Of a stretch of 64,000 bases of DNA, positions 1-64,000 are shown one piece after another. Location of the stretch: contig OZ251226.1 in the NCBI GenBank assembly GCA_965240325.2, positions 1,860,001-1,924,000 of the forward strand. The letters are read 5' to 3'. This stretch comes from Rebecca billardiae RCC1528. Taxonomy: Eukaryota > Protista > Haptophyta. Both the position numbers and the translations under genes were made by a program. The first letter of the stretch is position 1. Every line of letters begins with the position of its first letter. The notes under the pieces were generated by a model, which worked only from the letters and a program-made list of their open reading frames with translations, made no database searches and was not told the DNA's origin.

Positions 1-1048
1 CGACACCGCCGAGACGTCGCTCCGCTCCCCCGGGGCGGCCATGGGCGCAGTGTTGCTCAACTGGACCGAGCTCATCTCGGTGATGTACGCGTCCTTCGAG
101 ACGCTCACGCAGCGCAACACGGGCGCTGAGTTTGCCGAGGCGCTCGAGGCGGCCGAGGAGGTCGGCGCTCGCGTCGTGCTCGGCGATCGGCGGGCGAGTG
201 TGACCACGAGCCGCATGCAGCGGCTCGTTCCGCTTCGAGAGCTGCTTCTCGACGTGCACCTGCTCCAGTACGACCACTCCGCGCAGCAGGCAATACGGCG
301 CGCGCGCACGCTCGAGGGCTGCATCTCGCGCGCGGATGCGCTGCAGCTGCGGGCCGCGCCTGCGTGCGCCACGGGCGCGGCGGAGCCGGCGCACTCGGCC
401 GATGGCGCGGTCGCGCCCGCCGCGGGGTTGGCCGACGAGCTCCGTGCGCTGCGCGCCTCGATCGCTGACGCGCACCGCACCTCGCTCGCCGATGCCGTCG
501 ACGGCGTCGTGTGGCGCGTGCTGCGCAAGTTCTGGCGCAAGGAGCTGATTGACGAAACCGACAAGGAGACGCTGCGCTGGGCGATGGACCGGCTCGGGCT
601 GATCGACCCGCTCGCCGAGGCGCCGTTCCCGGGCACGATGCGGCGCATCCTCGTGCACGAGCGCGACCAGCTCCTCGCCGACTCGCTCGCGCGCGCCCGC
701 GGGCCGGTCGTCGTGGGCGTGGTGGGCAAGGCGCACGTGTCGGGCATCGAGCGCGCCTTCCGCGAAGGGATCGAGCCTGCCGAGCAGCTGGACGGGTACC
801 TGCACACGCCGCCGTGGCAGCCACGCCCGTGGCACGCGGGCGCGGCGGCGGCGCTGGCCGGCGCGGCGTTCGGCTGCGTGCGCTCGCGCGCCTTCCGCCG
901 CTCGGTGGGCGTCACCGCGGCGGGGCTTGGCGTGGGCCTGGCGTGGCTCAACTACGAGGTGCGCGACCGCATGCGCTTCTTCGAGCACAGCCAGCGGCAG
1001 CTCTCCTCGCGGGCGGCAGTCGCGCGCACGATCGACGCGCACGAGTGA
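1..1048 (+). CDS. TraB-domain protein (TRABD-like), probably 5'-truncated by the window edge
   Basis: Motifs VVLGDR, LVHERDQLLA and VVGVVGKAHVSGI match TraB/PrgY family motifs; C-terminal hydrophobic segments; stop at 1048. Confidence 0.8.
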   Translation, partial: DTAETSLRSPGAAMGAVLLNWTELISVMYASFETLTQRNTGAEFAEALEAAEEVGARVVLGDRRASVTTSRMQRLVPLRELLLDVHLLQYDHSAQQAIRRARTLEGCISRADALQLRAAPACATGAAEPAHSADGAVAPAAGLADELRALRASIADAHRTSLADAVDGVVWRVLRKFWRKELIDETDKETLRWAMDRLGLIDPLAEAPFPGTMRRILVHERDQLLADSLARARGPVVVGVVGKAHVSGIERAFREGIEPAEQLDGYLHTPPWQPRPWHAGAAAALAGAAFGCVRSRAFRRSVGVTAAGLGVGLAWLNYEVRDRMRFFEHSQRQLSSRAAVARTIDAHE

Positions 1049-2397
1049 GCGAGGCATCTCGTCTGGCCGCGCTGAGCGCGTAGGCCTCACGGCGAGCGCG
1101 AGCCGCAGCCGCCGTAGCCAGCAGGCGGCTGCGCCAGAAGCTACCGCGTACGAGTAGTTAGTATGAGCAGCTAGCTACTGGCTACGCCGCGCGGTGTCGT
1201 CGCCATGACCGCCATGGCGCCCCCCATGCCGGACTGCAGCTAGCTTTTGGTCCGACGCGCCGTCGTCAGCTTTTACGCGCGTGTGACTCACGCGGAGTCG
1301 GACTGATCACCGAGCAGACCGGAGTTGAGTAGTACGACTATATAGTCGTTATCATCGACGATATGAAACCGTACCGCGGCCTACTGGTACTCAGTAGTAG
1401 CTAACCATTGTACAGCCCAGACGAGTCAGAGTGCCAGTCGTGACTCGTGACGAGTTGACTTATTAGCAGCAGTGCTATTAGCAGTCGAGTGACGTAACGC
1501 GGCAGGCGCCCGCCGGCCGCGCCCGGCCGAGTTCACGGACATATATATCACATCATATATAACGAGCCCGATATGTACCCGATCGAGGCCGAGGGTCAGG
1601 CCTCAGGCCGGGAGTTCGAGCGTGTGATGCAGGCGCAGCTGTGAGCTGGGCCAGCTGGGCCACAGGCCAGGGACATCTAGTCAGCCTCAGACGTACGTAG
1701 TATTAAGTATACATCCCGACGACTAAAATCTAAATATTCGTCATTTTAAAATCTGTATCAGTGATGCATGAGTTACATGCAATAATAACTATATGTCATA
1801 ATCATTCGCGGCACGGTCTCCGAGATCGGGACACTGATAGTACCGTTGAAGTCCGAGTGAACTCACATCATCAGCAGCATAAGTAAGATCGAGTCGACGA
1901 TAGTAGTCGTTAATATAAAGTATTCAATAAATACGATTATAATGGATATGACTACGTCGTCTTTCTTGGCGGCCGGCAGGCCCGGCAGCATGCGCGCTCG
2001 CCGAAGACAGATTCACATCATGATTATTATTCGTCAACTCGGGTGCTGCCAGGCCGTTCGCCTTCTTAAACGGTTGATCGACAATCGAGCTCCGAGTGCT
2101 CCGACGGCCCGACGGGCGGTGCGTCGTTAGTCGTGACAATGCTGAGGTGAGCCGAGTGCGTGGCCCGCCACCAGCCAGCGCTGGTCAGGCCGGTGCGAGT
2201 ACTGTCGCCGCAATCAGCACGTGGCGCACAGGTCCGCGCGTGCGCTCGGCCACTCGGTGGCCCCCCCGTCGCGGTCGCGTCGAGCGCGCGCCGCCGGCCC
2301 AAGCCGCGGGCCCTGCAGAGGCGCCGCCTGGGCGTGCCGCAGCCTCTCTCTGCGTGCGGCTCGCCGCGTGCTCGACCGAGCGCTCGCGGCAGCATGC

Positions 2398-4321
2398 TCA
2401 GTGCTTGTCCTCGTGCTTTTTCGCCCGCCGCTTCTCGTTCTTCGCGGACGCCCTCGACTTGCTCGGCTGCTGCTGCGGCTGGTTGTGCCCCGAGTGCGCG
2501 TCGCGGCCGTGCGAGCCGCTCGTGTTCTGCCAGCCGTCGTCGTGCGAGTTGTCTTTGTCGCCCGCGACGCGGTCGTAGGTGCACATCTCGCAGAAGCGCG
2601 CGGGGCCGGGGTTGATGAAGGAGCACCGCTTGCACGACCATTCGCGCGGCTTCTGGATGCCGCCGGACTTGCTCTGATCGGGCTGCTTGGACGTCGACGG
2701 CGTCGCGGAGATGGTGGCTGGCTTAGGCGGCTTCCACGCCTTGGCAGCCGCTGCATAGTCATCCGTCGTGACGAGCCGCTTCGCCTGCTGGCTGGCGGCG
2801 GCGGCGGCGGGCTGCTGCTGCGGCTGCGGTGGCGGCTGCGGCGCAGGCGCGTGCCCGTACGCCGCCGTCGGCTGCGCGTGCGCGACCGCGGGCTTCGTCG
2901 CCGGCCGCGCGTGCACCGTCTGCGGTGCTGCGCTCTGGCGAACACTTGCCGCCATCGTCTGCGGCTGCGCGGGCTGCTGCTGCTGCTGCTGCTGCTGCGC
3001 GCCCATCCCGTTGGGCGCGGGGACGGAGGGCGCGGCGTACTGGGGCTGGTGGTACCCGCACGCGCCGGACACGGGGGCCATCCCGCCGCCCACGCCGAGC
3101 CTGGCGTCGACCCCGCTTGCGACCGCTGCGCCGTAGCACGCGCCCAGGCCCGCGTCCGCCGGCGCCGTCATCGCCGCGCCGAAGCACGAGGACGCGGCCC
3201 CGGCGCTCGGCGCGGCCTGGGAGGAGAGGACGGTGAGGGCGGAGGGGAAGGCTGCGCTTGGACCCGGCGGCACCGCGCCGGGCATGCCCGGCATGGGCTG
3301 GCCGCCCTGCAGCGACATGGCGCCGAACTGCGCGAGAGGCGGCACCGAGCCCGGCGGCTGCTGTGGCTGGCCGTAGTGACCGAGCGGCGCGCTCATCGCG
3401 TGGTGCTGCATGAGCGGATTTGCGCATGCCGAGGGGTCGCCGAAGCCGCCGACGCCCGTGTCCGCTTGCCCTGCATCCGCCTCGGCAGCCGCCGCCGCCG
3501 CCGCCGCTGCCGCCGCCTGCTGATCTGCGCGCGAGCGCCAGTTAGACGAACGGTCCGCAGCCGACGGCGGCACGCCGCGCGCGGGCGGCGCGACACCCCA
3601 GTCGGCGCCGGCGACGGGCATGGCGGGGGGCATCCCGTACGCAGGCACTCCCCCGAGCGCCTGCTCGGCCCCGCCTGCTGGCGCGAACTGCCAGTTGGCC
3701 GCCAGCGCCTCGCTCGCAGGCAGCCGCTCCATCGCGCCAAAGTGAATGTAACCGGAGCCAACCACGTTCGGATTGTCCATGCGGCTGGCTTGCGCGTCGA
3801 GCTGCTCTTGGCGCGTGTAGAAGGGCGGTTTGTATGACATGGTGACGGGCTGAGAGGCAGGGCTCCGCGACAACAGAGCCACACTGCGCGCGCACGCGCC
3901 GTGCGAGCGCGCGACGGCACGCGCACGGAGACGTGAGGTGGGTGGTGGGTCGCGGGCCCAGGCGCGCGCGCGGACGAGCACACGCATGGGCGGTCTGGTG
4001 CCCTCCGCGCACGGCGCACGGCGGAGCACGCCGTCACCGCCAGCGCGCAGCCTCGCGGCGCGCGCACCCACAGCAGCTGAAAAGGGACCGCGCCAAGGTT
4101 GGGCGTGCTCCACGCGGTCAAAGCCCGGCACGGAGTGATGAGTCGGAAGGGGCGAGGCCCGGACCGCTGACCACGCGGCTCTCGGGGTGTCCGGTAAAGT
4201 AGGTAGGTAGCAAGCGACCTGACTCACGAGATATCATTGCAAGAGTACCGAGATATTGTGCGAATTCATTCATCAAGGCGTCATTTTCCTCTGCTGCTTC
4301 ATCAATACTGTCTGTATTCAT
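2398..4321 (-). CDS. Low-complexity Gln/Pro/Ala-rich protein with C-terminal RanBP2-type zinc finger
   Basis: WSCKRCSFINPGPARFCEMC fits W-x-C-x2-C-x3-N-x6-C-x2-C. Main exon ~3850-2398 (ATG at 3840). A possible upstream exon MNTDSIDEAAEE starts at 4321 and is followed by a GTGAGT donor at 4227. The 5' structure is uncertain. Confidence 0.65.
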
Positions 4322-4415
4322 CCGCGCGGCGGAACTCGGCACCGGCGCACGCAGACCGCGCCTGAAGCCTCCGCGACGCCGCGAGTGGGACCGCACGCGT
4401 CCTGACGCGGGCGTT

Positions 4416-6508
4416 TCAATCGCTCTCGTCGCCCTCCTCGTCCTCCTCCTCCTCGCCCTCGCTGCCATCGCCACTTGAATCGCCGTCGTCGGCCTCGTCT
4501 GCCCGATTTGCGCCGGCGCGCGCGTCGTCGCCGCCGCCGCCGCCGCCGGCCTTGGATTCGACGTACTCGCGCGCGCGCGCCTTCACGTGCGCGACCGTCT
4601 GCGCGTCGCCGTGCGCCTGCTCCCACCCAAGCCAGCGCTTGAAGACGTACTTCATCTTCTTCGACGACAGCTTGAGCGAGGCCACGCGCTCGAAGAGCCG
4701 GCGCACATCCGCCGCGTCCGTGCCGGCGCCTGAGCGCACCGAGCGCGAGCGCGCGCGCGCATGGCGGGTGAGCGCGCGATCGCCGGCGACGCACGTCGGC
4801 GCGGACGCGTCACGCCTCCCGCGCTCGCGCCGCGCGCACCCTGCCGCGTCTCCATGTCGAGGTACACGGACCACAGATCGAGCCGCTTGGGCGCGTGAGA
4901 CAGTACGCCGTCGAAGACGGTGCGCGCGCGCTCGACGGAACCTGCGCGGGCGGCACGCGCCGAGAGAGCGAGCGCGCGGCACCGGGGATAGGCGGGGGCA
5001 GGAGGGGGCGCGGGGGCGTGCGCCGGTGGGCGTGCTGGGCGAGCGCGACCGCTCGGCCACGCGGCGCGCGCACGCTGCCGGCGCGCCCACGCCGCGCGCC
5101 GCGGGTCGGGCTGCGCGCGCGCGATCTGCGGAGCAGCGCGCACGCACGCGCACGCGCACGCGCATGCGCATGCCACGCGGGCGTGGCGCGGGCAGGCGGC
5201 GGCGCGGGCAGGCTGCGGCGCTCACCGTGCCGGTACTCGAGCTGGCCGTACTTGACGATGCTCGGGATGTGCTTCCGTCGCGGCAGGCTCTGCAGCGAGC
5301 GCTCGAGCACGCGGCGCGCGTCCGAGAACTCGCCCCGCCTGAAGTGCCACTCGATGCGCGCCAGCCACACCTTCTTCGAGCCCTTGAATCGCTTGGCGAC
5401 GGCGTCGTAGACGGCCGCGGCCGAGGCGTGGTCGCCCGCGCGCTCGTGCACGGACGCCATCTGCAGGTACATGTGCTTGGCGTTATTCTCGGCGCACGCG
5501 CGGCGGAAGGTCGCGCCGAGGCTCTCCTCAGACCCGTGGGACTTCTCGAGGTTGAGCAGGGCGAGCCAGACGTTGCGCTTCTCGTCGAGCTTGCTGCGCG
5601 TGCGCGGGCGTGCGACGCGGGCAGGGGCGGAGGCGGGCAGGGGTGGAGGCGGACAGGGGCGGAGGAGGGCGGGGGCGAAGGCGGGCGGGGGCGGAGGCGG
5701 GCGGGGCGAAGGAGGGTGGGGAGGCAGCGCGGTCGGCCGGGCAGGCGGGGCGGAGAGGGCAACGCGCGGACGGGCGCGGGCGCACGGCGGCGGCGCACGG
5801 CCGGTGGCGGCTGGGTGCCAGCCTCCCTCCGCACACGCGCCGCGTGCGGGCCAGGCGCACAGCACAGCAACCCGTGCGCGCACACGCGCACCGCCGCCGT
5901 GCGCGCGCGCCGCACCGCGCGCGCGGCGCACGCACCGGTAGTTGATCGACTTGAGCGCGCGCTCGCCGATGCGGCGCGCGCGCTCCGCGTCCGCCTGCGA
6001 CAGGTGCCACGCCATGTACCGGACCCACGTGTACGAAGAGTCCGGGGCCGAGAGCAGGAGCCTCTCAAAATCGTCGGCGCTCGCGGCCGCGGCCGAGCCG
6101 TCCGCGAGGCTGCGCTCGCGCGCCGCGAGCTCCTCCTCCCCCGCCTTCAACTCGGAGCGCTTGGCGTCGCGCCGCGCGCGCCGCTCGGCCGCGCCCGCCT
6201 CCTCCTCCTCCTCCGAGCCCGCGCCATCGGCGGCACCGCCGTCGGCGCGCGCGCCGGCCGGCGCCGGCCGCGCGGGCCCACTCGGAGTGAAGTCTTCCCA
6301 TTCAAAGCCGCCGCCGGGGAGCGGCGCGCCCGCGCGCCGCGGCGGCGTGCGCCCCTCAGCCTGCGCCATCGTCACACCTTCGTCGTCGTCGTCGTCGTCG
6401 GAGTCGGAGTCAGAGTCGGAGTCGGCGTCGTCTGATCCTGCCTCGGAGTCGTCGGGGTCCGAGGCGGCCAGGCCCGCGCCCGCGCCCTCGCCCGCAGCGG
6501 CGGCGGCA

Positions 6509-6546
<38 letters not shown>

Positions 6547-9500
6547 CATGCCCTCGCCGCCATCCTCCTCCGCCTCCTCCTCGCTGCTGGCTCCGGCGGC
6601 GGCGGCGCGGCGCGAGAGCTCGCCCGCGCGCGCGCCCGCCTCCGCCTCCGCCGCCTCCGCCGCCGCCTCCGCCTCGCGCAGCAGCTCGGCGCGCAGACTG
6701 AGCGAGACCCGCCGCTGCTCCGTGTCGACGCCGAGGACGACCGCCTGGACTCGCTCGCCGACGCGGAACAGCTTACCCGGGTCCTCCACGAACTTTCCGG
6801 CGAGTTCCGAGACGTGCGCGAGGCCGGAGAGCCGCGCGCCGTCGAGCTGCACGAACACGCCGAACTTCTCCACGCGCCGGACCACGCCCGTCACGAGCGA
6901 GCCCTCGACGAGATCGGACAGTGTCAGCTCGCGCGCCGCCGCGCCGCCGCCGGCGCCGGCGGCGCGGCCGTCGCGCCCGCGCGCGCCGTGCTCCGGGAGC
7001 ACGGCGTCCGCGCCCATCAGCGACGGGCGCAGCGTGAGCGTGACGCGCGCGCTGAGCGGCTCGACGCTGAGCACGCGGCCCGCGACCAGCGCGCCCGGCG
7101 CGAGGAACCCCTCGGCCGTCGGCACGAAATCGTCTGCAAGGTGCGCTATCGGGACAAGCGCGTCGACTAAACGCGAGAGCGACACAAAGGCGCCGACGGG
7201 GCCGTCGACGCGCTTGACGTAGCCGCGGACGTGCGCGCCGCGCGCGAGCTCGGACGCGGCGCCGACGCGCGGCGGCGGCGGCGGACACGCGACGCCGCCG
7301 CCGCTCGCCGCCGCCGCCGCCGCCGCGTCCACGGCGCTTCTCCGCAGACTGACGTCTACTCGGCCGGTGCCCAGATCGGCCGCGACGACGACGGCCCGCA
7401 CCACCGAGCCGAGGGCGAGGCGCGAGCCCGGCGCCTCGGCCCAGCCGTCCTCGATCTCGGTGATGTGCGCGCGCGCACTCAGCCCCGGCCCCAGCTGCAG
7501 CTGCGCGCCCGCCGCGGGCAGCACGCGCTGCACGCGCGCGAGCAGCAGCGCGCCGGGCGCGGGCAGCGCAGCCTGCGGCTGCGGGTGCGTGCCCGCGCCC
7601 GCGGCCTTCGCGCCCGCGGCGGCGGCGGCGCCGGGCGCCGGGCCGAGCGTCGGGTACGGCGCGAGCCGCAGGCTCAGGTCCACACGCGCCGAGCGCGCGT
7701 CCACGCGCACCACGCGCGCGCGCACGCTGTCCCCCAGCCCAAAGTGCGCCGGCGGGTCCGAAGCCACCGCTGGGTCGCAGTTCGTGCTCAGCTCGAGGCA
7801 GTGCGCCCGCGCCGTCACGTGTGGCCCGACGTAAAGCCAGAGCCACTCGGCGCTCGCCTCGCGCACGACGGCGTCGACCTCGGCGCCCTCGACGAGCGTG
7901 CCGATCGTCGGCCGCGCCGCGGGCACGACCAGCGCGCCGCTCGCCGCCCCGCCCTCCGCCGCCTCCGCCGCCTCCGCCGCCGCCGCCGTCGCTCCGCCGC
8001 CGTCGCGCGCTCGCGCCTTCGCGGCCGCGGCGGCGGCGCGCGCCGCGCGCCTCGCCGCTCCGAGCTCGGACGGGCGGATGGTGAGCTCGACGGTTGCGCG
8101 CGCGTCGTCGACCTCGAGCACCACCGCCTGCACCGTCGCGCCCGCCTGCAGCGCGTCCAGCGTCGCGTGCTCGCCCGCGTCCGCCACCTCGCTCAAGTGG
8201 ATCCGCGCCCGGAGGCCGCGCGAGAGGCGCACGTTTGCCTGCGTCGGCGTCGTCGAGATAACGACGCCGCGCACGAGCCGGCCGGGGGCGCACTCGTCGG
8301 CGGAGCGGACGGGCTCGGCGAGCGGCGCGCGCGGCGCCGCGGAGCCGCCGCCCGCGCCGCCCGCGCCGCGCGCGCCGCGCGCGATGCGCAGCAGCAGCGG
8401 CGGCGCCTGCGCCAGCGTCGCGCCCACGCCGCGCACGCCTGCGACACACGGCGGCGCGCCGCCCGCCGCGGCCGCGGCCGGCTTCACCACGCTCACGCTG
8501 AGCTGCTGGCCGAGGGCGAGGAGCGGCGCGCGGCCCGCGCCGCCCGCGGCGGCCCCGCCGCCGGCTGCCGCGGCGGCCCCGCCGCCGCCGCTGGCGCCGC
8601 CGCCGCCCGCGCCGCTCTGGCCCGCCTCGTTATAATCATGTACGAGAGCGTAGCCAATCGCGTGGCCGCATTCTGGCAGCGAGACGACGGCATACTGGCC
8701 CTTGACGAGCTCGACGACGGCGGCGTACGCGTGGCCCGCGCTGGGCGTGGCGGGCGGCGCCGCCGCCGAGGGCGCGCTCGGCGTCGGGGCGGACGGCTCG
8801 CCCTTGCGCCTCTTCTTGCCGGCGGCGCGCGCGCCGGCCGCGCCGCCCGCCGCCGCGCCGCCCGCCGCGCGCGCCGCCGCCGCCCTCACCAGCTGCGCGC
8901 GCAGCGAGCAGTCGACGATGCCGCGCGCGCCGTCCGAGTCGAGGACGACGGCGCGCACGCGCGCGCCCACGGCGGGCAGGCCGCCAGTCGCGTCGTCGTC
9001 CGCGCCGTCGGCGTCGGCGTCGGCGTCGGCGTCGACGTCGAGCGCGTCCGCCGCGCCGCGCTTGCCCTTAGCTCTGCCTTGCTTGTGCGCGTGCGCGCCG
9101 CGCGCGCCGCCCTCCGCGGCGCCGGGCGCGCCGAGGTGCGCGCGCGCGACGAAGCCGGTCGCGCCGTCCGCCAGCGCGAGCACCACGCCGTACGGCTTGT
9201 GCTCCAGCACCTCCGCCGACACGAGCGCGCCCGGCGCGAAAGCGCGCGCCGCGTCGAAGCGCGCCGCGGCCGCGAGCGCCGCCTTCTCAAGCGCGAGCGT
9301 GCCAAGCAGTTCCGTGCCGTCGGTGGCGCACTTGGCGTGGCGCAGCGAGCCGAGCGGGCGCTCCGCGCCGCCGCCGCGCCTCTTCGACTCCGAGCTCGCG
9401 CCCACCGCCGGCGGCGGCAGGATCTGCACCCGCACCGACTGTCCCAGACAGACCGTTTCGCCCGTGTCGGTTACGAACGCGTCGGCGAGCTCGCGCTTCG

Positions 9501-12500
9501 GCACGAGAACCGAAGCGCCGGGCGCGCCGAAGCGGACGAAGGCGCCGTACGGCGTGAGCGCGTGCACGTACCCGGCGAGCGTGAGCCCCGGCCGCACCGC
9601 CGACGCGGCGGTTGGCAGCGTCCCCGCCGCGCGCGCGCGCAGCAGGCTCGGCTTGGCGGAGAGCACGTACACGCGCACGCCATCGCGCGCCTGACGACCG
9701 ATCACAAGCAGCCCGGAGAGGCGCGCGCCCACGGCGTGCGCCGCGCCCATCAGCGCCGCGTGCGCGGGCAGGTCGCACAGCTGCGCGAACGGCAGCTCGC
9801 CCACCTCCTGCAGCCGCGCCCCGCCGCCACCGCCGCCACCGTCGCCGTCAGCGTCGGCCTCGTCGGCGTCGGCGCCGGCGTCGGCGTCGTCGGCGCCGCC
9901 GGCCGCGCCGCGCCCGCTGCCGCCGCCGCGCGGGATGAGCACGTCGTAGCGGTCGTCCCGCACGGCGGTGACGCGCGCGGAGACGATCGCGCCCTCGGCG
10001 AGCGCAGCCGCCTCCTCGCCCGCCGCTGCGCCGCCGTCCGCGCCGCCCTGCACCGCGCCGCCGCCGCCCTCGGCGTTGGCGCCGGCGCCGTCATCGCGCA
10101 GCGCGCCGGCGCGACCAGCGTCGAGAACAAACGAAAGGCACATGCGCTTTCGCTCCGGCTCGGCGGAGACGACGCGGCAGCGCACCACCTGCCCCAGCGC
10201 GTAGCACGACTTGGGGTCCTCCTCCCACGCCGCGCCGTGCGTCGCGCGCAGCTCCGCCGCGCGCACCACGCCGCGCACGCCGCCGTACAGCGAGACGACG
10301 CAGCCGAACGGCCGCACGCCCGTCACGATGCCGTGAGTGACGAAACCGGGATTCGCCTGTTCGTACGCCGTGAGCCGCGGGAGCGTGCTGCGCACGAGCT
10401 CCTTCTTGAGCGAGAGCGAGAGCTTGCGCTCGGCCGCGTCCACGCTCAGCACGACCACCGTCACCGCCGCGCCCGGCGCGAGCCCGCTCGGCTTCTCCGC
10501 GCGGGCGATCGCGCGCGCCGCGGCCGCACCGAGTTGGTCTCGAGGCACGAGGCCATCAACGCCCGGCCCGAGGGAGACGATGGCGCCGAAGGGCCCGAGC
10601 TTCTTCACGCTGCCGTCGCGCACGTCGCCGGCGCGCACGTCGCCGAACGACAGCACCTCCCGATCGAGCACGCTCGGGCGCAACGACAGCAGCGCGCAGC
10701 CGTCGAGCGCCGAGTAGCCAACGACGCGAGCGGCGCGCGCCGGCGCGCCGGGCGCGAGTGCGGCCGCCTCCTTGGCTGCGCCGCCCTTGTCGCGCCCATT
10801 GAGCGCGAGCTCGAAGCGGTCGGAGAGGTGCTCCACGTGCGCGAACCCGAGCAGGGCCTCGGCCGACGGCGGCTGCGCCGCCGCCGCGCCGCCGGCCGCC
10901 GGTGGCTGCGCCGTCGGCCGCGCGAGCGTGAGCACACCCTGTCGCGGCAGGCGCGCAAACACGCGCGCCTCAACGCGCGCGCCGACCAGCGCGGCCGGCG
11001 CGGCGTGCGGCCGGAGCTCGAGCAGCTCTGGGCGCGCCGAGAGCGCCACCGTGCGCCGCGCCTCGTCCACGAACAGCACGCGCGCGCGCAGCTTGGCGCC
11101 GCGGGCGATGTGCGCGGCCCAAGACGCGGCGGCCTCCGCCTCGGGCGCGGATCGGGCGAGCTCGGCGCCGAGCCGCGAGATATCAATCTCGGCGCCGAGC
11201 TGCGAGATCTCGATCGTCCCGGCGAAGAAGCCGCACGCGCTGACCAGCACGCCGCTCGGCACCACCTTGGCCACGCGCGCGCTCACCAGCGTGCCCGGCA
11301 GCAGGCTGCCCAGCGAGTCCGCGTGGCTCGGCGCCAGACTGTGCGAGCGCTCGGCCTCGGCGGAGTAGCTGAGTGGCACGACGCCGCGCGCGCGCGCGCC
11401 GGCCGCGACGGAACAGAGCAGCACACGGCCGACGGGCAGCGCGCACGCGTCCACGCCCGCCGCGCGCCGCGCGTGCAGGAAGCCACGCAGCCCGGCCGGC
11501 CCGAGCGACAGCACCGCGCCGTGCTCCTCGCGCGACGCGACGCTTCCGAGAACGTACCGGCCTTCGGCGAGCGCGTCGGCGCTGAGTGAGCTGACGAGTT
11601 GGGACAGGCGCAGGCTCAGCTCAATGCCCTTGCGCCCCGCCGACGCGGCGGCGGCGGCGGCGGCGGCCCCGCCGTCGGCGGCGGCAGCGCTCGTCCGCTT
11701 CCGCCGCACCGCGAGGACCACGCAGCGCACCAGGTCGCCCGGCGAGAACGAGTCTGAGAGCGGCGGTAGCTCGCGAGCGCCCGCGCCGGCGCCGTCCGCG
11801 TCGAGCCGCGCGGCGTGCTCGTCCGCCCATTCCGCGTGCTTGTCCGAGCACGCCCGGTACGCCACCCGGCCGCTCAGGTTGTTGGGCAGCGCCACGAGCA
11901 GCCCGTCAGGCCGCACCTCGCGCACGGCGCCCAGCACGCCCATCCCCTCGCTCAGGCGCTGCGCGGCGGATTGGCGGCGCGGCGGCGCGGCGGCGCGGCG
12001 GCGCGGCGGCGCGGCGGCGCGGCGGCGCGGCGGCGGCGTGCGCAGCGGCGGAGGGGTCAGCATGCGGCGCGCGAGGCGGTGCACGCCGCCGTGCCGGCAG
12101 CGGTCGGTACGCGCCGCTGTGCGCGCGCGCATCAAACGCACCCCCCGTCCTCTCCCGCGTTCCATCGCGCCCTCCGCGCGCGCGCGCGCGCCACGGCAGC
12201 CGCGTGCGTGCGTGCGCGGTGCGCGTGCGTACCTTGAACTTGAGAGGGTCGACGCGGTGTGGCGCGGCGGAGTTGGCCCATGCGCCGAGGGCGATGCCAG
12301 CCATTGGGTCCGCCGCGTCGGCCTTCGGCCGCTTCGCGGGCGTCGCCGCGCCTGCGGGCGCGTCGCCAGAGGCACGCTTGCGCTCACTCTTGGGCGTGCG
12401 AGCGTGCTCTGGTTTCGTGTGTGCGGCCTGGCGGTACTCGATGGGCGTGAGCACGCTGCCGCCGCCGCGAGGGAAGTCGGCCTCGGTCGAAAACGCGCCA

Positions 12501-12763
12501 CGCACGGGCGGAGCCGTGGCAGGAGTCGAGCTGCGCGTGCGCACACCCGCGAGCGCGCGCGCGCGCGTGCGCACATGTGCGCGCGTTGCAGCCGTGAGCA
12601 CCACACGCGCGCTGTGTGCGATGCGCAGAAGCGCCACCGCGCAGCCGGCGCAGCGCGCAGAGTGGAGACGCGTACGCTCGGCGCGGGGGCACGCGACGCA
12701 CCTGTTCTGCGCATCGCTGCGCTCAGCCCGCTTCGCGGTCGGCGTGCGGCTCTTGGGCTTCAT
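4416..12763 (-). CDS. RRP5: rRNA biogenesis protein RRP5 (multiple S1 domains plus C-terminal HAT/TPR repeats), multi-exon
   Basis: N-terminal EADFPRGGGSVLTPIE; many S1 repeats (e.g. GVVRRVEKFGVFVQLDGARLSGLAHVSEL); HAT region DFERLLLSAPDSSYTWVRYMAWHL, EKRNVWLALLNLE, PKRLDLWSVYLDME, KKMKYVFKRWL..E. Frames switch across GC-rich introns. Confidence 0.93.
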
Positions 12764-12835
12764 CGTGACCGTCGGCACGTATCTTGCGTCGTCACTCTCA
12801 CGGCCGGCGGGTGTGCGTGTGCCCAGGGCCCGAAT

Positions 12836-14374
12836 ATGCGCGGAAAAAGATCGCGCGATGAAAATGGTGAAGCCAGGATGGCGGCGGATTGCCGACGACA
12901 CCCGCCTGGCAACGACCTGCAGGCGACGGGTCCGCGCTGGCACGACTTGCCGCCTGAGCTGATCGCGCGGATCCTCGGCTTCCTCGAGCGCGCGCATGAC
13001 CTCACTGCGGCCAACGCTGTCTCGCGCCTCTTCCGCGGGCCGCCGATCGAGCACGCGCTGCGCGAGCGCGCGCGCGCGCGCGGGCACGACTCCGCGCTCC
13101 CGGCGGCGCTCCCTGCTTGCGTGTGTACATGGACAGAGGAGCTGTTTGCACGCGAGCGCGTGCACGACTTGGCGTGTGCGCACGCGCTCACGGCCACCGC
13201 CGGCGGCACCGAGTGGTTCGCCGTGCTCAGCGCGTTTGTGGACGCTCACGGCGCAGCGCATGCGTGCGGCGAGGAGCTCGTGGGCGATGTGCTGAGCGAG
13301 TTGCGCTGGGATTGCCCGGATGCGCTGGGACAGGACGAGCGCGTCGACCACGTGCTCAGGCCCTCGTGGGTCAGCTCGCTCGCGGCCGTGCGCGTGTGCG
13401 CGATGGCGGCTGGCGCCGCCCACGTGCTCGCGCTGAGCGACGCCGGTGCCGTGTACGCGTGTGGCAAGGGTGCGCGCGGCCAGCTGGGCTTCGGGAGCGC
13501 ACGCGCGTCCGGCTGCCGTGCATTCGAGCCCATCCAAGGGCTGCTGGGCGAGCTGCACGTCGCCATCGCGGCCGGCGCCTACCACAACCTCGCCCTCACT
13601 GCCGCTGGGTGCGCGTACAGCTGGGGCTACAACTACGACGGCCAGCTCGGCCACGGCGACACGGAGGAGCGGTGGGAGCCAGTGCGCATCGAGGCGTTGG
13701 ACGGCGTGCGCGTGGGCGGCGTGGCCGCCGGCGCGCGCCACACGCTGCTGCTCTCGGCGCGCGGCGCCGTGTACTCGTGCGGCGCCGGCGCCGATGCCCA
13801 ACTGGGGCACGGCGACCTGCAGCCTGAGCGGACGCCGCGGCGCATCGAGGCGCTCGCGGGCGTGCGCGTTGTGCACGTGAGCGCGGGCGAGGCGCACAGC
13901 CTGGTGGTGGACGGCACGGGCGGTGCGTACTCGTGCGGGAGCGGGAAGTACGGCTGCCTCGGCCACGGCGCCTCGGTCCTACCCCGCCTTCGCGTGCCGA
14001 CGCGCATCCTGCCGCTCGCGGCCGTGCGCGCCGTGCGAGGCAGCGCAGGAGTCCACGGCAGTGCGCTCGTGGGCGCCGACGGCAGCGTGCACGTGTTTGG
14101 GAGCAACGACCGCGGGCAGCTGGGCGTCGGGCACCGACGGCCCTGTAGAGTTCCGATGCGCGTGGCCGCCCTCGAGCACACGCGCGTGGTGAGCTGCGCG
14201 CTCGGGTACATGCACGCGCTCTTCGTCACGGCGGAAGGTGGCGTGCACTCGTGCGGCGCGCAGTCGGGCGCGCTCGGCCACGGCATAAGCGTGGGCGCGG
14301 CAGAGCCCGCCGTGTTGGCGCCGACGCTGGTGGCGAGGCTGCCGCCGCTGCGAAGCGTGGCTCAGCGACGCTGA
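12836..14374 (+). CDS. F-box-like plus RCC1-repeat protein
   Basis: WHDLPPELIARILGFL (F-box-like) followed by repeats of the type YSWGYNYDGQLGHGD..P..I..L. The ATG at 12836 is in frame with ORF 11624..14374. Confidence 0.85.
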   Translation: MRGKRSRDENGEARMAADCRRHPPGNDLQATGPRWHDLPPELIARILGFLERAHDLTAANAVSRLFRGPPIEHALRERARARGHDSALPAALPACVCTWTEELFARERVHDLACAHALTATAGGTEWFAVLSAFVDAHGAAHACGEELVGDVLSELRWDCPDALGQDERVDHVLRPSWVSSLAAVRVCAMAAGAAHVLALSDAGAVYACGKGARGQLGFGSARASGCRAFEPIQGLLGELHVAIAAGAYHNLALTAAGCAYSWGYNYDGQLGHGDTEERWEPVRIEALDGVRVGGVAAGARHTLLLSARGAVYSCGAGADAQLGHGDLQPERTPRRIEALAGVRVVHVSAGEAHSLVVDGTGGAYSCGSGKYGCLGHGASVLPRLRVPTRILPLAAVRAVRGSAGVHGSALVGADGSVHVFGSNDRGQLGVGHRRPCRVPMRVAALEHTRVVSCALGYMHALFVTAEGGVHSCGAQSGALGHGISVGAAEPAVLAPTLVARLPPLRSVAQRR

Positions 14375-14509
14375 GCATGCGATCCGGCGGCTGACGTCCG
14401 CTCGCGCGCGCTATCGTGCGCGCCCGTGATTTCGTCAAAACGACCCAGGACTGCAGAAGCCAGAAGTCTGTTTCTTCGATCTACTCCTGCGTCCTCGGGC
14501 GTCAGGAGG

Positions 14510-15217
14510 ATGGCTCTCCCAGGTGCGCACGCTGACGGCGACGCGCAAGTGCAGGGCGCTCGTCGCGATGCGACCCGTCGTGCGCGGCCGTGACCTCGCG
14601 TCTGCTCTGTGCGCCCGTGCCCGCTCCCTCACGCTTCCGCAGAAAAGAACTTCGTCCATCAGGACGAGATCCGGCGCGATGCTATCAAGCGCGAGGAGTA
14701 TGCCGCGCGCGACTTCCCGGACACGTGGGGTTTTCTGTGCGGGCCGAAGCTCGAGGCGGAAACCCACGGCTTTGCGCGTACGATTGCAAAGTACCACGGC
14801 GGCGTGGGTTCCTGGACGCTCGTGCACAAGCGCATTGTGGACGACTCGGCGCTCGGGCTGAAGGCGCGTGAGATTGACAACGCGCTCAAGCCCAAGATAG
14901 GCAAGCTCACGCTCGAGGCGACGCACAGGTCAAACGTGAAGCCCGGGCTCGTGGACAAATACGGCAGAACGCTCATCAAGACCGATCTGGGCTACGACTG
15001 CATCCCGACACGATCAGCTGCGCTCGCGCTGCGCTCACACCACGAGAGCACAGTGGGTGACTCAGTGCGGATCCGCGGCTTTGACCCCAAGGAGAAGTAC
15101 AAGTACCCGCTCACGGCGAGCCAGGAGCTCGGCTGGCGGCCGCGGCCGCTGGAGATTTTCGGCGTCGCGGAGTTTGGGCTCAAGAAGGGCATCGCTGCAG
15201 AGTATGGGTACAAGTGA
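14510..15217 (+). CDS. Ciliary microtubule-inner-protein-like (C20orf85/CIMIP1- or FAM183-like), 2 exons
   Basis: Exon 14510-14522, GT-AG intron 14523-14642, then in-frame KNFVHQDEIRRDAIKREE...WGFL and PKEKYKYPLTASQELGW, which resemble these families from memory. Confidence 0.6.
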
Positions 15218-15783
15218 TCGGAGTCGTTGCCGTCAGGCATCGGCCATGTGGCTGAGTGGCTGACTGCGCCGCCTGTGTGTATCGGCTGCGGGCACCGGAG
15301 GCAGGTCGGACAGCCTTGCGCCTCAGGCGGAAGCTCGCGCAATGTTCGTGCGTGGCAAGTCGGCTTCGAAGCATTGGGTGGCGAGGCCTGTCCGCTGCTG
15401 GCGGGTGTGGCATGGGGCGACGGCGTCACGGCGACTGCCGAGACGGTGCGGAGCCAGTGCCAGGCCCGGCAGCAATCCCGGCGCGCCGCGTGCCGGTCCG
15501 CCGCGGCCGGCCAGCGCGCTGCTGAGGCGCCCAACGCCCATGTCAGTCGCGCTCATGCAGGCTCAGTGTGACGACCGCACAGCCACAGGCTACGGCCCTT
15601 GCACAGGCGATACTCGATAGCAGGCACCGTGCGGCACCGTCTATCCAGTATATTGTATCCATCTCAGTAGTCAGTACTTGTCAAGGGGCGGCAGACCCGA
15701 ATGTCCGGATGATCCCGGAACCGAGCCACGTCTTGACTCTCTGCTCTCGCCGACTCCGTGGCATCCGAACCGCGTCCGCGATC

Positions 15784-17558
15784 ATGACGCGCACCGCCAC
15801 GGTCACGTCGGGACTGCTCCTGCTGGTGGCCTGCGGGGACGGCCTGCGCGCCGCGAGGCTCCGTGCGCCGAGCACCCCCGCTGATACGAGGCGGTGCACG
15901 CGCTCGCGGGTCGTGTCGCGCGCGGCGGACGACGAGGCGGAGGTGGACCGCGTCCTCGCCGGCTTGCAGCTCGAGGAGGACGGCGGCTCCGACTCGCGGA
16001 AGTACATGCCCAGCACAGGCCCGGACGACCCGATCGCGCGCGCCCTGCGCGACGTGTGCGGCGCGCGCGAGGTGCTCTCCTTAGACCTGCTCGACTCGCG
16101 CTGGAACGGCAACGAGGTCCTCCGGTACGAAACCGACGCCGGCCGCTTCTTTGTGAAGATGAACCGCGTCGAGGACGTGTCCGTCTTCATGATGGAGGCG
16201 GTGAGCCTGACCGCGCTGATCAAGGCGGGCGCCGTGCGCGCCCCCAAGCCGCTCCACCTCGGCCCGCTGCCGCGCGTCGGCGACTTCGGGCCGGGCGCGT
16301 TCATGGTGCTCGAGTACCTCGATATGAAACCGTTTGGCTCGATGCAGAAGGAGACGCAGCGCGCGCTGGGCGAGCAGCTCGCGGCTCTGCACGGCAGCCG
16401 CGCGCACGACAGCGTGCACCAGGGGCGGTACGGCTTCGTCGTGAACAACTTCCTCGCGCTCACGCCGCTGAACAACACGTGGGCGGACGAGTGGCACACC
16501 TTTTTTGCAGGCCGGCTGCGCGGCCAGCTGGACAGCCTGCACAGCGCCAAGGCGTACGCAAAGGTGCGCGCGGCGCGCGCGGGCGCGTGGGCGTGCGCGG
16601 CGCGGAGAAGGGCGCGGACGCCGGTGCGCCCACCTGGCGCACGCACGGGCCGCCGCGCGGGCGCGCGGGGCGGGGCGTGCGCGCGGGGCACGCGCGGCGC
16701 GCGGGGCGGGGACGGAGGGGCGGTGGGGAGGTTCTGCTGCGCGCACACTTGCGTGCCACACCTCCTGTGAGGACCAGCAATTAGCTCTATCTGCAGGGCT
16801 GCGCCCGCTGAAGCATCATTCTGGTAAGTTTCTGAGGAGGTGGGAGCGGGGGAGACGGCAGCCTGGGGAGGAAGGGGGCAGGCGCACCCCGCGCCCGCGT
16901 GCCATGATGAGCACCCTGCATGTATTACAGGAGCCCCCTCTGGGGGCGGTGAGTGCAGATCGATAGGCCTGAGCACGCACGCGGCATGCCCGGGGCATGC
17001 CGCGCGGGGCGGGGGCAAGTGGGCCCCGTGGCAGGGAGGGTGCGAGGGAGTCCGGTGTGCCGCGCGCGTGCCCCGTCGCCCACCAGCCAACCCGCGGCGT
17101 GCGCGACCGCGCGCGCACTGTCCCGTCCTCCGCACCAGGCGCCAATGAGCCGGGAGACCGCCGAGCCGCTGCTCGAGCGCGGCGCGCGCGTGATCGAGCT
17201 GCTGCCGGCGCTGCTGGCCGAGCCACGCATCGACGGCCCGTCCCTGCTGCACGGCGATCTATGGATCGGCAACACGGGCGCGACGAAAGAGAGCGGCGAG
17301 CCCGTCTTCTTCGACCCGGCGTGCTTCTTCGGCCACGCCGAGTTCGACCTCGCCCTCCCGCGCATGTTTGGCGGCTTCGACGACAACTTCTTCGATGCGT
17401 ACCACGGCGTGCGCCCAAAGGCGCCGGGCTTTGACCAGCGGCAGAAACTGTACGAGCTGTACCAATATCTCAACCAGCTCAACCTGTTTGGCGACGCGGC
17501 TGTGTACACCAAGTGCCGCGAGCTCATGGACGAGGTCCTCGCCGCGTCTCGGGCATGA
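15784..17558 (+). CDS. Fructosamine/ketosamine-3-kinase family protein with N-terminal signal/transit peptide, 2 exons
   Basis: Motifs FFVKMN, FMVLEYLDM, LGEQLAALH, YGFVVNNF, PSLLHGDLWIGN, FDPACFFGHAEFDLA, LNQLNLFG. The phase-0 intron 16564-17138 joins ORFs 15568..16770 and 16953..17558. Confidence 0.9.
16759..16842 (+). ncRNA. Intronic box C/D snoRNA candidate 1
   Basis: Terminal stem CACCTCCT/AGGAGGTG; C-like box GTGAGGA (16767-16773); D box CTGA (16832-16835). Guides ATTAGCTCTA and CTGGTAAGTTT are complementary to conserved 18S rRNA segments UAGAGCUAAU and AAACUUACCAG (recalled). Confidence 0.7.
16897..16978 (+). ncRNA. Intronic box C/D snoRNA candidate 2
   Basis: Terminal stem GCGTGC/GCACGC; canonical C box ATGATGA (16904-16910); D box CTGA (16969-16972). 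Guides are GATCGATAGGC (complement of LSU GCCUAUCGAUC) and TGCATGTATTA (complement of 18S UAAUACAUGC). Confidence 0.8.
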
Positions 17559-18788
17559 GATGAGCCGGCGCCGTGGCGCTGCCATCACACTCAGCAAACT
17601 CAAAGAAATGTCCGCGCGGCGGCGTGACCTCCTCTTTGGCGGCCTGGCGCTGCTGCCGCCGTGCCCGGACGACCTGTGCTGAGAGGGCCCACGGCTGCCA
17701 CGGCACGCAGCAGCCCGGCGGTCTGCACCCAGCAGCCAGCTGGCACGGTGCCAGTGCATCTAGGGCTCTAGGCTTGCATGATGAGTATGATATAATTTAA
17801 TGGTACTTGGTACGGCCGATCCGACGCGGCGCGGACGGATTTTTGGCAGTACCGGCCGAGACGAATACCGGCCGGCCTACGCTCTAGTTGAGCAGGCGGC
17901 ACCGGCCCCGGGGCCGGGACCGCACCGGTGCCAGGCACTGTACGGACCATGGCGGCACAAACACTGAAACAGTCTGAGAACTTACTAGACGGTCGACTGA
18001 CTGATTCAGTGATCTTGAGCATGATTCGCGCGGGTAACGGTCTGAACGGAAGCCCGAGTTAACCTTGGCGGCGCGAGCGCGGGCACGTGAAAATCGGAAC
18101 TGAATTTACCGCCTGCCACGCAGGCGTCCCCGGCGAGGCGAGCCCCCTTAACCGTCGTCCATCTGTTGGCATGTGCAGCACTAGTACGCCTGGTTCGGCG
18201 CGAGTGCGCGCGGGTGATTGCACCGTGCCTCGGCATGTGGTAGCTTGCAGTTGGCGAGCAGCGACAAGGAGCGGGGGTTGCGAGCCATCAAGGTGTCCCA
18301 AGGCTCTCAGCATACCCGCAGACGACCCGCGAGGCCACCTGCGCCGCCACAATCGCACCGCCAGAGCGCCGATTCCCGGCATACGGGTCGCTTGAAGTTA
18401 CGGCCCGCATGTGCCAGGCAGCCATGCTGGGGAGCCGGCTCGATGCAACGCCGAGCAGTCAACTTCGACTTGGATTCGTGCGCAAGCCGGCTGCCAGTCG
18501 GTCAAGGGCCGAAAGTTGGTGGTACTTTCAACTTGGTGCAGCCGTCCAATCGAAAGCGAGCGCGGGGGACGCGGCCCGCCTCGAGGACGAGCCGTCGCAG
18601 ACGAAATCTGCGGATCGTCTGGCGCGGCGAATCCCCATATTCCCGGAACCGCCGTTGCCCCATCACTTTCAACTTGCCCGCGTTGTTGCGTGCCGATTCA
18701 TGAGCACCGGAACGGCGAAAGGGTATTTCTGCCGCGCTGGACACCGTTGTGTGTGCGGCGGACGACTGGTGGGGCCCGCTGGTGGCCG

Positions 18789-20138
18789 ATGCGCGCGTGG
18801 GCTTTCTGCGCGGCGGCGGTGGTGCTGGCGTCGTGCGCGCGGGCGCTGGAGCAGACAGTCCCATGGAGGAGACCCTCCCGCGCCGAGCGCTCCCGCGCGT
18901 ACAGAGCCGCGACCGGCGCGCACACGGACTCGGCGGGGCGCATGCGCGCGATCGCGTCGGATGCGGCGGGCGCACGCGACACGGCGCCGGGCGACGCGTC
19001 CGGGGTGGACGACGTGCAGGGGGTGGCCTCGCCGCTGTGGATGATCACGCAGGAGGAGGAAGTCACCGACCTCATCGAGTACCTGCAGGCGATGCGCGGG
19101 CCCATCGAGGCCAACCCGCTCGCCGAGCACGAGCTGCACTTCTCGCGCGTCTCGATCGAGCGCGCGCGCGCCGTGTTCGAGGCGGAGCTGCGGAGGGGCG
19201 AGGAGCGGCAGCACGCGCTGTGCTCGCTGCTCGGCCAGCGCCTGCTCGGCCGGTACTACCTGCAGTCCGTCGTCGTCGGCGAGCTGCCGCGCACGCGCCA
19301 CCGGTTTGAGCTCTCGCAACGAATCGACCCGACGACGCTCCTCTCCGAGACCGACCTCGCGCTCGGCACGCGCGTGCTCTCGCAGCACCGCGTGGCGTCG
19401 AACGGGCAGTGGGTGGAGCCCAAGCTCGTCGCCTCCTTCGTCGAGTACCACCCCACCGTCACCGACTACGCGCCCGGCGGCGCGCGCGCGCCCGCCGTGG
19501 GCGCGCGCGAGCCCGACCCGTGCATCTATCGGATGATCTCCCGCATCAAGGCGGAGCAGGAGATCTTCAACAAGGTGTGCGACGAGATCTTCGACCTGGA
19601 CCGGCTGGTGCGCGACCTCTCGCGCGCCGACAAGGACCTCGCCTCGCTCGGCCACTTCGTCAAGGACGTGTTCGGCATCAAGGTGGTCGTGGGCACCGTC
19701 GAGCAGGCGCTCGAGGTCCAGGCGGCGATCGAAGCGATTTCGTTCTCCGACGACGAGCTCGCGGGCGTGGAGGTGCGCACGGAGGGCGGGCCGCCCGCGC
19801 GGCTCAACTTCATCGAGACGAAGAACTACCTCGGCGAGGGCGCCAAGTCCAACTCGGGCTGGGAGTGCCTCAAGTCTGTCTTTGAGTGGAACGGCGGGAT
19901 CTTCGAAGTGCAGATCCAGCCGCTCATTAACTACTGCCTCGAGCGCGAGCGGCTGACGAAGCAGAGCCACGACGCGTACAAGCAGAAGCGCGAGCGCGTG
20001 CGCGACCAGGTGGCGGCAAGCGTGCCGCTCTTCGGCTTCTACCGCGACATCCTGCGCACGCTCTTCATCGAGCCGCCCAACTGCGACGGGCTGCAGCTGC
20101 CGAGCTTCAACAACGTCAAGGTGAGCGTCAGAGGGTGA
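18789..20138 (+). CDS. RelA/SpoT synthetase-like nucleotidyltransferase with N-terminal signal peptide, intronless
   Basis: Ordered motifs SRIK, KDVFGIKVVV, KNY, SGWECLK, FEVQIQ and HDAYK parallel the RSH synthetase motifs. The N-terminus MRAWAFCAAAVVLASCARA is signal-peptide-like. Confidence 0.6.
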   Translation: MRAWAFCAAAVVLASCARALEQTVPWRRPSRAERSRAYRAATGAHTDSAGRMRAIASDAAGARDTAPGDASGVDDVQGVASPLWMITQEEEVTDLIEYLQAMRGPIEANPLAEHELHFSRVSIERARAVFEAELRRGEERQHALCSLLGQRLLGRYYLQSVVVGELPRTRHRFELSQRIDPTTLLSETDLALGTRVLSQHRVASNGQWVEPKLVASFVEYHPTVTDYAPGGARAPAVGAREPDPCIYRMISRIKAEQEIFNKVCDEIFDLDRLVRDLSRADKDLASLGHFVKDVFGIKVVVGTVEQALEVQAAIEAISFSDDELAGVEVRTEGGPPARLNFIETKNYLGEGAKSNSGWECLKSVFEWNGGIFEVQIQPLINYCLERERLTKQSHDAYKQKRERVRDQVAASVPLFGFYRDILRTLFIEPPNCDGLQLPSFNNVKVSVRG

Positions 20139-20758
20139 GCACCCACCCACACACCCGCTGACTGGCTTGGCCAGAGCCGACAGAGTGGCCGGAGCACTGG
20201 GCAGCCGCCCGTCTGGCCTGCTTTCGGGCGACGGCTGCCGACTCGCGCGCAGCGGGGCTGCGCGGCTGCAGCTGCGCGCAGCGCCGCCGCCGCCGCCGCA
20301 GCGGCGTGCACGCGTGCACGCAGCTGGAGCGACGGCCTCGCGCGCCGGCCGGCCGGGTCTGCGGACCGCTGGCAGCTGCTGCGCGCGCGGCGCGCTTGTG
20401 GCGGTCTGTCTGCACCCTCAACGCTGTGCCGCCGCCCAGCGCCTGCGCGCGCGCTGGCGGCTGCCGCCTTGCCGGCTGTGTACTTCTCGACCCTCACTTG
20501 GAGTGTGGGGCGCCCTGCCGCATCACTTTGCCTTTGTTTGGCCCCGCGCGCGCCTGACGGGCGCCGCCCATCGCCATTTACGGTCGGACGGTTCCGCCCC
20601 CCTGTGCACCATCTGAGTCCATCATCGATCGCGGACTGCTTCATCATGCTTGTCGAATATGTCGTCCGGAGTCGCGCGCATACATGCGCGACGAATAAGT
20701 ATATATAATTCTTGCCAACCGGCGGCTCCCGATCCGCCGCTAGAATCTTAATCTAGCC

Positions 20759-22161
20759 GTAGCGTCTTAACCCCTATTGTGGAACGGACCCCTATTGTGG
20801 AACGGCGCCAGTTTTTCCTATGTAGAGCTCGGATGTCGCGGAGGCGATGAGATCGGCGGCTACCGCCGTGTGCGCCTGGCCAAGGCGCGTCCAACGAGCC
20901 CAAGAACGTCGCCATAGCCCCACCCCAGCGCCGTCCGCTGCCTATCGTTTGCTGGAGTCAGAGCTGAGAATCTGGTGTGAAAAAATGGTTTTCGGCTCCT
21001 GTAGGCCGAAGCTTCGGCCGGGAGGGCGCGCACGGTATTTTTGGGAGCTCCCCGAAAGCAGCCCGGGCAGGGAATCAAGCCGGCTTGCCGCTGCCGCACT
21101 CGTGGATGGAGCGCGAGTGACACGAATTGGGTCAGGTCAGCATGGCTGATTCCTGGGTTGGAGGGTCGAGGACGCCCCGCCGCGGCGGGGGGCGGTGCGG
21201 CGGCGCGAGCTGACTGGTGGCGATGATGAACGCGTAGCCGAAGGTGCCGGACCGTCAGGCGACGCCCAACCCCGCAAAGCAGCTGCATCGCCTGCCGACC
21301 GCGCGAGAGCCGCGCCGCGCGAAGCGGCTGGGCGCGAGTGGACTACGACCCGCCGGATGCAGCCATCAGGGACTGTGTGTAGAGCGGGGAGCTGGCGTGA
21401 GGGCACAGCTGTCGCCGACTTCGGCTCATATGCCGTGACAACGGGCCACGCTCTGTCGGATGGTGAAGGACCCGACCAGCCCGTCGAGGCCGCTGGGGCT
21501 GAAGCCGCGGCTGAGCGGCTGTGACGGTCGAGCAGATGCACACCAACTGGGTCGCGGAGATAGCGCTACTCGGCTTCGCGCCGACCACGCGGCAGGTCTG
21601 CATCGATGCGGCGCTTCTCTTCCTGCGTAGCGGCGCGCCCTTCTCTTCCTGCGTAGCGGCGCGCCCTTCTCGACGCTCTCCAGCATGCCCTGGAAGCGGT
21701 GGTGTCGGCGGCGGCTCAGGCGCCACGCGAAGGCGAGCGAGCGTCGATGACGGACACGCTCGTCGACCGCATCACTCATCGTGGAGAGGGTTCGCGCGGG
21801 CAAGACGTGCCCCCCGGCGGCTGCGGGGTCGAGGGCGGGTGCCCACACCACCAGCACGCCGGCGAGCGCCAGTGGGCCGACTGCGAACGCTCAGGAGCCA
21901 GCAGTGGCACCGTCCTGAGCGAGGAACCAAAATCGTTCCACAATAGGGGTCAGTCGACCCGTCGACGCACCTCGCGGGCGCGCGCGCGCGCGCGCGCGCG
22001 CGCGGGCTAGTTCCGAGCTCCGCACCCTCAGCGGTGTATGGTCCCTTCGGTAGGACCCATGGCCAGTACCTGACACCTTAAGATCGCTCGCCGAGCCGCA
22101 CTACCTCGCCCTAGGGGCGGAAAACCCGAAAATCGTTCCACAATAGGGGTTAAGACGTTAC
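20759..22161. mobile_element. Non-autonomous TIR DNA transposon (piggyBac-like TTAA|CCCC ends, or a longer TIR)
   Basis: CGTCTTAACCCCTATTGTGGAACG (20763-20786) is the perfect inverse of 22134-22157. The core motif is duplicated at each end (20788-20805 and ~21934-21950). No transposase ORF was recognised. Confidence 0.75.
21615..21671. repeat. 26-bp tandem duplication
   Basis: TTCTCTTCCTGCGTAGCGGCGCGCCC occurs twice, plus a partial third copy. Confidence 0.85.
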
Positions 22162-22363
22162 TGTGAGTTTTAACAACGAATATCAACGATCGCACCGTCT
22201 AATTTAAGTCGTCGAATCTAACAATCTATTTATCATCGTCGCTATTATTATCTGCCCGAGAGTCCGCGTAGACCCTGTGGCCTGAATTACTACAGGCAAT
22301 AATCGCGGGCAATTATTAGGAGCTATGTCACGTTAAGAAGCTGGGGCTTGCTATCTGCGGATA

Positions 22364-22608
22364 GAGAGAGAGGGTATTACCTACTCACCAGGACAGTTTA
22401 CCCCCGGCCGCCGCGCCGTCACAAAATGGCCGGCACTCGCAGGTCATTTTCGCGCATCCGCGCACACCCTCCATCCCTCCCGCCCCTCCGAAATCACCGG
22501 TGTTTGCCACCCGAAACGAGACTGGCAAATGCCGGTGATTTTCGCGCTGAAAACCATGCTTTCACAAGCGAAAATTTAGACGCCACTTCGATACACTGCG
22601 CGCTACGA
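22364..22608 (+). repeat. Left TIR of the viral element
   Basis: Reverse complement of 35968-36212; I count 6 mismatches in 245 bp. Confidence 0.95.
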
Positions 22609-22718
22609 TCCCGCCAAGACAAACCGAGGGCGGCCGCCGAAGCTCAGTTCCAAGGCCGAAGCTTGCGAGCCGGCCAAGAACTACCAGTGATCCAAGGCCG
22701 AAGCTTTCCGGATCTCGC

Positions 22719-23036
22719 TTTTCACCAGGACAGACCAGCGCCCCGCCAGTAAAAACTCGCGAGGCGACCATGATTTTACCGGTGAAGCTTCGGGTCTCAA
22801 CTTTAGAGGCCACTTCGAGCACTCCGCCAGGCAATTTTCACCAGGACAGACCAGCGCCCCGCCAGTAAAAACTCGCGAGGCGACCATGATTTTACCGGTG
22901 AAGCTTCGGGTCTCAACTTTAGAGGCCACTTCGAGCACTCCGCCAGGGTTTTACCACCAGGACAGACCAGCGCCCCCACCAGTAAAAAAAGGCGACCATA
23001 CGGGCGAAGCTTCGGGGGTCTCAACTTTAGAGAGGC
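22719..23036 (+). repeat. Subterminal 116-bp direct repeats (2 near-identical, 1 degenerate)
   Basis: TTTTCACCAGGACAGACCAGCGCCCC... starts at 22719 and 22835; a degenerate copy starts at ~22949. Confidence 0.9.
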
Positions 23037-23237
23037 CGACCATCCCCAAAACATATTTCGATCCGCACTTAAGACTTGGGCCGAGCTCGCGCGACGATGT
23101 CGGCATCCCGGGCGGCCGCCGCCGACCCTCAGCCGCCGACCCGCCATCCGTGGAAAAAACTTAGGACTTGGGGGCCGAGCCAGCGGCGGACCAAAGTGCG
23201 TTAGTTTGCGACGAAAATTTTCTGTGCCAGAGTAAGA

Positions 23238-26200
23238 ATGGTCATCCTCGACCTTGACCGCCGCAACCAACTCGAGCAGGTACTCCTCGACCCCGAGCTG
23301 CCCATGAGGCGGCATGGAGCCGCGCGCCACGAGCTCGACCGAGACCGTCTCGAGAGGCTCTTTGCCGAGTTCAACCTGACGCCAAACGTCGATGGCAAGA
23401 CCTTCGTGCTGCAGGGCAAGCGAAAGCGCATGCCCAGAACGCGCAAGAGCTGGGACCAGCTACGCCGCACGCTCGAGAGGCTTGAGAAGCACCAGCCTAT
23501 GGAGACCGAGCTGAAGGCGATGGGCATCGACCTACAAGGCGGGCAGTTCACGCTCCAAGGGCGCAAGAGACGCCTCCCTCGCACGTCCGAGGGCATGAGG
23601 AAGCTGCGCAAGCAGATTGGATTCACCGCCAAGATGCTGAATGATGGCATGACCAGGGTGGCTGTGCATGGGCCGGAGATCACCAAGGAGACGACCTTCA
23701 CCATGCCAATCTCGATGCAGGTGGAGGCGACGGCGCCTCTGCTCATGCGAGAGCAAGCGCTCTACCAGATGCCGTCGCATCTGACAAGCGCAATCCACGA
23801 CTTTGTCGCTGAGACGATCGAGAAGGAGCTGATGCGCGGAGCATCGAGTCGGCTCAAGGTGAGGGTCATCATCGAGACGCTGCATGTGAAGAGCACCAAG
23901 GGTGTCTTTGCGGTCGAGATGCCGAGCCTGCCCGAGGACGCCTACCGCCGCATGATCGAACGAGGGCACCCCACCATCTCGAAGTCAAGTCGCTCCATTG
24001 CCGGCAAAGCAGTTTGGCAGCAGGAGCCGCAGCCGCTCATCGATCTCGTCAACGAGATGATCACAGACGCCTTCGAGCAGCGGCAGTCAATCTACGCGGA
24101 CAAGCCAATCGCCCTCAGCCGGATGTGGATAACCAGCGGCATGGTGACGCCTCGCGGAGCGACATCCGGGAGCAGCTACGTGAAGCTCGAAGGGCGGTGG
24201 GCGAACGCCAAGATGGGCATCGTCAACCCCAAGAACCAAGACCTCAAGTGCTTCATGGCCGCGCTGCAGGCGGCAAAGGCTGTGGAGAGCGGCGTTGCCC
24301 ACCCCGAGCGGCCGAGCGTCCACCGGAAGTTCCTCGTGACCGAGCCCGAGGGTGCTGTCTACCCTGTGGACATCGGTGAGATCCGCGCATGGGAGGTCGC
24401 CAACAACCTGGCCATCACAGCCTATCGCCTTCCCGAGGACGGTGGGCAGGCGCAGGTGATGCGACTGCCGACGCCGCAGGATTTCCACAACCTGCCTCGG
24501 GTGACCCTCGGGCTCTACAAGGAGCACTGGGTCTTCTGCCGCTCCGCCGATGCCATTTGCGCAAATACCACCTATATCTACTGCGAGCTGTGTCTCAAAA
24601 AGTTCCCGTTCAACGCTCGCGCCAAGCGAGATGAGCATCAGGAGACGTGCCATGACTCGTGGACGGTTAACTACGATGCTCAGACTGAGGAGCAGAAATT
24701 AGCCAGCTACATGACGCCTCGCGAGGCTGCGGCCGGCAAAGATTACCAGACCTCTATCGAGTACACGGGAGGCATCGAGCAGATCGTCAAGCCGCTGGTG
24801 ATCCACGCCGATTTCGAGACCGTGACCATCGACGGTGAGATGAGGCCATATGCCGTCGGCCTCATTGAGACCTGGAGCGACGGAGCCATCAAGTACGTGA
24901 CCTTCACCGGGCCTGAGTGCCATATTGATCTGGTGGTCTACCTGCTGGAGACATACCCGAGCTACCTGGATACTGCAAGCAGGCACTCTGCGCTTAAGAA
25001 ACGCTCCTTCACACATGAGACCCAGCAGGCTTTCGATAGTGCCACCTGCTGCTACCTCTGCGACGGCGAATTCGGCGAGACCAAAAATTTCGACCATGAC
25101 CACTACACTGGCGCATATCGCGGTGCTGCTTGCACAAAGTGCAACCTGCATGCATCCACGACGAATCTCATGGCGAGCGTACCAGTATTCTTTCACAACC
25201 TCACCGGCTTTGACGCCAATTTCCTGATCCAGGCCCTCGGCTCCGAGCGGGTGCAAGGGCTGATGAACGAGATGGCCAGGATAAAGCAGAACCGCAAAAC
25301 GGAGATCCTCAAGAAAAGGATCGAGGCGCAGGAGGCGCTTCTCGTCTCGTGCGCAGTAAGAGGAGACAACTATGACACTGCGCAAATCACCAGCCTCGAG
25401 CGCGAGCTCGCGAGCACGCGCCCCACCAAAGCGCTCAAAACCGACATCATTCTCCAGAACACGCAGCGACTCAAGCAGCTGACTATCGGCGGCTTTTGCT
25501 TCAAAGACACGATGGCTTTCATGAAAGAATCGCTGGAGACGCTCCTAGACAACCTGGACCCCGCGGACATGCGGAACTTGCGCTCGTTTGCCAGCGATTG
25601 GGCGCGAGCCCGAGGACTCGACCCAGAAGTCGTATTCGAGGCCGCGCGGCGCAAGGGCATTTTCCCCTACGAGATTCCGTGGCACCTCGAGCTGGATACG
25701 CCCATTGACACGCTCATCGAAAAATACCCCGACCTCTTCTTGTCCAAGCTTAAATCGAGCTTCGGTATCGCAGGCCAGGACCAACACTTTGAGGCGGGCG
25801 AGGATGAGGCGATCGTCAAGCTCGTGCAACTCAAGTCGGCGGTCGGGCTGGAGACGATGAGAGACCTCCTCGACTGGTACCTCGCTATCGACGTTCACGG
25901 GCAGGCAGACGTCTTCACCAACTTCCAGCACCTCTTTCACACCAACTTTGGCCTGGACCCGAGCTGGTTTCTCTCGGCGCCGCAATCCTTCTTCAAGACG
26001 ATGCTCAAGACCACGGGGCAAAAGATCGAGCTCTGGCAAGACTCGAAAGACGTGGACTTTGCTTCCAAGTGCATTCGAGGCGGCTACACAGATGTGCGCC
26101 ACAAGCTGCAGACGGCAGGAGGAGGCGTGCATATCGGCTACTTTGACGCCAACAACTTGTACGGCTGGGCGATGAAGCTCAAGATGCCAGTAGGCGCGCC

Positions 26201-27512
26201 CTGGGATGTTGAGCCCGAGGACTTTGACCTGCACGACCCCCGGTATGGGCGGCTACCGAGTGACCCCGGCGACCTCGATTTCCAAGGAGACATCGGAGCG
26301 TATGTGGAGATCGATGGCTACTATCCGGAGCACACGCACCAGCGCCTCAACGATTTTGTCCCGCTGCCCGAACACAGGGACGGCAAGCTCATCGCGCACC
26401 TCGACCCACGCGTCAACTATGTGTGCAGTGTGCTGAATCTGCAGAAGGCAGTCGAGCTCGGCTTTGTCGTGACAAAGGTCCATCGCGTGCTAGAGATGCA
26501 TCTAGCACCGTGGATGCGCGGCTATGTCGACCAGATGGCTGCGCTGCGCGCCCAGGCGAGAAACGACTTTGAGAAGAATTTCTTCAAACTAGGCCCGAAC
26601 TCGTGCTTTGGAAAAACCATGGAGCGCACGCTGCACCACCAGGATGCCGGCATCGTCTCTGGGAGTGTGATGGAGAAGCGCTTCCTCGACCCGCGCAGCC
26701 GGTACTCGAGGCATATCGGCGGCTCGCTCTTTCTCGTCTCTGGTGACAAGAAGCGATACCTCAAGACTACTCCTGTTCAATTGGGCGCGCTCATCCTTGA
26801 GAGCTCGAAGCTGCTCATGCAGACCTTTTGGTACGATGGCCTCAAGCCGGCGCTTCCAAACATCCAGCTCTGCATGACCGATACCGATTCCTTCATCTTC
26901 TCGGTGAACGACAAGAATTACAAGCACAAGATGAAAGAGCTCGCGCCGCGCTGGCTTGATATGCATGGCTACCACAAGCGCAACCCGATGCATGATGCCT
27001 CGAACCAGAAAGTGGTCGGCTACTTCAAGGACGAGTTCGCCAACGACCGCATTTGCGAGGTGGTGTGCAACGCGCCGAAATGTTACTCGGTCAGATCGAC
27101 AAAGAAACAGCTACGCAAGAACAAGGGCGTGCCATACAAAGTGGTGACGAAAGCACTGCAACATGGTCACTATCGCGATATCGTCCTCCGCGAGAAGGAG
27201 ACACACGTAGAATACTACCAGATTGCGCCGCGCTCGAATGTGGTGAGGATGGAACGCCGTGAGAAGGTGGCGCTCCGAAACTCGTACAACAAGGGTGTCG
27301 TGGCTGCGGACGGGCTGGAGATCCTATCGCTGGGCCACTACAAGCTCGATCCAAGGAGACACTTTGAGCGAATTATTCGGACACATGATTGGGACACGCT
27401 CACAGCAAGGAAGGCAGCGCAAATCATGGTCGACGAGTCTGGCTACGACGTGAGCCTCAAGTGGGCCAACCGAATAATGAACGAGTTCGTCACAGCTTGC
27501 TTGACGGGCTGA
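23238..27512 (+). CDS. polB: Protein-primed family B DNA polymerase (Maverick/Polinton type) with vOTU-like, zinc-finger and endonuclease VII-like domains
   Basis: Exonuclease motifs IHADFET, FHNLTGFD and YLAIDV; KGIFPYE; IRGG; polymerase motifs YFDANNLYGWAM, KLGPNSCFGK, TDTDS, FKDE, PKCY and KGV. CYLC...DHDHYTGAYRGAACTKCN is EndoVII-like. NPKNQDLKCF...EHW is a vOTU-like Cys/His pair. Confidence 0.95.
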   Translation: MVILDLDRRNQLEQVLLDPELPMRRHGAARHELDRDRLERLFAEFNLTPNVDGKTFVLQGKRKRMPRTRKSWDQLRRTLERLEKHQPMETELKAMGIDLQGGQFTLQGRKRRLPRTSEGMRKLRKQIGFTAKMLNDGMTRVAVHGPEITKETTFTMPISMQVEATAPLLMREQALYQMPSHLTSAIHDFVAETIEKELMRGASSRLKVRVIIETLHVKSTKGVFAVEMPSLPEDAYRRMIERGHPTISKSSRSIAGKAVWQQEPQPLIDLVNEMITDAFEQRQSIYADKPIALSRMWITSGMVTPRGATSGSSYVKLEGRWANAKMGIVNPKNQDLKCFMAALQAAKAVESGVAHPERPSVHRKFLVTEPEGAVYPVDIGEIRAWEVANNLAITAYRLPEDGGQAQVMRLPTPQDFHNLPRVTLGLYKEHWVFCRSADAICANTTYIYCELCLKKFPFNARAKRDEHQETCHDSWTVNYDAQTEEQKLASYMTPREAAAGKDYQTSIEYTGGIEQIVKPLVIHADFETVTIDGEMRPYAVGLIETWSDGAIKYVTFTGPECHIDLVVYLLETYPSYLDTASRHSALKKRSFTHETQQAFDSATCCYLCDGEFGETKNFDHDHYTGAYRGAACTKCNLHASTTNLMASVPVFFHNLTGFDANFLIQALGSERVQGLMNEMARIKQNRKTEILKKRIEAQEALLVSCAVRGDNYDTAQITSLERELASTRPTKALKTDIILQNTQRLKQLTIGGFCFKDTMAFMKESLETLLDNLDPADMRNLRSFASDWARARGLDPEVVFEAARRKGIFPYEIPWHLELDTPIDTLIEKYPDLFLSKLKSSFGIAGQDQHFEAGEDEAIVKLVQLKSAVGLETMRDLLDWYLAIDVHGQADVFTNFQHLFHTNFGLDPSWFLSAPQSFFKTMLKTTGQKIELWQDSKDVDFASKCIRGGYTDVRHKLQTAGGGVHIGYFDANNLYGWAMKLKMPVGAPWDVEPEDFDLHDPRYGRLPSDPGDLDFQGDIGAYVEIDGYYPEHTHQRLNDFVPLPEHRDGKLIAHLDPRVNYVCSVLNLQKAVELGFVVTKVHRVLEMHLAPWMRGYVDQMAALRAQARNDFEKNFFKLGPNSCFGKTMERTLHHQDAGIVSGSVMEKRFLDPRSRYSRHIGGSLFLVSGDKKRYLKTTPVQLGALILESSKLLMQTFWYDGLKPALPNIQLCMTDTDSFIFSVNDKNYKHKMKELAPRWLDMHGYHKRNPMHDASNQKVVGYFKDEFANDRICEVVCNAPKCYSVRSTKKQLRKNKGVPYKVVTKALQHGHYRDIVLREKETHVEYYQIAPRSNVVRMERREKVALRNSYNKGVVAADGLEILSLGHYKLDPRRHFERIIRTHDWDTLTARKAAQIMVDESGYDVSLKWANRIMNEFVTACLTG

Positions 27513-28410
27513 ACGATGACGACGGCGACGAGAACCGAGGTGTGGGATCGTACGGGATGACCTTGAGGAATGCCTTCGCCGCGTTTTCAGATACATTAAA
27601 ATCTCTGGCCAGCATCTTGCTCAGAGCTGTGCGCGATTCTTTCGGGTTGGCCTGCATCATGAGTATGATGGCATCGATGTTGTCGTCAAGGTGGTCTCTC
27701 GCTTCATTTCCGAAGAGCGGTTTTGAGGCCTGGGTGCCAGCCGTCTGCTGGGATGGCTGCTCCTGTGTGCCCATGGAACGCCTCTTTGGACCGCCAGCCT
27801 GCGTGCCAATCGCCGGGCGCTCTGGCACCCCCTGAGTGCCAGTTGAACGTCTCTTTGGACCGCCAGCCTGCGTGCCAATCGCCGGGCGTTCAGCCGGAGG
27901 AGGCATCTCCTGAGTACCCATGGAGCGTCTCTTGGTGCTCGCCTGAGTACCTGTAGAGTGCTGCTCTGGCCGCAGGTTCCGAACGACTCTGTCCGTCTCA
28001 ACACCAATCGATCGCCGCTCTGGCACGGCGCTTGTGGAGACAGGCAGAGGCTGCTTGTTTACTATGAGTCTGCTCATGGCCTGACCAGACGCATCGCGTG
28101 TAGGCAGGCGAATCTGCCGAGCACGAAATTCGTTGACACCATCGCTAAAGGGGAGCAAGGAATCGATGGAAGGCACTCGCCTGCCCACTGCAGCCGTCTG
28201 GTTTGTGGGCGGCGGTCTCGTGGGCTTGATCAGCGGCTTCATCACAATCGGCTCGGCCGAATACGTCAATCGTCTCGAAGACGGCGTAGGCACGGATCCG
28301 CTCCAGTATTCTTTCCCTCGGCTGTGAAAGGAGCCTCCATACGGTTTGCCCTCGAGCCGAAAATGCGTGGTCTTGGTCGGCAGGAATCGCTCGCGATGTA
28401 TGGCCTGCAT
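27490..28410 (-). CDS. Viral hypothetical protein with seven GTQ repeats
   Basis: 306-aa ORF whose ATG directly abuts the ATPase stop; contains a 69-bp internal DNA repeat encoding ERPAIGTQAGGPKRRS(T/M)GTQ. Confidence 0.75.
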   Translation of the reverse strand: MQAIHRERFLPTKTTHFRLEGKPYGGSFHSRGKEYWSGSVPTPSSRRLTYSAEPIVMKPLIKPTRPPPTNQTAAVGRRVPSIDSLLPFSDGVNEFRARQIRLPTRDASGQAMSRLIVNKQPLPVSTSAVPERRSIGVETDRVVRNLRPEQHSTGTQASTKRRSMGTQEMPPPAERPAIGTQAGGPKRRSTGTQGVPERPAIGTQAGGPKRRSMGTQEQPSQQTAGTQASKPLFGNEARDHLDDNIDAIILMMQANPKESRTALSKMLARDFNVSENAAKAFLKVIPYDPTPRFSSPSSSFSPSSKL

Positions 28411-29106
28411 CTATAATAGTAATGATAATTTATTCCACTCTCTGTGGAGCGTACCATGGTCTGCATTAAGAAATAAAAAAGTGTGCGGATCGCCATCGCC
28501 AAAAATGTACTGATACACTGTAGCAAAGTCTGAGCGAGGCATCATGATCAATTCAGAGCGCAGAGCCTCTAGCTCCTTGGTATTGTTGGGCTTGAACACG
28601 GTCACATGCGAGAATAATTTTCGTATAGTCAGTGGCACCGATATGTAACCCTGTGATATAACAATGATACTGAGTTTGTAGTGTCGCCTGTTCTGAACGA
28701 TACGCGAATACAGGCGTTGTAAATTTGGGTCTTTTAGTGACGCAGCAAAATCATCTATAATAAGGAGCGTCGGCAAAGGCATATTCGACTCGGCAATGCT
28801 GAGCACATTCTGAAGTGTCTCTGCCGTCAGCTCGTGGTACACATATTGGAGCGTGGCTAGCGGGGAATTTTGGAAGCTGTCCACCGAGGTGCGAGGAGCC
28901 ACGAAGATTACGTTGGCAAAGACTCGTTTATAGGGCCCAGTGATCAAGCCCACTACCTGGCTGGATTTGCCGCTACGGGGTGGGCCAAAGACGCCCCAAT
29001 GAAAGCTCGTGTTTGGGAGAGGCTCTGGCAGGCCTGGCTTTAGAGGCTTGTCCGCACTGATTCTAGGCAGCGGGAGCTCTATGTGATGCGCGATCTCGTT
29101 GATCAT
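28411..29106 (-). CDS. A32-like (FtsK/HerA) genome packaging ATPase
   Basis: Walker A GPPRSGKS, Walker B LLIIDD, and NRRHYKLSIIVISQ...IR typical of Polinton/PLV ATPases. Confidence 0.92.
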   Translation of the reverse strand: MINEIAHHIELPLPRISADKPLKPGLPEPLPNTSFHWGVFGPPRSGKSSQVVGLITGPYKRVFANVIFVAPRTSVDSFQNSPLATLQYVYHELTAETLQNVLSIAESNMPLPTLLIIDDFAASLKDPNLQRLYSRIVQNRRHYKLSIIVISQGYISVPLTIRKLFSHVTVFKPNNTKELEALRSELIMMPRSDFATVYQYIFGDGDPHTFLFLNADHGTLHREWNKLSLLL

Positions 29107-29432
29107 ATAAACCGCATGATTCTTTTTTGGGATGTCTTGACAGGGGTCACCTCCGGGGTCACCGCCTCTGGGGTCACCTCTTCCTCGCCTGCCAGCTCGA
29201 TCGATTCGACCGGCTGCCTGACAATGCTCGGCGGCGTCTTGCTTGGTGGGCGCCTGGGTGTGGGTGCTTTTGGCCCGACCTCGCCGCCGATTTCTTCGAG
29301 CTTGGCTTTCGCATCCTCTGCCAGCTTGGTGTATGTGGCCGCATGTGTCTCATATGTCACAACCTGGCGTTTCAGGCGCATGCGCTCCGTCGCCAGCTGC
29401 TGCGCCTCGCTGCGTGTCTTTTTATTCTCCAT
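29103..29432 (-). CDS. Viral hypothetical protein (coiled-coil N-terminus, VTPE repeats)
   Basis: 109-aa ATG ORF whose stop overlaps the ATPase start (ATGA). Confidence 0.6.
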   Translation of the reverse strand: MENKKTRSEAQQLATERMRLKRQVVTYETHAATYTKLAEDAKAKLEEIGGEVGPKAPTPRRPPSKTPPSIVRQPVESIELAGEEEVTPEAVTPEVTPVKTSQKRIMRFI

Positions 29433-29545
29433 CTTCTATATGCAAGCAGAGAATATTTTGGATTTCAGCCGAGAGGATGCATTGGCATGGTACATCTCCA
29501 AGAAGCTCGGCACGAGCGATGATGAAATAATATCGGCACTAATTC

Positions 29546-30283
29546 ATGCTGCACCTGCACACGACAAGTCAGGGCGATGTGTTCCCACTGGGCCGAGCCA
29601 AGACGAGCTGCGTGAATTTCACACTGAGCCACCCAATCATGGCGGCAAGCGATGAGGTCATATTTGTATCTGTCGATAGCCTGTGTGTGCCTAATACGCG
29701 CTATGCCGTAGACAGCTCGAATAATAGCGTGGGTGCCGCCTCCGACTGGGGCGACACAACGCTCACGCTCACCCCGAAGAATTATACCGCTAGCACGCTA
29801 GTCACGGAGATCAACTCGGCATTGTCTAGCATCAACGTGACTGCTGCTTTCGACTCGGCCACTGGCAAGCTTACATTCTCGACGTCACATGGTTTCGACA
29901 CCACCATCAAGGGCACGAGCAGCGCTTCGCGCGTGCTCGGCCTCTGTCGCACAGACTTGGTAATACCTGCTGGCGGCAGTATAGAGGCACCCGGCGTGGT
30001 GGACCTGCTCAGCCGAGGCTTTGCGCTAACCTGCGAAGGGTTGGATGTCAAGAGCAGAGACTCGTCCAACTCGGGCTCATCAAGCAATATTTTGTGCGTG
30101 GTGCATATCGACAAGCCTTTCGGCCAGACTGTACTGTACACTGATGCGAACAATGACATTTTGCAGTGCAACCGCCGGAGTATACAAAATATCGAGCTCC
30201 AGCTGATCGATCTCGAGACCATGCAGCCGGTGGAGCTGAATGGAGCCGAGTGGTCTGTCAACCTGAAATTCCAAATTTCTTAA
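29546..30283 (+). CDS. Minor capsid (penton) protein
   Basis: Beta-rich 245 aa directly upstream of the major capsid gene; PLV penton-like motifs VPNTRYAVDSSNN, KNYTASTL and IQNIELQLID...ELNGAEWSVNLKF. Confidence 0.8.
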   Translation: MLHLHTTSQGDVFPLGRAKTSCVNFTLSHPIMAASDEVIFVSVDSLCVPNTRYAVDSSNNSVGAASDWGDTTLTLTPKNYTASTLVTEINSALSSINVTAAFDSATGKLTFSTSHGFDTTIKGTSSASRVLGLCRTDLVIPAGGSIEAPGVVDLLSRGFALTCEGLDVKSRDSSNSGSSSNILCVVHIDKPFGQTVLYTDANNDILQCNRRSIQNIELQLIDLETMQPVELNGAEWSVNLKFQIS

Positions 30284-30308
30284 GAAATATTTCCTGGCCA
30301 TAGTACTT

Positions 30309-31622
30309 ATGGCTTACGCCGGCAAGCGTGTGACGAACGATATTCGCGGTGATGACGCGATGGTGCTCGAGCAGGAGGAGACGGCTCCGAGCTACTATGA
30401 CTTCTCAAACCCCAAGCCCGTCGCCGTTGGCGCTGCCTACAAGAGGTCGACGATATATGCAGGCCCGTCGTCTAGCTTCACAAGTGGCCAGGTGATGCAA
30501 TTCGATATCCCGACTGGCACGCCCGGCGCGATGATGGACCCGTCGCAGACAGTCCTGCAGTTTACAATCCACAACACCTCTGGCCAGCCTCTCACGCTCT
30601 CAAGGTCTGCATACTCGTGCATCGAGCGCATTGACGCCTACCACGGCAGCCAGATGATCGCAAGCACTGGCAAGGCAGGCCTGCTGCACAATGTCTTGCT
30701 CGACTTCCAGTCGGGCGCATCTTCGGGCTTCTCCACCGGCAGCATGCTGGGCTGTGCCGACTACGAGATGCCTGCCGCATATGCAGCCGCCGATGTTGAG
30801 AGCGCGCTTTACCCGACAACCGGTGAGACAATTGCCAACAATGCCCGGAAGACGGTTACCCTCCCACTCGCGTACGTGTTTGGCGCTCTGTGTGGTAAGG
30901 CGGTGCCGCTCTCTGAGCTGCACCAAGGCCTTCGTGTGGACATCCATGTGGCCAACATGCTCGACTTTGGCGTGTATGATGCCGACCCAGGCACTACCTC
31001 CCCCACGCTTGAGACGGTCAAGATGCAGCTCGGCATGGTCATGCTGAGCGATAGTGCCTACACCAAGATGGTTCGCTCGCTCGATCGGATCTACATCCCA
31101 TCGATGTCCTACCTCCATGCCTCCCACTCGGTGGCTGCAAACACGTCGACGGCCTGGCAGTTGCCGTTCCGCCTGGCCTCGGTCAACATGATCATCCTGG
31201 CTGCGGTGCCGAATACCAGTGAGAACGCCTTTGGTGGCGACATCACGACTCGCACGCGAGCGGCGCTCACCAAGTGGCAGTTGCGCATCGGCTCTACCCT
31301 CGTGCCGGATCAGCCAGTCTCTGCCACCCACGGCGGCGCAGAGACGCGCGCTGAGCTCGTTCGCGCCTTCAACGCGCTCGGCATTGCCGATTATGCCTCT
31401 CGCGTGAGCGGCACGGCCTTTGACGATGCGGCTTTCTGCATCGCCTTCAACACGAGCGCCTTCTCGCAGTCCGACATCCTCTTCGACGGTCGCCGACTCG
31501 ATACGGAGTACGCCATCTTTGAGGCGGACACGAACAGCGGGGCATCTTTCAAGTGGCATGCCTGGGCGCTCCATGATGTGATGATGGGGGTCTCACAGAA
31601 CCAGCTTAATTTCGCCATTTAA
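30309..31622 (+). CDS. Major capsid protein (double jelly-roll, PLV type)
   Basis: 437 aa; N-terminal SFTSGQVMQFDIP..GAMMDPSQTVLQF and SCIERIDAYHGSQMI resemble PLV major capsid proteins; size and gene context fit. Confidence 0.85.
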   Translation: MAYAGKRVTNDIRGDDAMVLEQEETAPSYYDFSNPKPVAVGAAYKRSTIYAGPSSSFTSGQVMQFDIPTGTPGAMMDPSQTVLQFTIHNTSGQPLTLSRSAYSCIERIDAYHGSQMIASTGKAGLLHNVLLDFQSGASSGFSTGSMLGCADYEMPAAYAAADVESALYPTTGETIANNARKTVTLPLAYVFGALCGKAVPLSELHQGLRVDIHVANMLDFGVYDADPGTTSPTLETVKMQLGMVMLSDSAYTKMVRSLDRIYIPSMSYLHASHSVAANTSTAWQLPFRLASVNMIILAAVPNTSENAFGGDITTRTRAALTKWQLRIGSTLVPDQPVSATHGGAETRAELVRAFNALGIADYASRVSGTAFDDAAFCIAFNTSAFSQSDILFDGRRLDTEYAIFEADTNSGASFKWHAWALHDVMMGVSQNQLNFAI

Positions 31623-31639
31623 TTTCGCTCTATATATAC

Positions 31640-31933
31640 ATGAGTTTTCTAGGTAGACTCGTTAGAGATGCGCGCGGAAAGATCGGCGGGCTGGCTAACA
31701 CCGCCCGAAGGCTCGGCAGACCTATCAGCTCTGCAATCCATCACCTAAAGCCCTGTGTAGACAAGGTGGGTGGGGACGTCACCCAATTCTTGAACGAAGT
31801 CGATCGCACCGAAGGCCTCGGTGATATCGCCTCACCTTATACGGCCGCTGGAAGGCGGGCCATACAGCGTGGGCGTCAGATCTCCAACCGTCTGGACCAG
31901 GGGGCTCGCAGAGCCGACCGGTTTCTACGCTAG
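31640..31933 (+). CDS. Small basic amphipathic protein (candidate membrane-lytic or core protein)
   Basis: 97 aa, Arg/Gly-rich, N-terminus MSFLGRLVRDARGKIGGL; immediately after the major capsid gene with an AT-rich leader. Confidence 0.65.
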   Translation: MSFLGRLVRDARGKIGGLANTARRLGRPISSAIHHLKPCVDKVGGDVTQFLNEVDRTEGLGDIASPYTAAGRRAIQRGRQISNRLDQGARRADRFLR

Positions 31934-32542
31934 GCGGTGCTGCTCTCGTAAAAAGCGGATTGGGCGCGTGAACGCGTCTGCGCTGATGCGCCCGACCGTC
32001 TTCCGACTGCCCCCTCGCTGAGTGAGCGAGAGTGCCGACACGATATCGCCTGGAGAGCGGACATCGAATTGTGTCTTTGGTAAGACCTTTCCGATATCCT
32101 TCAACCCAGCACCTTTTTGGGATGTATGCACCTGAGCTGCGCCAGAGTTTTCGGCTATGTGCCCGCCCAAGCTGTGGCCCATGGCTGACGTCACGCCATA
32201 TTTTCGCCGCACAATCTCGACCAGCTTTCGGGCTCGCTGGTGGCGCGGATCATATACAGAGAACCCGAGCGCGAGTAGCACATCGGACACTGCCCAGTCG
32301 GCAAAGCTGACACTGCCTCGAAATAGGACTAGCGGCCGGCCTGATGCTATGTGCACCAATACCTTGTCTTCGTCAGACGAGAGTCTGACGTCAAGCCGAT
32401 ACCGCGGCTTTACGTGCTCGCGCGCCTGCTCGAGCGTCATGTATGATGCTTCTAGCAACATGCGCCTGTCTTTTTGGAGGGTCGTCCCCGAATCGAATAG
32501 CATGCGCTCGCCTTCCTGGGTTGAGATGGTGGGGATATTCAT
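31925..32542 (-). CDS. Lipase class 3-like alpha/beta hydrolase
   Basis: VLFRGS..DW, nucleophile elbow GHSLGG and DIVS; a common PLV/virophage accessory gene. Confidence 0.85.
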   Translation of the reverse strand: MNIPTISTQEGERMLFDSGTTLQKDRRMLLEASYMTLEQAREHVKPRYRLDVRLSSDEDKVLVHIASGRPLVLFRGSVSFADWAVSDVLLALGFSVYDPRHQRARKLVEIVRRKYGVTSAMGHSLGGHIAENSGAAQVHTSQKGAGLKDIGKVLPKTQFDVRSPGDIVSALSLTQRGGSRKTVGRISADAFTRPIRFLREQHRLA

Positions 32543-32556
32543 ATTACTGCACAGTT

Positions 32557-33189
32557 TTATTTGCGAGGCCTGAGCATCCTGAAGCCGTGAGCCGAGCGGA
32601 CTGGGTGCCCGCTCGTGGCGTCTACAATGTTTGTGACCTGCGCTCGCCTGTCTCTCTGGCTACGCGTGCGACGGATGGCTCCAGTAGGGATGACTGAGGT
32701 TTGCTCCACAGCCGGCTGGCTGCCACCTCTGTGAGTGATCGAGCCCTTGTCATTAAAAACATACCAGTTCCCCTCTGTTTGCCTCCGCACCACCGCCATG
32801 AGCAGAGCCAGGAGCGGCCGAATCTCAGGCCATGGTGCCCCGCTTTGTCGCCACTCTTTATCCCGGAGAGGCTTGACAAAACTGTAGCCTGGATTCGTGC
32901 GAGCGAGAAGCCGATCCTCCACATCTTTGGCCAGGTTGGGGCTCGTCACAAGGAATGCCAGTAGCTTGAAGCTGCCTGCAGCATAGGGCATGCTATGCCT
33001 GTACCCAGCGAAGAGCCTACTCCGAATATTTTTGGTCATTCCCATTTTAAACAGGGGTCTCTTGCCAGCCCATGTTGGGTGGATCACATACACGCCGGCA
33101 ATCTTTTTGTCCTTGTCAGCGAAGCCCGCATTTTGCAGCGCAGCCTTAAACTGCGTATACTCCTTCTTTAGCGGGTCAGTGATACGCAT
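32557..33189 (-). CDS. GIY-YIG (T5orf172/MUG113-like) nuclease-domain protein
   Basis: GVYVI...FKMGMTKNIRSRL...VEDRL...KEW. The ATG at 33189 avoids overlap with the divergent gene at 33212. Confidence 0.7.
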   Translation of the reverse strand: MRITDPLKKEYTQFKAALQNAGFADKDKKIAGVYVIHPTWAGKRPLFKMGMTKNIRSRLFAGYRHSMPYAAGSFKLLAFLVTSPNLAKDVEDRLLARTNPGYSFVKPLRDKEWRQSGAPWPEIRPLLALLMAVVRRQTEGNWYVFNDKGSITHRGGSQPAVEQTSVIPTGAIRRTRSQRDRRAQVTNIVDATSGHPVRSAHGFRMLRPRK

Positions 33190-33211
33190 ATTATTATATG
33201 GCTTATAATAT

Positions 33212-35329
33212 ATGGCGAGCATCTTCGGCCTAGTTTCATCATCATCATCAATCAGCTGGAGTGGCGAGGTGCTCACGTACCCAGCAAGCTCGTCTATAAC
33301 TATCAATTTCGTTCCGCCACTGCCCGATGCCGACCTGAAAATACGGGTTTCCCATCCCAGGCATGTATTCACTGTGACGAGCGCGAGCATAACTCCATCG
33401 AGCGCCACTGTAGTCTGGACAGCAGACAATTATGAGAAGGTCGTGAATCGCCAATATGATCATGAGTATAAGCCCTATTTCAGCGTATATTCTGGTGATA
33501 CTCTACTGACCAGCTTTGATCACACGGGTACGCTATATCATGGATCGATCGAGTCTGGCAATCTGATTACCCAGTCCATTCTCACTGGCCCCACAGTGGC
33601 TCATTTCCCGCTGACCGCAGACCTGGTTGATACCACTCCCCGCGCTCAGAGCCTCGTGCCGGCTGGCACGTTTGCCTTTGCTGAAGACTCCGCGCGCTCA
33701 ACGGCCAATGCGAGCACGCTCACGCTCCAGACACCGGGGCACGACTGGCGGGATTTTAGTGCGGCTTTTTTCCTGAAGGGCTGCCCAGGCCTGAGTAAGC
33801 TCTCACTAGGCGGTGGGCTCTCGTACGCGAGCGCTGAGCTGGACTCGAACATCATCGCTAGTAGCAGTGTCGGCTTTGTAGACGACGTGAGCCAGATGGT
33901 CCCAAGCGGTGTCTGGACACACTTTGTCATCTCGCAGGAAACCACGTCTTTTGAGGCGAATATCGAGATCTATGCGGACCAAACGCTCCTCCACTCTCGC
34001 ACTATTGGCCAACAAACGGACCCGGATTTCAAGCGGATTTCGCTCTACTACCCACTCGTCGCCACGCTTGACGACCAGGCTGCGCTCGCGCAGCTGAGCA
34101 TATATCCATACGCTCTCGATGCGGCCGGCCGCCTGGCGCACGCGCAGTCGTGGCCTGGGTATGTCCTGCGGTACACATGGCTGCTCGATGGAGACTTGCT
34201 CGAGGTGGACGGTGCCGCCGCCGCGCTGCAGCCCACAAATGGCGATTATGTGATGACGAGCGGTTACCTAGAGATGCAAAATACTAGTACATTGCATCTC
34301 GGTCTGAATGAAATGCCCGACATGCAGGGCAGCGAGCGCTTCTCGCTTGCGGCATGGACCTACCGCCCGAATAACACCGATGCCGTTCGCATGTGGCTCC
34401 TCGAGGATGGCGTCACCGACTTCACTTTCGAGATCATCGGTGGCCAGCTGCGCTCTGAGCTGGGCGCGACAGCGTTTCAGGACTTGGCAGGACCGGCACA
34501 TGGAGAGTGGCACCACATTGCGCAAACAGTGGATGGCACCACGTCCAAAGTGTACATCGATGGTGTGCTGGTGAGTACTACCACGCTACCAGCCAGCTTC
34601 ACCCCGCTGCTCAGCATCATCGGGCACAGAACCGCGCCTATGACCGCAGGCGTGCGACTGTATGCCATGACAATCGCGCGCGGGATCATCGATGTGCCGA
34701 CGGTGATGAATTTGTACTCGCCGATGCAAGGCTTAAATCCATTTGCCAGCTGGCCGATGACGACGAATTTGACCGATGATGTTGGCAGCTATGCTTTCAC
34801 TGTATCCAGCGGCACTGCAACGCACACCAATGGCTATGCTGATCTCAGCAGCTCGGTTGTGATGACAGCGCCAGTACCGACGCAGACGATGACGATGTTT
34901 GGGTTCTCAGCGTGGGTTTATGTCGACAACGTCTCAGGCTCATTCAAACTCGAGTGGCGCAATACAGGCTCGAAGGTCGTTCATTTTTACATCTACCGCA
35001 ACGGCGTTGGGAACACCGCGTTTGGGTTCGATATCACAGGGCAGTCTGGTAATTTATACGACCGAGTCGATGTTTTGCCGCTGAACACCTGGTATCATAT
35101 TGCTTGGTCTTATACAGTGGGAGGCAACATGGAGGCCTGGTTGAACAAGGTATCGCTCGGCGTTGAGGCCATGAGCGCCACTGCCGTGGGCGATGTCAAC
35201 GAAATTTACGCGAGCACGCCCCCAAGCGGCGGTCCATTCAAGTGTGCTGCAGTGCGCTTCTACACCGAAGGTGCGATCACGCAGGCCGAGGTCGATCGCG
35301 ACTATGACCTCTTCACGCCTCCGCCATAG
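33212..35329 (+). CDS. Multi-LamG/concanavalin A-like domain protein (candidate fibre or receptor-binding protein)
   Basis: Three LamG-like signatures: GVWTHFVIS, GEWHHIAQTVDGTTSKVYIDG and NTWYHIAWSY. Confidence 0.8.
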   Translation: MASIFGLVSSSSSISWSGEVLTYPASSSITINFVPPLPDADLKIRVSHPRHVFTVTSASITPSSATVVWTADNYEKVVNRQYDHEYKPYFSVYSGDTLLTSFDHTGTLYHGSIESGNLITQSILTGPTVAHFPLTADLVDTTPRAQSLVPAGTFAFAEDSARSTANASTLTLQTPGHDWRDFSAAFFLKGCPGLSKLSLGGGLSYASAELDSNIIASSSVGFVDDVSQMVPSGVWTHFVISQETTSFEANIEIYADQTLLHSRTIGQQTDPDFKRISLYYPLVATLDDQAALAQLSIYPYALDAAGRLAHAQSWPGYVLRYTWLLDGDLLEVDGAAAALQPTNGDYVMTSGYLEMQNTSTLHLGLNEMPDMQGSERFSLAAWTYRPNNTDAVRMWLLEDGVTDFTFEIIGGQLRSELGATAFQDLAGPAHGEWHHIAQTVDGTTSKVYIDGVLVSTTTLPASFTPLLSIIGHRTAPMTAGVRLYAMTIARGIIDVPTVMNLYSPMQGLNPFASWPMTTNLTDDVGSYAFTVSSGTATHTNGYADLSSSVVMTAPVPTQTMTMFGFSAWVYVDNVSGSFKLEWRNTGSKVVHFYIYRNGVGNTAFGFDITGQSGNLYDRVDVLPLNTWYHIAWSYTVGGNMEAWLNKVSLGVEAMSATAVGDVNEIYASTPPSGGPFKCAAVRFYTEGAITQAEVDRDYDLFTPPP

Positions 35330-35350
35330 ACTAAAAATCATGTCATATAA

Positions 35351-35590
35351 ATGAAAGCTTCGACCCGCAAGGGTAAGCGATACGAGTACAAGGGTGTGCA
35401 TTTTGGTGCCAAAGGCGGCAAGACGTATATAGACCATGGCGATGATGCCATCAAAAAGGCCTGGATCGCAAGGCATCGCGTGAATAAAAACTGGAACAAC
35501 CCCAAATCTGGGATTTACTACAGCCGTCATTTGCTGTGGGGCCCGACAACGAGCCTGCAGAAAAACCTGGAGATACTACATGGACGATAG
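35351..35590 (+). CDS. Small conserved viral protein (DUF5754/Tlr6F-like)
   Basis: Pattern STRKGKRY...VHFG...YIDHGD...ARH...SGIYYSRHLLW, recalled from PLV/virophage/NCLDV small proteins; the family name is from memory. Confidence 0.6.
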   Translation: MKASTRKGKRYEYKGVHFGAKGGKTYIDHGDDAIKKAWIARHRVNKNWNNPKSGIYYSRHLLWGPTTSLQKNLEILHGR

Positions 35591-35893
35591 GCCGCCTCCA
35601 TCGGCCGTCTTCAGCGCCGAGTGCGTGCTCAGCTGCATATCTGAATTGCTATCTTCCTTGTTTTGCCGAGGATGACGCTCGCGCCAGAGTGCCTGACGTT
35701 TCTTGAGCAGCTCCCGGTTGCATGCGATGCAGATCTTGGCTCGGTAAACACGCTTGTTCTTGCGACGGTAGTTCATCTCGAGTGCGGGCACGTATTTCTC
35801 ACATGCTTTACAGTGGGCGTACAGGCCCTTGAACTCGGCTGGATTCTCTGGGCCCATGCGACCATCCTCGACGGTCGTGAAGGTGGTCTTCAT
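35576..35893 (-). CDS. Small CxxC-CxxC zinc-finger protein
   Basis: CKAC...CIAC followed by a basic helix; ATG at 35893 is in frame with ORF 35576..35902. Confidence 0.6.
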   Translation of the reverse strand: MKTTFTTVEDGRMGPENPAEFKGLYAHCKACEKYVPALEMNYRRKNKRVYRAKICIACNRELLKKRQALWRERHPRQNKEDSNSDMQLSTHSALKTADGGGLSSM

Positions 35894-35967
35894 ACTTAAC
35901 ACCCCGCAGAAATTATTTAGCCACCGACCACCCGCTCGCCACTATGGCGGTTGGGTGGTGGCTGGCC

Positions 35968-36212
35968 TCGTAGCGCGCAGTGTATCGAAGTGGCGTCTAA
36001 ATTTTCGCTTGTGAAAGCATGGTTTTCAGCGCGAAAATCACCGGCATTTGCCAGTCTCGTTTCGGGCGGCAAACACCGGTGATTTCAGAGGGGCGGGCGT
36101 GATGGAGGGCGTGCGCGGATGCGCGAAAATGACCTGCGAGTGCCGGCCATTTTGTGACGGCGCGGCGGCCGGGGGTAAACTGTCCTGGTGAGTAGGTAAT
36201 ACCTTCTCTCTC
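35968..36212 (-). repeat. Right TIR of the viral element
   Basis: Inverse of 22364-22608. Confidence 0.95.
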
Positions 36213-37619
36213 GTATCTGGCCTAGGAACTGAGACTAGCGATTGGCTGGTTCGCTATACGCATCTAGATCTAGTCACACTAAGAAACCGGGACTACGTCG
36301 CCCGCGGCCGATGAGTGGTCCGCCGAGGGCCCGAGGCGCAGTCCCCGTGGGATGCGGCGCGCGGCCCGACTACGACGGTACAGGCTAAGTCCCGACTGAG
36401 TCTCCTGATGACTGACTCCTGGCCAGTGCACCGCAGCATCCATGCAACATCATGCCAGATTTGCTGCATCAACTAATGGCCCAAAATTTTCTTGGGCCTC
36501 GCCGGCCGGGCCTAAAGACTCACGGTCGGGGGGCTCTGCCCCCCTGCGCCCCCCGCGTCTGCGCGGCGGGCGGACCTAGGCCTAGCTAAGAAACTGAGAC
36601 TCCGTAGGCGCTCGGGCTACCGAACTGCTAAGAAACCGAGACTAGCCGTGAGATCTCTGACTTCTTATTGCCCGCGATTGCCTGTAGACTGACGATCATC
36701 GGAATGCATCATTTATCATTTAATTATGGCCCGCGGTGCAGGGCGGAGCGCGCAGCGTGGAGCCCGCACCAGCGGGCCCGAACCACGTTTCAAAAAGATC
36801 TTTGATCAAGAAAAAAGGGACGGGGGGCGATTTTTAGGGCTGGCGGAGACCGAGTTTCGAGTTTTTGAGATCGCATAGAGAGGTCTATTAGGCCGAAAAT
36901 AACCGCGCCCAGCTGATTCCCTTAAGTAAAGTGCGATCTGGACGTCAGCTGGACGTGACATTAGTGTAACGGTTCGTTACGAGCGCGATTTTGTGGGTAG
37001 ACTCTCGTTCATGTGTGATAGTTTGCCTCCGCCTTGATGAATATGAACTTGGCTTCGCGGCGGTTGGTATCTAGAGTCTAAAACCCGCAAGCCTTATTGA
37101 AAATACCCGCGCAGCTATTCGTTGCCAGCCCATTCCATAGTCACTGACTTACCGAGCTGGCGAGCTCAAAACCTGCCGCCGTCGCAAGCACGTGACGCGC
37201 AGGTTCCTTCGGGGTGGCGAGCGAGCCGCGACGACTCTTGGTCCAAGCCTCCAAGGGGGCGCTCGATGGGCAGGTGCGCGTGGCAAGTGCCGAGTGGCGC
37301 CTGGAGCGCGCGTCTGCGGCGGGTCCCGACGGCCGTCGACATCGCGTTCGTGCCCGCTCACTAGTCACTCCGCACGCCCCTGCCGCGCCCTGTCGATGCC
37401 TGCGCGGCCGGCCGGCGCGCGGCCGCGCCGCCGCCGCCGCAGCCGCCGCCCTGTGTTCGGGCTCTCGCAAGCTCGGGGGCAGCGGCGCATGATGCCGGAC
37501 TGATCGATCTCTGAGTCTCCGACTTCACCACACGCCCCCCTTGCCATGCCTCTCCGCCAGGGTCTCCCAGAACTCTTCTTCAGAGCAGGCGCAAGTCGAA
37601 CTCGGAACTGGCCGCGGCC

Positions 37620-38135
37620 CCGCGCGCCGTCGGCTCCCCGTGGCTGTCAGCTCCGCGTGGCCTGGGCGCCTGGCGTGCCCAGAGCTGGCCGTGCCTCTGC
37701 GACGCGTGCCGAGCCTGACCGAGGTGTGTCACCCCGTGCACGCGCGGCGCGCGCAAGCACCGGTGCTGCATGGCTGCTCGCACCGTGCTCCCTGGCTCGC
37801 GGTCAGTCAGCTCGGCCGCGTGGTGCCTGGTGTGCACGTAGAGTCGCGCTCATGCGTCGCTCACGCCTCGCGCCCGCCTGTCGGCCGTCGCGCAGGCGCG
37901 CAGGTCGAACCCTACTGACCTGCAGATCATCTACTCCTGCGCTGCTGGCGTCGCGGCGACGACGGTCAGCGGCAGGCCCGAACGAACGGTCGAATCCGCG
38001 CGGTCCCGCGCCGTCCGGCTCCCTGGCTGTCAGTCAGCTCCGCCGGTGGCCTGGCGTGCAACAGTCGCGCTCGTGCGTCGATCACGCCGAGTCGCATCCG
38101 CCTGTCGGCCGTCGCGCACGCGCAGGGGGTCAGGT
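37620..38135 (+). repeat. Degenerate ~120-bp direct repeats
   Basis: CTCCCTGGCT...GTCAGTCAGCTC...AGTCGCGCTC...CCGCCTGTCGGCCGTCGCGCA at ~37788-37895 and ~38019-38120; partial copy near 37630. Confidence 0.6.
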
Positions 38136-38955
38136 AAGGGCCGTCTGTGATGAGGGCAGCTCGGCCGACGACCGACATCCACACTCGGCGCACGCCGGCG
38201 GCGGCGCGGCGCTGGGGCGGCGCGCCGCTGGATGGAGTCTAGTTACACGTGTACGGGACGACTGCGACGGAGGGTGCACCGCCACCGCGGGCCCCGAACT
38301 ACGTTCGTTCTACGGAAAAGGACCGCGGAACGCGGTCATATTAGACTGATATGAACAAGCTAGTAGAAGTAAGATCGAAGCGTTATAATATTGCGTGGGC
38401 GGCCACTGACGCCCCAGGCCTGAGCCTGAGGCCAGTGAGGCCACGCCGCCACGCCTGCTTACTGCTGTGACACAGAGTGCACTTACTGCTATGTAACTAA
38501 CACAGTCACAGCCACAGGCGGGCAGACGGAATATAACGACTCAGAATAGTATGGATTAGTGCCGCCTCCCGCCTGGCCCCGGAGTGGCCGCTCGGCCCGC
38601 TGGCGCGACCGGGCGCCGCCCCGGGGGCTGTAGGCCGCGCGTGTAGTGGGTGATAGGTCCACCGGAAGGCGGAAGCGACCAGGCGGGGCTAAGGACCGCC
38701 CCGCGCGGAGGGCGGAGTGGACGGATCAGGACGTCACATGACGGACGGATGCGTCGGCAGCCCAGGCTGATTGCTGAACCCGCAGGGTTTGGGGGCTCCG
38801 GACTGGCTGAGGTGCCCGAGTTCGTGCCTGGAGCCGCCGGTACGTGCAGGTAGATCACTGGCGGTATAATCAACCAGGAACGCACTGAGATCTCAGCACA
38901 TGTGCAGATGACACTTCACAGCCACAGGACCATTCACTGGTGACTGGATGAGAAC

Positions 38956-40113
38956 TCAGAGAAGTGGCCGCGCCGAGCGCTTGCGTTCTTGCCTTTTTGC
39001 AGCAGCGCGTCGCGCACGCTCCTGTCCATGCAGAACGAGGTCAGACAAGCACGTGGTGAAGAGCTCCTCCAAGGCATCGTCTCCAACCGCCAGTGCGGAC
39101 ATATTTACGTGCGTCCATGTCTGCCAGTGCTGCTGCAGCCATCGCACCCCAAACTGGTTTTTGAGCGCGTAGCGATGTGTGCTCCCAAACCCAGCACACC
39201 GATGCTTGGTGAAGCTGCTGAGTGGGTGCACGCGTGCAGCAGGCGTGTTAACCGGGGGCGGCACGCCCACCGTCCACCGTTGCACACCCGCGCGAAGCAT
39301 CTCGGTCGCGAGAAGCAGGTCGTCGTCCCAGTTGTGCGGCCCACCAGGCACCTCGCGCACCAACGCGTCCAGCCGGCTCGCGTTGATGTCTCCGCGCCAG
39401 AACGCAATGCCGCAGAAGCCGTGCAGCATGTCTGCGCCGCGCGCACAGCCCTCCCGCAGACTGCGTGTATACACAGTAGTCCCTCTGTCAGGGTCCACAC
39501 ATTTCCGTGTCATCTGCTCGGCGCACGACCGTTTCGTGCTCCCCAAGCAGAAGCGGTGCCGCGCAATGTTGTCTGCGAAGACGGCGCCCGAGCCACCAGC
39601 AGCATGTCCACGTCCACGCCTCGTGAGCTCGTCCACCAGCACGTTCGCAAACGACGGCGCATATTTGTGGTCGTCATCCACGACCAGCACAACTGTCGTG
39701 GGCTCGCGCTCCACGCGCAGTGTGCACAGGTACTTGTCTGCCGGTCCGGTGTCCTCGCTGAGCTCGAGGCGGTGGAGATGCACGCGGCCGAGACCAGCGC
39801 GGACGGCGGCGAGCAAAGCGGCGGACGGCTCCGGCGGTGTCGTCAGATTGAACTTCGAGCTCCCGCCCAGGGTGACGTGGATGGCGTCGAGGGCCGGCTG
39901 TTGCCCCAGGAGGCTCGCGATGGCGTCTGACGGGTCCCGACCCGGAATGGTGCCGAGCGTGGCGACGACGCGAGTCGGGGCACTGGCGCCGGAGTGATGC
40001 AGCCGTGCGGCGTCCTCTCCAGCCCATGCCATCGGAAGCAGACAGCACACAGCCAGGACAGCACGATCGGCTGATCGTGTGCGCGGACATCGACTACCAC
40101 CACCAGACGCCAT
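38956..40113 (-). CDS. GT-A-fold glycosyltransferase-like protein with signal anchor
   Basis: Motifs VVATLGTIPGR, DTGPADKY, VLVVDDDHKY (DXD), GFCGI and DDDLLL; hydrophobic N-terminus. Confidence 0.65.
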   Translation of the reverse strand: MASGGGSRCPRTRSADRAVLAVCCLLPMAWAGEDAARLHHSGASAPTRVVATLGTIPGRDPSDAIASLLGQQPALDAIHVTLGGSSKFNLTTPPEPSAALLAAVRAGLGRVHLHRLELSEDTGPADKYLCTLRVEREPTTVVLVVDDDHKYAPSFANVLVDELTRRGRGHAAGGSGAVFADNIARHRFCLGSTKRSCAEQMTRKCVDPDRGTTVYTRSLREGCARGADMLHGFCGIAFWRGDINASRLDALVREVPGGPHNWDDDLLLATEMLRAGVQRWTVGVPPPVNTPAARVHPLSSFTKHRCAGFGSTHRYALKNQFGVRWLQQHWQTWTHVNMSALAVGDDALEELFTTCLSDLVLHGQERARRAAAKRQERKRSARPLL

Positions 40114-40716
40114 CTCCAGGATGGCCGCCTGAGGGGCCCTCTGACAGAGGGGGCGCGCGGGGGTATGGGGGACGATTCATTAATTCATACTGTTACAATA
40201 TAACTACTCTGCGGGCGAGCAGCGCGCAGTTTACGCGCCGGGCATTCTGTTTACGCCGGGCATGTGGACCTTGAACCTGCCTACCCTAACCCTTCATCTT
40301 CCAGTAGTTCTTCCCTGAAGTCGGCTGGGGCTCGATCACTAGTGATCCGATCAGTCGACGCGGCGTCGCTGACAGCGCAGGCAGGTGTTTCGGGCGCGGC
40401 TGCACTCTCGAGGTGGCCGGGATGCGACATCCCGGGTGCAGCACCCTCCCCGTGTGGTTACTGTCAGAGCGCGCTCTCGAGCGCGTGCCTCCGAGCGCGG
40501 GGCCGGGCCGCTTGCTTCGGAATGCCGAATGGCCGCCTCGATGAGGTGCGGTGCCAACGGCAACGCGCCCCTCACCTGCCTGCGCCGGTCTGTTTTGTGG
40601 CGGTGTCTTTGTGCAGTGTTGGATGGCGTCAATCATCACGCCTTAACCAAGTGTGCACGTTAAAACATAGTTTACAAACTGTTAGCTTAGTTATGAATAC
40701 AGTGTATGCCCCGCCG

Positions 40717-43700
40717 TTAGTGCTGCGCAGCGCCGTCCGCGCCCACCGAGTCCGCCACCGGCTCGATCTGGAAGCCACCCGCACGCGCGAGCGCGCCGTG
40801 CGGCTCGTCCGCGCAGTGCAGCGCGTCGAAGGCGTCGGCGAGGTCGGCGGCCGCGGCGGCGGCGCTCGGGCTCGCGTACGCGCGCGGCGGCGCGAGCAGG
40901 CGCAGCGTGCCGCGCAGCAGCGCGGCGAAGCGCGCAATCGCATTGTCGCGCCGCAGCGCGAGCAGCACGCACGGCCCGGCCGCGAGCGCGCGCGCCGAGA
41001 GCGCCGGCGCGCGCGCGCGCGCGAGCAGCCGCGCCGCCTGCCCGTCGCTCAGCCGCGTGAGGCGCACTCCCACCACCTCAAACCGCTCGGCGGCGACGCG
41101 CTCGAGAACCGTGCCGGGCACGAGCTCGGCGTCTGCGTGGACGAGCGAGTGCGGGAGGACCAGGAGGAGCACCTCCGCCAGGCTCGGCACCGCGGGCGGG
41201 CGCAGCCGGCGGCGCGCGGCCGCGCCGAGTGACGGCGGAACCAACGGGTCGGAAGTGCGCGGCGCCGGCTGTGCGGCCGCGCCGCCGCCGCCGCCGCCGC
41301 CGCCATCCTCGAGCGCCGCTGTGTGCTCCGCGCCGCCCGCCGCGTCGAGCGGCGGCGGCGGGAGGCCGTGGCCGCTCGCGCTCGGGAACGCGAGCTCGAG
41401 CGCGCGCGCCGCCGCGCGCGCGTCCGCCGGCACGCACACGCCGTTGTGCGCCGCCGTCTCCCCAAACATGGCACGGAGCGAAAATGCTTCGGTGCGCTTG
41501 GCACGGCGCGGGTCGGCGTCGCCCGCGAGGGCGTGCAGGGTGCGTAGCGCCGAGGCGCGGCGGAGGGCGAAGAGCGCGCACACGCCCTCGCACCCTGGCT
41601 CGGCGGCAGCCTCGGCCTCCGCCGCGCCCGCAGACGCGCCGAAGGCCGCCGTGAGCGAGGGAGGCTGCGCAGCTGGCCCGGCAGCGGCCGCGGCCGCCGC
41701 GCCTTCGGCCGCCGCGCCGCCTTGGGCCGCCGCGCCGCCTTTGCCAGCCTCGGCCGCGCCGCCGGCCGCCGCCGCGCCGAGCTCGCGCCCGGCGGCGTCG
41801 AGCCGCACGAGCCGGAGGGCAGCCACCTCGAAGCCCGCGCGGCACAGCGCGCGCCACAGCTTGTGCAGGTGCGAGCGGCCGAGCAGCCGCGGCTTGGCCA
41901 GCAGCGGGACCAGCTGTCGCGGCGCGGGCGCGCACAGCGCTCGGCACACGGGCGCGCGAGCGTCGATCGCGCCTTCATAGGAGGCGACTGCGGCCTGAGG
42001 CGGCGGGCGGCGCGCGGGCGGAGGGGCGGGGCGCGCGTGAGCCGCGCCGCCGGCGGGGGCGCGCGCAGCGCCGCGCCCCCAGCGCGCGCGCGCACGGCAG
42101 CGGTGCAGCACGCGCCGCCCAGCGCGCCGCGCGCGCGCGCGACCGGCGCGTCCGCGCGTGCCGCCCAGCGCGCGCGCGCGCGCACTGGCTGTGCCGTCAG
42201 CTCCGATTCGGCCCAGAGCATCGCGACGTGGCGCGCGCCGGCGCGCGCGTCGGCGGAGACGAACGCGAGCACGCCGTGCGTGCCCGCGAGCGTCGCGCCG
42301 CCGCCGAGCCCGAAGGGCGTCGACGCCGCCGCCGCGGCGCAGAGCGCGCGCGCGCGCTCGCGCACGCGCGCGTGCGCGCCAAATCCGCGCACGGCAACTA
42401 GAAGCGTCGGACCTCCGCCGTGCGTGCCTGCCACGGCGCCGAGCGCGGCGCTCGCGCCGCCGTCGGCGGGGCGCTCTGTGGGCCGCGCGGCGCGCGCGGT
42501 CATCGCGCCGCTGCGCGAGCCCGACGCCCGCCCCGCCTCCGCGCCGTCGTCGCCGTCCGCGCCGCCGCCGCCGCCTCCGTCCGCGCTCGCGAAAAGTGCA
42601 CACGCTGGCAACGGCACGCGCGACACGGCCTTCAGGCCAAGAACCTCGATCTCGGGCGGGTGCGCGGGCTGGTGGGCGGCGGCGGGGCCGCCGCCGCTCG
42701 GCGGCTCGGCGTGCGCCGACAAGTGCGCGCCGACGCTCGTCGGCGCGAGCAGCGCGCGGAGAACTTGACCGAACGCGCCGCCGGCCGCGCCGCCGGCCGC
42801 GCCGCCGGCCGCGCCGCCGGCCGCGCCGCCGGCCGCGCCGCCCGGCGCGCGCGCAGCGCCGTCGGCCGCCGCGCCGACGCCGGCGTCGGTGGCCGTGAGC
42901 GCGAGCACCGCCACCTGCGGCAGCTCTGCGCAGCACGCCGCGGCGTCCGCGCTCAGGTGCGCGCTGTCGTGGATGGCGGCCGCGCGGCCAGGCCGCTCGA
43001 GGGCGAGCCCGCCCCACCGCCACACTTCCGCCGCCGCGCCGCCCGCCGCCGCGCCGCCCGCCGCCGCGCCGCCCGCCGCCGCGCCGCCGCCGCCGGCCGC
43101 CGCGCCGCCGCCGCCGGCCGCGCCGCCGCCGCTCGGCGGCGCGCGAGCGCGCGGCGGCGAGGCGCCGCCGCCGCTCGGCGGCGCGCGGCACGCCTCGCGC
43201 GCGCACTCGCCGATCGCCTTGCGCACCAGCGCGCTGTCAGCACAGTAGAGCGCGCGCGCCGCCAGGCCCTGCCGCGAGCCCGCCGCCGCCTCGGCCGCGC
43301 CCAGCGCGCAAGCGAACGCGCGCCGCAGGGCCGGGCGCGCGCACTCGCGCGCGAGGACGAGGAGGTGCACACGCGGAGCGCCGAGCACGAGCGCGGCGGT
43401 GGCGTCTGCGGCCTCTGTCAAGCCGGGCTCGGCGCCGCCGCCGCCGCCGCCCTCGCGCTCGGCGCCATCCGCCGCGCCCGCGCCCGCCGCCGCGCTCGCC
43501 GCGCCGCCCGCCGCGGCCGCCGCGGCGACGACTGCGGCCATGGCGTCACGCGCCGCCGTCGCGCCGTCCGCGTGGGCGTCGGGCGCGGGCGCGAAGCTGT
43601 AGCAGTCGGCGAGCACGAAGCCGCGCTCCTCGAGCGCGTGCAGCAGCTCGCCCACCCCGTCGTCCCCGTCCGAGCCGCCCGGCGCCGCGCGCAGCAGGGC

Positions 43701-46700
43701 GGCACACGTTGAGAATTGACTCACCACAAGAAGCGGCGGCAGCGCGCGCGAGCGCACGGCTGCGGCCGACGCGGCGGCTGGGAGCGCCCAGCGCTGTTCG
43801 GCGTGCGGCGGCGTCGGGAGGTCGGGCTCGGGCTCGGCCGCGGGGTGCGGCGCGAGCCGCCCGCCGAACAGCGCGGCGGCGAGGCGGGCCGCGCCCATGT
43901 GTGTGCGCGCGCAGCAGAGCGCGGGCGCGCGGCCAGGCCCGCCCAGCCGCGCATTGAGCGTGTCGGGGTCAGTGCGCGCGGCGAGGGCGGCGTCGGCCGG
44001 GCCGGCGATGGCGAGCCAGCGCGAGAGCGCGTGGCTGCCGCGCAGGCACACCGCCGCCCACGCCACCGCCTCTGCGGCGGGCGGCGCGTCGAGGCACAGT
44101 CCGGTGTTGCACGGCAGCGCACCCGCCAGCCCGGTGGCGTGTGGCGCGCCGCCGAAAAACCCGGACTGGGCATGTCCGGACTGGGCGCGCCCGGACTGGG
44201 CGCGTCCGGACTGGGAGGGGCGGCGGCCGTCGGCGGGGTGCTCCGGCGTCGGCGGCGGCGGCGCGCGCACCACGCGCAGCCCCACCAGCTGCAGCCCCGC
44301 CGCCGTCCACGCGCGCGCCGCCTCGCGCGGCACCGCCGCCGAGTGCGCCGCGCCGAGCGGGAGCAACGAGATTGTGATCTCGGCGGCGCGCGCGTGCGCT
44401 GGGAGCACCTCAGCGCCGCTGCCGGCGAAGGCACCGCCGCCGTCGGTGCCGCCGGCGCACGCCACCGCGCCGAACGCGGGCGACACGTCGAAGAGCGGCG
44501 GCGGCCGAAGCACGGCCGGCGGCTGCGGCGGCGGCGACGGCGCGGCGGCGGCGCCGCCGCCGTCGCCGCCGCCACCCGCCGCCGCGCCGCGCGTAGCGTC
44601 AGCGGCGCCCGCGCCGAGCGGCCGTAGCAGGACGGCGGCTCGGAGGGCGGCGTCGAGCGCGGCGTGTGCGCACGCGTCCGAGCCGTCCACCTCCGCGCGC
44701 AGCGCCGCGCCGAGCAGCCGCACGCACTCCGTGTGCGCGCACGCGTGCGCGCACGCGAGCGCGAGCGCGCGGCCGCGCCGGTTGGGGCGCGACGCGGCCG
44801 CGGCGGCCGACGGGTCGAATGTTGTCACAGGCGGCGTGGGCCACGCGACGAGCTGAACGGCGAGCACGCGCATGTCCGGAGGGGGCGGGCGGGCCGAGGG
44901 GTCCGCGCTGCGCTGCCCGCGCGCCGCGGACGTCGACTCGCCGCCCGCGCCTTCGCCGCCGCCGTGCGCGTCCCCGCCCACCCCGTCGCCGCCGCCGCCG
45001 CCGCCGCCGCCGTCCGCGCCGCGCCGCGCCGCGCCGCCGCGAGCCACCGCGCCAAGCGCCGCCGCGCACAGCGCGCCAAGCTCGGCTTCGTCAAGCGCAT
45101 CGACGGGGAGCAAGGCGGTGCACAGCCGCGCGCCGCCGGCGGCGGGGCCGACGCCCGCGGACGCCGGCGGCGGCAGCGTGGGCAGCGCCGCCGTCGCCGA
45201 GATCGCCGCGTCATAGAGCGAGATGCTGAGAGCGGTGGCGCGCGGCGCGGCGGCGCAAAAGCCGCCAGCCGTTGCGTGCACGCCAGCACTCGGCGCGGCC
45301 GCGCGGCGCGGCGGGGACAGCGGCTCGGCGTCGGCGCCGTCGAGGCCGGCGTCGGCGCGCGCGGCGAGGACGAGCTCGCGGTGCGCCGCCGCCGCCGCCG
45401 CCTCCGCCTGCTTCGCCGCCTCGAGCGCGCGCTCCTTCGCGTCTGCCAGAGCCTGCCGCTCCGCGCGCGCCTGCGCCTCCTCCGCTGCGGCCGCGGCGCG
45501 CGCGTGCTCGTAGCGAGTGCACTCCGCCTCCGCCGCGGCGCGGCGCGCGGCGTCGGCGTGCGCGCGGCGCGCGGCCTCGGAGGCGCGCTCGCGCGCGAGC
45601 GCCTCCGCCTCTGCCCTCGCCTGCGCGGACGCCTCCGCCGCCGCCGCGTCCGCCGCGCGCCGCCGCGCCTCCGCTTGCAGACGCTCGCGCAGCGCGGCCG
45701 ATCGCACCGCCTCCGCCTGGGCGCCGCGCTCGGCCGCGCGCAGCCGCGCGAGCCCGCCGTCGGCGCCGTCGTCGGCGGCGTCGGCGGGCGCGGGCTCGGC
45801 CCGCTGCTCCTGCGACGCGCGGTCACCGCCGCCGTCGGGCTCGTCCTCGGCGCTGCTCGCCGCCACGCCGGCGCGAGCGCCCGCGCCTGCGCCCGAGCCC
45901 GCGCCATCCGCCGCCGCGCCGCCCCCCGTCGGCCACGCCTGCCGCGGCTTCGGTGGCGGGGCCTCGCCGTCGTCGGCGTCGGCGTCGTGCCGCGGCGCGG
46001 CGGGCGTCTCGACGGCGCTGCTCGTCGGCGCGCGCGCGCCGCCCACCGGCGCGCTCATCGGCCGCGCCTGCCGCCCGGCGCGCGCGGCCGGCGAACGGGG
46101 CCGCCGTGCTGCTGCGAGCGTTACAGGCCGCGCCGCCGTCGCGGGCTCGCCGCGCAGTCGCCGGCGCGTGGCGTGCCAGAGCTCGTCCTCCGACTCGGAG
46201 TCGCCTTCGTCGTCGCTACTGCCACCCGTGCCCGCGCCCGCCGCGTACGCATCCCCGCGCCCACGGCCGCGTCCGCCGCGCCCGCCGCGCGCCGCCGCGG
46301 CGCCGCGTCCGCCGCGTCCGCCGCGGCCAGGCGCCGCCGCGGCCGGCGGCGCAGGGGCCGCGGGCGCAGCGCGCGGCGCGGAGGGCGGCGCCGGCGCCGG
46401 CACGGGCGCGGGTACATCGTCGTCGTCGTCGCTGTCACTCACCTCCGGATCGGCGACCTCGTTCGACCCCGCACGCGCGGCGCGCACGCGCTCTGCGGCC
46501 GCCACAAACTCCGTGGGAGCCGCAGCCGCGAGCCCCTCCATCCCCGCCGCATCCGGCACGGCGGCGGGCGGCGCACGCGGCGCGTCGGCCGAGCGTGCGG
46601 CGCTCGCCGTCGTAGGCGCGGCGCCGCGCGTGGGCGTGGGCGATTCGTCGGGCGCCGCACCCGTCGGCGAGCCGGCGCCCGACGAGTCGCCGTCGGCCCC

Positions 46701-47297
46701 GCCGCCGCGCTCGCCGCGCCGCTCCGCAGACGGCAGGAAAGGGCGTGGCGGCGCGCGCGTCCGAGCGCCGTTGGCGGCCGCCGCGCCGTCCGCGTGGTCG
46801 GAGTCGTCGTCCGAGTCGTCGTCCGAGTCGTCCATGCTGATCGACGGCAGCTGCAACCGCACCTCGTCGTGGATCGCGCGAATCTCCGTCGCGAGATCGC
46901 GCGTGAAGATATTGAAGTCGGAGGGCGCGCCGCCGCCGAGCGCACCGCCGCTCGAGTCCGACACGGAGTGGCCGTTGGCGGAGTCGATGGGGGGCGCGTG
47001 CTCGGCGGCGAGCTGGGCGCATGCTTGCAGGTCGAGCGCGGCGTACCGCGCGCGGCACAGCTCCGCGTCGCTCCCGGCGAGGTGGCCCACCTGCCGCATC
47101 TCGACGGCGGTCGCCTCCCAGTCGAAAGCGTTGCCGCGCGCGCTGTGCGCGAGCAGCTGGTCGAGCTCCGGGGTCCACGGGGGCGTGGGCTCGGCGGAGG
47201 CGCTGAGCTTCTGCGCCGCGAGGGCCGGGTGGAAGAAGAGGCGCGTCGCCTCGAGGTTGCGAACGTCGCGAGCCGAGAGGCGCGAGGGCGTTGACAT
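40717..47297 (-). CDS. Large protein with N-terminal SANT/Myb-like domain and several degenerate NDK-like domains, 2 exons
   Basis: WTPELDQLL...FDWEATA...CRARY; NDK-like GLQLVGLR...LRGSHALSRWLAIAGPAD...PDTLNARLG and GFEVAALRL...GDADPRRAK...SLRAMFGETAAHN. A phase-0 GT-AG intron at 42185-41995 joins ORFs 41049..47321 and 40717..43206. Confidence 0.7.
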
Positions 47298-47414
47298 CGG
47301 GCTTGCCGGGGGAGCGGGCACGCTGCGGCGGTTGAGCCACCCTCCAAGCTCAGCCAGTCAGCCGGCACCGACGCCGGCCCCGGACCACGCGGCCAAGGAC
47401 TGAGACTGTGCGCG

Positions 47415-48215
47415 ATGTCAGCCCACTCGCACGTCCGCATCACCTTGACGCTGCTTCTGGCTTGCGCCAGAAGCTTTGCGGGCGCGCAAGCCCCAGAAGA
47501 GGCGGGCTCATCCGCCACGCCTCTCTCTGAGTGGCTCCGGTCAGAAGCCGGGCCGCGCTGGGACCGCATCGTCACGCACCCGTTCACCGATCAACTCGCG
47601 CGCGGCACGGTCGACGAGCGCGTCATGTCGAGCTACCTCGTGCAGGACCATCGCTTCCTCGACGCGTTCTCGGCATTGCTCGCGTCGGCGATCGCGGCTG
47701 CGCCGACGATCGAGGATCGCATCCCCGGCGCCCAGTTCCTCGCCGTGATCCTCGGCAAGGAGAACACGTACTTCGAGCGCTCGTTCGAGGCGCTCGGGAT
47801 CGACGCCGAGCGGCGCGCGGCCGAGCCGGACGCGGAGGTGACGGCGCGGTTCAAGGGCCTGATGCGCGACGCCGCGGCCAGCGGCAGCCTGCCGATCATG
47901 CTCGCCGTGCTCGTCGTCGCCGAGTGGTCGTACGCCAGCTGGGGCGAGCGCGTGCTCGCCGAGGCTGGCGGCGCGCCCCGACCAGGCCTCCCGTTCTGGT
48001 GCACTGAATGGATCGAGCTGCACTCGGGCGAGTACTTCGGCTCGGTCGTGGCGTGGCTGCGCGGGCTGCTCGACCGCGCCGGCGAGCGGATGAACGACGT
48101 CGAGCGGCGCATGGTCCGCAACTTCTTTTTCAACGCCGTCGACTGCGAGATCGACTTCTTCGAGATGGCCATGGAGGCAGCGCCAGCGACACATCACATC
48201 AAATCTGAGCTGTAG
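47415..48215 (+). CDS. TenA/THI-4/PQQC family protein (TenA_E-like) with signal peptide
   Basis: Motifs HPFTDQLARGT, YLVQDHRFL, ENTYF, AEWSY, EWIELHS and EIDFF; C-terminal KSEL. Confidence 0.88.
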   Translation: MSAHSHVRITLTLLLACARSFAGAQAPEEAGSSATPLSEWLRSEAGPRWDRIVTHPFTDQLARGTVDERVMSSYLVQDHRFLDAFSALLASAIAAAPTIEDRIPGAQFLAVILGKENTYFERSFEALGIDAERRAAEPDAEVTARFKGLMRDAAASGSLPIMLAVLVVAEWSYASWGERVLAEAGGAPRPGLPFWCTEWIELHSGEYFGSVVAWLRGLLDRAGERMNDVERRMVRNFFFNAVDCEIDFFEMAMEAAPATHHIKSEL

Positions 48216-48676
48216 CTGACACTAGCATCTAAGGTTGCCAAAGTTGGACACTGGCATACTACCGTTGCCGATGGTGCCGCACCCCAGATGCCCACCTGCG
48301 TCTGTCCTGCGCATGGACCGCAAGGGCACTCGAGCCGCCGAGGGCCGCGCCGCCCGCGCGCGCGGCCCGACTCGCCACTCATCGGCCCCGGGCGCGCGCG
48401 GCACTGTACTCAGTAGTGCTGCAAGTGCAGTACGCCGCAGGCCGAGCAGCCTTCCAGGAGACCGAGCGCCCTGTCAGCATCAGTGCTGTCACTCGTCAGG
48501 CCCAAGCGCCTCAGGCAGAGTCAGACCGGCCCGTAAGCGTAACGGCGCCTGCTCGATGCAACTGTGAATTGTCCGACGGGGCGGCGGGGCGGCGAGTGAC
48601 TCTCCGACTCGAGTCTCCGACGAGCGAGCAGTTTGCACTGAGCAGGTGAGGGCGGGCCGGTGACGCGCCTCAGGCA

Positions 48677-48774
48677 GAGTCAGACGACCGCCGGGGCGGC
48701 CGCGCCGGGCCCGCCACCGGGTCCGGGATCGGATGATGGATCGAGGCGCGGCTGCCCCGGCGGTCGTCTGACTC
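48677..48774. repeat. 30-bp inverted repeat with a 38-nt spacer
   Basis: GAGTCAGACGACCGCCGGGGCGGCCGCGCC (48677-48706) versus 48745-48774, one mismatch. Confidence 0.8.
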
Positions 48775-50039
48775 AGGTATCAGCCGTGCGCTAGCAGTGC
48801 TGATGCTTGACGGGAGTCTGAGCAACAGACAGAGCAACTCATGCGTGATGGTCGTAGTAGTACTATAGTACTCGACGATTACATAGGCTACATCAGCACT
48901 GCTCGTCAGTCACTATTACTGTATGATGAATAAATTACCCGGACAGGCGACTACTGCTGAGTCGTAGTTAACTATAGCTGGTATGTAGCTTATTGGTGAG
49001 TTCTGTGTTAAATTGTGAATCGTATATAGTGACGATGTGAGTCGAATACTTGATCGTCTCACTCTGCAGACTACTAAGTTCTCAGCTTCGCCACGATGAT
49101 GGACCCTGACGCCCGGGGGCTTCGAGTTATATTCCCGGATGGCATCAGCGCCCGATGGCACGGATGGCACCGCGCTGTGACACTTAACATTGAGACGCTG
49201 CGGTGAGTCTGAGGCTGCGACCGCAGTGATATAAGTGACGAATGTGCTGAGTTTGATGAATTGGTCGTCGTACGCGCGAGCCTCATTAAGTAATAGCAGT
49301 AGCTTTGATCTTTTTAAATTCCCCTTTATAACGGGCTCCGGGTGATCTGCTTGAGCCTTGATCGGTCACCACTGCGGGCACGGTGACGAACTGCGTGACT
49401 CGCGGCATCAGACGGTTCAGAGCCACAGGATTAGACACTCACACTGCCGCACGGGACAGAATAACGCAGACATGATGACTGCCGACAGGCTAAGTGCCAT
49501 TCCATCCAGCGAGTTGTGCCAGAGGCGATGACTGCTATATCGAATCTATCGAAGCATACAGCTCGCTATGCGTGCGCGGTTATGTTGCGCGCAGTCCGTA
49601 CGTAAGCTACTGCCGATGCGGCACTCAGTACACATGCTGTCCGGTGCGGCATTCTTGCGCATGATACCCAGCGTGTCTGCGGCACGATCAAGATGGCGCT
49701 CAATTACCGACGCCAGCTCAAGAGATGTGCTCGTGCTGGGTGATCCCATCTGCCAGCTGTCGCCGCTTGCAGCACCCTGACGTTGGCCACGTGTTAGCGA
49801 GTTGGCATTGCGTGCGGCCGGTTCGCTTGCAGCCTACAACCAGTGACAAGGAGCAGAGGGAGCGGGCCACCAAGCTGTACGAAGGCGCTCAGCATACCCG
49901 CACGTGAACCGTGAGACCACCTAAGGCCGCCGCGATCACACCGTCAGCGCCATTCCCGCCACAAAGGCGCCCGCGCTCGCGCGTGGGCGGGGCGTTGGCC
50001 ACTGGCTGCCAAGGCGACCGGCGTGGGGCCGCCGCCATC

Positions 50040-51110
50040 ATGTGGGGCGAGCGGCGCGTGCTCGCGAGCGTGGGTGTGGGCGCCCTGCTGCTCGTGGCGT
50101 TGTCGCTGCACAACTTTGGCGGCAGAGGGCCCGAGACACGTGCACCTACGCAGCCGCTGGTCGCGCAGCCCGTCGCTGCGGTCGCGCAGCCCACCGCCGC
50201 CGCCAGCACGCCCGCCGCCGCCGCGCCAGCGGGGCAGCCGGCGGCGAGCACGACCGCAAAGTGGGTGGGGCTCCTCAGCGGCCGGCCTGAGAGCGCTCCG
50301 TACTGGGTGGAGGGGAAGATCCCGCCCGAGTTCACCTCCCGGCCCTCGCGCTGGGGCGCGCGCGGCACCTGCCCCTCCGCGCTGAGCGAGCCGACGATGC
50401 GGCAGAGCGCGCCGTTCTGCCTGGAGTATTGGCCGTCTCCGCCGGCAGGCCGGCAGTGCGTGATCTACTCGATCGGGATCGGCGACGTGTGGGGCTGGGA
50501 GGACAAGATCGCCGACCGCTACAGCTGCGCCATCGAGGCGTACGACCCGACGCGCAACCTGCGCGCCAAGCACGAGGCGCACGCGCACCCGCGCGTGCGC
50601 TTCCACTACGCCGGCCTCGGCGCGACGCGCAACAACGTGACCGCGGCCGCGGCGGCGCAGCGCGCGGAGGCGGGCGGCGGCGCGGCGGGCTCGGGCACGA
50701 TGAACTGGTACGGCGAGGTCGACCCGCGCGTGCTCACCACCCTCGAGGACATGGTCGACGCCGACCGCCGCCGCGGCGCCGTCGACGTCTTGAAGGTCGA
50801 CTGCGAGGGTTGCGAGTGGGCGGCGTTTGAGCAGATCGCGCGCGACAGCCCGGGGTTGCTCGACGGGACGAGCGTCGTGATGCTCGAGGTGCACATCACG
50901 CCGACCCTGATCGCGCCGACGGCCGCGCAGTTCGACGGCCTCTTCGACTTTCTCGTCACGCGCCAGGGCTTCCGCCTCTGGTACATGCGCAACAACGTCG
51001 GCTACAAGCGGGACAGGCACGTGGTTGACTTCCTCGCGAGGCACGGCGCCAAGCCCGACCAGTGCTGCTACGAGCTCGCGTTCGTCCGGCCGCGCGGCGC
51101 GCGGGAATGA
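50040..51110 (+). CDS. METTL24/Methyltransf_22-like SAM methyltransferase, type II membrane protein
   Basis: CVIYSIGIG..WGWE...CAIEAYDPT, VDVLKVDCEGCEW, LEVH and CCYELAF; N-terminal transmembrane helix. Confidence 0.85.
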   Translation: MWGERRVLASVGVGALLLVALSLHNFGGRGPETRAPTQPLVAQPVAAVAQPTAAASTPAAAAPAGQPAASTTAKWVGLLSGRPESAPYWVEGKIPPEFTSRPSRWGARGTCPSALSEPTMRQSAPFCLEYWPSPPAGRQCVIYSIGIGDVWGWEDKIADRYSCAIEAYDPTRNLRAKHEAHAHPRVRFHYAGLGATRNNVTAAAAAQRAEAGGGAAGSGTMNWYGEVDPRVLTTLEDMVDADRRRGAVDVLKVDCEGCEWAAFEQIARDSPGLLDGTSVVMLEVHITPTLIAPTAAQFDGLFDFLVTRQGFRLWYMRNNVGYKRDRHVVDFLARHGAKPDQCCYELAFVRPRGARE

Positions 51111-51819
51111 CGCGCCGCCGGGCGCGCGCGGGAGGGCGCAGCGGCGGCATGTTGCCATGGCGAGTGCCGGACGTGCTGCGCCGGCCCGAGGCCCGCCAGT
51201 GACCTGGCGACCACGCGCGACCGACCGACTGGCGGCGACTGACACGTATGCCGAAAAGGATGCTGACCGCTTCGCGCCACTTTTGGTACCGAAGGTGAAG
51301 GCACGCCGAGGTAAGAGTGGTAATACGTACTCAATATCTGCTCTCTCTCTCTCTCTCTCTCAGCGCATACGTCGTAGTATACTAGCTACTGCTACTACCA
51401 CGAGCGCGCGGACTGAGTCACTCCGGGACAGTCACACAGACACAGTGAGTCACTCAGTGAGTGCAGGCCCGTGGGGTCCGTGGCCCCGGCGGCCCGGCCA
51501 TGATGCAGAGTCTAGCAGGCGGACTATAGCGCATGGATCGTGCGGCGCCTGATGCCGGGACGATGCGGGACTACTCGAACTCGCCCTATGCATCTAACTA
51601 AGTTGCATGGGGGAGTCGATGGGCCATGGCTCCAGCACGACCACGATCGCCCGAACGGGTCCCGCGGCTCGGACCTACTACCTAGTCGGAGCTGCTTGCT
51701 GGCAAACGACTACGGCGCGTCTATCTGTGCCGCTATCCGCCACGATATTTACGGGCGCGGCACAAGGCCAAGCTGGTTATTGCCCCCTGCGCACCCTTGT
51801 CACAGCGCGCGAGTCGTAC

Positions 51820-53775
51820 TTAGTGGAGCGGGCCTGCAAGGGGCGGCACCTGCGTCACGCGCTGCGGCGTCGGCTGTGGTAGCGCATCCGGGTCGTGCAC
51901 GCCGAGGCCGAGCGCTGCCAGCTGCCTGCCGCATGCGTACGCAGCGCCATCCGCAGTGACGAACAGCGCGTGGGTTCTGCAGAGCGAGCATGCCCACACG
52001 TGCTCGTCAGCAAGTGCGTCCACCCGCCCGGGAGACGCCCACCCGGCGATGGAGGCCATTTCGACATCCTGCCCACCGACACGCAGAGCCCGCCCAAAAT
52101 GGAATTCGGTGGTGTGGCCTCCGATGGTGCCGAGCCCCAGCTGGCCGTACAGGTTGTCCCCAAACGTGTGCACGCTGCCGTCTTCGCCCAGCACCACGCT
52201 GCTGGACCAGCCCGCCCCGGCGCGGACGGCGCGCACTCCCGCCAGCGCGGCGATGCGTGAGGGCAGTAGACGACCCAAGCGGTCGTCATGCCCGAGCTCG
52301 CCTAAATAGTCCTGCCCAACCGAGTACACGGCTCCTTCTGCGTCCACCACCAGGCTGTGCCCAGCGCCCGCGCTCACGTGCACGGCGCGCACGCCCGCAA
52401 GCGCCTCGATGCGCCTCGGCGTGTGTGAGTAGCGCTGGTCGCCGTGGCCGATCGCGCCGTTGTATCCGGCCCCGTAGACGGCGCCGTGTATCGAGAGCAG
52501 CAGCGTGTGCCCATGCCCAGCAGCCACTCCGCCCACGCGCACGCCGTCCAGCGCCTCGATGCGCGTCGGCTCCCACCGCTCCTCCGTGTCGCCGTGGCCG
52601 AGCTGGCCGTCATAGTTTTCACCCCAGCTGTATGCGCAGCCAGCGGCAGTGAGGGCGAAGCTGCGTTCAGCGGCAGCCGAAATACTCACAACGACAGTAG
52701 CGCGCAAGTGAACAAGCGGAGCGAATGTTATCCGCTCATCCCCGTCCCCCAGCCCCAGCTGGCCGTACTGGTTGTCGCCGCAGCCGTACACGGCGCCGGC
52801 ATCGCTCAGTGCGAGCAGGTGGTTCCAGCCAGCGGCCACCGCAATCACGCGCACCGCGCCGAGAGAGGAGGCGAGCGTCGGCACCCGCATCGGCAGCAAG
52901 AAGTCTGCACAGCCGGTTCCCATATGCGGTACAATCTCGCCCGTTGGCCCGTCCTCGTCCTCTAGCTCCTCCTCGCCGCACGTGTGCAGCCCGCCCTCCG
53001 CGTCCACAAACGCGCTGAAGCAGTGCTCGTCTTGCCCGCTGGCGGCCACGACGTTCAGGTGCGCCTGCGCGAGCTCGAGCACGTGCTCGCGAGCGAACAG
53101 CTCCTCCGTCCACGTACAGGCGCCCACGGGTAGCGTCGGCGGCAGCGCGCGATCGTGGCCGCGCGCGCGTGCGCGATCGCGCAGCGCATGCTCGACAGGC
53201 GAGCGCTTGCCGGGCGCGCCGCGGAAGAGGCGCGCCGTAGCGTTCGCGGCGGCGAGGTCACGCGTGCGGCTGAGGTGTACCAACAGGCGCGAGACCAGCT
53301 TGGACGGCAGGTCGGTCAGCAGCCGCGCTCCCGGGTGCGCCTCGTCATCATGCTCGTCGGGCAACGCGGCCGCTGCTGCCGCCATATCGTGCTCACCGCA
53401 CCGTACAGACGACGTGCCTGGAGGGCGAGTCGGCGGCACAGACTCGTCGGAGAGCGGGCGGAGGTTGGCCGGGCGGATGGCGAGGCGGGCCGCGGGCGCC
53501 GGGTCCGCGCCGGTGCGCGCATCGTCCAGCTCGACGGGCCAGCGCCCGGCCGCGGTGAGCGGGCCGACGATCTGCCCCGGCCGGCCGTTGAATTCGGGCC
53601 GGCTCACGAGGTTGGCGACGCGCACGCGCGGCGAGCAGAAGTGGGCGATGAGGTCGTTGAGCGCATCCAGCGTGACGCGGCCCTGCTGCAGCTCCGAGAG
53701 CTCGGCCTCGTCGAGCCCGCCCATCGCGAGCGCTGCGCGCGCGAAGGCGTCGAACGCGGTCTTGTCATCAGCCAT
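51820..53775 (-). CDS. RCC1-repeat protein with F-box-like segment (paralogue of 12836-14374)
   Basis: Repeats such as GDNQYGQLGLGD and YSWGENYDGQLGHGD; F-box-like LTDLPSKLVSRLL. Confidence 0.85.
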   Translation of the reverse strand: MADDKTAFDAFARAALAMGGLDEAELSELQQGRVTLDALNDLIAHFCSPRVRVANLVSRPEFNGRPGQIVGPLTAAGRWPVELDDARTGADPAPAARLAIRPANLRPLSDESVPPTRPPGTSSVRCGEHDMAAAAAALPDEHDDEAHPGARLLTDLPSKLVSRLLVHLSRTRDLAAANATARLFRGAPGKRSPVEHALRDRARARGHDRALPPTLPVGACTWTEELFAREHVLELAQAHLNVVAASGQDEHCFSAFVDAEGGLHTCGEEELEDEDGPTGEIVPHMGTGCADFLLPMRVPTLASSLGAVRVIAVAAGWNHLLALSDAGAVYGCGDNQYGQLGLGDGDERITFAPLVHLRATVVVSISAAAERSFALTAAGCAYSWGENYDGQLGHGDTEERWEPTRIEALDGVRVGGVAAGHGHTLLLSIHGAVYGAGYNGAIGHGDQRYSHTPRRIEALAGVRAVHVSAGAGHSLVVDAEGAVYSVGQDYLGELGHDDRLGRLLPSRIAALAGVRAVRAGAGWSSSVVLGEDGSVHTFGDNLYGQLGLGTIGGHTTEFHFGRALRVGGQDVEMASIAGWASPGRVDALADEHVWACSLCRTHALFVTADGAAYACGRQLAALGLGVHDPDALPQPTPQRVTQVPPLAGPLH

Positions 53776-54166
53776 GGTCGGACGTGAACGCTACGAGGGT
53801 GAGCGCCGATTTCAGATTCGCCGAGCAGTCTTTTCGCGGGCCCCTGCGAAGGGGTTTTGCCCCGCTGCGGCGCGCGTGACCCGGACTGCCACTGCCGCGT
53901 GCAGCAAGCACTGCTGCGGCCCCGGCCGGCCCGCCGCACGGCCGGCGGGGAAGGAAGTCGGGGTTTCATTCTCACCCGCACAGGGCAAGGAGGACTGGTG
54001 CCGCCACCCATCTCGGTTTCAATCCCGTTTCATCAGCATGCTGCGACGCGATGGCATATCACTTATAATTCAATGACGACACTACTCGTGTTGCCATCAT
54101 CGTCACTCATCACTCATCAGCATGCTGCGCGCAGCCTTACGACGGCCGGCGCGCATCAGTTATAAT

Positions 54167-55505
54167 TCAGGAGGGCCGAGGGCGGGGCGCCCCGCCCGCG
54201 GCCGCGGCCCCGGCGCCGCCTTCGAACAGCAGCCTGCACAGCTCGGCCGCGAGCCGGCGCGCCTCGGCGGACTCGTCGATAGTCGCGATCCCGCGGAGGG
54301 CCTGGTGCACGGCGCGCAGCGTGCCCTCCGCGTCGTCGCCCCAGCCCGCCGGGTCCTCCGCGGCGGCGGTGACGGCTGAGCCGAGCAGCTTGAGAGCGCC
54401 GACGCGCACGGCGGCGCGCGGGTCGGCCGTGCGCGCGAGCGCGAGGGCGAGCAGCTGCCGCGCGGCGTGTGGGTTGAGGGCGCGGCGCGCGTGGTAGGTG
54501 CACGCGAAGAGCGCGCTGAGGAGCGCCGCGCCCGCCGCCTCGCCGAGCGCCGAGCGCGCCTCCGCGTCGCGCGCCGCAGCGGCCGCGGCCGCGTCCGCCT
54601 CACACGCCGCCATCATCGGCTCGAGCAGTTGGCGGCTGAGCGCGCTGACCCGGTGCGCGGAGTGCTGCGCGCACATCTGCACGGCGCGCGTGAGCACGTT
54701 GGCGCAGCACACGCGCAGCTGCGCCGGCGGCGGCGCGCCGCCCGCGCCGCCGCCCGCGCCGCCCAGGCCGCTCAGAACCGCCGGCAGCAACTCGCTCAGC
54801 AGCGCGTCCGCGCGCGCGCCCTCCGCGGCGCACGCGGCGCACAGCAGGCCGGCGACGGCGTCGATGGCACCGCGCTGCGTGCGCTCCAGCTCGAGGGTGA
54901 GCGCGGCATGATCCTCGTCGCCCCCGCCCAGATCGGCCGGCGTGGCGCGGAGCAGGCACAGGCAGTCCGGTAGAAGTCCGGGGCCGAGCACGCGCACGCA
55001 CGCCGCCTCGTGCGCGGCGTAGGCGTGGCACACGGCGAACAGGCCGAGGCGGCAGTCGGCGAGGAGGAGCGTCGCAGGGCGCGCGCTCCGCCCTGGCGGC
55101 GCCGCGGCGTCGGCGTCGTCGGCCTCGCGCGCCAAGGCGCCGCCGGCGCCGCCCACCAGCGCCGCCGCGCGGCGCACCGGCGCGAGCGCGCGCGCGCGCG
55201 CGCGCGCCGGCGGCAGCCGCCCTAGCAGCGTCGCGGCGAGGCGGCGGACGTCCGGCAGCTCGGTTTCGTCATCGAGATGGCGGCCGAGCACGGCGAGGAG
55301 CTCGAGAACGAGCGGCTCGTGATCGCCGAGGTCCGCGCCGTCGCCGTCGTCGGCGTCGTCGTCGTCCGCCGCCGCCGCGTCGCCGCCGCCCTCCGCCGCC
55401 GCCGCGTCGCACAGCGCAATGGCGGCCGCTGTGGCCGCGGCCGGAGCGGCGGCGGGCGCGGCGGCGGGCGCGGCGGCGGGCGCGGCGGCGGGCGCGGCGG
55501 CGGGC

Positions 55506-55539
<34 letters not shown>

Positions 55540-55725
55540 GCGCGGCGGCGGGCGCGGCGGCGGCTCGCGGCGCGGCGCGGCGCCGCCAGAGGTCGATTGG
55601 AAGCGCGGCGAGGACGAGCAGAGGGCGCAGCGAGTAGAGCGTGCTGCTCGAGCGCGCGCGCGCGGCCATGCGCGCGCGGCCGAGCGCCACGTTGATCACG
55701 GCGCGCGCACCCGCCATGCGCGCGC

Positions 55726-55769
<44 letters not shown>

Positions 55770-55992
55770 GCGTGCGCGACAGCGCGCAGCAGTGCGATTG
55801 ATGAGCCTTCAGTCTCGTCAGCGAGCGCCTTGCGCGCGATCACGGTGAGCGCGGCGGCGCTCGCGCGCGGGCCGAGCGTGCGCGCCCAGCGCTCCGCCAG
55901 CCGCTGCAGCCGCTCCTGAAACCGCTGCTGCTCGCGCTCGGAGGGCTTGGCGCCGCCGCCGCCGCCTTCGCCGCCTTCGCCGCCTTCGCCGC

Positions 55993-56023
<31 letters not shown>

Positions 56024-58063
56024 GACAGCGCCGGCGGCGCCGCCCGCGGGCGCGACCGCCGAGGCCGACGCGCTGGGCGAGCGCGGGCCGCTAGCCCACG
56101 TCGGCGCGGCGCTCGGCGGCACGAGCCCGTCGCGCGCGCAGTCCACGAGCGCCTCCGCAGCGGCGCTCGCCGCGCGCGCCTCCGCTTCCGAGGCGGCGGC
56201 GGCGGCGGCGGCGGCCGCGTCGACCGCCGCCGCCGCCTCGTCCGCCGCTCCGGGCGCGGCCTCGCCGTGCGGGCTCGGCGCGGGTTCCGCGGCCTCGGGC
56301 GTCGGCGCGCGCGCGTCCGCCGCGAGCGAGCGCAGCGCCGCCTCCTCCGCCGACGCGCGCACGCCCGCGCGCGCGTCGCACAGCGAGCGCGCCAGCCGCG
56401 GCAGCGCGTACGCTGGGTGCAGGGCACCGAGCGCGGCGCAGGCGAGCGCGCGCGTGTGCAGGCAGCCGGCCTCGGCGGCGAGCCGCGGGGCGAGCGCGTC
56501 GGCGAGGCGGTGCTGCAGCGCGGGCGGCGCCAGGCCGGGCGCGGGCACGCACAGCGCCGCGCGCGCCACGCGCAGCGCGTTCTGCCGCTGCACTCTCACC
56601 GGTGAGCTGAGTTTAGTCGACAGCTCGGGCGCGACGACGGAAAAGAAATCGGCGCATAATTCGGCCAGGAATTGGACCGCCATGTCCGAGGCGCGGTCGG
56701 TGGCCTGGAGCAGCCCCATCAGGCTCTCGACGAGCGCGGCCGCGCGCGCCCCGCCCCCGCGCCCCGCACCGCCCTCGCCGCCGCCCTCGCACGCGAGCGG
56801 CAGCAGCCGCCGCGCCAGCGCCACAGGGAGCTCGGCAGTTGAGATTGCACCGAGATGCGCACTCGCCGTGAACAGAGCGTGGCACAGCGAGGGAGGCTCG
56901 GCGAGCGCGGCGCGGAGCTCGGCGGGCGTGCGCGCGCCGAGCGCGAGGCCGATGCAGCACAGCGCCGCGTGCGACTCCGCCGCGGGCACGCCCGCCGCGC
57001 CCTCCCCGCCGCCCTCCACGCCGAGCGCGCGCGCCCAGCCGGCAAGGCGTGAGCCGAGAGGCGCGCCGCCGTCGCCGCCGTCGCCGGCCGCGCCCGCGAG
57101 AGGAAGGAGGAGGGGGCTCGCCTCGGCCCAGAGGCGCGCGGCCGCCTGCAGCCGGTCGGCCTCGCTCGCGCCCTCGCCAATCGGCGCCGACGCCGCCCCG
57201 TCCCGACCGCTCGCCGTCGCGCACTCGACGCCCGCGCCCACACCCGCGCCCGCGCGTGCGCGCGCGAGCGCGCCCTGCGCGCGCGCGCAGCTGTCCAGGG
57301 CTGCTGCGACGTGATTGGCCGCCGCGACGAAGAGCGGGAAGCCGGGGGCGTGCCAGCCGCCGAGCTCGCGCGCGAGGCGCGCGAGGGCCGCGTACGGCGG
57401 CACGCCCTCCTCCGCGCCGCGCCCGTCCGCGCGCGCCGCCCGCGCGCACCAGCCGCTCGAAACGGCGAGTGCCAGCTCTGCGGCGCGCGCGTGCAGGAGC
57501 GCGGGCGCTCGCGCGCGCGCGCGCGCGCATGCGAGCGCGCACAGCGGCTCGAGGAGGGACGAGAGCGCGGACTGCACGGCGCGCGCGCCGTGCTGCGCGC
57601 CGCCGCCGAACGCACGGCGCTGCTCGACGAGCAGCGCCGCGTGCAGCGCCTCGAGCAGGCGCAGCTGTGCGCTCGGATCTCCGGAGTCATGGCCGGGCGC
57701 CAGCGCAGCGGCGCACGCGGCGCGTGTCGCGCCCGGATCGGCGGCGAGCGCCCAGCGCAGCAGGTGCGCGACGCGAAGCGCGCGAAGAGCGCATCCCTCG
57801 GGCTCGGCGCTCTCGGCGCGGCTCACGTCCTCGATCACGCGCGCGAGCGTGGCCACGCGATCCGCGTCGGTGCGCACGGCGCACAGCCGCGCCCGAAGCG
57901 CGCGAAGGCCGTCGGTGAGCGCGACGGCGGCGGTCGGGAGGCCCGTCGGGTCCGACGCGGCGACGGCGGAGGACCCCGCGCCACCGACCGCGGCCTCCTC
58001 CACCGCTGCCGCCCACACCACTGCCGGGTGCGCCTCGACCAGGGCGCGCGCCACGTCCGCCAT
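54167..58063 (-). CDS. ARM/HEAT-repeat protein
   Basis: 1298-aa Ala/Leu-rich helical ORF with HEAT-like VRxxA motifs (DARAGVRASAE, DVRRLAATLLGRL, RAAVRVGALKLL). Confidence 0.65.
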
Positions 58064-58427
58064 GCTTCTTGATCCGGGTCGTCCTTGGCGCGCTCCCTCG
58101 ATCTGTTTTTATTTTTGGGTTGGGTGAACCGCCGCGCCGCTGCAAGTTTAAATAGGCGCTGGTCTCCGCCGCCGCCGCCTCGGCGCGATGTGATAGGTCG
58201 CCGTGGAACGGCTTCCAACGACGTGGCGCTGCCCTTAGATGCGATTAATACAGAATTAACGGCGCCTAGTACTTGCAACGACTACGACACAAATGAGAAA
58301 GTCTGTTCGCGGGCCAATTGGATGCGCGCATCTTTTCGATGCGACGCGCGAAGGTGGTCGTGCGCCAGCGTGCGCCGTGCGGCGAACCAGTCCCAGGTTG
58401 TCGGCTCGAGTTTCGTGGGGGATCGAG

Positions 58428-58823
58428 ATGCACGACATGCTCTTCGTGGGTGGCGCCTTCGATGGCGACATGGTGGGCGTGGCGGCGGCGGCCACGGCGC
58501 CATTCGGTCTCGACGCGGCCGACCTGATGCACGGCCCGGAGCTGGACACATTTCTTGGCGCCGTCCCGCGCGCACATGGCGTGCTAACCGAGAAGAGCAA
58601 GTCGCGCAAGGAAAAACGGCGCGACAAGCACGCGGACTCGCCGTTCGACGACGGGTTGGGCATGCCGAACCTGGCGGCGGAGAACCTAGATGGCTTCTCG
58701 ATGGGAACCGAGAAGCAACGGCGCGTCTACTCCGACAAAGTGCTGGAAGGGAAGGACTGCGGCGCGTTGGGCTTCCACGGGCTGAGGGAGCGGTATGGCG
58801 GCAAGTGGCACTGCGTGTTCTGA
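58428..58823 (+). CDS. Hypothetical small protein
   Basis: Coding-like composition in ORF 58293..58823; start and exon structure uncertain. Confidence 0.3.
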   Translation: MHDMLFVGGAFDGDMVGVAAAATAPFGLDAADLMHGPELDTFLGAVPRAHGVLTEKSKSRKEKRRDKHADSPFDDGLGMPNLAAENLDGFSMGTEKQRRVYSDKVLEGKDCGALGFHGLRERYGGKWHCVF

Positions 58824-61406
58824 GTGTGGTTTCAGCGTGCGAGCCCCGTCGCAGCGCGCGGCGGGGCTTGGCGAGCTGTTCGGTGCCATCGATCCCGACT
58901 GATGGCTGCCGCTCCCAGCGACCGAGCTGAGGTTTGGGGTCGGACAACAGGCTCACGCGGCGCGGACCCGCGCCGGCCGTGACGCCTGACGGGCGTGACC
59001 GCAGGCCGCCGAGTCTCCTGACCGTGCGCCGGGGGCGGCCGACTGAGTGATTCAGGCGGTCGCTGGAGTGGCAGCGTTCGGGGCCAGGGATCAAGGCAGT
59101 TCAAGTGCTAGATCGCCGCCGGTGGCGGCGGCGAGTTCCACACGGGTGCGTCGTTGAAGCTTGTGCGACTGCGCATTACTGAGACGCGAGAAACAAGTAA
59201 CAACCAGCGGCGCGTGTCACGGCGCCCGCGCGCCGCCAGTTGGCGTTTCGGGGCGACGGGCGGGGCTTTCAGTTAGTCAAACAGAGTCCAAAGGGTCCAG
59301 TCACTTTGCGAAAGGAAAACTCTGACAGTCAACTTTTTGAGACCAAGCAAACGACGAATGATTGTGACGAGACACTCTTGACCAATTCTATGATTTAAAG
59401 ACACAGGCACGAGGGCGCAGCTCTCCTGATTCGTCTGTCGAAGTACTGAATGGACCAGTGCAGACGAACGACGAGCACGACTGCCGATAAAAAAGAGACC
59501 CGCCCGTCCCGCCGTCGCACGCCCGCGATACGGTCGGGCTACGAGGCGGCGCGGGGCCTGAGCCGTCGCAGAGCCGTACGACGCCCATATCTGCGCCGCG
59601 CGCCTTCCTCGTCCTCGCCTCATCCGCGCCTTGAAGCAGCACGCACACGCACGCCTCCGCACTCAAAAGCAGTGCAAGCGCTGCGTGCAAGCTCGCGTGT
59701 GCAGCGCGCGACGTGCTCGACTCGGGGCTCGAGCCGCTGCGGTAGCATGCATCACCATCACATGCACACGACAACGTACGTTCAGATGGTGGCGGATACG
59801 TCGATGTGGATGGCCAGGTACTGCGGCCCGTCCATGCCTCTGAAGGCATTGAGCGGTGGCGAGATCGCCGAATCGCGTGGCGCAGTCCCAGAGAAGGTTG
59901 CTACCAGCCCTGGTCAGCTCGCTAGCCATGTCGGTCGATGCTCATCCCGCAATTGATAGGTGCGCACGCGTTACACGCATTCGCACGGTAGCCGCGTTGG
60001 ACGGCGGTCGCACGACTCCCGCGCAGCCAACACTGAGTGAGCCAAAGCGGCTGCGGCTTAGGGCGCGCGGGCGCGCATGGGCCATGGTGCCTGGATGACT
60101 GCGAGTCGCACGCCTATGGACGCTGTGGTGCCCAGCGCTTGCGAACTTTGCGCCATTAGCATGTGACACCTGGACGATGAAGGCGGTCCGACGCTGGCAC
60201 TGCATCAGCAGCTCACTACTCACTGACCTGCCGCTGCCACAGGAATCTGCGGCGGCGCGTCAGACGCCTCAGACGGCGAGCGCGGTGCGGGACCGTCGAC
60301 TGCGAGTCTAACGGTTCAGGCGGTTGCGCCCCCCCGCGCCAGGTGAGCCGGGCGCCTCCGCTACCCGGGCGGACCGGCGTGCCTGCACTCCGCAGTCGCG
60401 CCGTGGCCGGACGGTGGGAGCTGCCAGGCCTGGGACCCACGCGGGCCAATCGGGTCGAACCGTGGAAGCCGCCGGGTTCCGCGGTCCGGTAGTCGATCCG
60501 CGGGCCGCGGCCACCCAATGGCAGCCGCGTCCGCGCCGCCACGGGCGGCGCGGCCGCCGCGGCGGCGGTCCGCCCGACGGTCGTGATTCAAGCAGACTGA
60601 CAGTGACGGGTCTGACAGTGACTGCTAATGCTTGAAGTTGATAGTCTGATGGACTTAGGCGGTACGAATCACACTAAGCAGACGAGCTGACCTGACAATG
60701 TCTGTTATAATGTTATGTTGAGCTGACGCAGCCTGGGGCGCGCATCTCAGCAGATGGCGTCGCCGCTGGGACGTCAGGGCCGGCGCCGCACCAGGCGGGC
60801 CGGCGGCATCAGCTACGGAGCAGTGGCTGGCTCTGGCGGCGCGCGCGCGCGGCGCGCGCGGCGGCAGGAGCGCGAGCGCAGCAGCGCTGGCGCGGATCGA
60901 CGTGGACGCGGAGCGCGGACGCGGCAGCGCGGACGCGGAGCGACACGGACGCGGCGCGTGCGCGGGCGGTACGGCCCGGCGCAGCGCGGCACGGTGACGT
61001 CGCACGGGCATGGCCCGGCCGCCATCGTGGAAGCGTGTTGGAGTTCTCGAGAACGCAAACACGACCGTTTCATCCAGAAATTCATCACGGACGAGGACGT
61101 CCGGATTCAACGGGTACACGGATCCAGAAACCGTGTGCGACCAGCAGTTACGGCGGTGCGTCGGGAACACCTGTGATTGGTTGACGCACGGGGCGTGCGG
61201 CTCGGAATCATTGAGATTCCCCGAGCCGGGCCAGCAAACGCCGGGTCACCCCGCCGGAGCCGAAAAGAGCTCGGCGGGAGGTTACTTTTGCTCGTCCGAG
61301 GAGCGAGGGTCAGATTGCCTCGTGGGCGTCATCGTCGACGCGCCCGGCTACGCGCCGGTGAGCTTTTAGCAGGGCTCGACACGCTCGGAGCTCGCGTTTA
61401 CCCAAT

Positions 61407-64000
61407 ATGCATGCAGCGATCGGGAGGGATCGTACGCGCGGCGCTTTCTCATCGATCGCGCCGATGGGCACGAGCGGCCGGATGCACGGCTCGGTCGACG
61501 TGGGGATGCTCAACGACAAGGGCAATCAGCAGCGCTGGCTCGCGCAATCGGCGAGCAGGCTGGCGGCGCTTCCGGCGGGGCAAGGGGCTACGATGTCCGC
61601 ACTGAACGGCATCATCGTGACGCACGGCCCGAACGCGGAGCACCGCATCAACACGCTCGAGGAGTACAACTCGACGTGGGAGACATTCAACCCATCCGCG
61701 GCGAAGATGATCAAGGTCAGTGCCGAGCGGATGGACCTGGCGCGTGAGAACTACGCGCTGCAGCAGCGGCTGCTCGACCATCGCCACGAGCACGAGCGCC
61801 GCGAGCACGCCGAGCGCCGGGCCGCGGCGGAACGCGCGGCGGCGGCGGCGGGGGCGAGGCAGGCGCCAAGCTACGCGCAGGCTGCCTCGGCGGGCGCGGG
61901 GAGTGGTTTAGCCACTCCGGGCGGCCCGACGGCGACCGGACCGGGTTCAGGTCCGGCGGCGGGCGGCGGATCCGGAATTTTTCCGGGTCCGGCGGCCGGT
62001 ACACCCGGTCCGGGTGTGGGCACAGGCGGCGCGGCAGGTGCGCCGGCTGGGACTGACGGCGCGACGCCTGTGGGCGGCGCCGGCGTCGGCGCGGTGCCTA
62101 CGGGCGGCGCCGGCGGGATCGGTGGCGCGGCGCCCGCGGGCGGCGCTGCCGTGACGCTCGATCCGCGCGCGCGCGAGCTCTACCGCCGCGAGCGCGAGAC
62201 CGAGGAACAGATGTATGAGCGGCAGGCGAGCGAGCACGCCATGCTGGACATCAAGCTCCGACAGAGCGTGTTGGAGGCAGCGCCGGACGGCGACGAGGCG
62301 GACCCCGCCAAGTACGCCGGGGCGCAGTACGAGAAACGGACGGCTTTCTTACGCACCGAGCTGCGGTCGTGGGTGACGGAGGCTGCGTGGCAGCACATCA
62401 ACCGCCTCATGGAGACGCAGCCGGAGGTGCAGGAGGAGCGCGCGCGCCTGAGCGCACTTACGCCGGGGCGCGAGTTCCTGTACCTGTGGAAGGCGATCCT
62501 GCGCATGCGCAAGCCCGACGACATGCGGAAGTACATGTCGGTGCGGGCACGCTGGCATCGGACGGTCCTGCCGGACTGCGGCAAGGACGGCGTCGGCGCA
62601 CTCGAGCTCTTCCAGGTGCTACAGCACAACCACGTGCTGCTGCAGGAGCTGAGTGACGCAGCGCCAGCGGCGGAGATGCTTGCGCGGCTCATCGAGTTCA
62701 TTCCGCCGGTGGGCGCGGGCATCGAGATGCGGACGCGGTACGAGTCGAAGGACTACAGGACCGTGACGAACTTCGACGTGCAGGAGCTCGTGCACGAGCT
62801 CAACGGCAAGTTCGAGGACTGGGACTTCTCCAAGGGCAAGCGGGTTGACCGCGGCGGCCCTGGGCGCCCAGGGGCGGGTGGCCGCACGCCAGGAGGCGGC
62901 GGCGCTACCCGCGCGCACCCAATCGACGGGCTCCGCCTGGCGCAGGCGGCGGCGGCGTCGGCGGGTGGCGGCGGCGGCGACACGACGTCGCCGGCTGGCC
63001 GTGGTGGCGGCGGCGGAGGTCGTGGCGGTGGCGGCGGCGGCACTGGCCGCGGCGCCGGCCGCGGAGGCCAGGACGACTCCGACGACGCGCACGGGCCGCG
63101 CTGCTACAAGTGCGGCGCCGTGGGGCATATCAAGCGTTACTGCCCGCAGGTGACGCAGGCTGATCGCGACTCGAACGCTGGCGATGACGCGGCGTCGACG
63201 CGGTCGGATCGCAGCCGTGGCTCACATCGGAGCGGCGGCGGCGGTGGCGGCAGCGGTGCGGGGGGCAGCACCCGCGCCGTGGTCGGGAATGGCAACGGCG
63301 GCGGCACGGTCCGCACGCAGGTCGCGTTCGCACCCGAGCAGGGTGACGAGCCCGACGGCGCCGTTGGTGGCGACGGTGACGCTGACGCCGGAGACGGCGG
63401 CGGCGCCGGCGCCGGACTCGGCTTGGCGCCTATTGGCGCGGCTATCGGCGGCAGGGCGCAGCGCGACGAGGACGTCGAGATCGTCGCGGCGCGGGCGGCC
63501 GAGGCACGCGTGGCGCCGCCGGAGGACAACACGCGGGCGTTGGTGTTTGACACTGGCGCACGGAAGAACATCGCCATGGCCGAGGATTTGACGAATCTTA
63601 CCCCGGTGGACGGCGCATGTCAGATCGAGTGGGGGAACGGTGCGCGGGAGCGGGTCACTCACCGCGGGACCCTGGTGGTCAAGCTTGCGGCGGACGACGA
63701 CAGCGACAAGGTCCTCACGCTCGAGATCGAGGCGTGGGCGTCGCGGCGCGTCACGGCGCCGCTGCTGTCGGTCGAGCACTGCGCGGACGCAGGCATCGAG
63801 TTCCACTACTCGCAGCGCGGCAACACTGCGGACTTTACGGCGCTGGGAGGCGGCGTCGTGCAGCTGCCGCGCGATTCCACGCTGCGCGCCGAGATCGTAC
63901 GGCGCCAGGTGGGGCCGGACGTCGGCGATGCGCCGACGGAGCCGCGCGCACGGCGCAGGGCGCCAGTGCGGCGCGTGGGCGCGGGGCGGGGGCGCGTTGG
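61407..64000 (+). mobile_element. Ty1/copia LTR retrotransposon gag-pol (5' part, runs off the window)
   Basis: Open frame from ATG 61407 to the window end (absent from the ORF track, consistent with no stop). CCHC knuckle CYKCGAVGHIKRYC at 63102-63143; aspartic protease VFDTGA at 63549 followed by GNG and LLSV as in copia proteases. Confidence 0.85.

Follow-up and report, generated by a model that had tools for sequence, protein, structure and literature searches.

An intact endogenous Polinton-like virus without a detectable integrase in the haptophyte Rebecca billardiae, inserted with a duplication of at most 2 bp

In a 64-kb stretch of the Rebecca billardiae RCC1528 genome (the window hereafter), we identified an intact Polinton-like virus (PLV) in which no integrase was detectable. 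Its insertion left a duplication of at most 2 bp, and we hold with middling confidence that it most likely entered the chromosome by host end-joining of a linear viral genome. The integrase-less state, which the initial annotation of this DNA emphasized, is not a surprise and has precedents: integrated PLVs without an integration enzyme were reported in 2015 in the available text of Yutin et al. (PMC4642659), and polymerase/capsid mosaics are described in the available sections of PMC4642659 and PMC7805220. What is new here is an empty site resolved to the base, the concept of an integrase-less endogenous PLV being already known.

Empty-site contigs from a public sequencing run delimit an inserted piece of 13,854 bp, with a 2-bp AT ambiguity. 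The ends at 22358 and 36213 given initially had to be moved, as these contigs already contain the letters up to 22362 and resume at 36217. The element and its repeats are located as follows:

22362..36215, no strand: whole PLV genome, as given by the empty-site joint
22364..22608, plus strand: left TIR, starting with a run of GA dinucleotides
35968..36212, minus strand: right TIR
22719..23032, plus strand: tandem repeat, about 2.7 copies of a 116-bp unit, with sub-motifs in common with the TIR

The paired TIRs, already recognized in the initial annotation, are 245 nt each, and the 6 mismatches between them suggest age or recombination. Twelve ORFs, rather than the 11 counted earlier, cover 90% of the element; they are uninterrupted and tightly packed, as had been claimed, and only two gaps exceed 113 bp: 875 bp on the left (TIR and 116-bp tandem repeats, the latter with no gene family match) and 321 bp on the right. 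The element has a GC content of 57% vs about 73% in the host, and host genes flank it on both sides. Contigs of the public run that carry element sequence leave 22519–22720 and 32369–33019 uncovered, stretches in which sister copies may differ; two further runs contributed no contigs.

The replication gene is as follows:

23238..27512, plus strand: pPolB, 1424 aa (PF03175, PF02945)

Using the domain names of PMC11161782, the pPolB comprises a likely terminal-protein region and vOTU-like C/HW motifs (both read by eye), exonuclease motifs, an EndoVII-like insert and polymerase motifs. The exonuclease and polymerase motifs align with those of relatives, to which the protein is about 25–32% identical, and matches of 26–28% occur in Caenorhabditis briggsae, a moth and a beetle. 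The EndoVII-like domain is common to the database relatives and therefore indicates no special adaptation here. With its polymerase on a very long branch (2.5, in a FastTree tree only; placement in the tree failed), the element widens PLV diversity. Replication would likely proceed as linear, protein-primed DNA starting from the TIRs. Seven IMG/VR contigs pair a related pPolB with an MCP matched by the same profile.

The capsid and packaging module consists of the following genes:

30309..31622, plus strand: double jelly-roll MCP (329 relatives, structural model, Foldseek)
29546..30283, plus strand: likely minor capsid protein, 245 aa (DUF5901)
28411..29106, minus strand: A32-type packaging ATPase, 231 aa (PF04665, E=1e-4, just below the cut-off)
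29103..29432, minus strand: 109-aa ORF (contig L020 has a comparable small ORF ahead of its ATPase)
31640..31933, plus strand: 97-aa basic ORF behind the MCP (L020 and L024 have small ORFs of a similar kind in this place)

Among the 329 relatives of the MCP, the closest is 37% identical. Its alignment-based model (pLDDT 91.7, compared with 29 for the single-sequence fold) shows a predicted double jelly-roll capsid fold that matches the PBCV-1 capsid in Foldseek (E=7e-19), with TM values in the fold search of 0.62–0.67 for PBCV-1 vs 0.48–0.55 for the Sputnik and mavirus MCPs. A word-index search with the MCP returned the identical protein only. The nearest named relatives, KAG8469999 of Diacronema lutheri and KAJ1628322 and KAJ1635970 of Pavlovales sp. 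CCMP2436, are only about 28–32% identical, and searches of viral contigs, metagenomes, prokaryote genomes and phages turned up no complete genome from the near MCP clade (14 rows). In L020 and L024, homologues of the 245-aa protein (E=7e-11 and 1e-6, respectively) are encoded beside the MCP, and this homology, together with its position, makes it a likely minor capsid protein. The ATPase has phmmer matches to viral ATPases with E-values down to 9e-19; the 97-aa ORF matches the small ORF of L024 at only E=0.18. As in our element, the ATPase block and the capsid block of L020 are arranged head-to-head. The earlier reading of an EndoVII-bearing, Maverick-type pPolB combined with a PLV-type capsid module is borne out, the pPolB being of the animal-Polinton type. 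Packaging would likely be carried out by the element's own ATPase and capsid proteins, and the element may be competent for replication and virion formation.

The remaining ORFs are:

27490..28410, minus strand: 306-aa low-complexity basic protein (50% P/S/T/Q/G/A)
31925..32542, minus strand: likely lipase-type hydrolase, 205 aa (GHSLGG motif)
32557..33189, minus strand: possible GIY-YIG-like nuclease, likely 210 aa (one homologue)
33212..35329, plus strand: 705-aa LamG/ConA-repeat protein (PF13385, E=1e-21)
35351..35590, plus strand: 79-aa DUF5754 protein (PF19058)
35576..35893, minus strand: 105-aa CxxC...CxxC zinc-finger protein (weak matches)

The 306-aa protein, which had no family match and no usable Atlas match, is likely a virion or core protein and not an integrase. 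Its interpretation as a decayed rve was rejected despite agreement in size and position with the rve of L004, there being no similarity at E=10, and alignment did not bear out a short motif that it seemed to share with two basic proteins, from L010 and L015. The 205-aa hydrolase, with no Pfam match and an empty PDB sequence search, is similar to a GHSLGG protein of L004 (pairwise E=6e-6). The 210-aa ORF has a single homologue (43%) that starts at about the same Met; a 277-aa reading from 33390 is less likely, as it runs into the next gene. Of the GIY-YIG nuclease proposed here initially, the motif is visible by eye, but the ORF matched nothing in Pfam, NCBIfam or a PDB sequence search, nor any of three GIY-YIG-type proteins of related loci (two of them Pfam hits). 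Judging by its domains, the 705-aa protein is likely a fibre or receptor-binding protein. The DUF5754 protein, which may correspond to Tlr6F, has homologues in four viral loci, and the 105-aa protein weakly matches phage endonuclease families in their zinc-binding parts (E=6e-4 at best). An A/T run of at least 7 lies within 30 nt of the start in 11 of the 12 genes vs 5.7% of 488 other ATGs, a control that is mostly coding sequence, and with the start at 33189 picked after the motif was seen; none of 20000 resamplings reached the mean of this AT-rich upstream signal. The early motif AAAATTGA itself is absent. Transcription would likely depend on a giant virus.

Integration enzymes were searched for in several ways. 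Among 117 six-frame ORFs of at least 70 aa between 20600 and 39000, Pfam gave no match to rve, tyrosine-recombinase or transposase families, and none to a capsid maturation protease family (Pfam only); Rfam gave no match. A custom rve profile, for which 5 related viral integrases were used, found nothing in the window at E<=10. Together, these results agree with the initial annotation, which recognized no rve or tyrosine-recombinase motif. No HxxR motif at a plausible place was present in the 8 sequences checked, and neither the element nor its flanks yielded a recombinase remnant. As a positive control, the same tests detected rve in six of the seven viral contigs with a related polymerase and capsid (L020/L032, L024, L004, L010, L015 and L026), and rve was also found in 21 of 30 polymerase loci, 5 of these having served to train the profile; this control covered rve only, and divergent tyrosine recombinases can escape Pfam. 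The IMG/VR contigs differ from our element in being AT-rich (32–41% GC) and in falling outside its MCP clade. Ancestors of the element were probably rve-bearing, with the integrase lost in this lineage; this loss would be judged from distant kin, as the rve-bearing relatives fall outside the near capsid clade. The seventh contig, the ITR-bounded, 15,128-bp IMG/VR genome L031, has a related polymerase, a distant capsid and no rve or PF00589 match, which indicates that such viruses exist without an integrase.

The element lies within a multi-copy host repeat, one copy of which it splits:

22290..22361, no strand: left part of the interrupted host repeat (depth 31 at 22330–22350; outer limit uncertain)
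36216..38878, no strand: right part of the interrupted host repeat, apparently non-coding (depth 19–84)

In the empty site (depth 27.6), the joint passes from 22360 to 36215, skipping 13,854 letters, with 2 letters fitting either side; one contig follows the window up to 22362 and from there reads on as at 36217. The insertion can equivalently be read as blunt in the middle of GATC or as 22363–36214 plus a 2-bp AT duplication. Only these 2 bp are common to both junctions, and no target duplication of 5–6 bp was found. A TATCTG hexamer on both sides was rejected as a 6-bp target duplication, being already present in the empty target. The left repeat part has an inverted match to about 36660–36690, the right part has no Pfam or Rfam match, and depth is 0.9–2 in two outer flanking bins vs 19–84 across the right part. 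A small TIR element adjoins the multi-copy repeat, a setting troublesome for assembly. The same run also contains a second TIR end, whose 46-nt outer flank is a different one that does not occur in the window; this end shows neither AT at the junction nor GATC in the flank and comes from a single short contig (194 nt, depth 5.4) that may not be chromosomal. The terminal letters vary among the three TIR ends seen, and this variation, together with the differing flank, fits imprecise joining. These observations are consistent with host end-joining repair that would have pasted the linear viral genome into one repeat copy.

Integration by an rve supplied in trans from a resident Polinton or PLV, leaving an unusually short duplication, was among the routes proposed initially and has been put forward for integrase-less PLVs in the available text of PMC4642659. 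Most related viruses are rve-bearing, and the duplications of rve-bearing EMALE virophages range from 1 to 9 bp (PMC8547959), so that 2 bp is compatible with such an enzyme. However, rve-type insertion typically gives a duplication of 5–6 bp (about 6 bp in the part of PMC12220804 available), and the overlap of only 2 bp, with the 6-mer pre-existing in the target, argues against this route, as does the lack of rve in the window; we consider it quite improbable.

The 2-bp common core is also compatible with a tyrosine recombinase that works on a circular form. Such an enzyme, provided in trans or encoded earlier by the element and since deleted, would integrate this form through the AT core with formally the same sequence outcome. 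According to the available text of 10.1101/2022.07.28.501842, of all information-processing genes in PgVV-like PLVs, those for tyrosine recombinases are the most widespread, and that of PMC12220804 indicates that these enzymes leave no target duplication. The 116-bp repeats close to the left end may be the trace of a rearrangement. Against this stand the second TIR end without AT at its junction and the lack of a recombinase remnant, and on balance we regard the route as unlikely. Elements with a pPolB, moreover, are expected to be linear rather than circular.

Cleavage of host DNA by the element's own nuclease, also suggested initially, would be an active and programmed route: the break, at GATC for instance, would be made by the EndoVII-like insert or the product of the GIY-YIG-like ORF, and repair would attach the viral ends to it. 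Two candidate nuclease regions are present, and under the symmetric reading the insertion lies at the centre of the palindromic GATC, which speaks for this route. The second flank lacks GATC, however, the 59 GATC sites inside the element show no depletion, the EndoVII-like insert is shared with relatives and the GIY-YIG candidate has no family match, leaving this route only a slender chance. We tentatively propose, while thinking it rather doubtful, a wider version of end-joining in which a Pavlovales-associated PLV lineage that has wholly lost its integrase still enters the genome as intact, inducible proviruses, with linear, protein-capped genomes blunt-joined into host breaks, possibly made by their own nuclease, and the pPolB copying them out from the TIRs.

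Carriage by the surrounding repeat, or an assembly artefact at this locus, appears highly improbable. The multi-copy repeat beside a small TIR element makes assembly difficult, and among the contigs listed none bridges either junction of this copy with at least 31 letters on each side, but the two flanks are exactly contiguous in the empty copies, as expected if the virus really inserted into a repeat copy that was already there. The surrounding transposon considered in the initial annotation is disfavoured because no virus sits in the remaining copies of the flanking repeat and the flanks gave no transposase match.

The element has the double jelly-roll MCP, minor capsid protein, A32 ATPase and lack of protease of PLVs in the broad sense (about 14–40 kb), and its 13.9 kb places it at the lower edge of their size range. 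With a capsid at most 37% and a polymerase about 25–32% identical to relatives, its lineage is, by sequence, very divergent, which supports the earlier suggestion of a possibly undescribed one. Polintons/Mavericks (Polintoviricetes) share with it a pPolB of the same family, TIRs, a double jelly-roll capsid and an ATPase, whereas the element lacks their rve, protease, 5–6-bp duplication and PF21738 MCP, a family to which its MCP gave no match (control L026, E=3e-170). Virophages (Virophaviricetes) are set apart by a maturation protease and a virophage-type MCP; here Pfam gave no protease match, and the Sputnik and mavirus MCPs rank below PBCV-1 in the fold search. PgVV-like PLVs (the Gezel-14T group, including integrated D. 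lutheri copies) have in common with it an MCP, a minor capsid protein, an A32 ATPase, a DUF5754 protein (if this is Tlr6F), a lipase-type hydrolase, a fibre-like gene and no protease, whereas the element has no tyrosine recombinase and a pPolB in place of TVpol. Its MCP groups with those of D. lutheri in a tree without any PgVV reference protein; three D. lutheri MCPs stand under the PgVV heading in Table S4 of PMC10120064 (by our own column count, and assuming that they are the proteins of the clade). By position only, the 306-aa or the 109-aa ORF are candidates for PGVV05.

The closest likeness in build is Tsv-S3b of Tetraselmis striata, which, in the available text of its description (10.1101/2025.10.09.676808), is TIR-bounded and endogenous and combines a Polinton-like pPolB with a PLV capsid module. 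The TIRs, pPolB, capsid module, chromosomal location and lack of an integration gene that mark such viruses are all present in our element. Compared by description, Tsv-S3b differs in its Tsv-like MCPs, green algal host, size within 18–19 kb and 583-bp TIRs. The same text names a tyrosine recombinase for the S2x group only, never uses the word integrase, and reports that Tsv-S3b is encapsidated following giant-virus infection and was shown to reactivate. Like our element, the PLVs of PMC4642659 and cryptophyte cluster C4 of PMC12220804 include endogenous copies without rve or recombinase; in C4, the available figures give rve in 94 of 183 members and a recombinase in 6, so that by our own subtraction about 83 have neither enzyme. 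In what is available of these two sources, integrases in trans are proposed or the route is not addressed, whereas our element offers a base-resolved empty site and all ORFs intact.

The available text of PMC12721341 states that the integration route of PLVs is unknown. Integrase-less copies have so far been assumed to borrow an integrase, and the base-resolved empty site points instead to repair-mediated capture. If the wider end-joining route proposed above were true, neither endogenisation nor reactivation would require an integrase, and if these proviruses also reactivate like Tsv-S3b, algae could build up a store of antiviral virophages with no integrase involved.

Variant pPolB contigs were also detected: 12 of the 18 listed differing sites fall at third positions (p=0.004) and 8 of 15 codons are synonymous (p=0.01), a third-position bias that suggests selection among sister viruses.

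The only long inverted repeat pair in the window (22364-22608 and 35968-36212; 6 mismatches in 245 nt) encloses 12 intact ORFs, which together take up 90% of the element. The initial annotation had described 245-bp terminal inverted repeats (TIRs) around 11 tightly packed ORFs; the repeats, the intactness and the packing stand, and the count is corrected. The largest ORF-free stretch (875 bp, left end) is occupied by the TIR and by a tandem array of TIR-related 116-bp units, which could act as origins or in packaging, or could be the trace of a rearrangement. The element has a GC content of 57% vs approximately 73% in its flanks, where the eukaryotic genes encode RRP5, RCC1/F-box, fructosamine kinase and a flagellar-type protein. 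The organisms named for capsid relatives, together with genome composition, suggest a Pavlovales-like alga as host. Two RCC1-repeat host genes in opposite orientation (12943-14135 and 52126-53314; 69% DNA identity) lie on either side of the virus. The repeats of the element and its insertion site are as follows:

22719-23032: tandem 116-bp units, ~2.7 copies, composed of TIR sub-motifs
22290-22361 and 36216-38878: interrupted host repeat, at least 2.7 kb, non-coding, many copies, with short internal direct repeats and, in the empty form, an inverted pair ~500 bp apart

As first proposed, the 1424-aa ORF is a protein-primed polymerase B (pPolB) carrying an EndoVII-like insert, with exonuclease and polymerase motifs that line up with those of its relatives. 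A search with the pPolB region found 274 relatives; the 120 listed, at 25-32% identity, include Guillardia theta, C. briggsae, a moth and a beetle, and pPolB forms a long branch (~2.5) in a FastTree tree of 60 rows. Before the likely terminal-protein region, its N-terminus (23238-23630) carries a pair of basic repeats, LQGKRKR and LQGRKRR, which are missing from the nine aligned relatives save for a weak match in one (P0006).

The PLV-type capsid module was likewise borne out. For the 437-aa ORF, 329 relatives reach E<=0.001 (nearest 37%), and its model, from a 109-row alignment (pLDDT 91.7), resembles PBCV-1 and other double jelly-roll capsids. Among 19 capsid relatives looked up, identical protein apart, an organism was named for three clusters, Diacronema lutheri (one) and Pavlovales sp. 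CCMP2436 (two), which fall in one supported clade with the 437-aa ORF. An ATPase, a likely minor capsid protein, a LamG fibre, a DUF5754 protein and a lipase-like ORF complete a PgVV-like set; membership of the PgVV group is likely, on indirect evidence. The element is a genuine PLV of an already known kind, intact and highly divergent; by the defining tests of Polintons, it is not a Polinton.

The insertion site was compared with contigs of one public sequencing run from a single study (X1), whose source may be the sample behind the window or a relative of it; 28% of the window's sampled words are present in X1. The sequence at 36275-38878 is a multi-copy repeat (X1 depth 19-84 vs 0.9-2 in outer flanking bins). 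Other copies of this repeat run directly from 22360 to 36215, skipping 13,854 bp, with two letters that fit either side, and in one contig the match extends as far as 22362, after which the sequence resumes at the letters from 36217 on. Given this continuity, the TATCTG hexamer framing the ends first placed at 22358 and 36213 is part of the target and was rejected as a target duplication. The insertion is either blunt, in the middle of GATC, or duplicated AT alone. What the element adds is this duplication-free junction, resolved to the base, through which the route of integration can be tested.

In another contig the TIR is bordered by a different 46-nt flank missing from the window, which likely marks a second insertion whose end differs slightly. 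Of four X1 contigs at the left junction of the window's copy, none spans it; carriage within another element or an assembly artefact is nevertheless very improbable. A separate 1.4-kb non-coding element at 20759-22161 (X1 depth 4-6) has 28-bp inverted ends (96%) with TTAA then CCCC and an end motif repeated internally; we take it to resemble a piggyBac-type MITE.

In line with the reported lack of recognisable integrase or recombinase motifs, Pfam detected no integrase among 117 six-frame ORFs spanning the element and flanks. As a control, a custom profile of the DDE-type (rve) family was built from five integrases of 30 IMG/VR loci sharing the polymerase type. This profile matched 21 of the 30 contigs, most of the other nine being partial sequences, but gave no match in the window at E<=10. 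A custom profile detected a major capsid protein in seven loci, six of which carry rve (in L020, once the remainder of its contig was included). The L020 virus also has a glycoside hydrolase family 5 (cellulase) gene beside its fibre gene (L032:10949-11926, its fuller contig). In the seventh, L031, perfect 123-bp inverted terminal repeats bound a 15,128-bp genome without rve or PF00589 matches; this genome (1-15128) encodes a pPolB-family protein and phospholipase A2 and is a candidate free-living integrase-less PLV. The 306-aa ORF, equal in size and gene position to the rve of locus L004, was rejected as rve, being of low complexity and without similarity.

Integration by an rve enzyme that acted in trans and left a short duplication is improbable, even though EMALE duplications as short as 1 bp appear in the text of PMC8547959. 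No HxxR motif was found at a plausible place in the eight sequences checked, but the absence of a divergent tyrosine recombinase is less rigorously established than that of rve because the control set included no PLV recombinase; a tyrosine recombinase, acting in trans or since lost, is an unlikely yet somewhat better candidate. Cutting by a viral nuclease is as doubtful as rve in trans. The GIY-YIG label of the initial annotation is a motif impression only. All three routes first proposed (integrase in trans, viral nuclease, carriage) rank below end-joining, which we favour at about even chances: a linear, protein-primed virus genome would meet a host DNA break and be sealed into it by host end-joining.

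The available text of several sources provides precedents. Some integrated PLVs without any integration enzyme are on record, and PLVs acquired pPolB from Polintons several times (PMC4642659); 28 viruses combine Polinton gene sets with divergent capsids (PMC7805220); many complete members of some PLV clusters carry neither integrase (PMC12220804); and a Halocafeteria preprint again describes some PLVs without a detectable integration gene. An endogenous pPolB PLV of Tetraselmis is encapsidated upon giant-virus infection, and the text seen names no integration gene for it (10.1101/2025.10.09.676808). The literature covered, which also took in PMC10120064, PMC12721341, PMC11161782, PMC10748475, PMC12480563, the Gezel preprint and a 2026 PLV framework preprint and which is incomplete and excludes figures, contained no account of the element or of empty-site analysis for an integrase-less PLV. 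The suggestion of an undescribed lineage is supported insofar as the element is highly divergent; integrase-less integration is already known from PMC4642659.

Among the differences listed for pPolB variant contigs, 12 of 18 sites are at third codon positions and 8 of 15 codons are synonymous vs 23% expected; 77 more difference rows cover the whole stretch. An A/T run of at least 7 lies just upstream of 11 of the 12 genes vs 5.7% of 488 other ATGs. This pattern is consistent with retained viral promoters and, if Gezel-14T and EMALEs are a guide, would fit helper-driven transcription, but the mimiviral early motif is absent and the control ATGs lie mostly in coding DNA. The starts of the GIY-like and LamG genes diverge from a shared 22-bp near-palindromic AT-rich spacer (33190-33211), which is possibly a two-way promoter.

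Follow-up and report, generated by a model that had tools for sequence, protein, structure and literature searches.

How does a virus that encodes no recognizable integrase come to lie in a host chromosome, and what did its insertion leave behind? This question is raised by a locus of the haptophyte Rebecca billardiae RCC1528, located in a window of 64,000 nucleotides (contig OZ251226.1, positions 1,860,001 to 1,924,000), which denotes here the whole stretch of DNA that was analysed. The initial annotation, made from the letters of the window, described an integrase-less, Polinton-like element that ends in (AG)n, is flanked by a 6-bp target-site duplication (TATCTG) and carries a possibly templated 5-nt insertion at its left end. 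It read this arrangement as an integrase-type footprint, which would suggest a helper acting in trans, or as a repair-mediated junction.

The Polinton-like nature of the element and its (AG)n termini are supported. Under the boundary model favoured below, the endogenous Polinton-like virus occupies positions 22363..36214 (13,852 bp, unstranded), and its twelve main ORFs, five of which have a weak assignment or none, cover 90% of it. Its GC content is 57%, as compared with 72% for the remainder of the window, the latter value marking the host as a GC-rich eukaryote. The left end is followed by a DNA polymerase B of the protein-primed kind (pPolB) with 1424 aa (23238..27512, + strand; PF03175, E 1.9e-13), which includes an endonuclease VII domain (PF02945, E 8.5e-6). 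Its 243 homologues reach 30-37% identity at best, and some of them come from animal genome assemblies. The EndoVII domain is common among these homologues and is hence no peculiarity of the element, and residues ~300-470 are likewise common to other pPolBs. When metagenome contigs were scanned with the polymerase, 30 loci were returned, all short and distant (23-34%) and sharing no further gene. On the opposite strand lies a repetitive basic ORF of 306 aa (27490..28410, −), without a match in Pfam, PHROGs, the Atlas or the recombinase profile described below; a repeat with a 69-bp period is found inside it, at 27728-27933.

The morphogenetic genes follow. An A32-like packaging ATPase is found at 28411..29106 (−; PF04665, E 1.1e-4), with 16 homologues carrying a precomputed PF04665 assignment. 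The next gene (29546..30283, +) probably encodes a minor capsid protein, a label drawn from its match to PF19254 (DUF5901, E 1.2e-6) and from its place between the ATPase and the capsid gene; its homologues adjoin the ATPase in viral loci. The double jelly-roll major capsid protein (437 aa; 30309..31622, +) is related to capsid clusters of the Atlas at 0.98, and its AlphaFold model (pLDDT 84) leads Foldseek to PBCV-1 Vp54 (E 2e-18, TM 0.66). No close capsid relative was found in the searches, the best being 37% identical besides one identical record, and the capsid alignments were too diverged to serve for locus searches.

The remaining genes begin with a lipase-like protein (31925..32542, −), with phmmer matches to ORFs of viral loci (E 7e-11); the syntenic ORFs in three loci are Pfam Lipase_3. 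An ORF of 277 aa (32557..33390, −) has no match in Pfam, PHROGs or other database searches, and we take it to carry a GIY-YIG/T5orf172-like motif. A LamG-domain protein (33212..35329, +; PF13385, E 1.2e-21) is likely, judging by its domain, a fibre or receptor-binding protein. It is followed by a DUF5754 protein (35351..35590, +; PF19058, E 9.9e-9), which has 42-55% identity with ORFs in viral loci, and by a zinc-finger ORF of 105 aa with weak endonuclease matches (35576..35893, −; phrog_2340, E 5.8e-4).

In terms of classification, the element has the double jelly-roll capsid, the A32 ATPase, the TIR-bounded size and the GC content unlike that of the host that characterize Polinton-like viruses (PLVs), its 13.85 kb lying at the bottom of their 14-40 kb range. 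With Maverick/Polinton elements it shares the protein-primed PolB and the (AG)3//(CT)3 ends (the left one exact, the right one with an additional base). Their rve integrase and maturation protease, however, were not found in it, and it lacks their 6-bp duplication, this last point resting on one run and probably paralogous copies. For the adenovirus-like maturation protease, no match was obtained in 88 ORFs with Pfam, nor in PHROGs, searches that remote homologues could escape.

The element is integrase-less as far as Pfam, PHROGs and a profile of its relatives' recombinases can tell, in agreement with the initial annotation. Among 88 stop-to-stop ORFs of at least 70 aa, Pfam gave no match to the rve (at E<0.5) or phage-integrase families, and no integrase appeared among the 15 ORFs searched against PHROGs. 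Pfam is a weak test for PLV recombinases, its Phage_integrase model recovering only one of 16 recombinases of the relatives, and a dedicated profile was therefore built from the relatives themselves. These were obtained through an alignment search with the ATPase, which led to 58 viral loci (IMG/VR) with ATPases of 27-34% identity. The capsid family is common to 51 of the 58, while the pPolB is matched by none; six of eight large loci examined carry a D5-type helicase (53 of their 108 ORFs were scanned). A conserved ORF of ~300 aa occurs in 19 of the 58 loci, many of them near-duplicates, and in nine of the twelve loci of at least 15 kb. By its predicted model (pLDDT 85), which matches XerA, XerH, Cre and the Tn1549 integrase by fold, this protein is a tyrosine recombinase. 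By sequence, its alignment yielded one weak match to a PHROG integrase and no match among PDB sequences. The profile of the 19 recombinases had no match at E<10 in the 1115 six-frame segments of the window. A cryptic recombinase in the 306-aa ORF or in polymerase residues 1-300 is unlikely.

Further observations concern the viral loci. Screening those of at least 12 kb for TIRs revealed no full-length termini. Three recombinase ORFs are ~130 aa longer than usual (L015:2932-4191, L050:2062-3354 and L017:235-1530), and three of the 16 members of the recombinase alignment also match GIY-YIG; this suggests fusions of GIY-YIG with the recombinase among these viruses. In a locus of the same capsid family, L040:5309-6846 encodes a papain-family protease with propeptide together with a Tet/JBP-like oxygenase. 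The capsid-family profile matches two neighbouring frames in L016, L021, L027-L031, L033, L046-L048, L051-L054 and L057, which suggests that the capsid gene may be split or intron-interrupted in those loci.

At the junctions, the letters reported by the initial annotation are correct. TATCTG is present at 22352-22357 and at 36214-36219, both copies agreeing letter for letter; the left end reads CG-GATAG-AGAGAGAGGGT; the right end, in reverse complement, reads CG-AGAGAGAAGGT; and GATAG (22360-22364) is the reverse complement of CTATC (22351-22355). Relative to the edges of the ungapped TIRs, the hexamers sit 6 nt (left) and 1 nt (right) outside. When slack of at most 7 nt per side is allowed, chance produces a 6-mer match for 2.3% of flank pairs drawn at random and for 256 of the 3892 single positions in the host (6.6%); without slack, a 6-mer flank match has a frequency of 0.06%. 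The CTATC/GATAG hairpin presents a z of -0.61 in comparison with shuffles, 40 of 200 of which fold as well. The idea of a hairpin or templated insertion was dropped, as folding is at the level of shuffles and the empty-site contigs leave no 5-nt insertion.

The form of the uninterrupted site was taken from the contigs of one public run, X1 (share 0.28 of the stretch). Aligning them to positions 20000-38500 at a likeness of 80 produced 119 records and five joints. Among these five listed joints two span the element, and none fits a 6-bp duplication. The first spanning joint leads from 22360 to 36215, skipping 13,854 nt, with ends AT..GT and a 2-base ambiguity (AT); its contig has a depth of 27.6 and a short side of 35 letters. 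The second spanning contig passes from 22355 to 36219 at a depth of 2, with 22 letters on the short side, and its printed middle letters contain CTGCGGATCTG.

Three models of the duplication were computed for comparison with these joints. A 6-bp TATCTG duplication predicts a joint 22351->36214 (skip 13,862, ambiguity 6), a TA duplication predicts 22361->36214 (skip 13,852), and an AT duplication predicts 22360->36215 (skip 13,854, ambiguity 2, ends AT..GT). The AT model alone accounts for the first joint and contains the printed letters of the second contig. Hence, the uninterrupted host carries ATCTG twice, three bases apart (TATCTG-CGG-AT-CTG), and both contigs are compatible with a 2-bp duplication of AT at a host GATC site. 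Before the insertion, the locus very probably read as these uninterrupted copies do, a reading that depends on a single run whose copies are probably paralogous.

Some properties of X1 define how these joints are to be read. For the contig of depth 27.6, the letters that lie between its two sides are marked "not known", and joints with a likeness below 95 or a side of fewer than 30 letters often represent repeats or other organisms. The core of the second contig is flanked on both sides by extra letters that have no explanation. A 2-bp match of the AT type is weak alone, AT making up 6% of flank positions. Four substitutions at 36301-36330 share the depth of 27.6, while the left-flank contig has a depth of 5.85; the deeper contig is probably a paralogous, diverged copy rather than a derivative of the locus, depth in X1 not being copy number. 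Excision footprints keep a residual claim as the source of the element-skipping contigs.

X1 also provides observations on the neighbourhood. Its depth rises to 28 in the bin 36042-36658 and amounts to 28-76, with many variants, over 36042-38500, as compared with 0-8 per bin elsewhere in 20000-38500; by this depth, the repeat-rich region runs on beyond the small host repeat. X1 contigs match the virus exactly at 28395-28716 and at ~96-97% at 23207-23715 and 29511-29849, hinting that the run may hold more than one variant of the virus. The bins without cover, 32340-33573, carry no evidential weight.

The AT model fixes the boundaries as follows. Host DNA at 22352..22360 (+) comprises the first ATCTG copy (within TATCTG) and CGG, which the joint 22360->36215 keeps, as does the second contig. 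The left copy of the doubled AT, at the centre of the host GATC, lies at 22361..22362 (+), as given by the 2-base ambiguity and the AT..GT ends of the joint. The left TIR (22363..22608, +) begins with (AG)5 and equals the right TIR (35968..36214, −) in 240 of 247 aligned columns, the latter ending in (CT)n with an additional G at 36213. The right copy of AT (36215..36216, +) and the second host copy of ATCTG (36215..36219, +) are placed by the X1 joint and the model comparison. The second TATCTG is thereby completed by the last base of the element, the T at 36214. Without gaps, the inverted repeat extends over 245 nt at 98% (22364-22608 / 35968-36212); overall, the TIRs are ~246 bp long and 97-98% alike, the right end mirroring the left plus one extra base. 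This likeness and the long open frames suggest that the insertion may be recent. Behind the left TIR, non-coding direct repeats of ~116 bp occupy 22719..23032 (+; self-BLAST, 89% identity). Exact TIR patterns had no matches in viral contigs and none in metagenome contigs.

In terms of end fit, the AT model asks for a single additional base, on the right, against CG ends and five added bases in the 6-bp model. The claims of the initial annotation that depend on the hexamer fare accordingly. The 6-bp duplication gives way to one of 2 bp (AT), as the element-skipping contigs keep CGG-AT-CTG between the hexamers. The CG termini find no support, the AT model having the left end coincide exactly with the start of (AG)5, and the supposed insertion GATAG consists of the host G, the doubled AT and the first AG of the element. 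The initial annotation had proposed looking for a single TATCTG in uninterrupted copies of the host repeat, and two of the five X1 joints speak against it there. Since the 6-bp duplication falls, so does the integrase-type footprint that was built on it; the alternative of a repair-mediated junction stands as the best explanation. Because uninterrupted copies already hold both copies of ATCTG, the hexamer near the Polinton-like ends belongs to the host repeat: both copies are likely pre-existing host sequence and not a duplication made by the insertion.

The host repeat interrupted by the virus spans 22293..36684 (unstranded) and would measure ~540 bp without it. It has imperfect terminal inverted repeats starting with CAGG, a TA on each side and four copies of an internal 15-nt motif; by these hallmarks, we take it to be a MITE-like repeat of the Tc1/mariner type. 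Its TIR is found once in the window at up to three mismatches. A further element of 1,379 bp is located at 20771-22149, with inverted ends CCCCTATTGTGGAACG, TTAA on both sides and partial inner copies of its end at ~20791 and ~21929; it is presumably piggyBac-like, again by hallmarks. Given that it ends 143 bp left of the host repeat, the insertion site is a cluster of mobile elements. Elsewhere in the window, two RCC1-repeat genes on opposite strands (11624-14374, +, and 51820-53775, −) are 76-84% alike over 139-206 nt, and this pair explains the long inverted repeats I2 and I3 of the window.

As to how the virus entered, the leading explanation, which we hold tentatively and at somewhat less than even probability, is that the host's end-joining captured a whole linear viral genome at a break with a stagger or a microhomology of 2 nt. 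The protein-primed polymerase would make a linear genome from the (AG)n ends, and this genome would reach the nucleus. The host DNA would break with a two-base stagger across AT, inside the GATC of the small repeat; fill-in of the break and its ligation to the viral genome at either end would then account for the two copies of AT, with a single additional base at the right end. The role of the (AG)n ends would lie in protein-primed replication, and they would be silent on the integrating enzyme; end repeats have been tied to jumping-back protein-primed replication, with (AG)3//(CT)3 as the Maverick end motif (PMC8097293). All of these steps are drawn from one insertion. End-joining is favoured because it needs no unseen helper and accounts for a duplication this short as well as for the uneven right end. 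It is weakened by the near-intact viral ends and by the absence of any loss of host bases, both more enzyme-like than typical repair, and by the recombinase of the relatives, which could have been supplied in trans.

That recombinase forms the basis of the main rival explanation, which we consider unlikely yet worth retaining: a circular or end-joined form would have been integrated by the tyrosine recombinase of a sister virus living in the same host, the shared AT being the minimal crossover identity and the odd one or two end bases the coupling sequence. Besides its presence in the 19 loci described above, in a set that largely shares the capsid family, Tetraselmis is reported to host both the recombinase-bearing S2x and the pPolB-bearing S3b viruses (bioRxiv 2025.10.09.676808), recombinase-type PLVs mostly come without duplications in the available part of PMC12220804, and IntDOT requires just 2 bp of identity (PMC2817482). 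The window, however, holds no helper, the relatives are as distant as their ATPases indicate, none of them matches the pPolB, most of those examined have the D5-type helicase instead, and no circle junction is present among the five X1 joints listed.

The chances are slim that an rve/DDE integrase from a Maverick-type helper acted in trans and produced an unusually short 2-bp duplication. The (AG)n//(CT)n ends are of Maverick type (PMC8097293), the polymerase homologues include the proteins from animal genome assemblies, and duplications of EMALEs range from 1 to 9 bp (PMC8547959). Nevertheless, the usual rve duplication is 5-6 bp according to the accessible portions of PMC12220804, PMC8547959 and PMC8097293, PMC12220804 giving 6 bp as typical, and the element has no rve while its right end is off by one base.

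Slimmer still is the prospect that the element's own GIY-YIG-like nuclease cuts GATC-like sites with a 2-nt stagger and that ligation by the host then takes in the complete protein-primed genome, a route of integration free of any integrase, in which case 2-bp duplications would be the signature of the family. Below it ranks the model of the initial annotation, now very improbable, in which TATCTG is a true 6-bp duplication, the termini are CG, a 5-nt templated insertion is present and the element-skipping contigs are excision footprints or repeat variants. The hexamers are exact and 6 bp is the Maverick length (PMC8097293); an excision footprint could retain both copies, and the contigs probably do not come from the orthologous allele. 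Yet the joint it predicts is matched by none of the five listed, the contig with the joint looks like a diverged, deeper copy and not like a derivative of the locus, the hexamer match has a chance frequency of 2-7%, the hairpin is not significant, and offset TSD-like matches are termed coincidental in the available text of PMC12220804.

A cut by the element's own nuclease at this site, whether the GIY-YIG-like ORF or the EndoVII domain of the polymerase, with a 2-nt stagger and ligation finished by the host, is more doubtful again: the family of the 277-aa ORF is assigned by motif, with no database match, EndoVII is common in polymerase homologues, and there is one site only, against which stand the real EndoVII domain (PF02945), the 2-nt 3' overhangs left by GIY-YIG enzymes (PMC2761285) and a proposal that GIY-YIG helps PLV integration (PMC12721341). 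Finally, a TA duplication (22362-22363 / 36214-36215) made by a Tc1/mariner-type transposase of the host repeat itself is permitted by the window letters and the TA-flanked repeat, but its predicted joint fits neither spanning contig and we give it hardly any credence.

Integrated PLVs without a recognized integrase are already known, among them Ca_PLV1 (PMC11296320) and Tsv-S3b (bioRxiv 10.1101/2025.10.09.676808). Tsv-S3b of Tetraselmis striata resembles the present element as an endogenous PLV with TIRs, a Polinton-like pPolB and no recombinase listed in the available text, and its S2x sisters have a D5 helicase-primase and a tyrosine recombinase, a split that parallels the one between the element and its relatives. 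It differs in its size of 18-19 kb, its 583-bp TIRs and its demonstrated reactivation; a junction analysis is absent from the text available (bioRxiv 10.1101/2025.10.09.676808). Ca_PLV1 and AHEV_PLV1 are likewise PLVs without a detectable integration gene, one of them integrated, for which the authors propose cryptic functions or help in trans; unlike the element, they have insect hosts, and the accessible text contains no empty-site comparison (PMC11296320).

Maverick/Polinton elements share the pPolB, ATPase and capsid genes, the TIRs and the (AG)3//(CT)3-type ends (PMC8097293), whereas in the element, of 13.9 kb, neither an rve integrase nor a maturation protease was found and the 6-bp duplication is missing. 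The IMG/VR loci with tyrosine recombinases have the capsid family, the lipase and DUF5754 in common with it, and the cryptophyte tyrosine-recombinase PLVs are alike in that a long duplication of the genuine kind is missing, and TSD-like matches displaced from the TIRs are reported as misleading in them (PMC12220804, text available in part). Unlike both groups, the element has a pPolB and no recombinase. The comparison extended to partial texts of PMC10120064, PMC12721341, PMC7805220, PMC3212892, and bioRxiv 2022.07.28.501842, 2026.07.28.741278 and 2026.06.19.733378. This literature, as available, showed no integrase-less PLV whose filled and empty sites had been compared base by base; the supplementary TSD tables of PMC12220804, PMC8547959 and the bioRxiv reports may hold cases.

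The element is thus a further integrase-less, pPolB-bearing Polinton-like virus, of a kind already described in integrated form, with a footprint resolved to 2 bp. A single insertion does not settle the mechanism, which for such PLVs is called unknown in the available part of PMC12721341. The locus carries a warning, as a perfect hexamer beside Polinton-like ends can be a host repeat, and calling a duplication with no empty site at hand can be misleading. It also offers a base-level comparison of filled and empty sites for an integrase-less PLV, which makes the question of how these viruses enter the genome testable on further copies.
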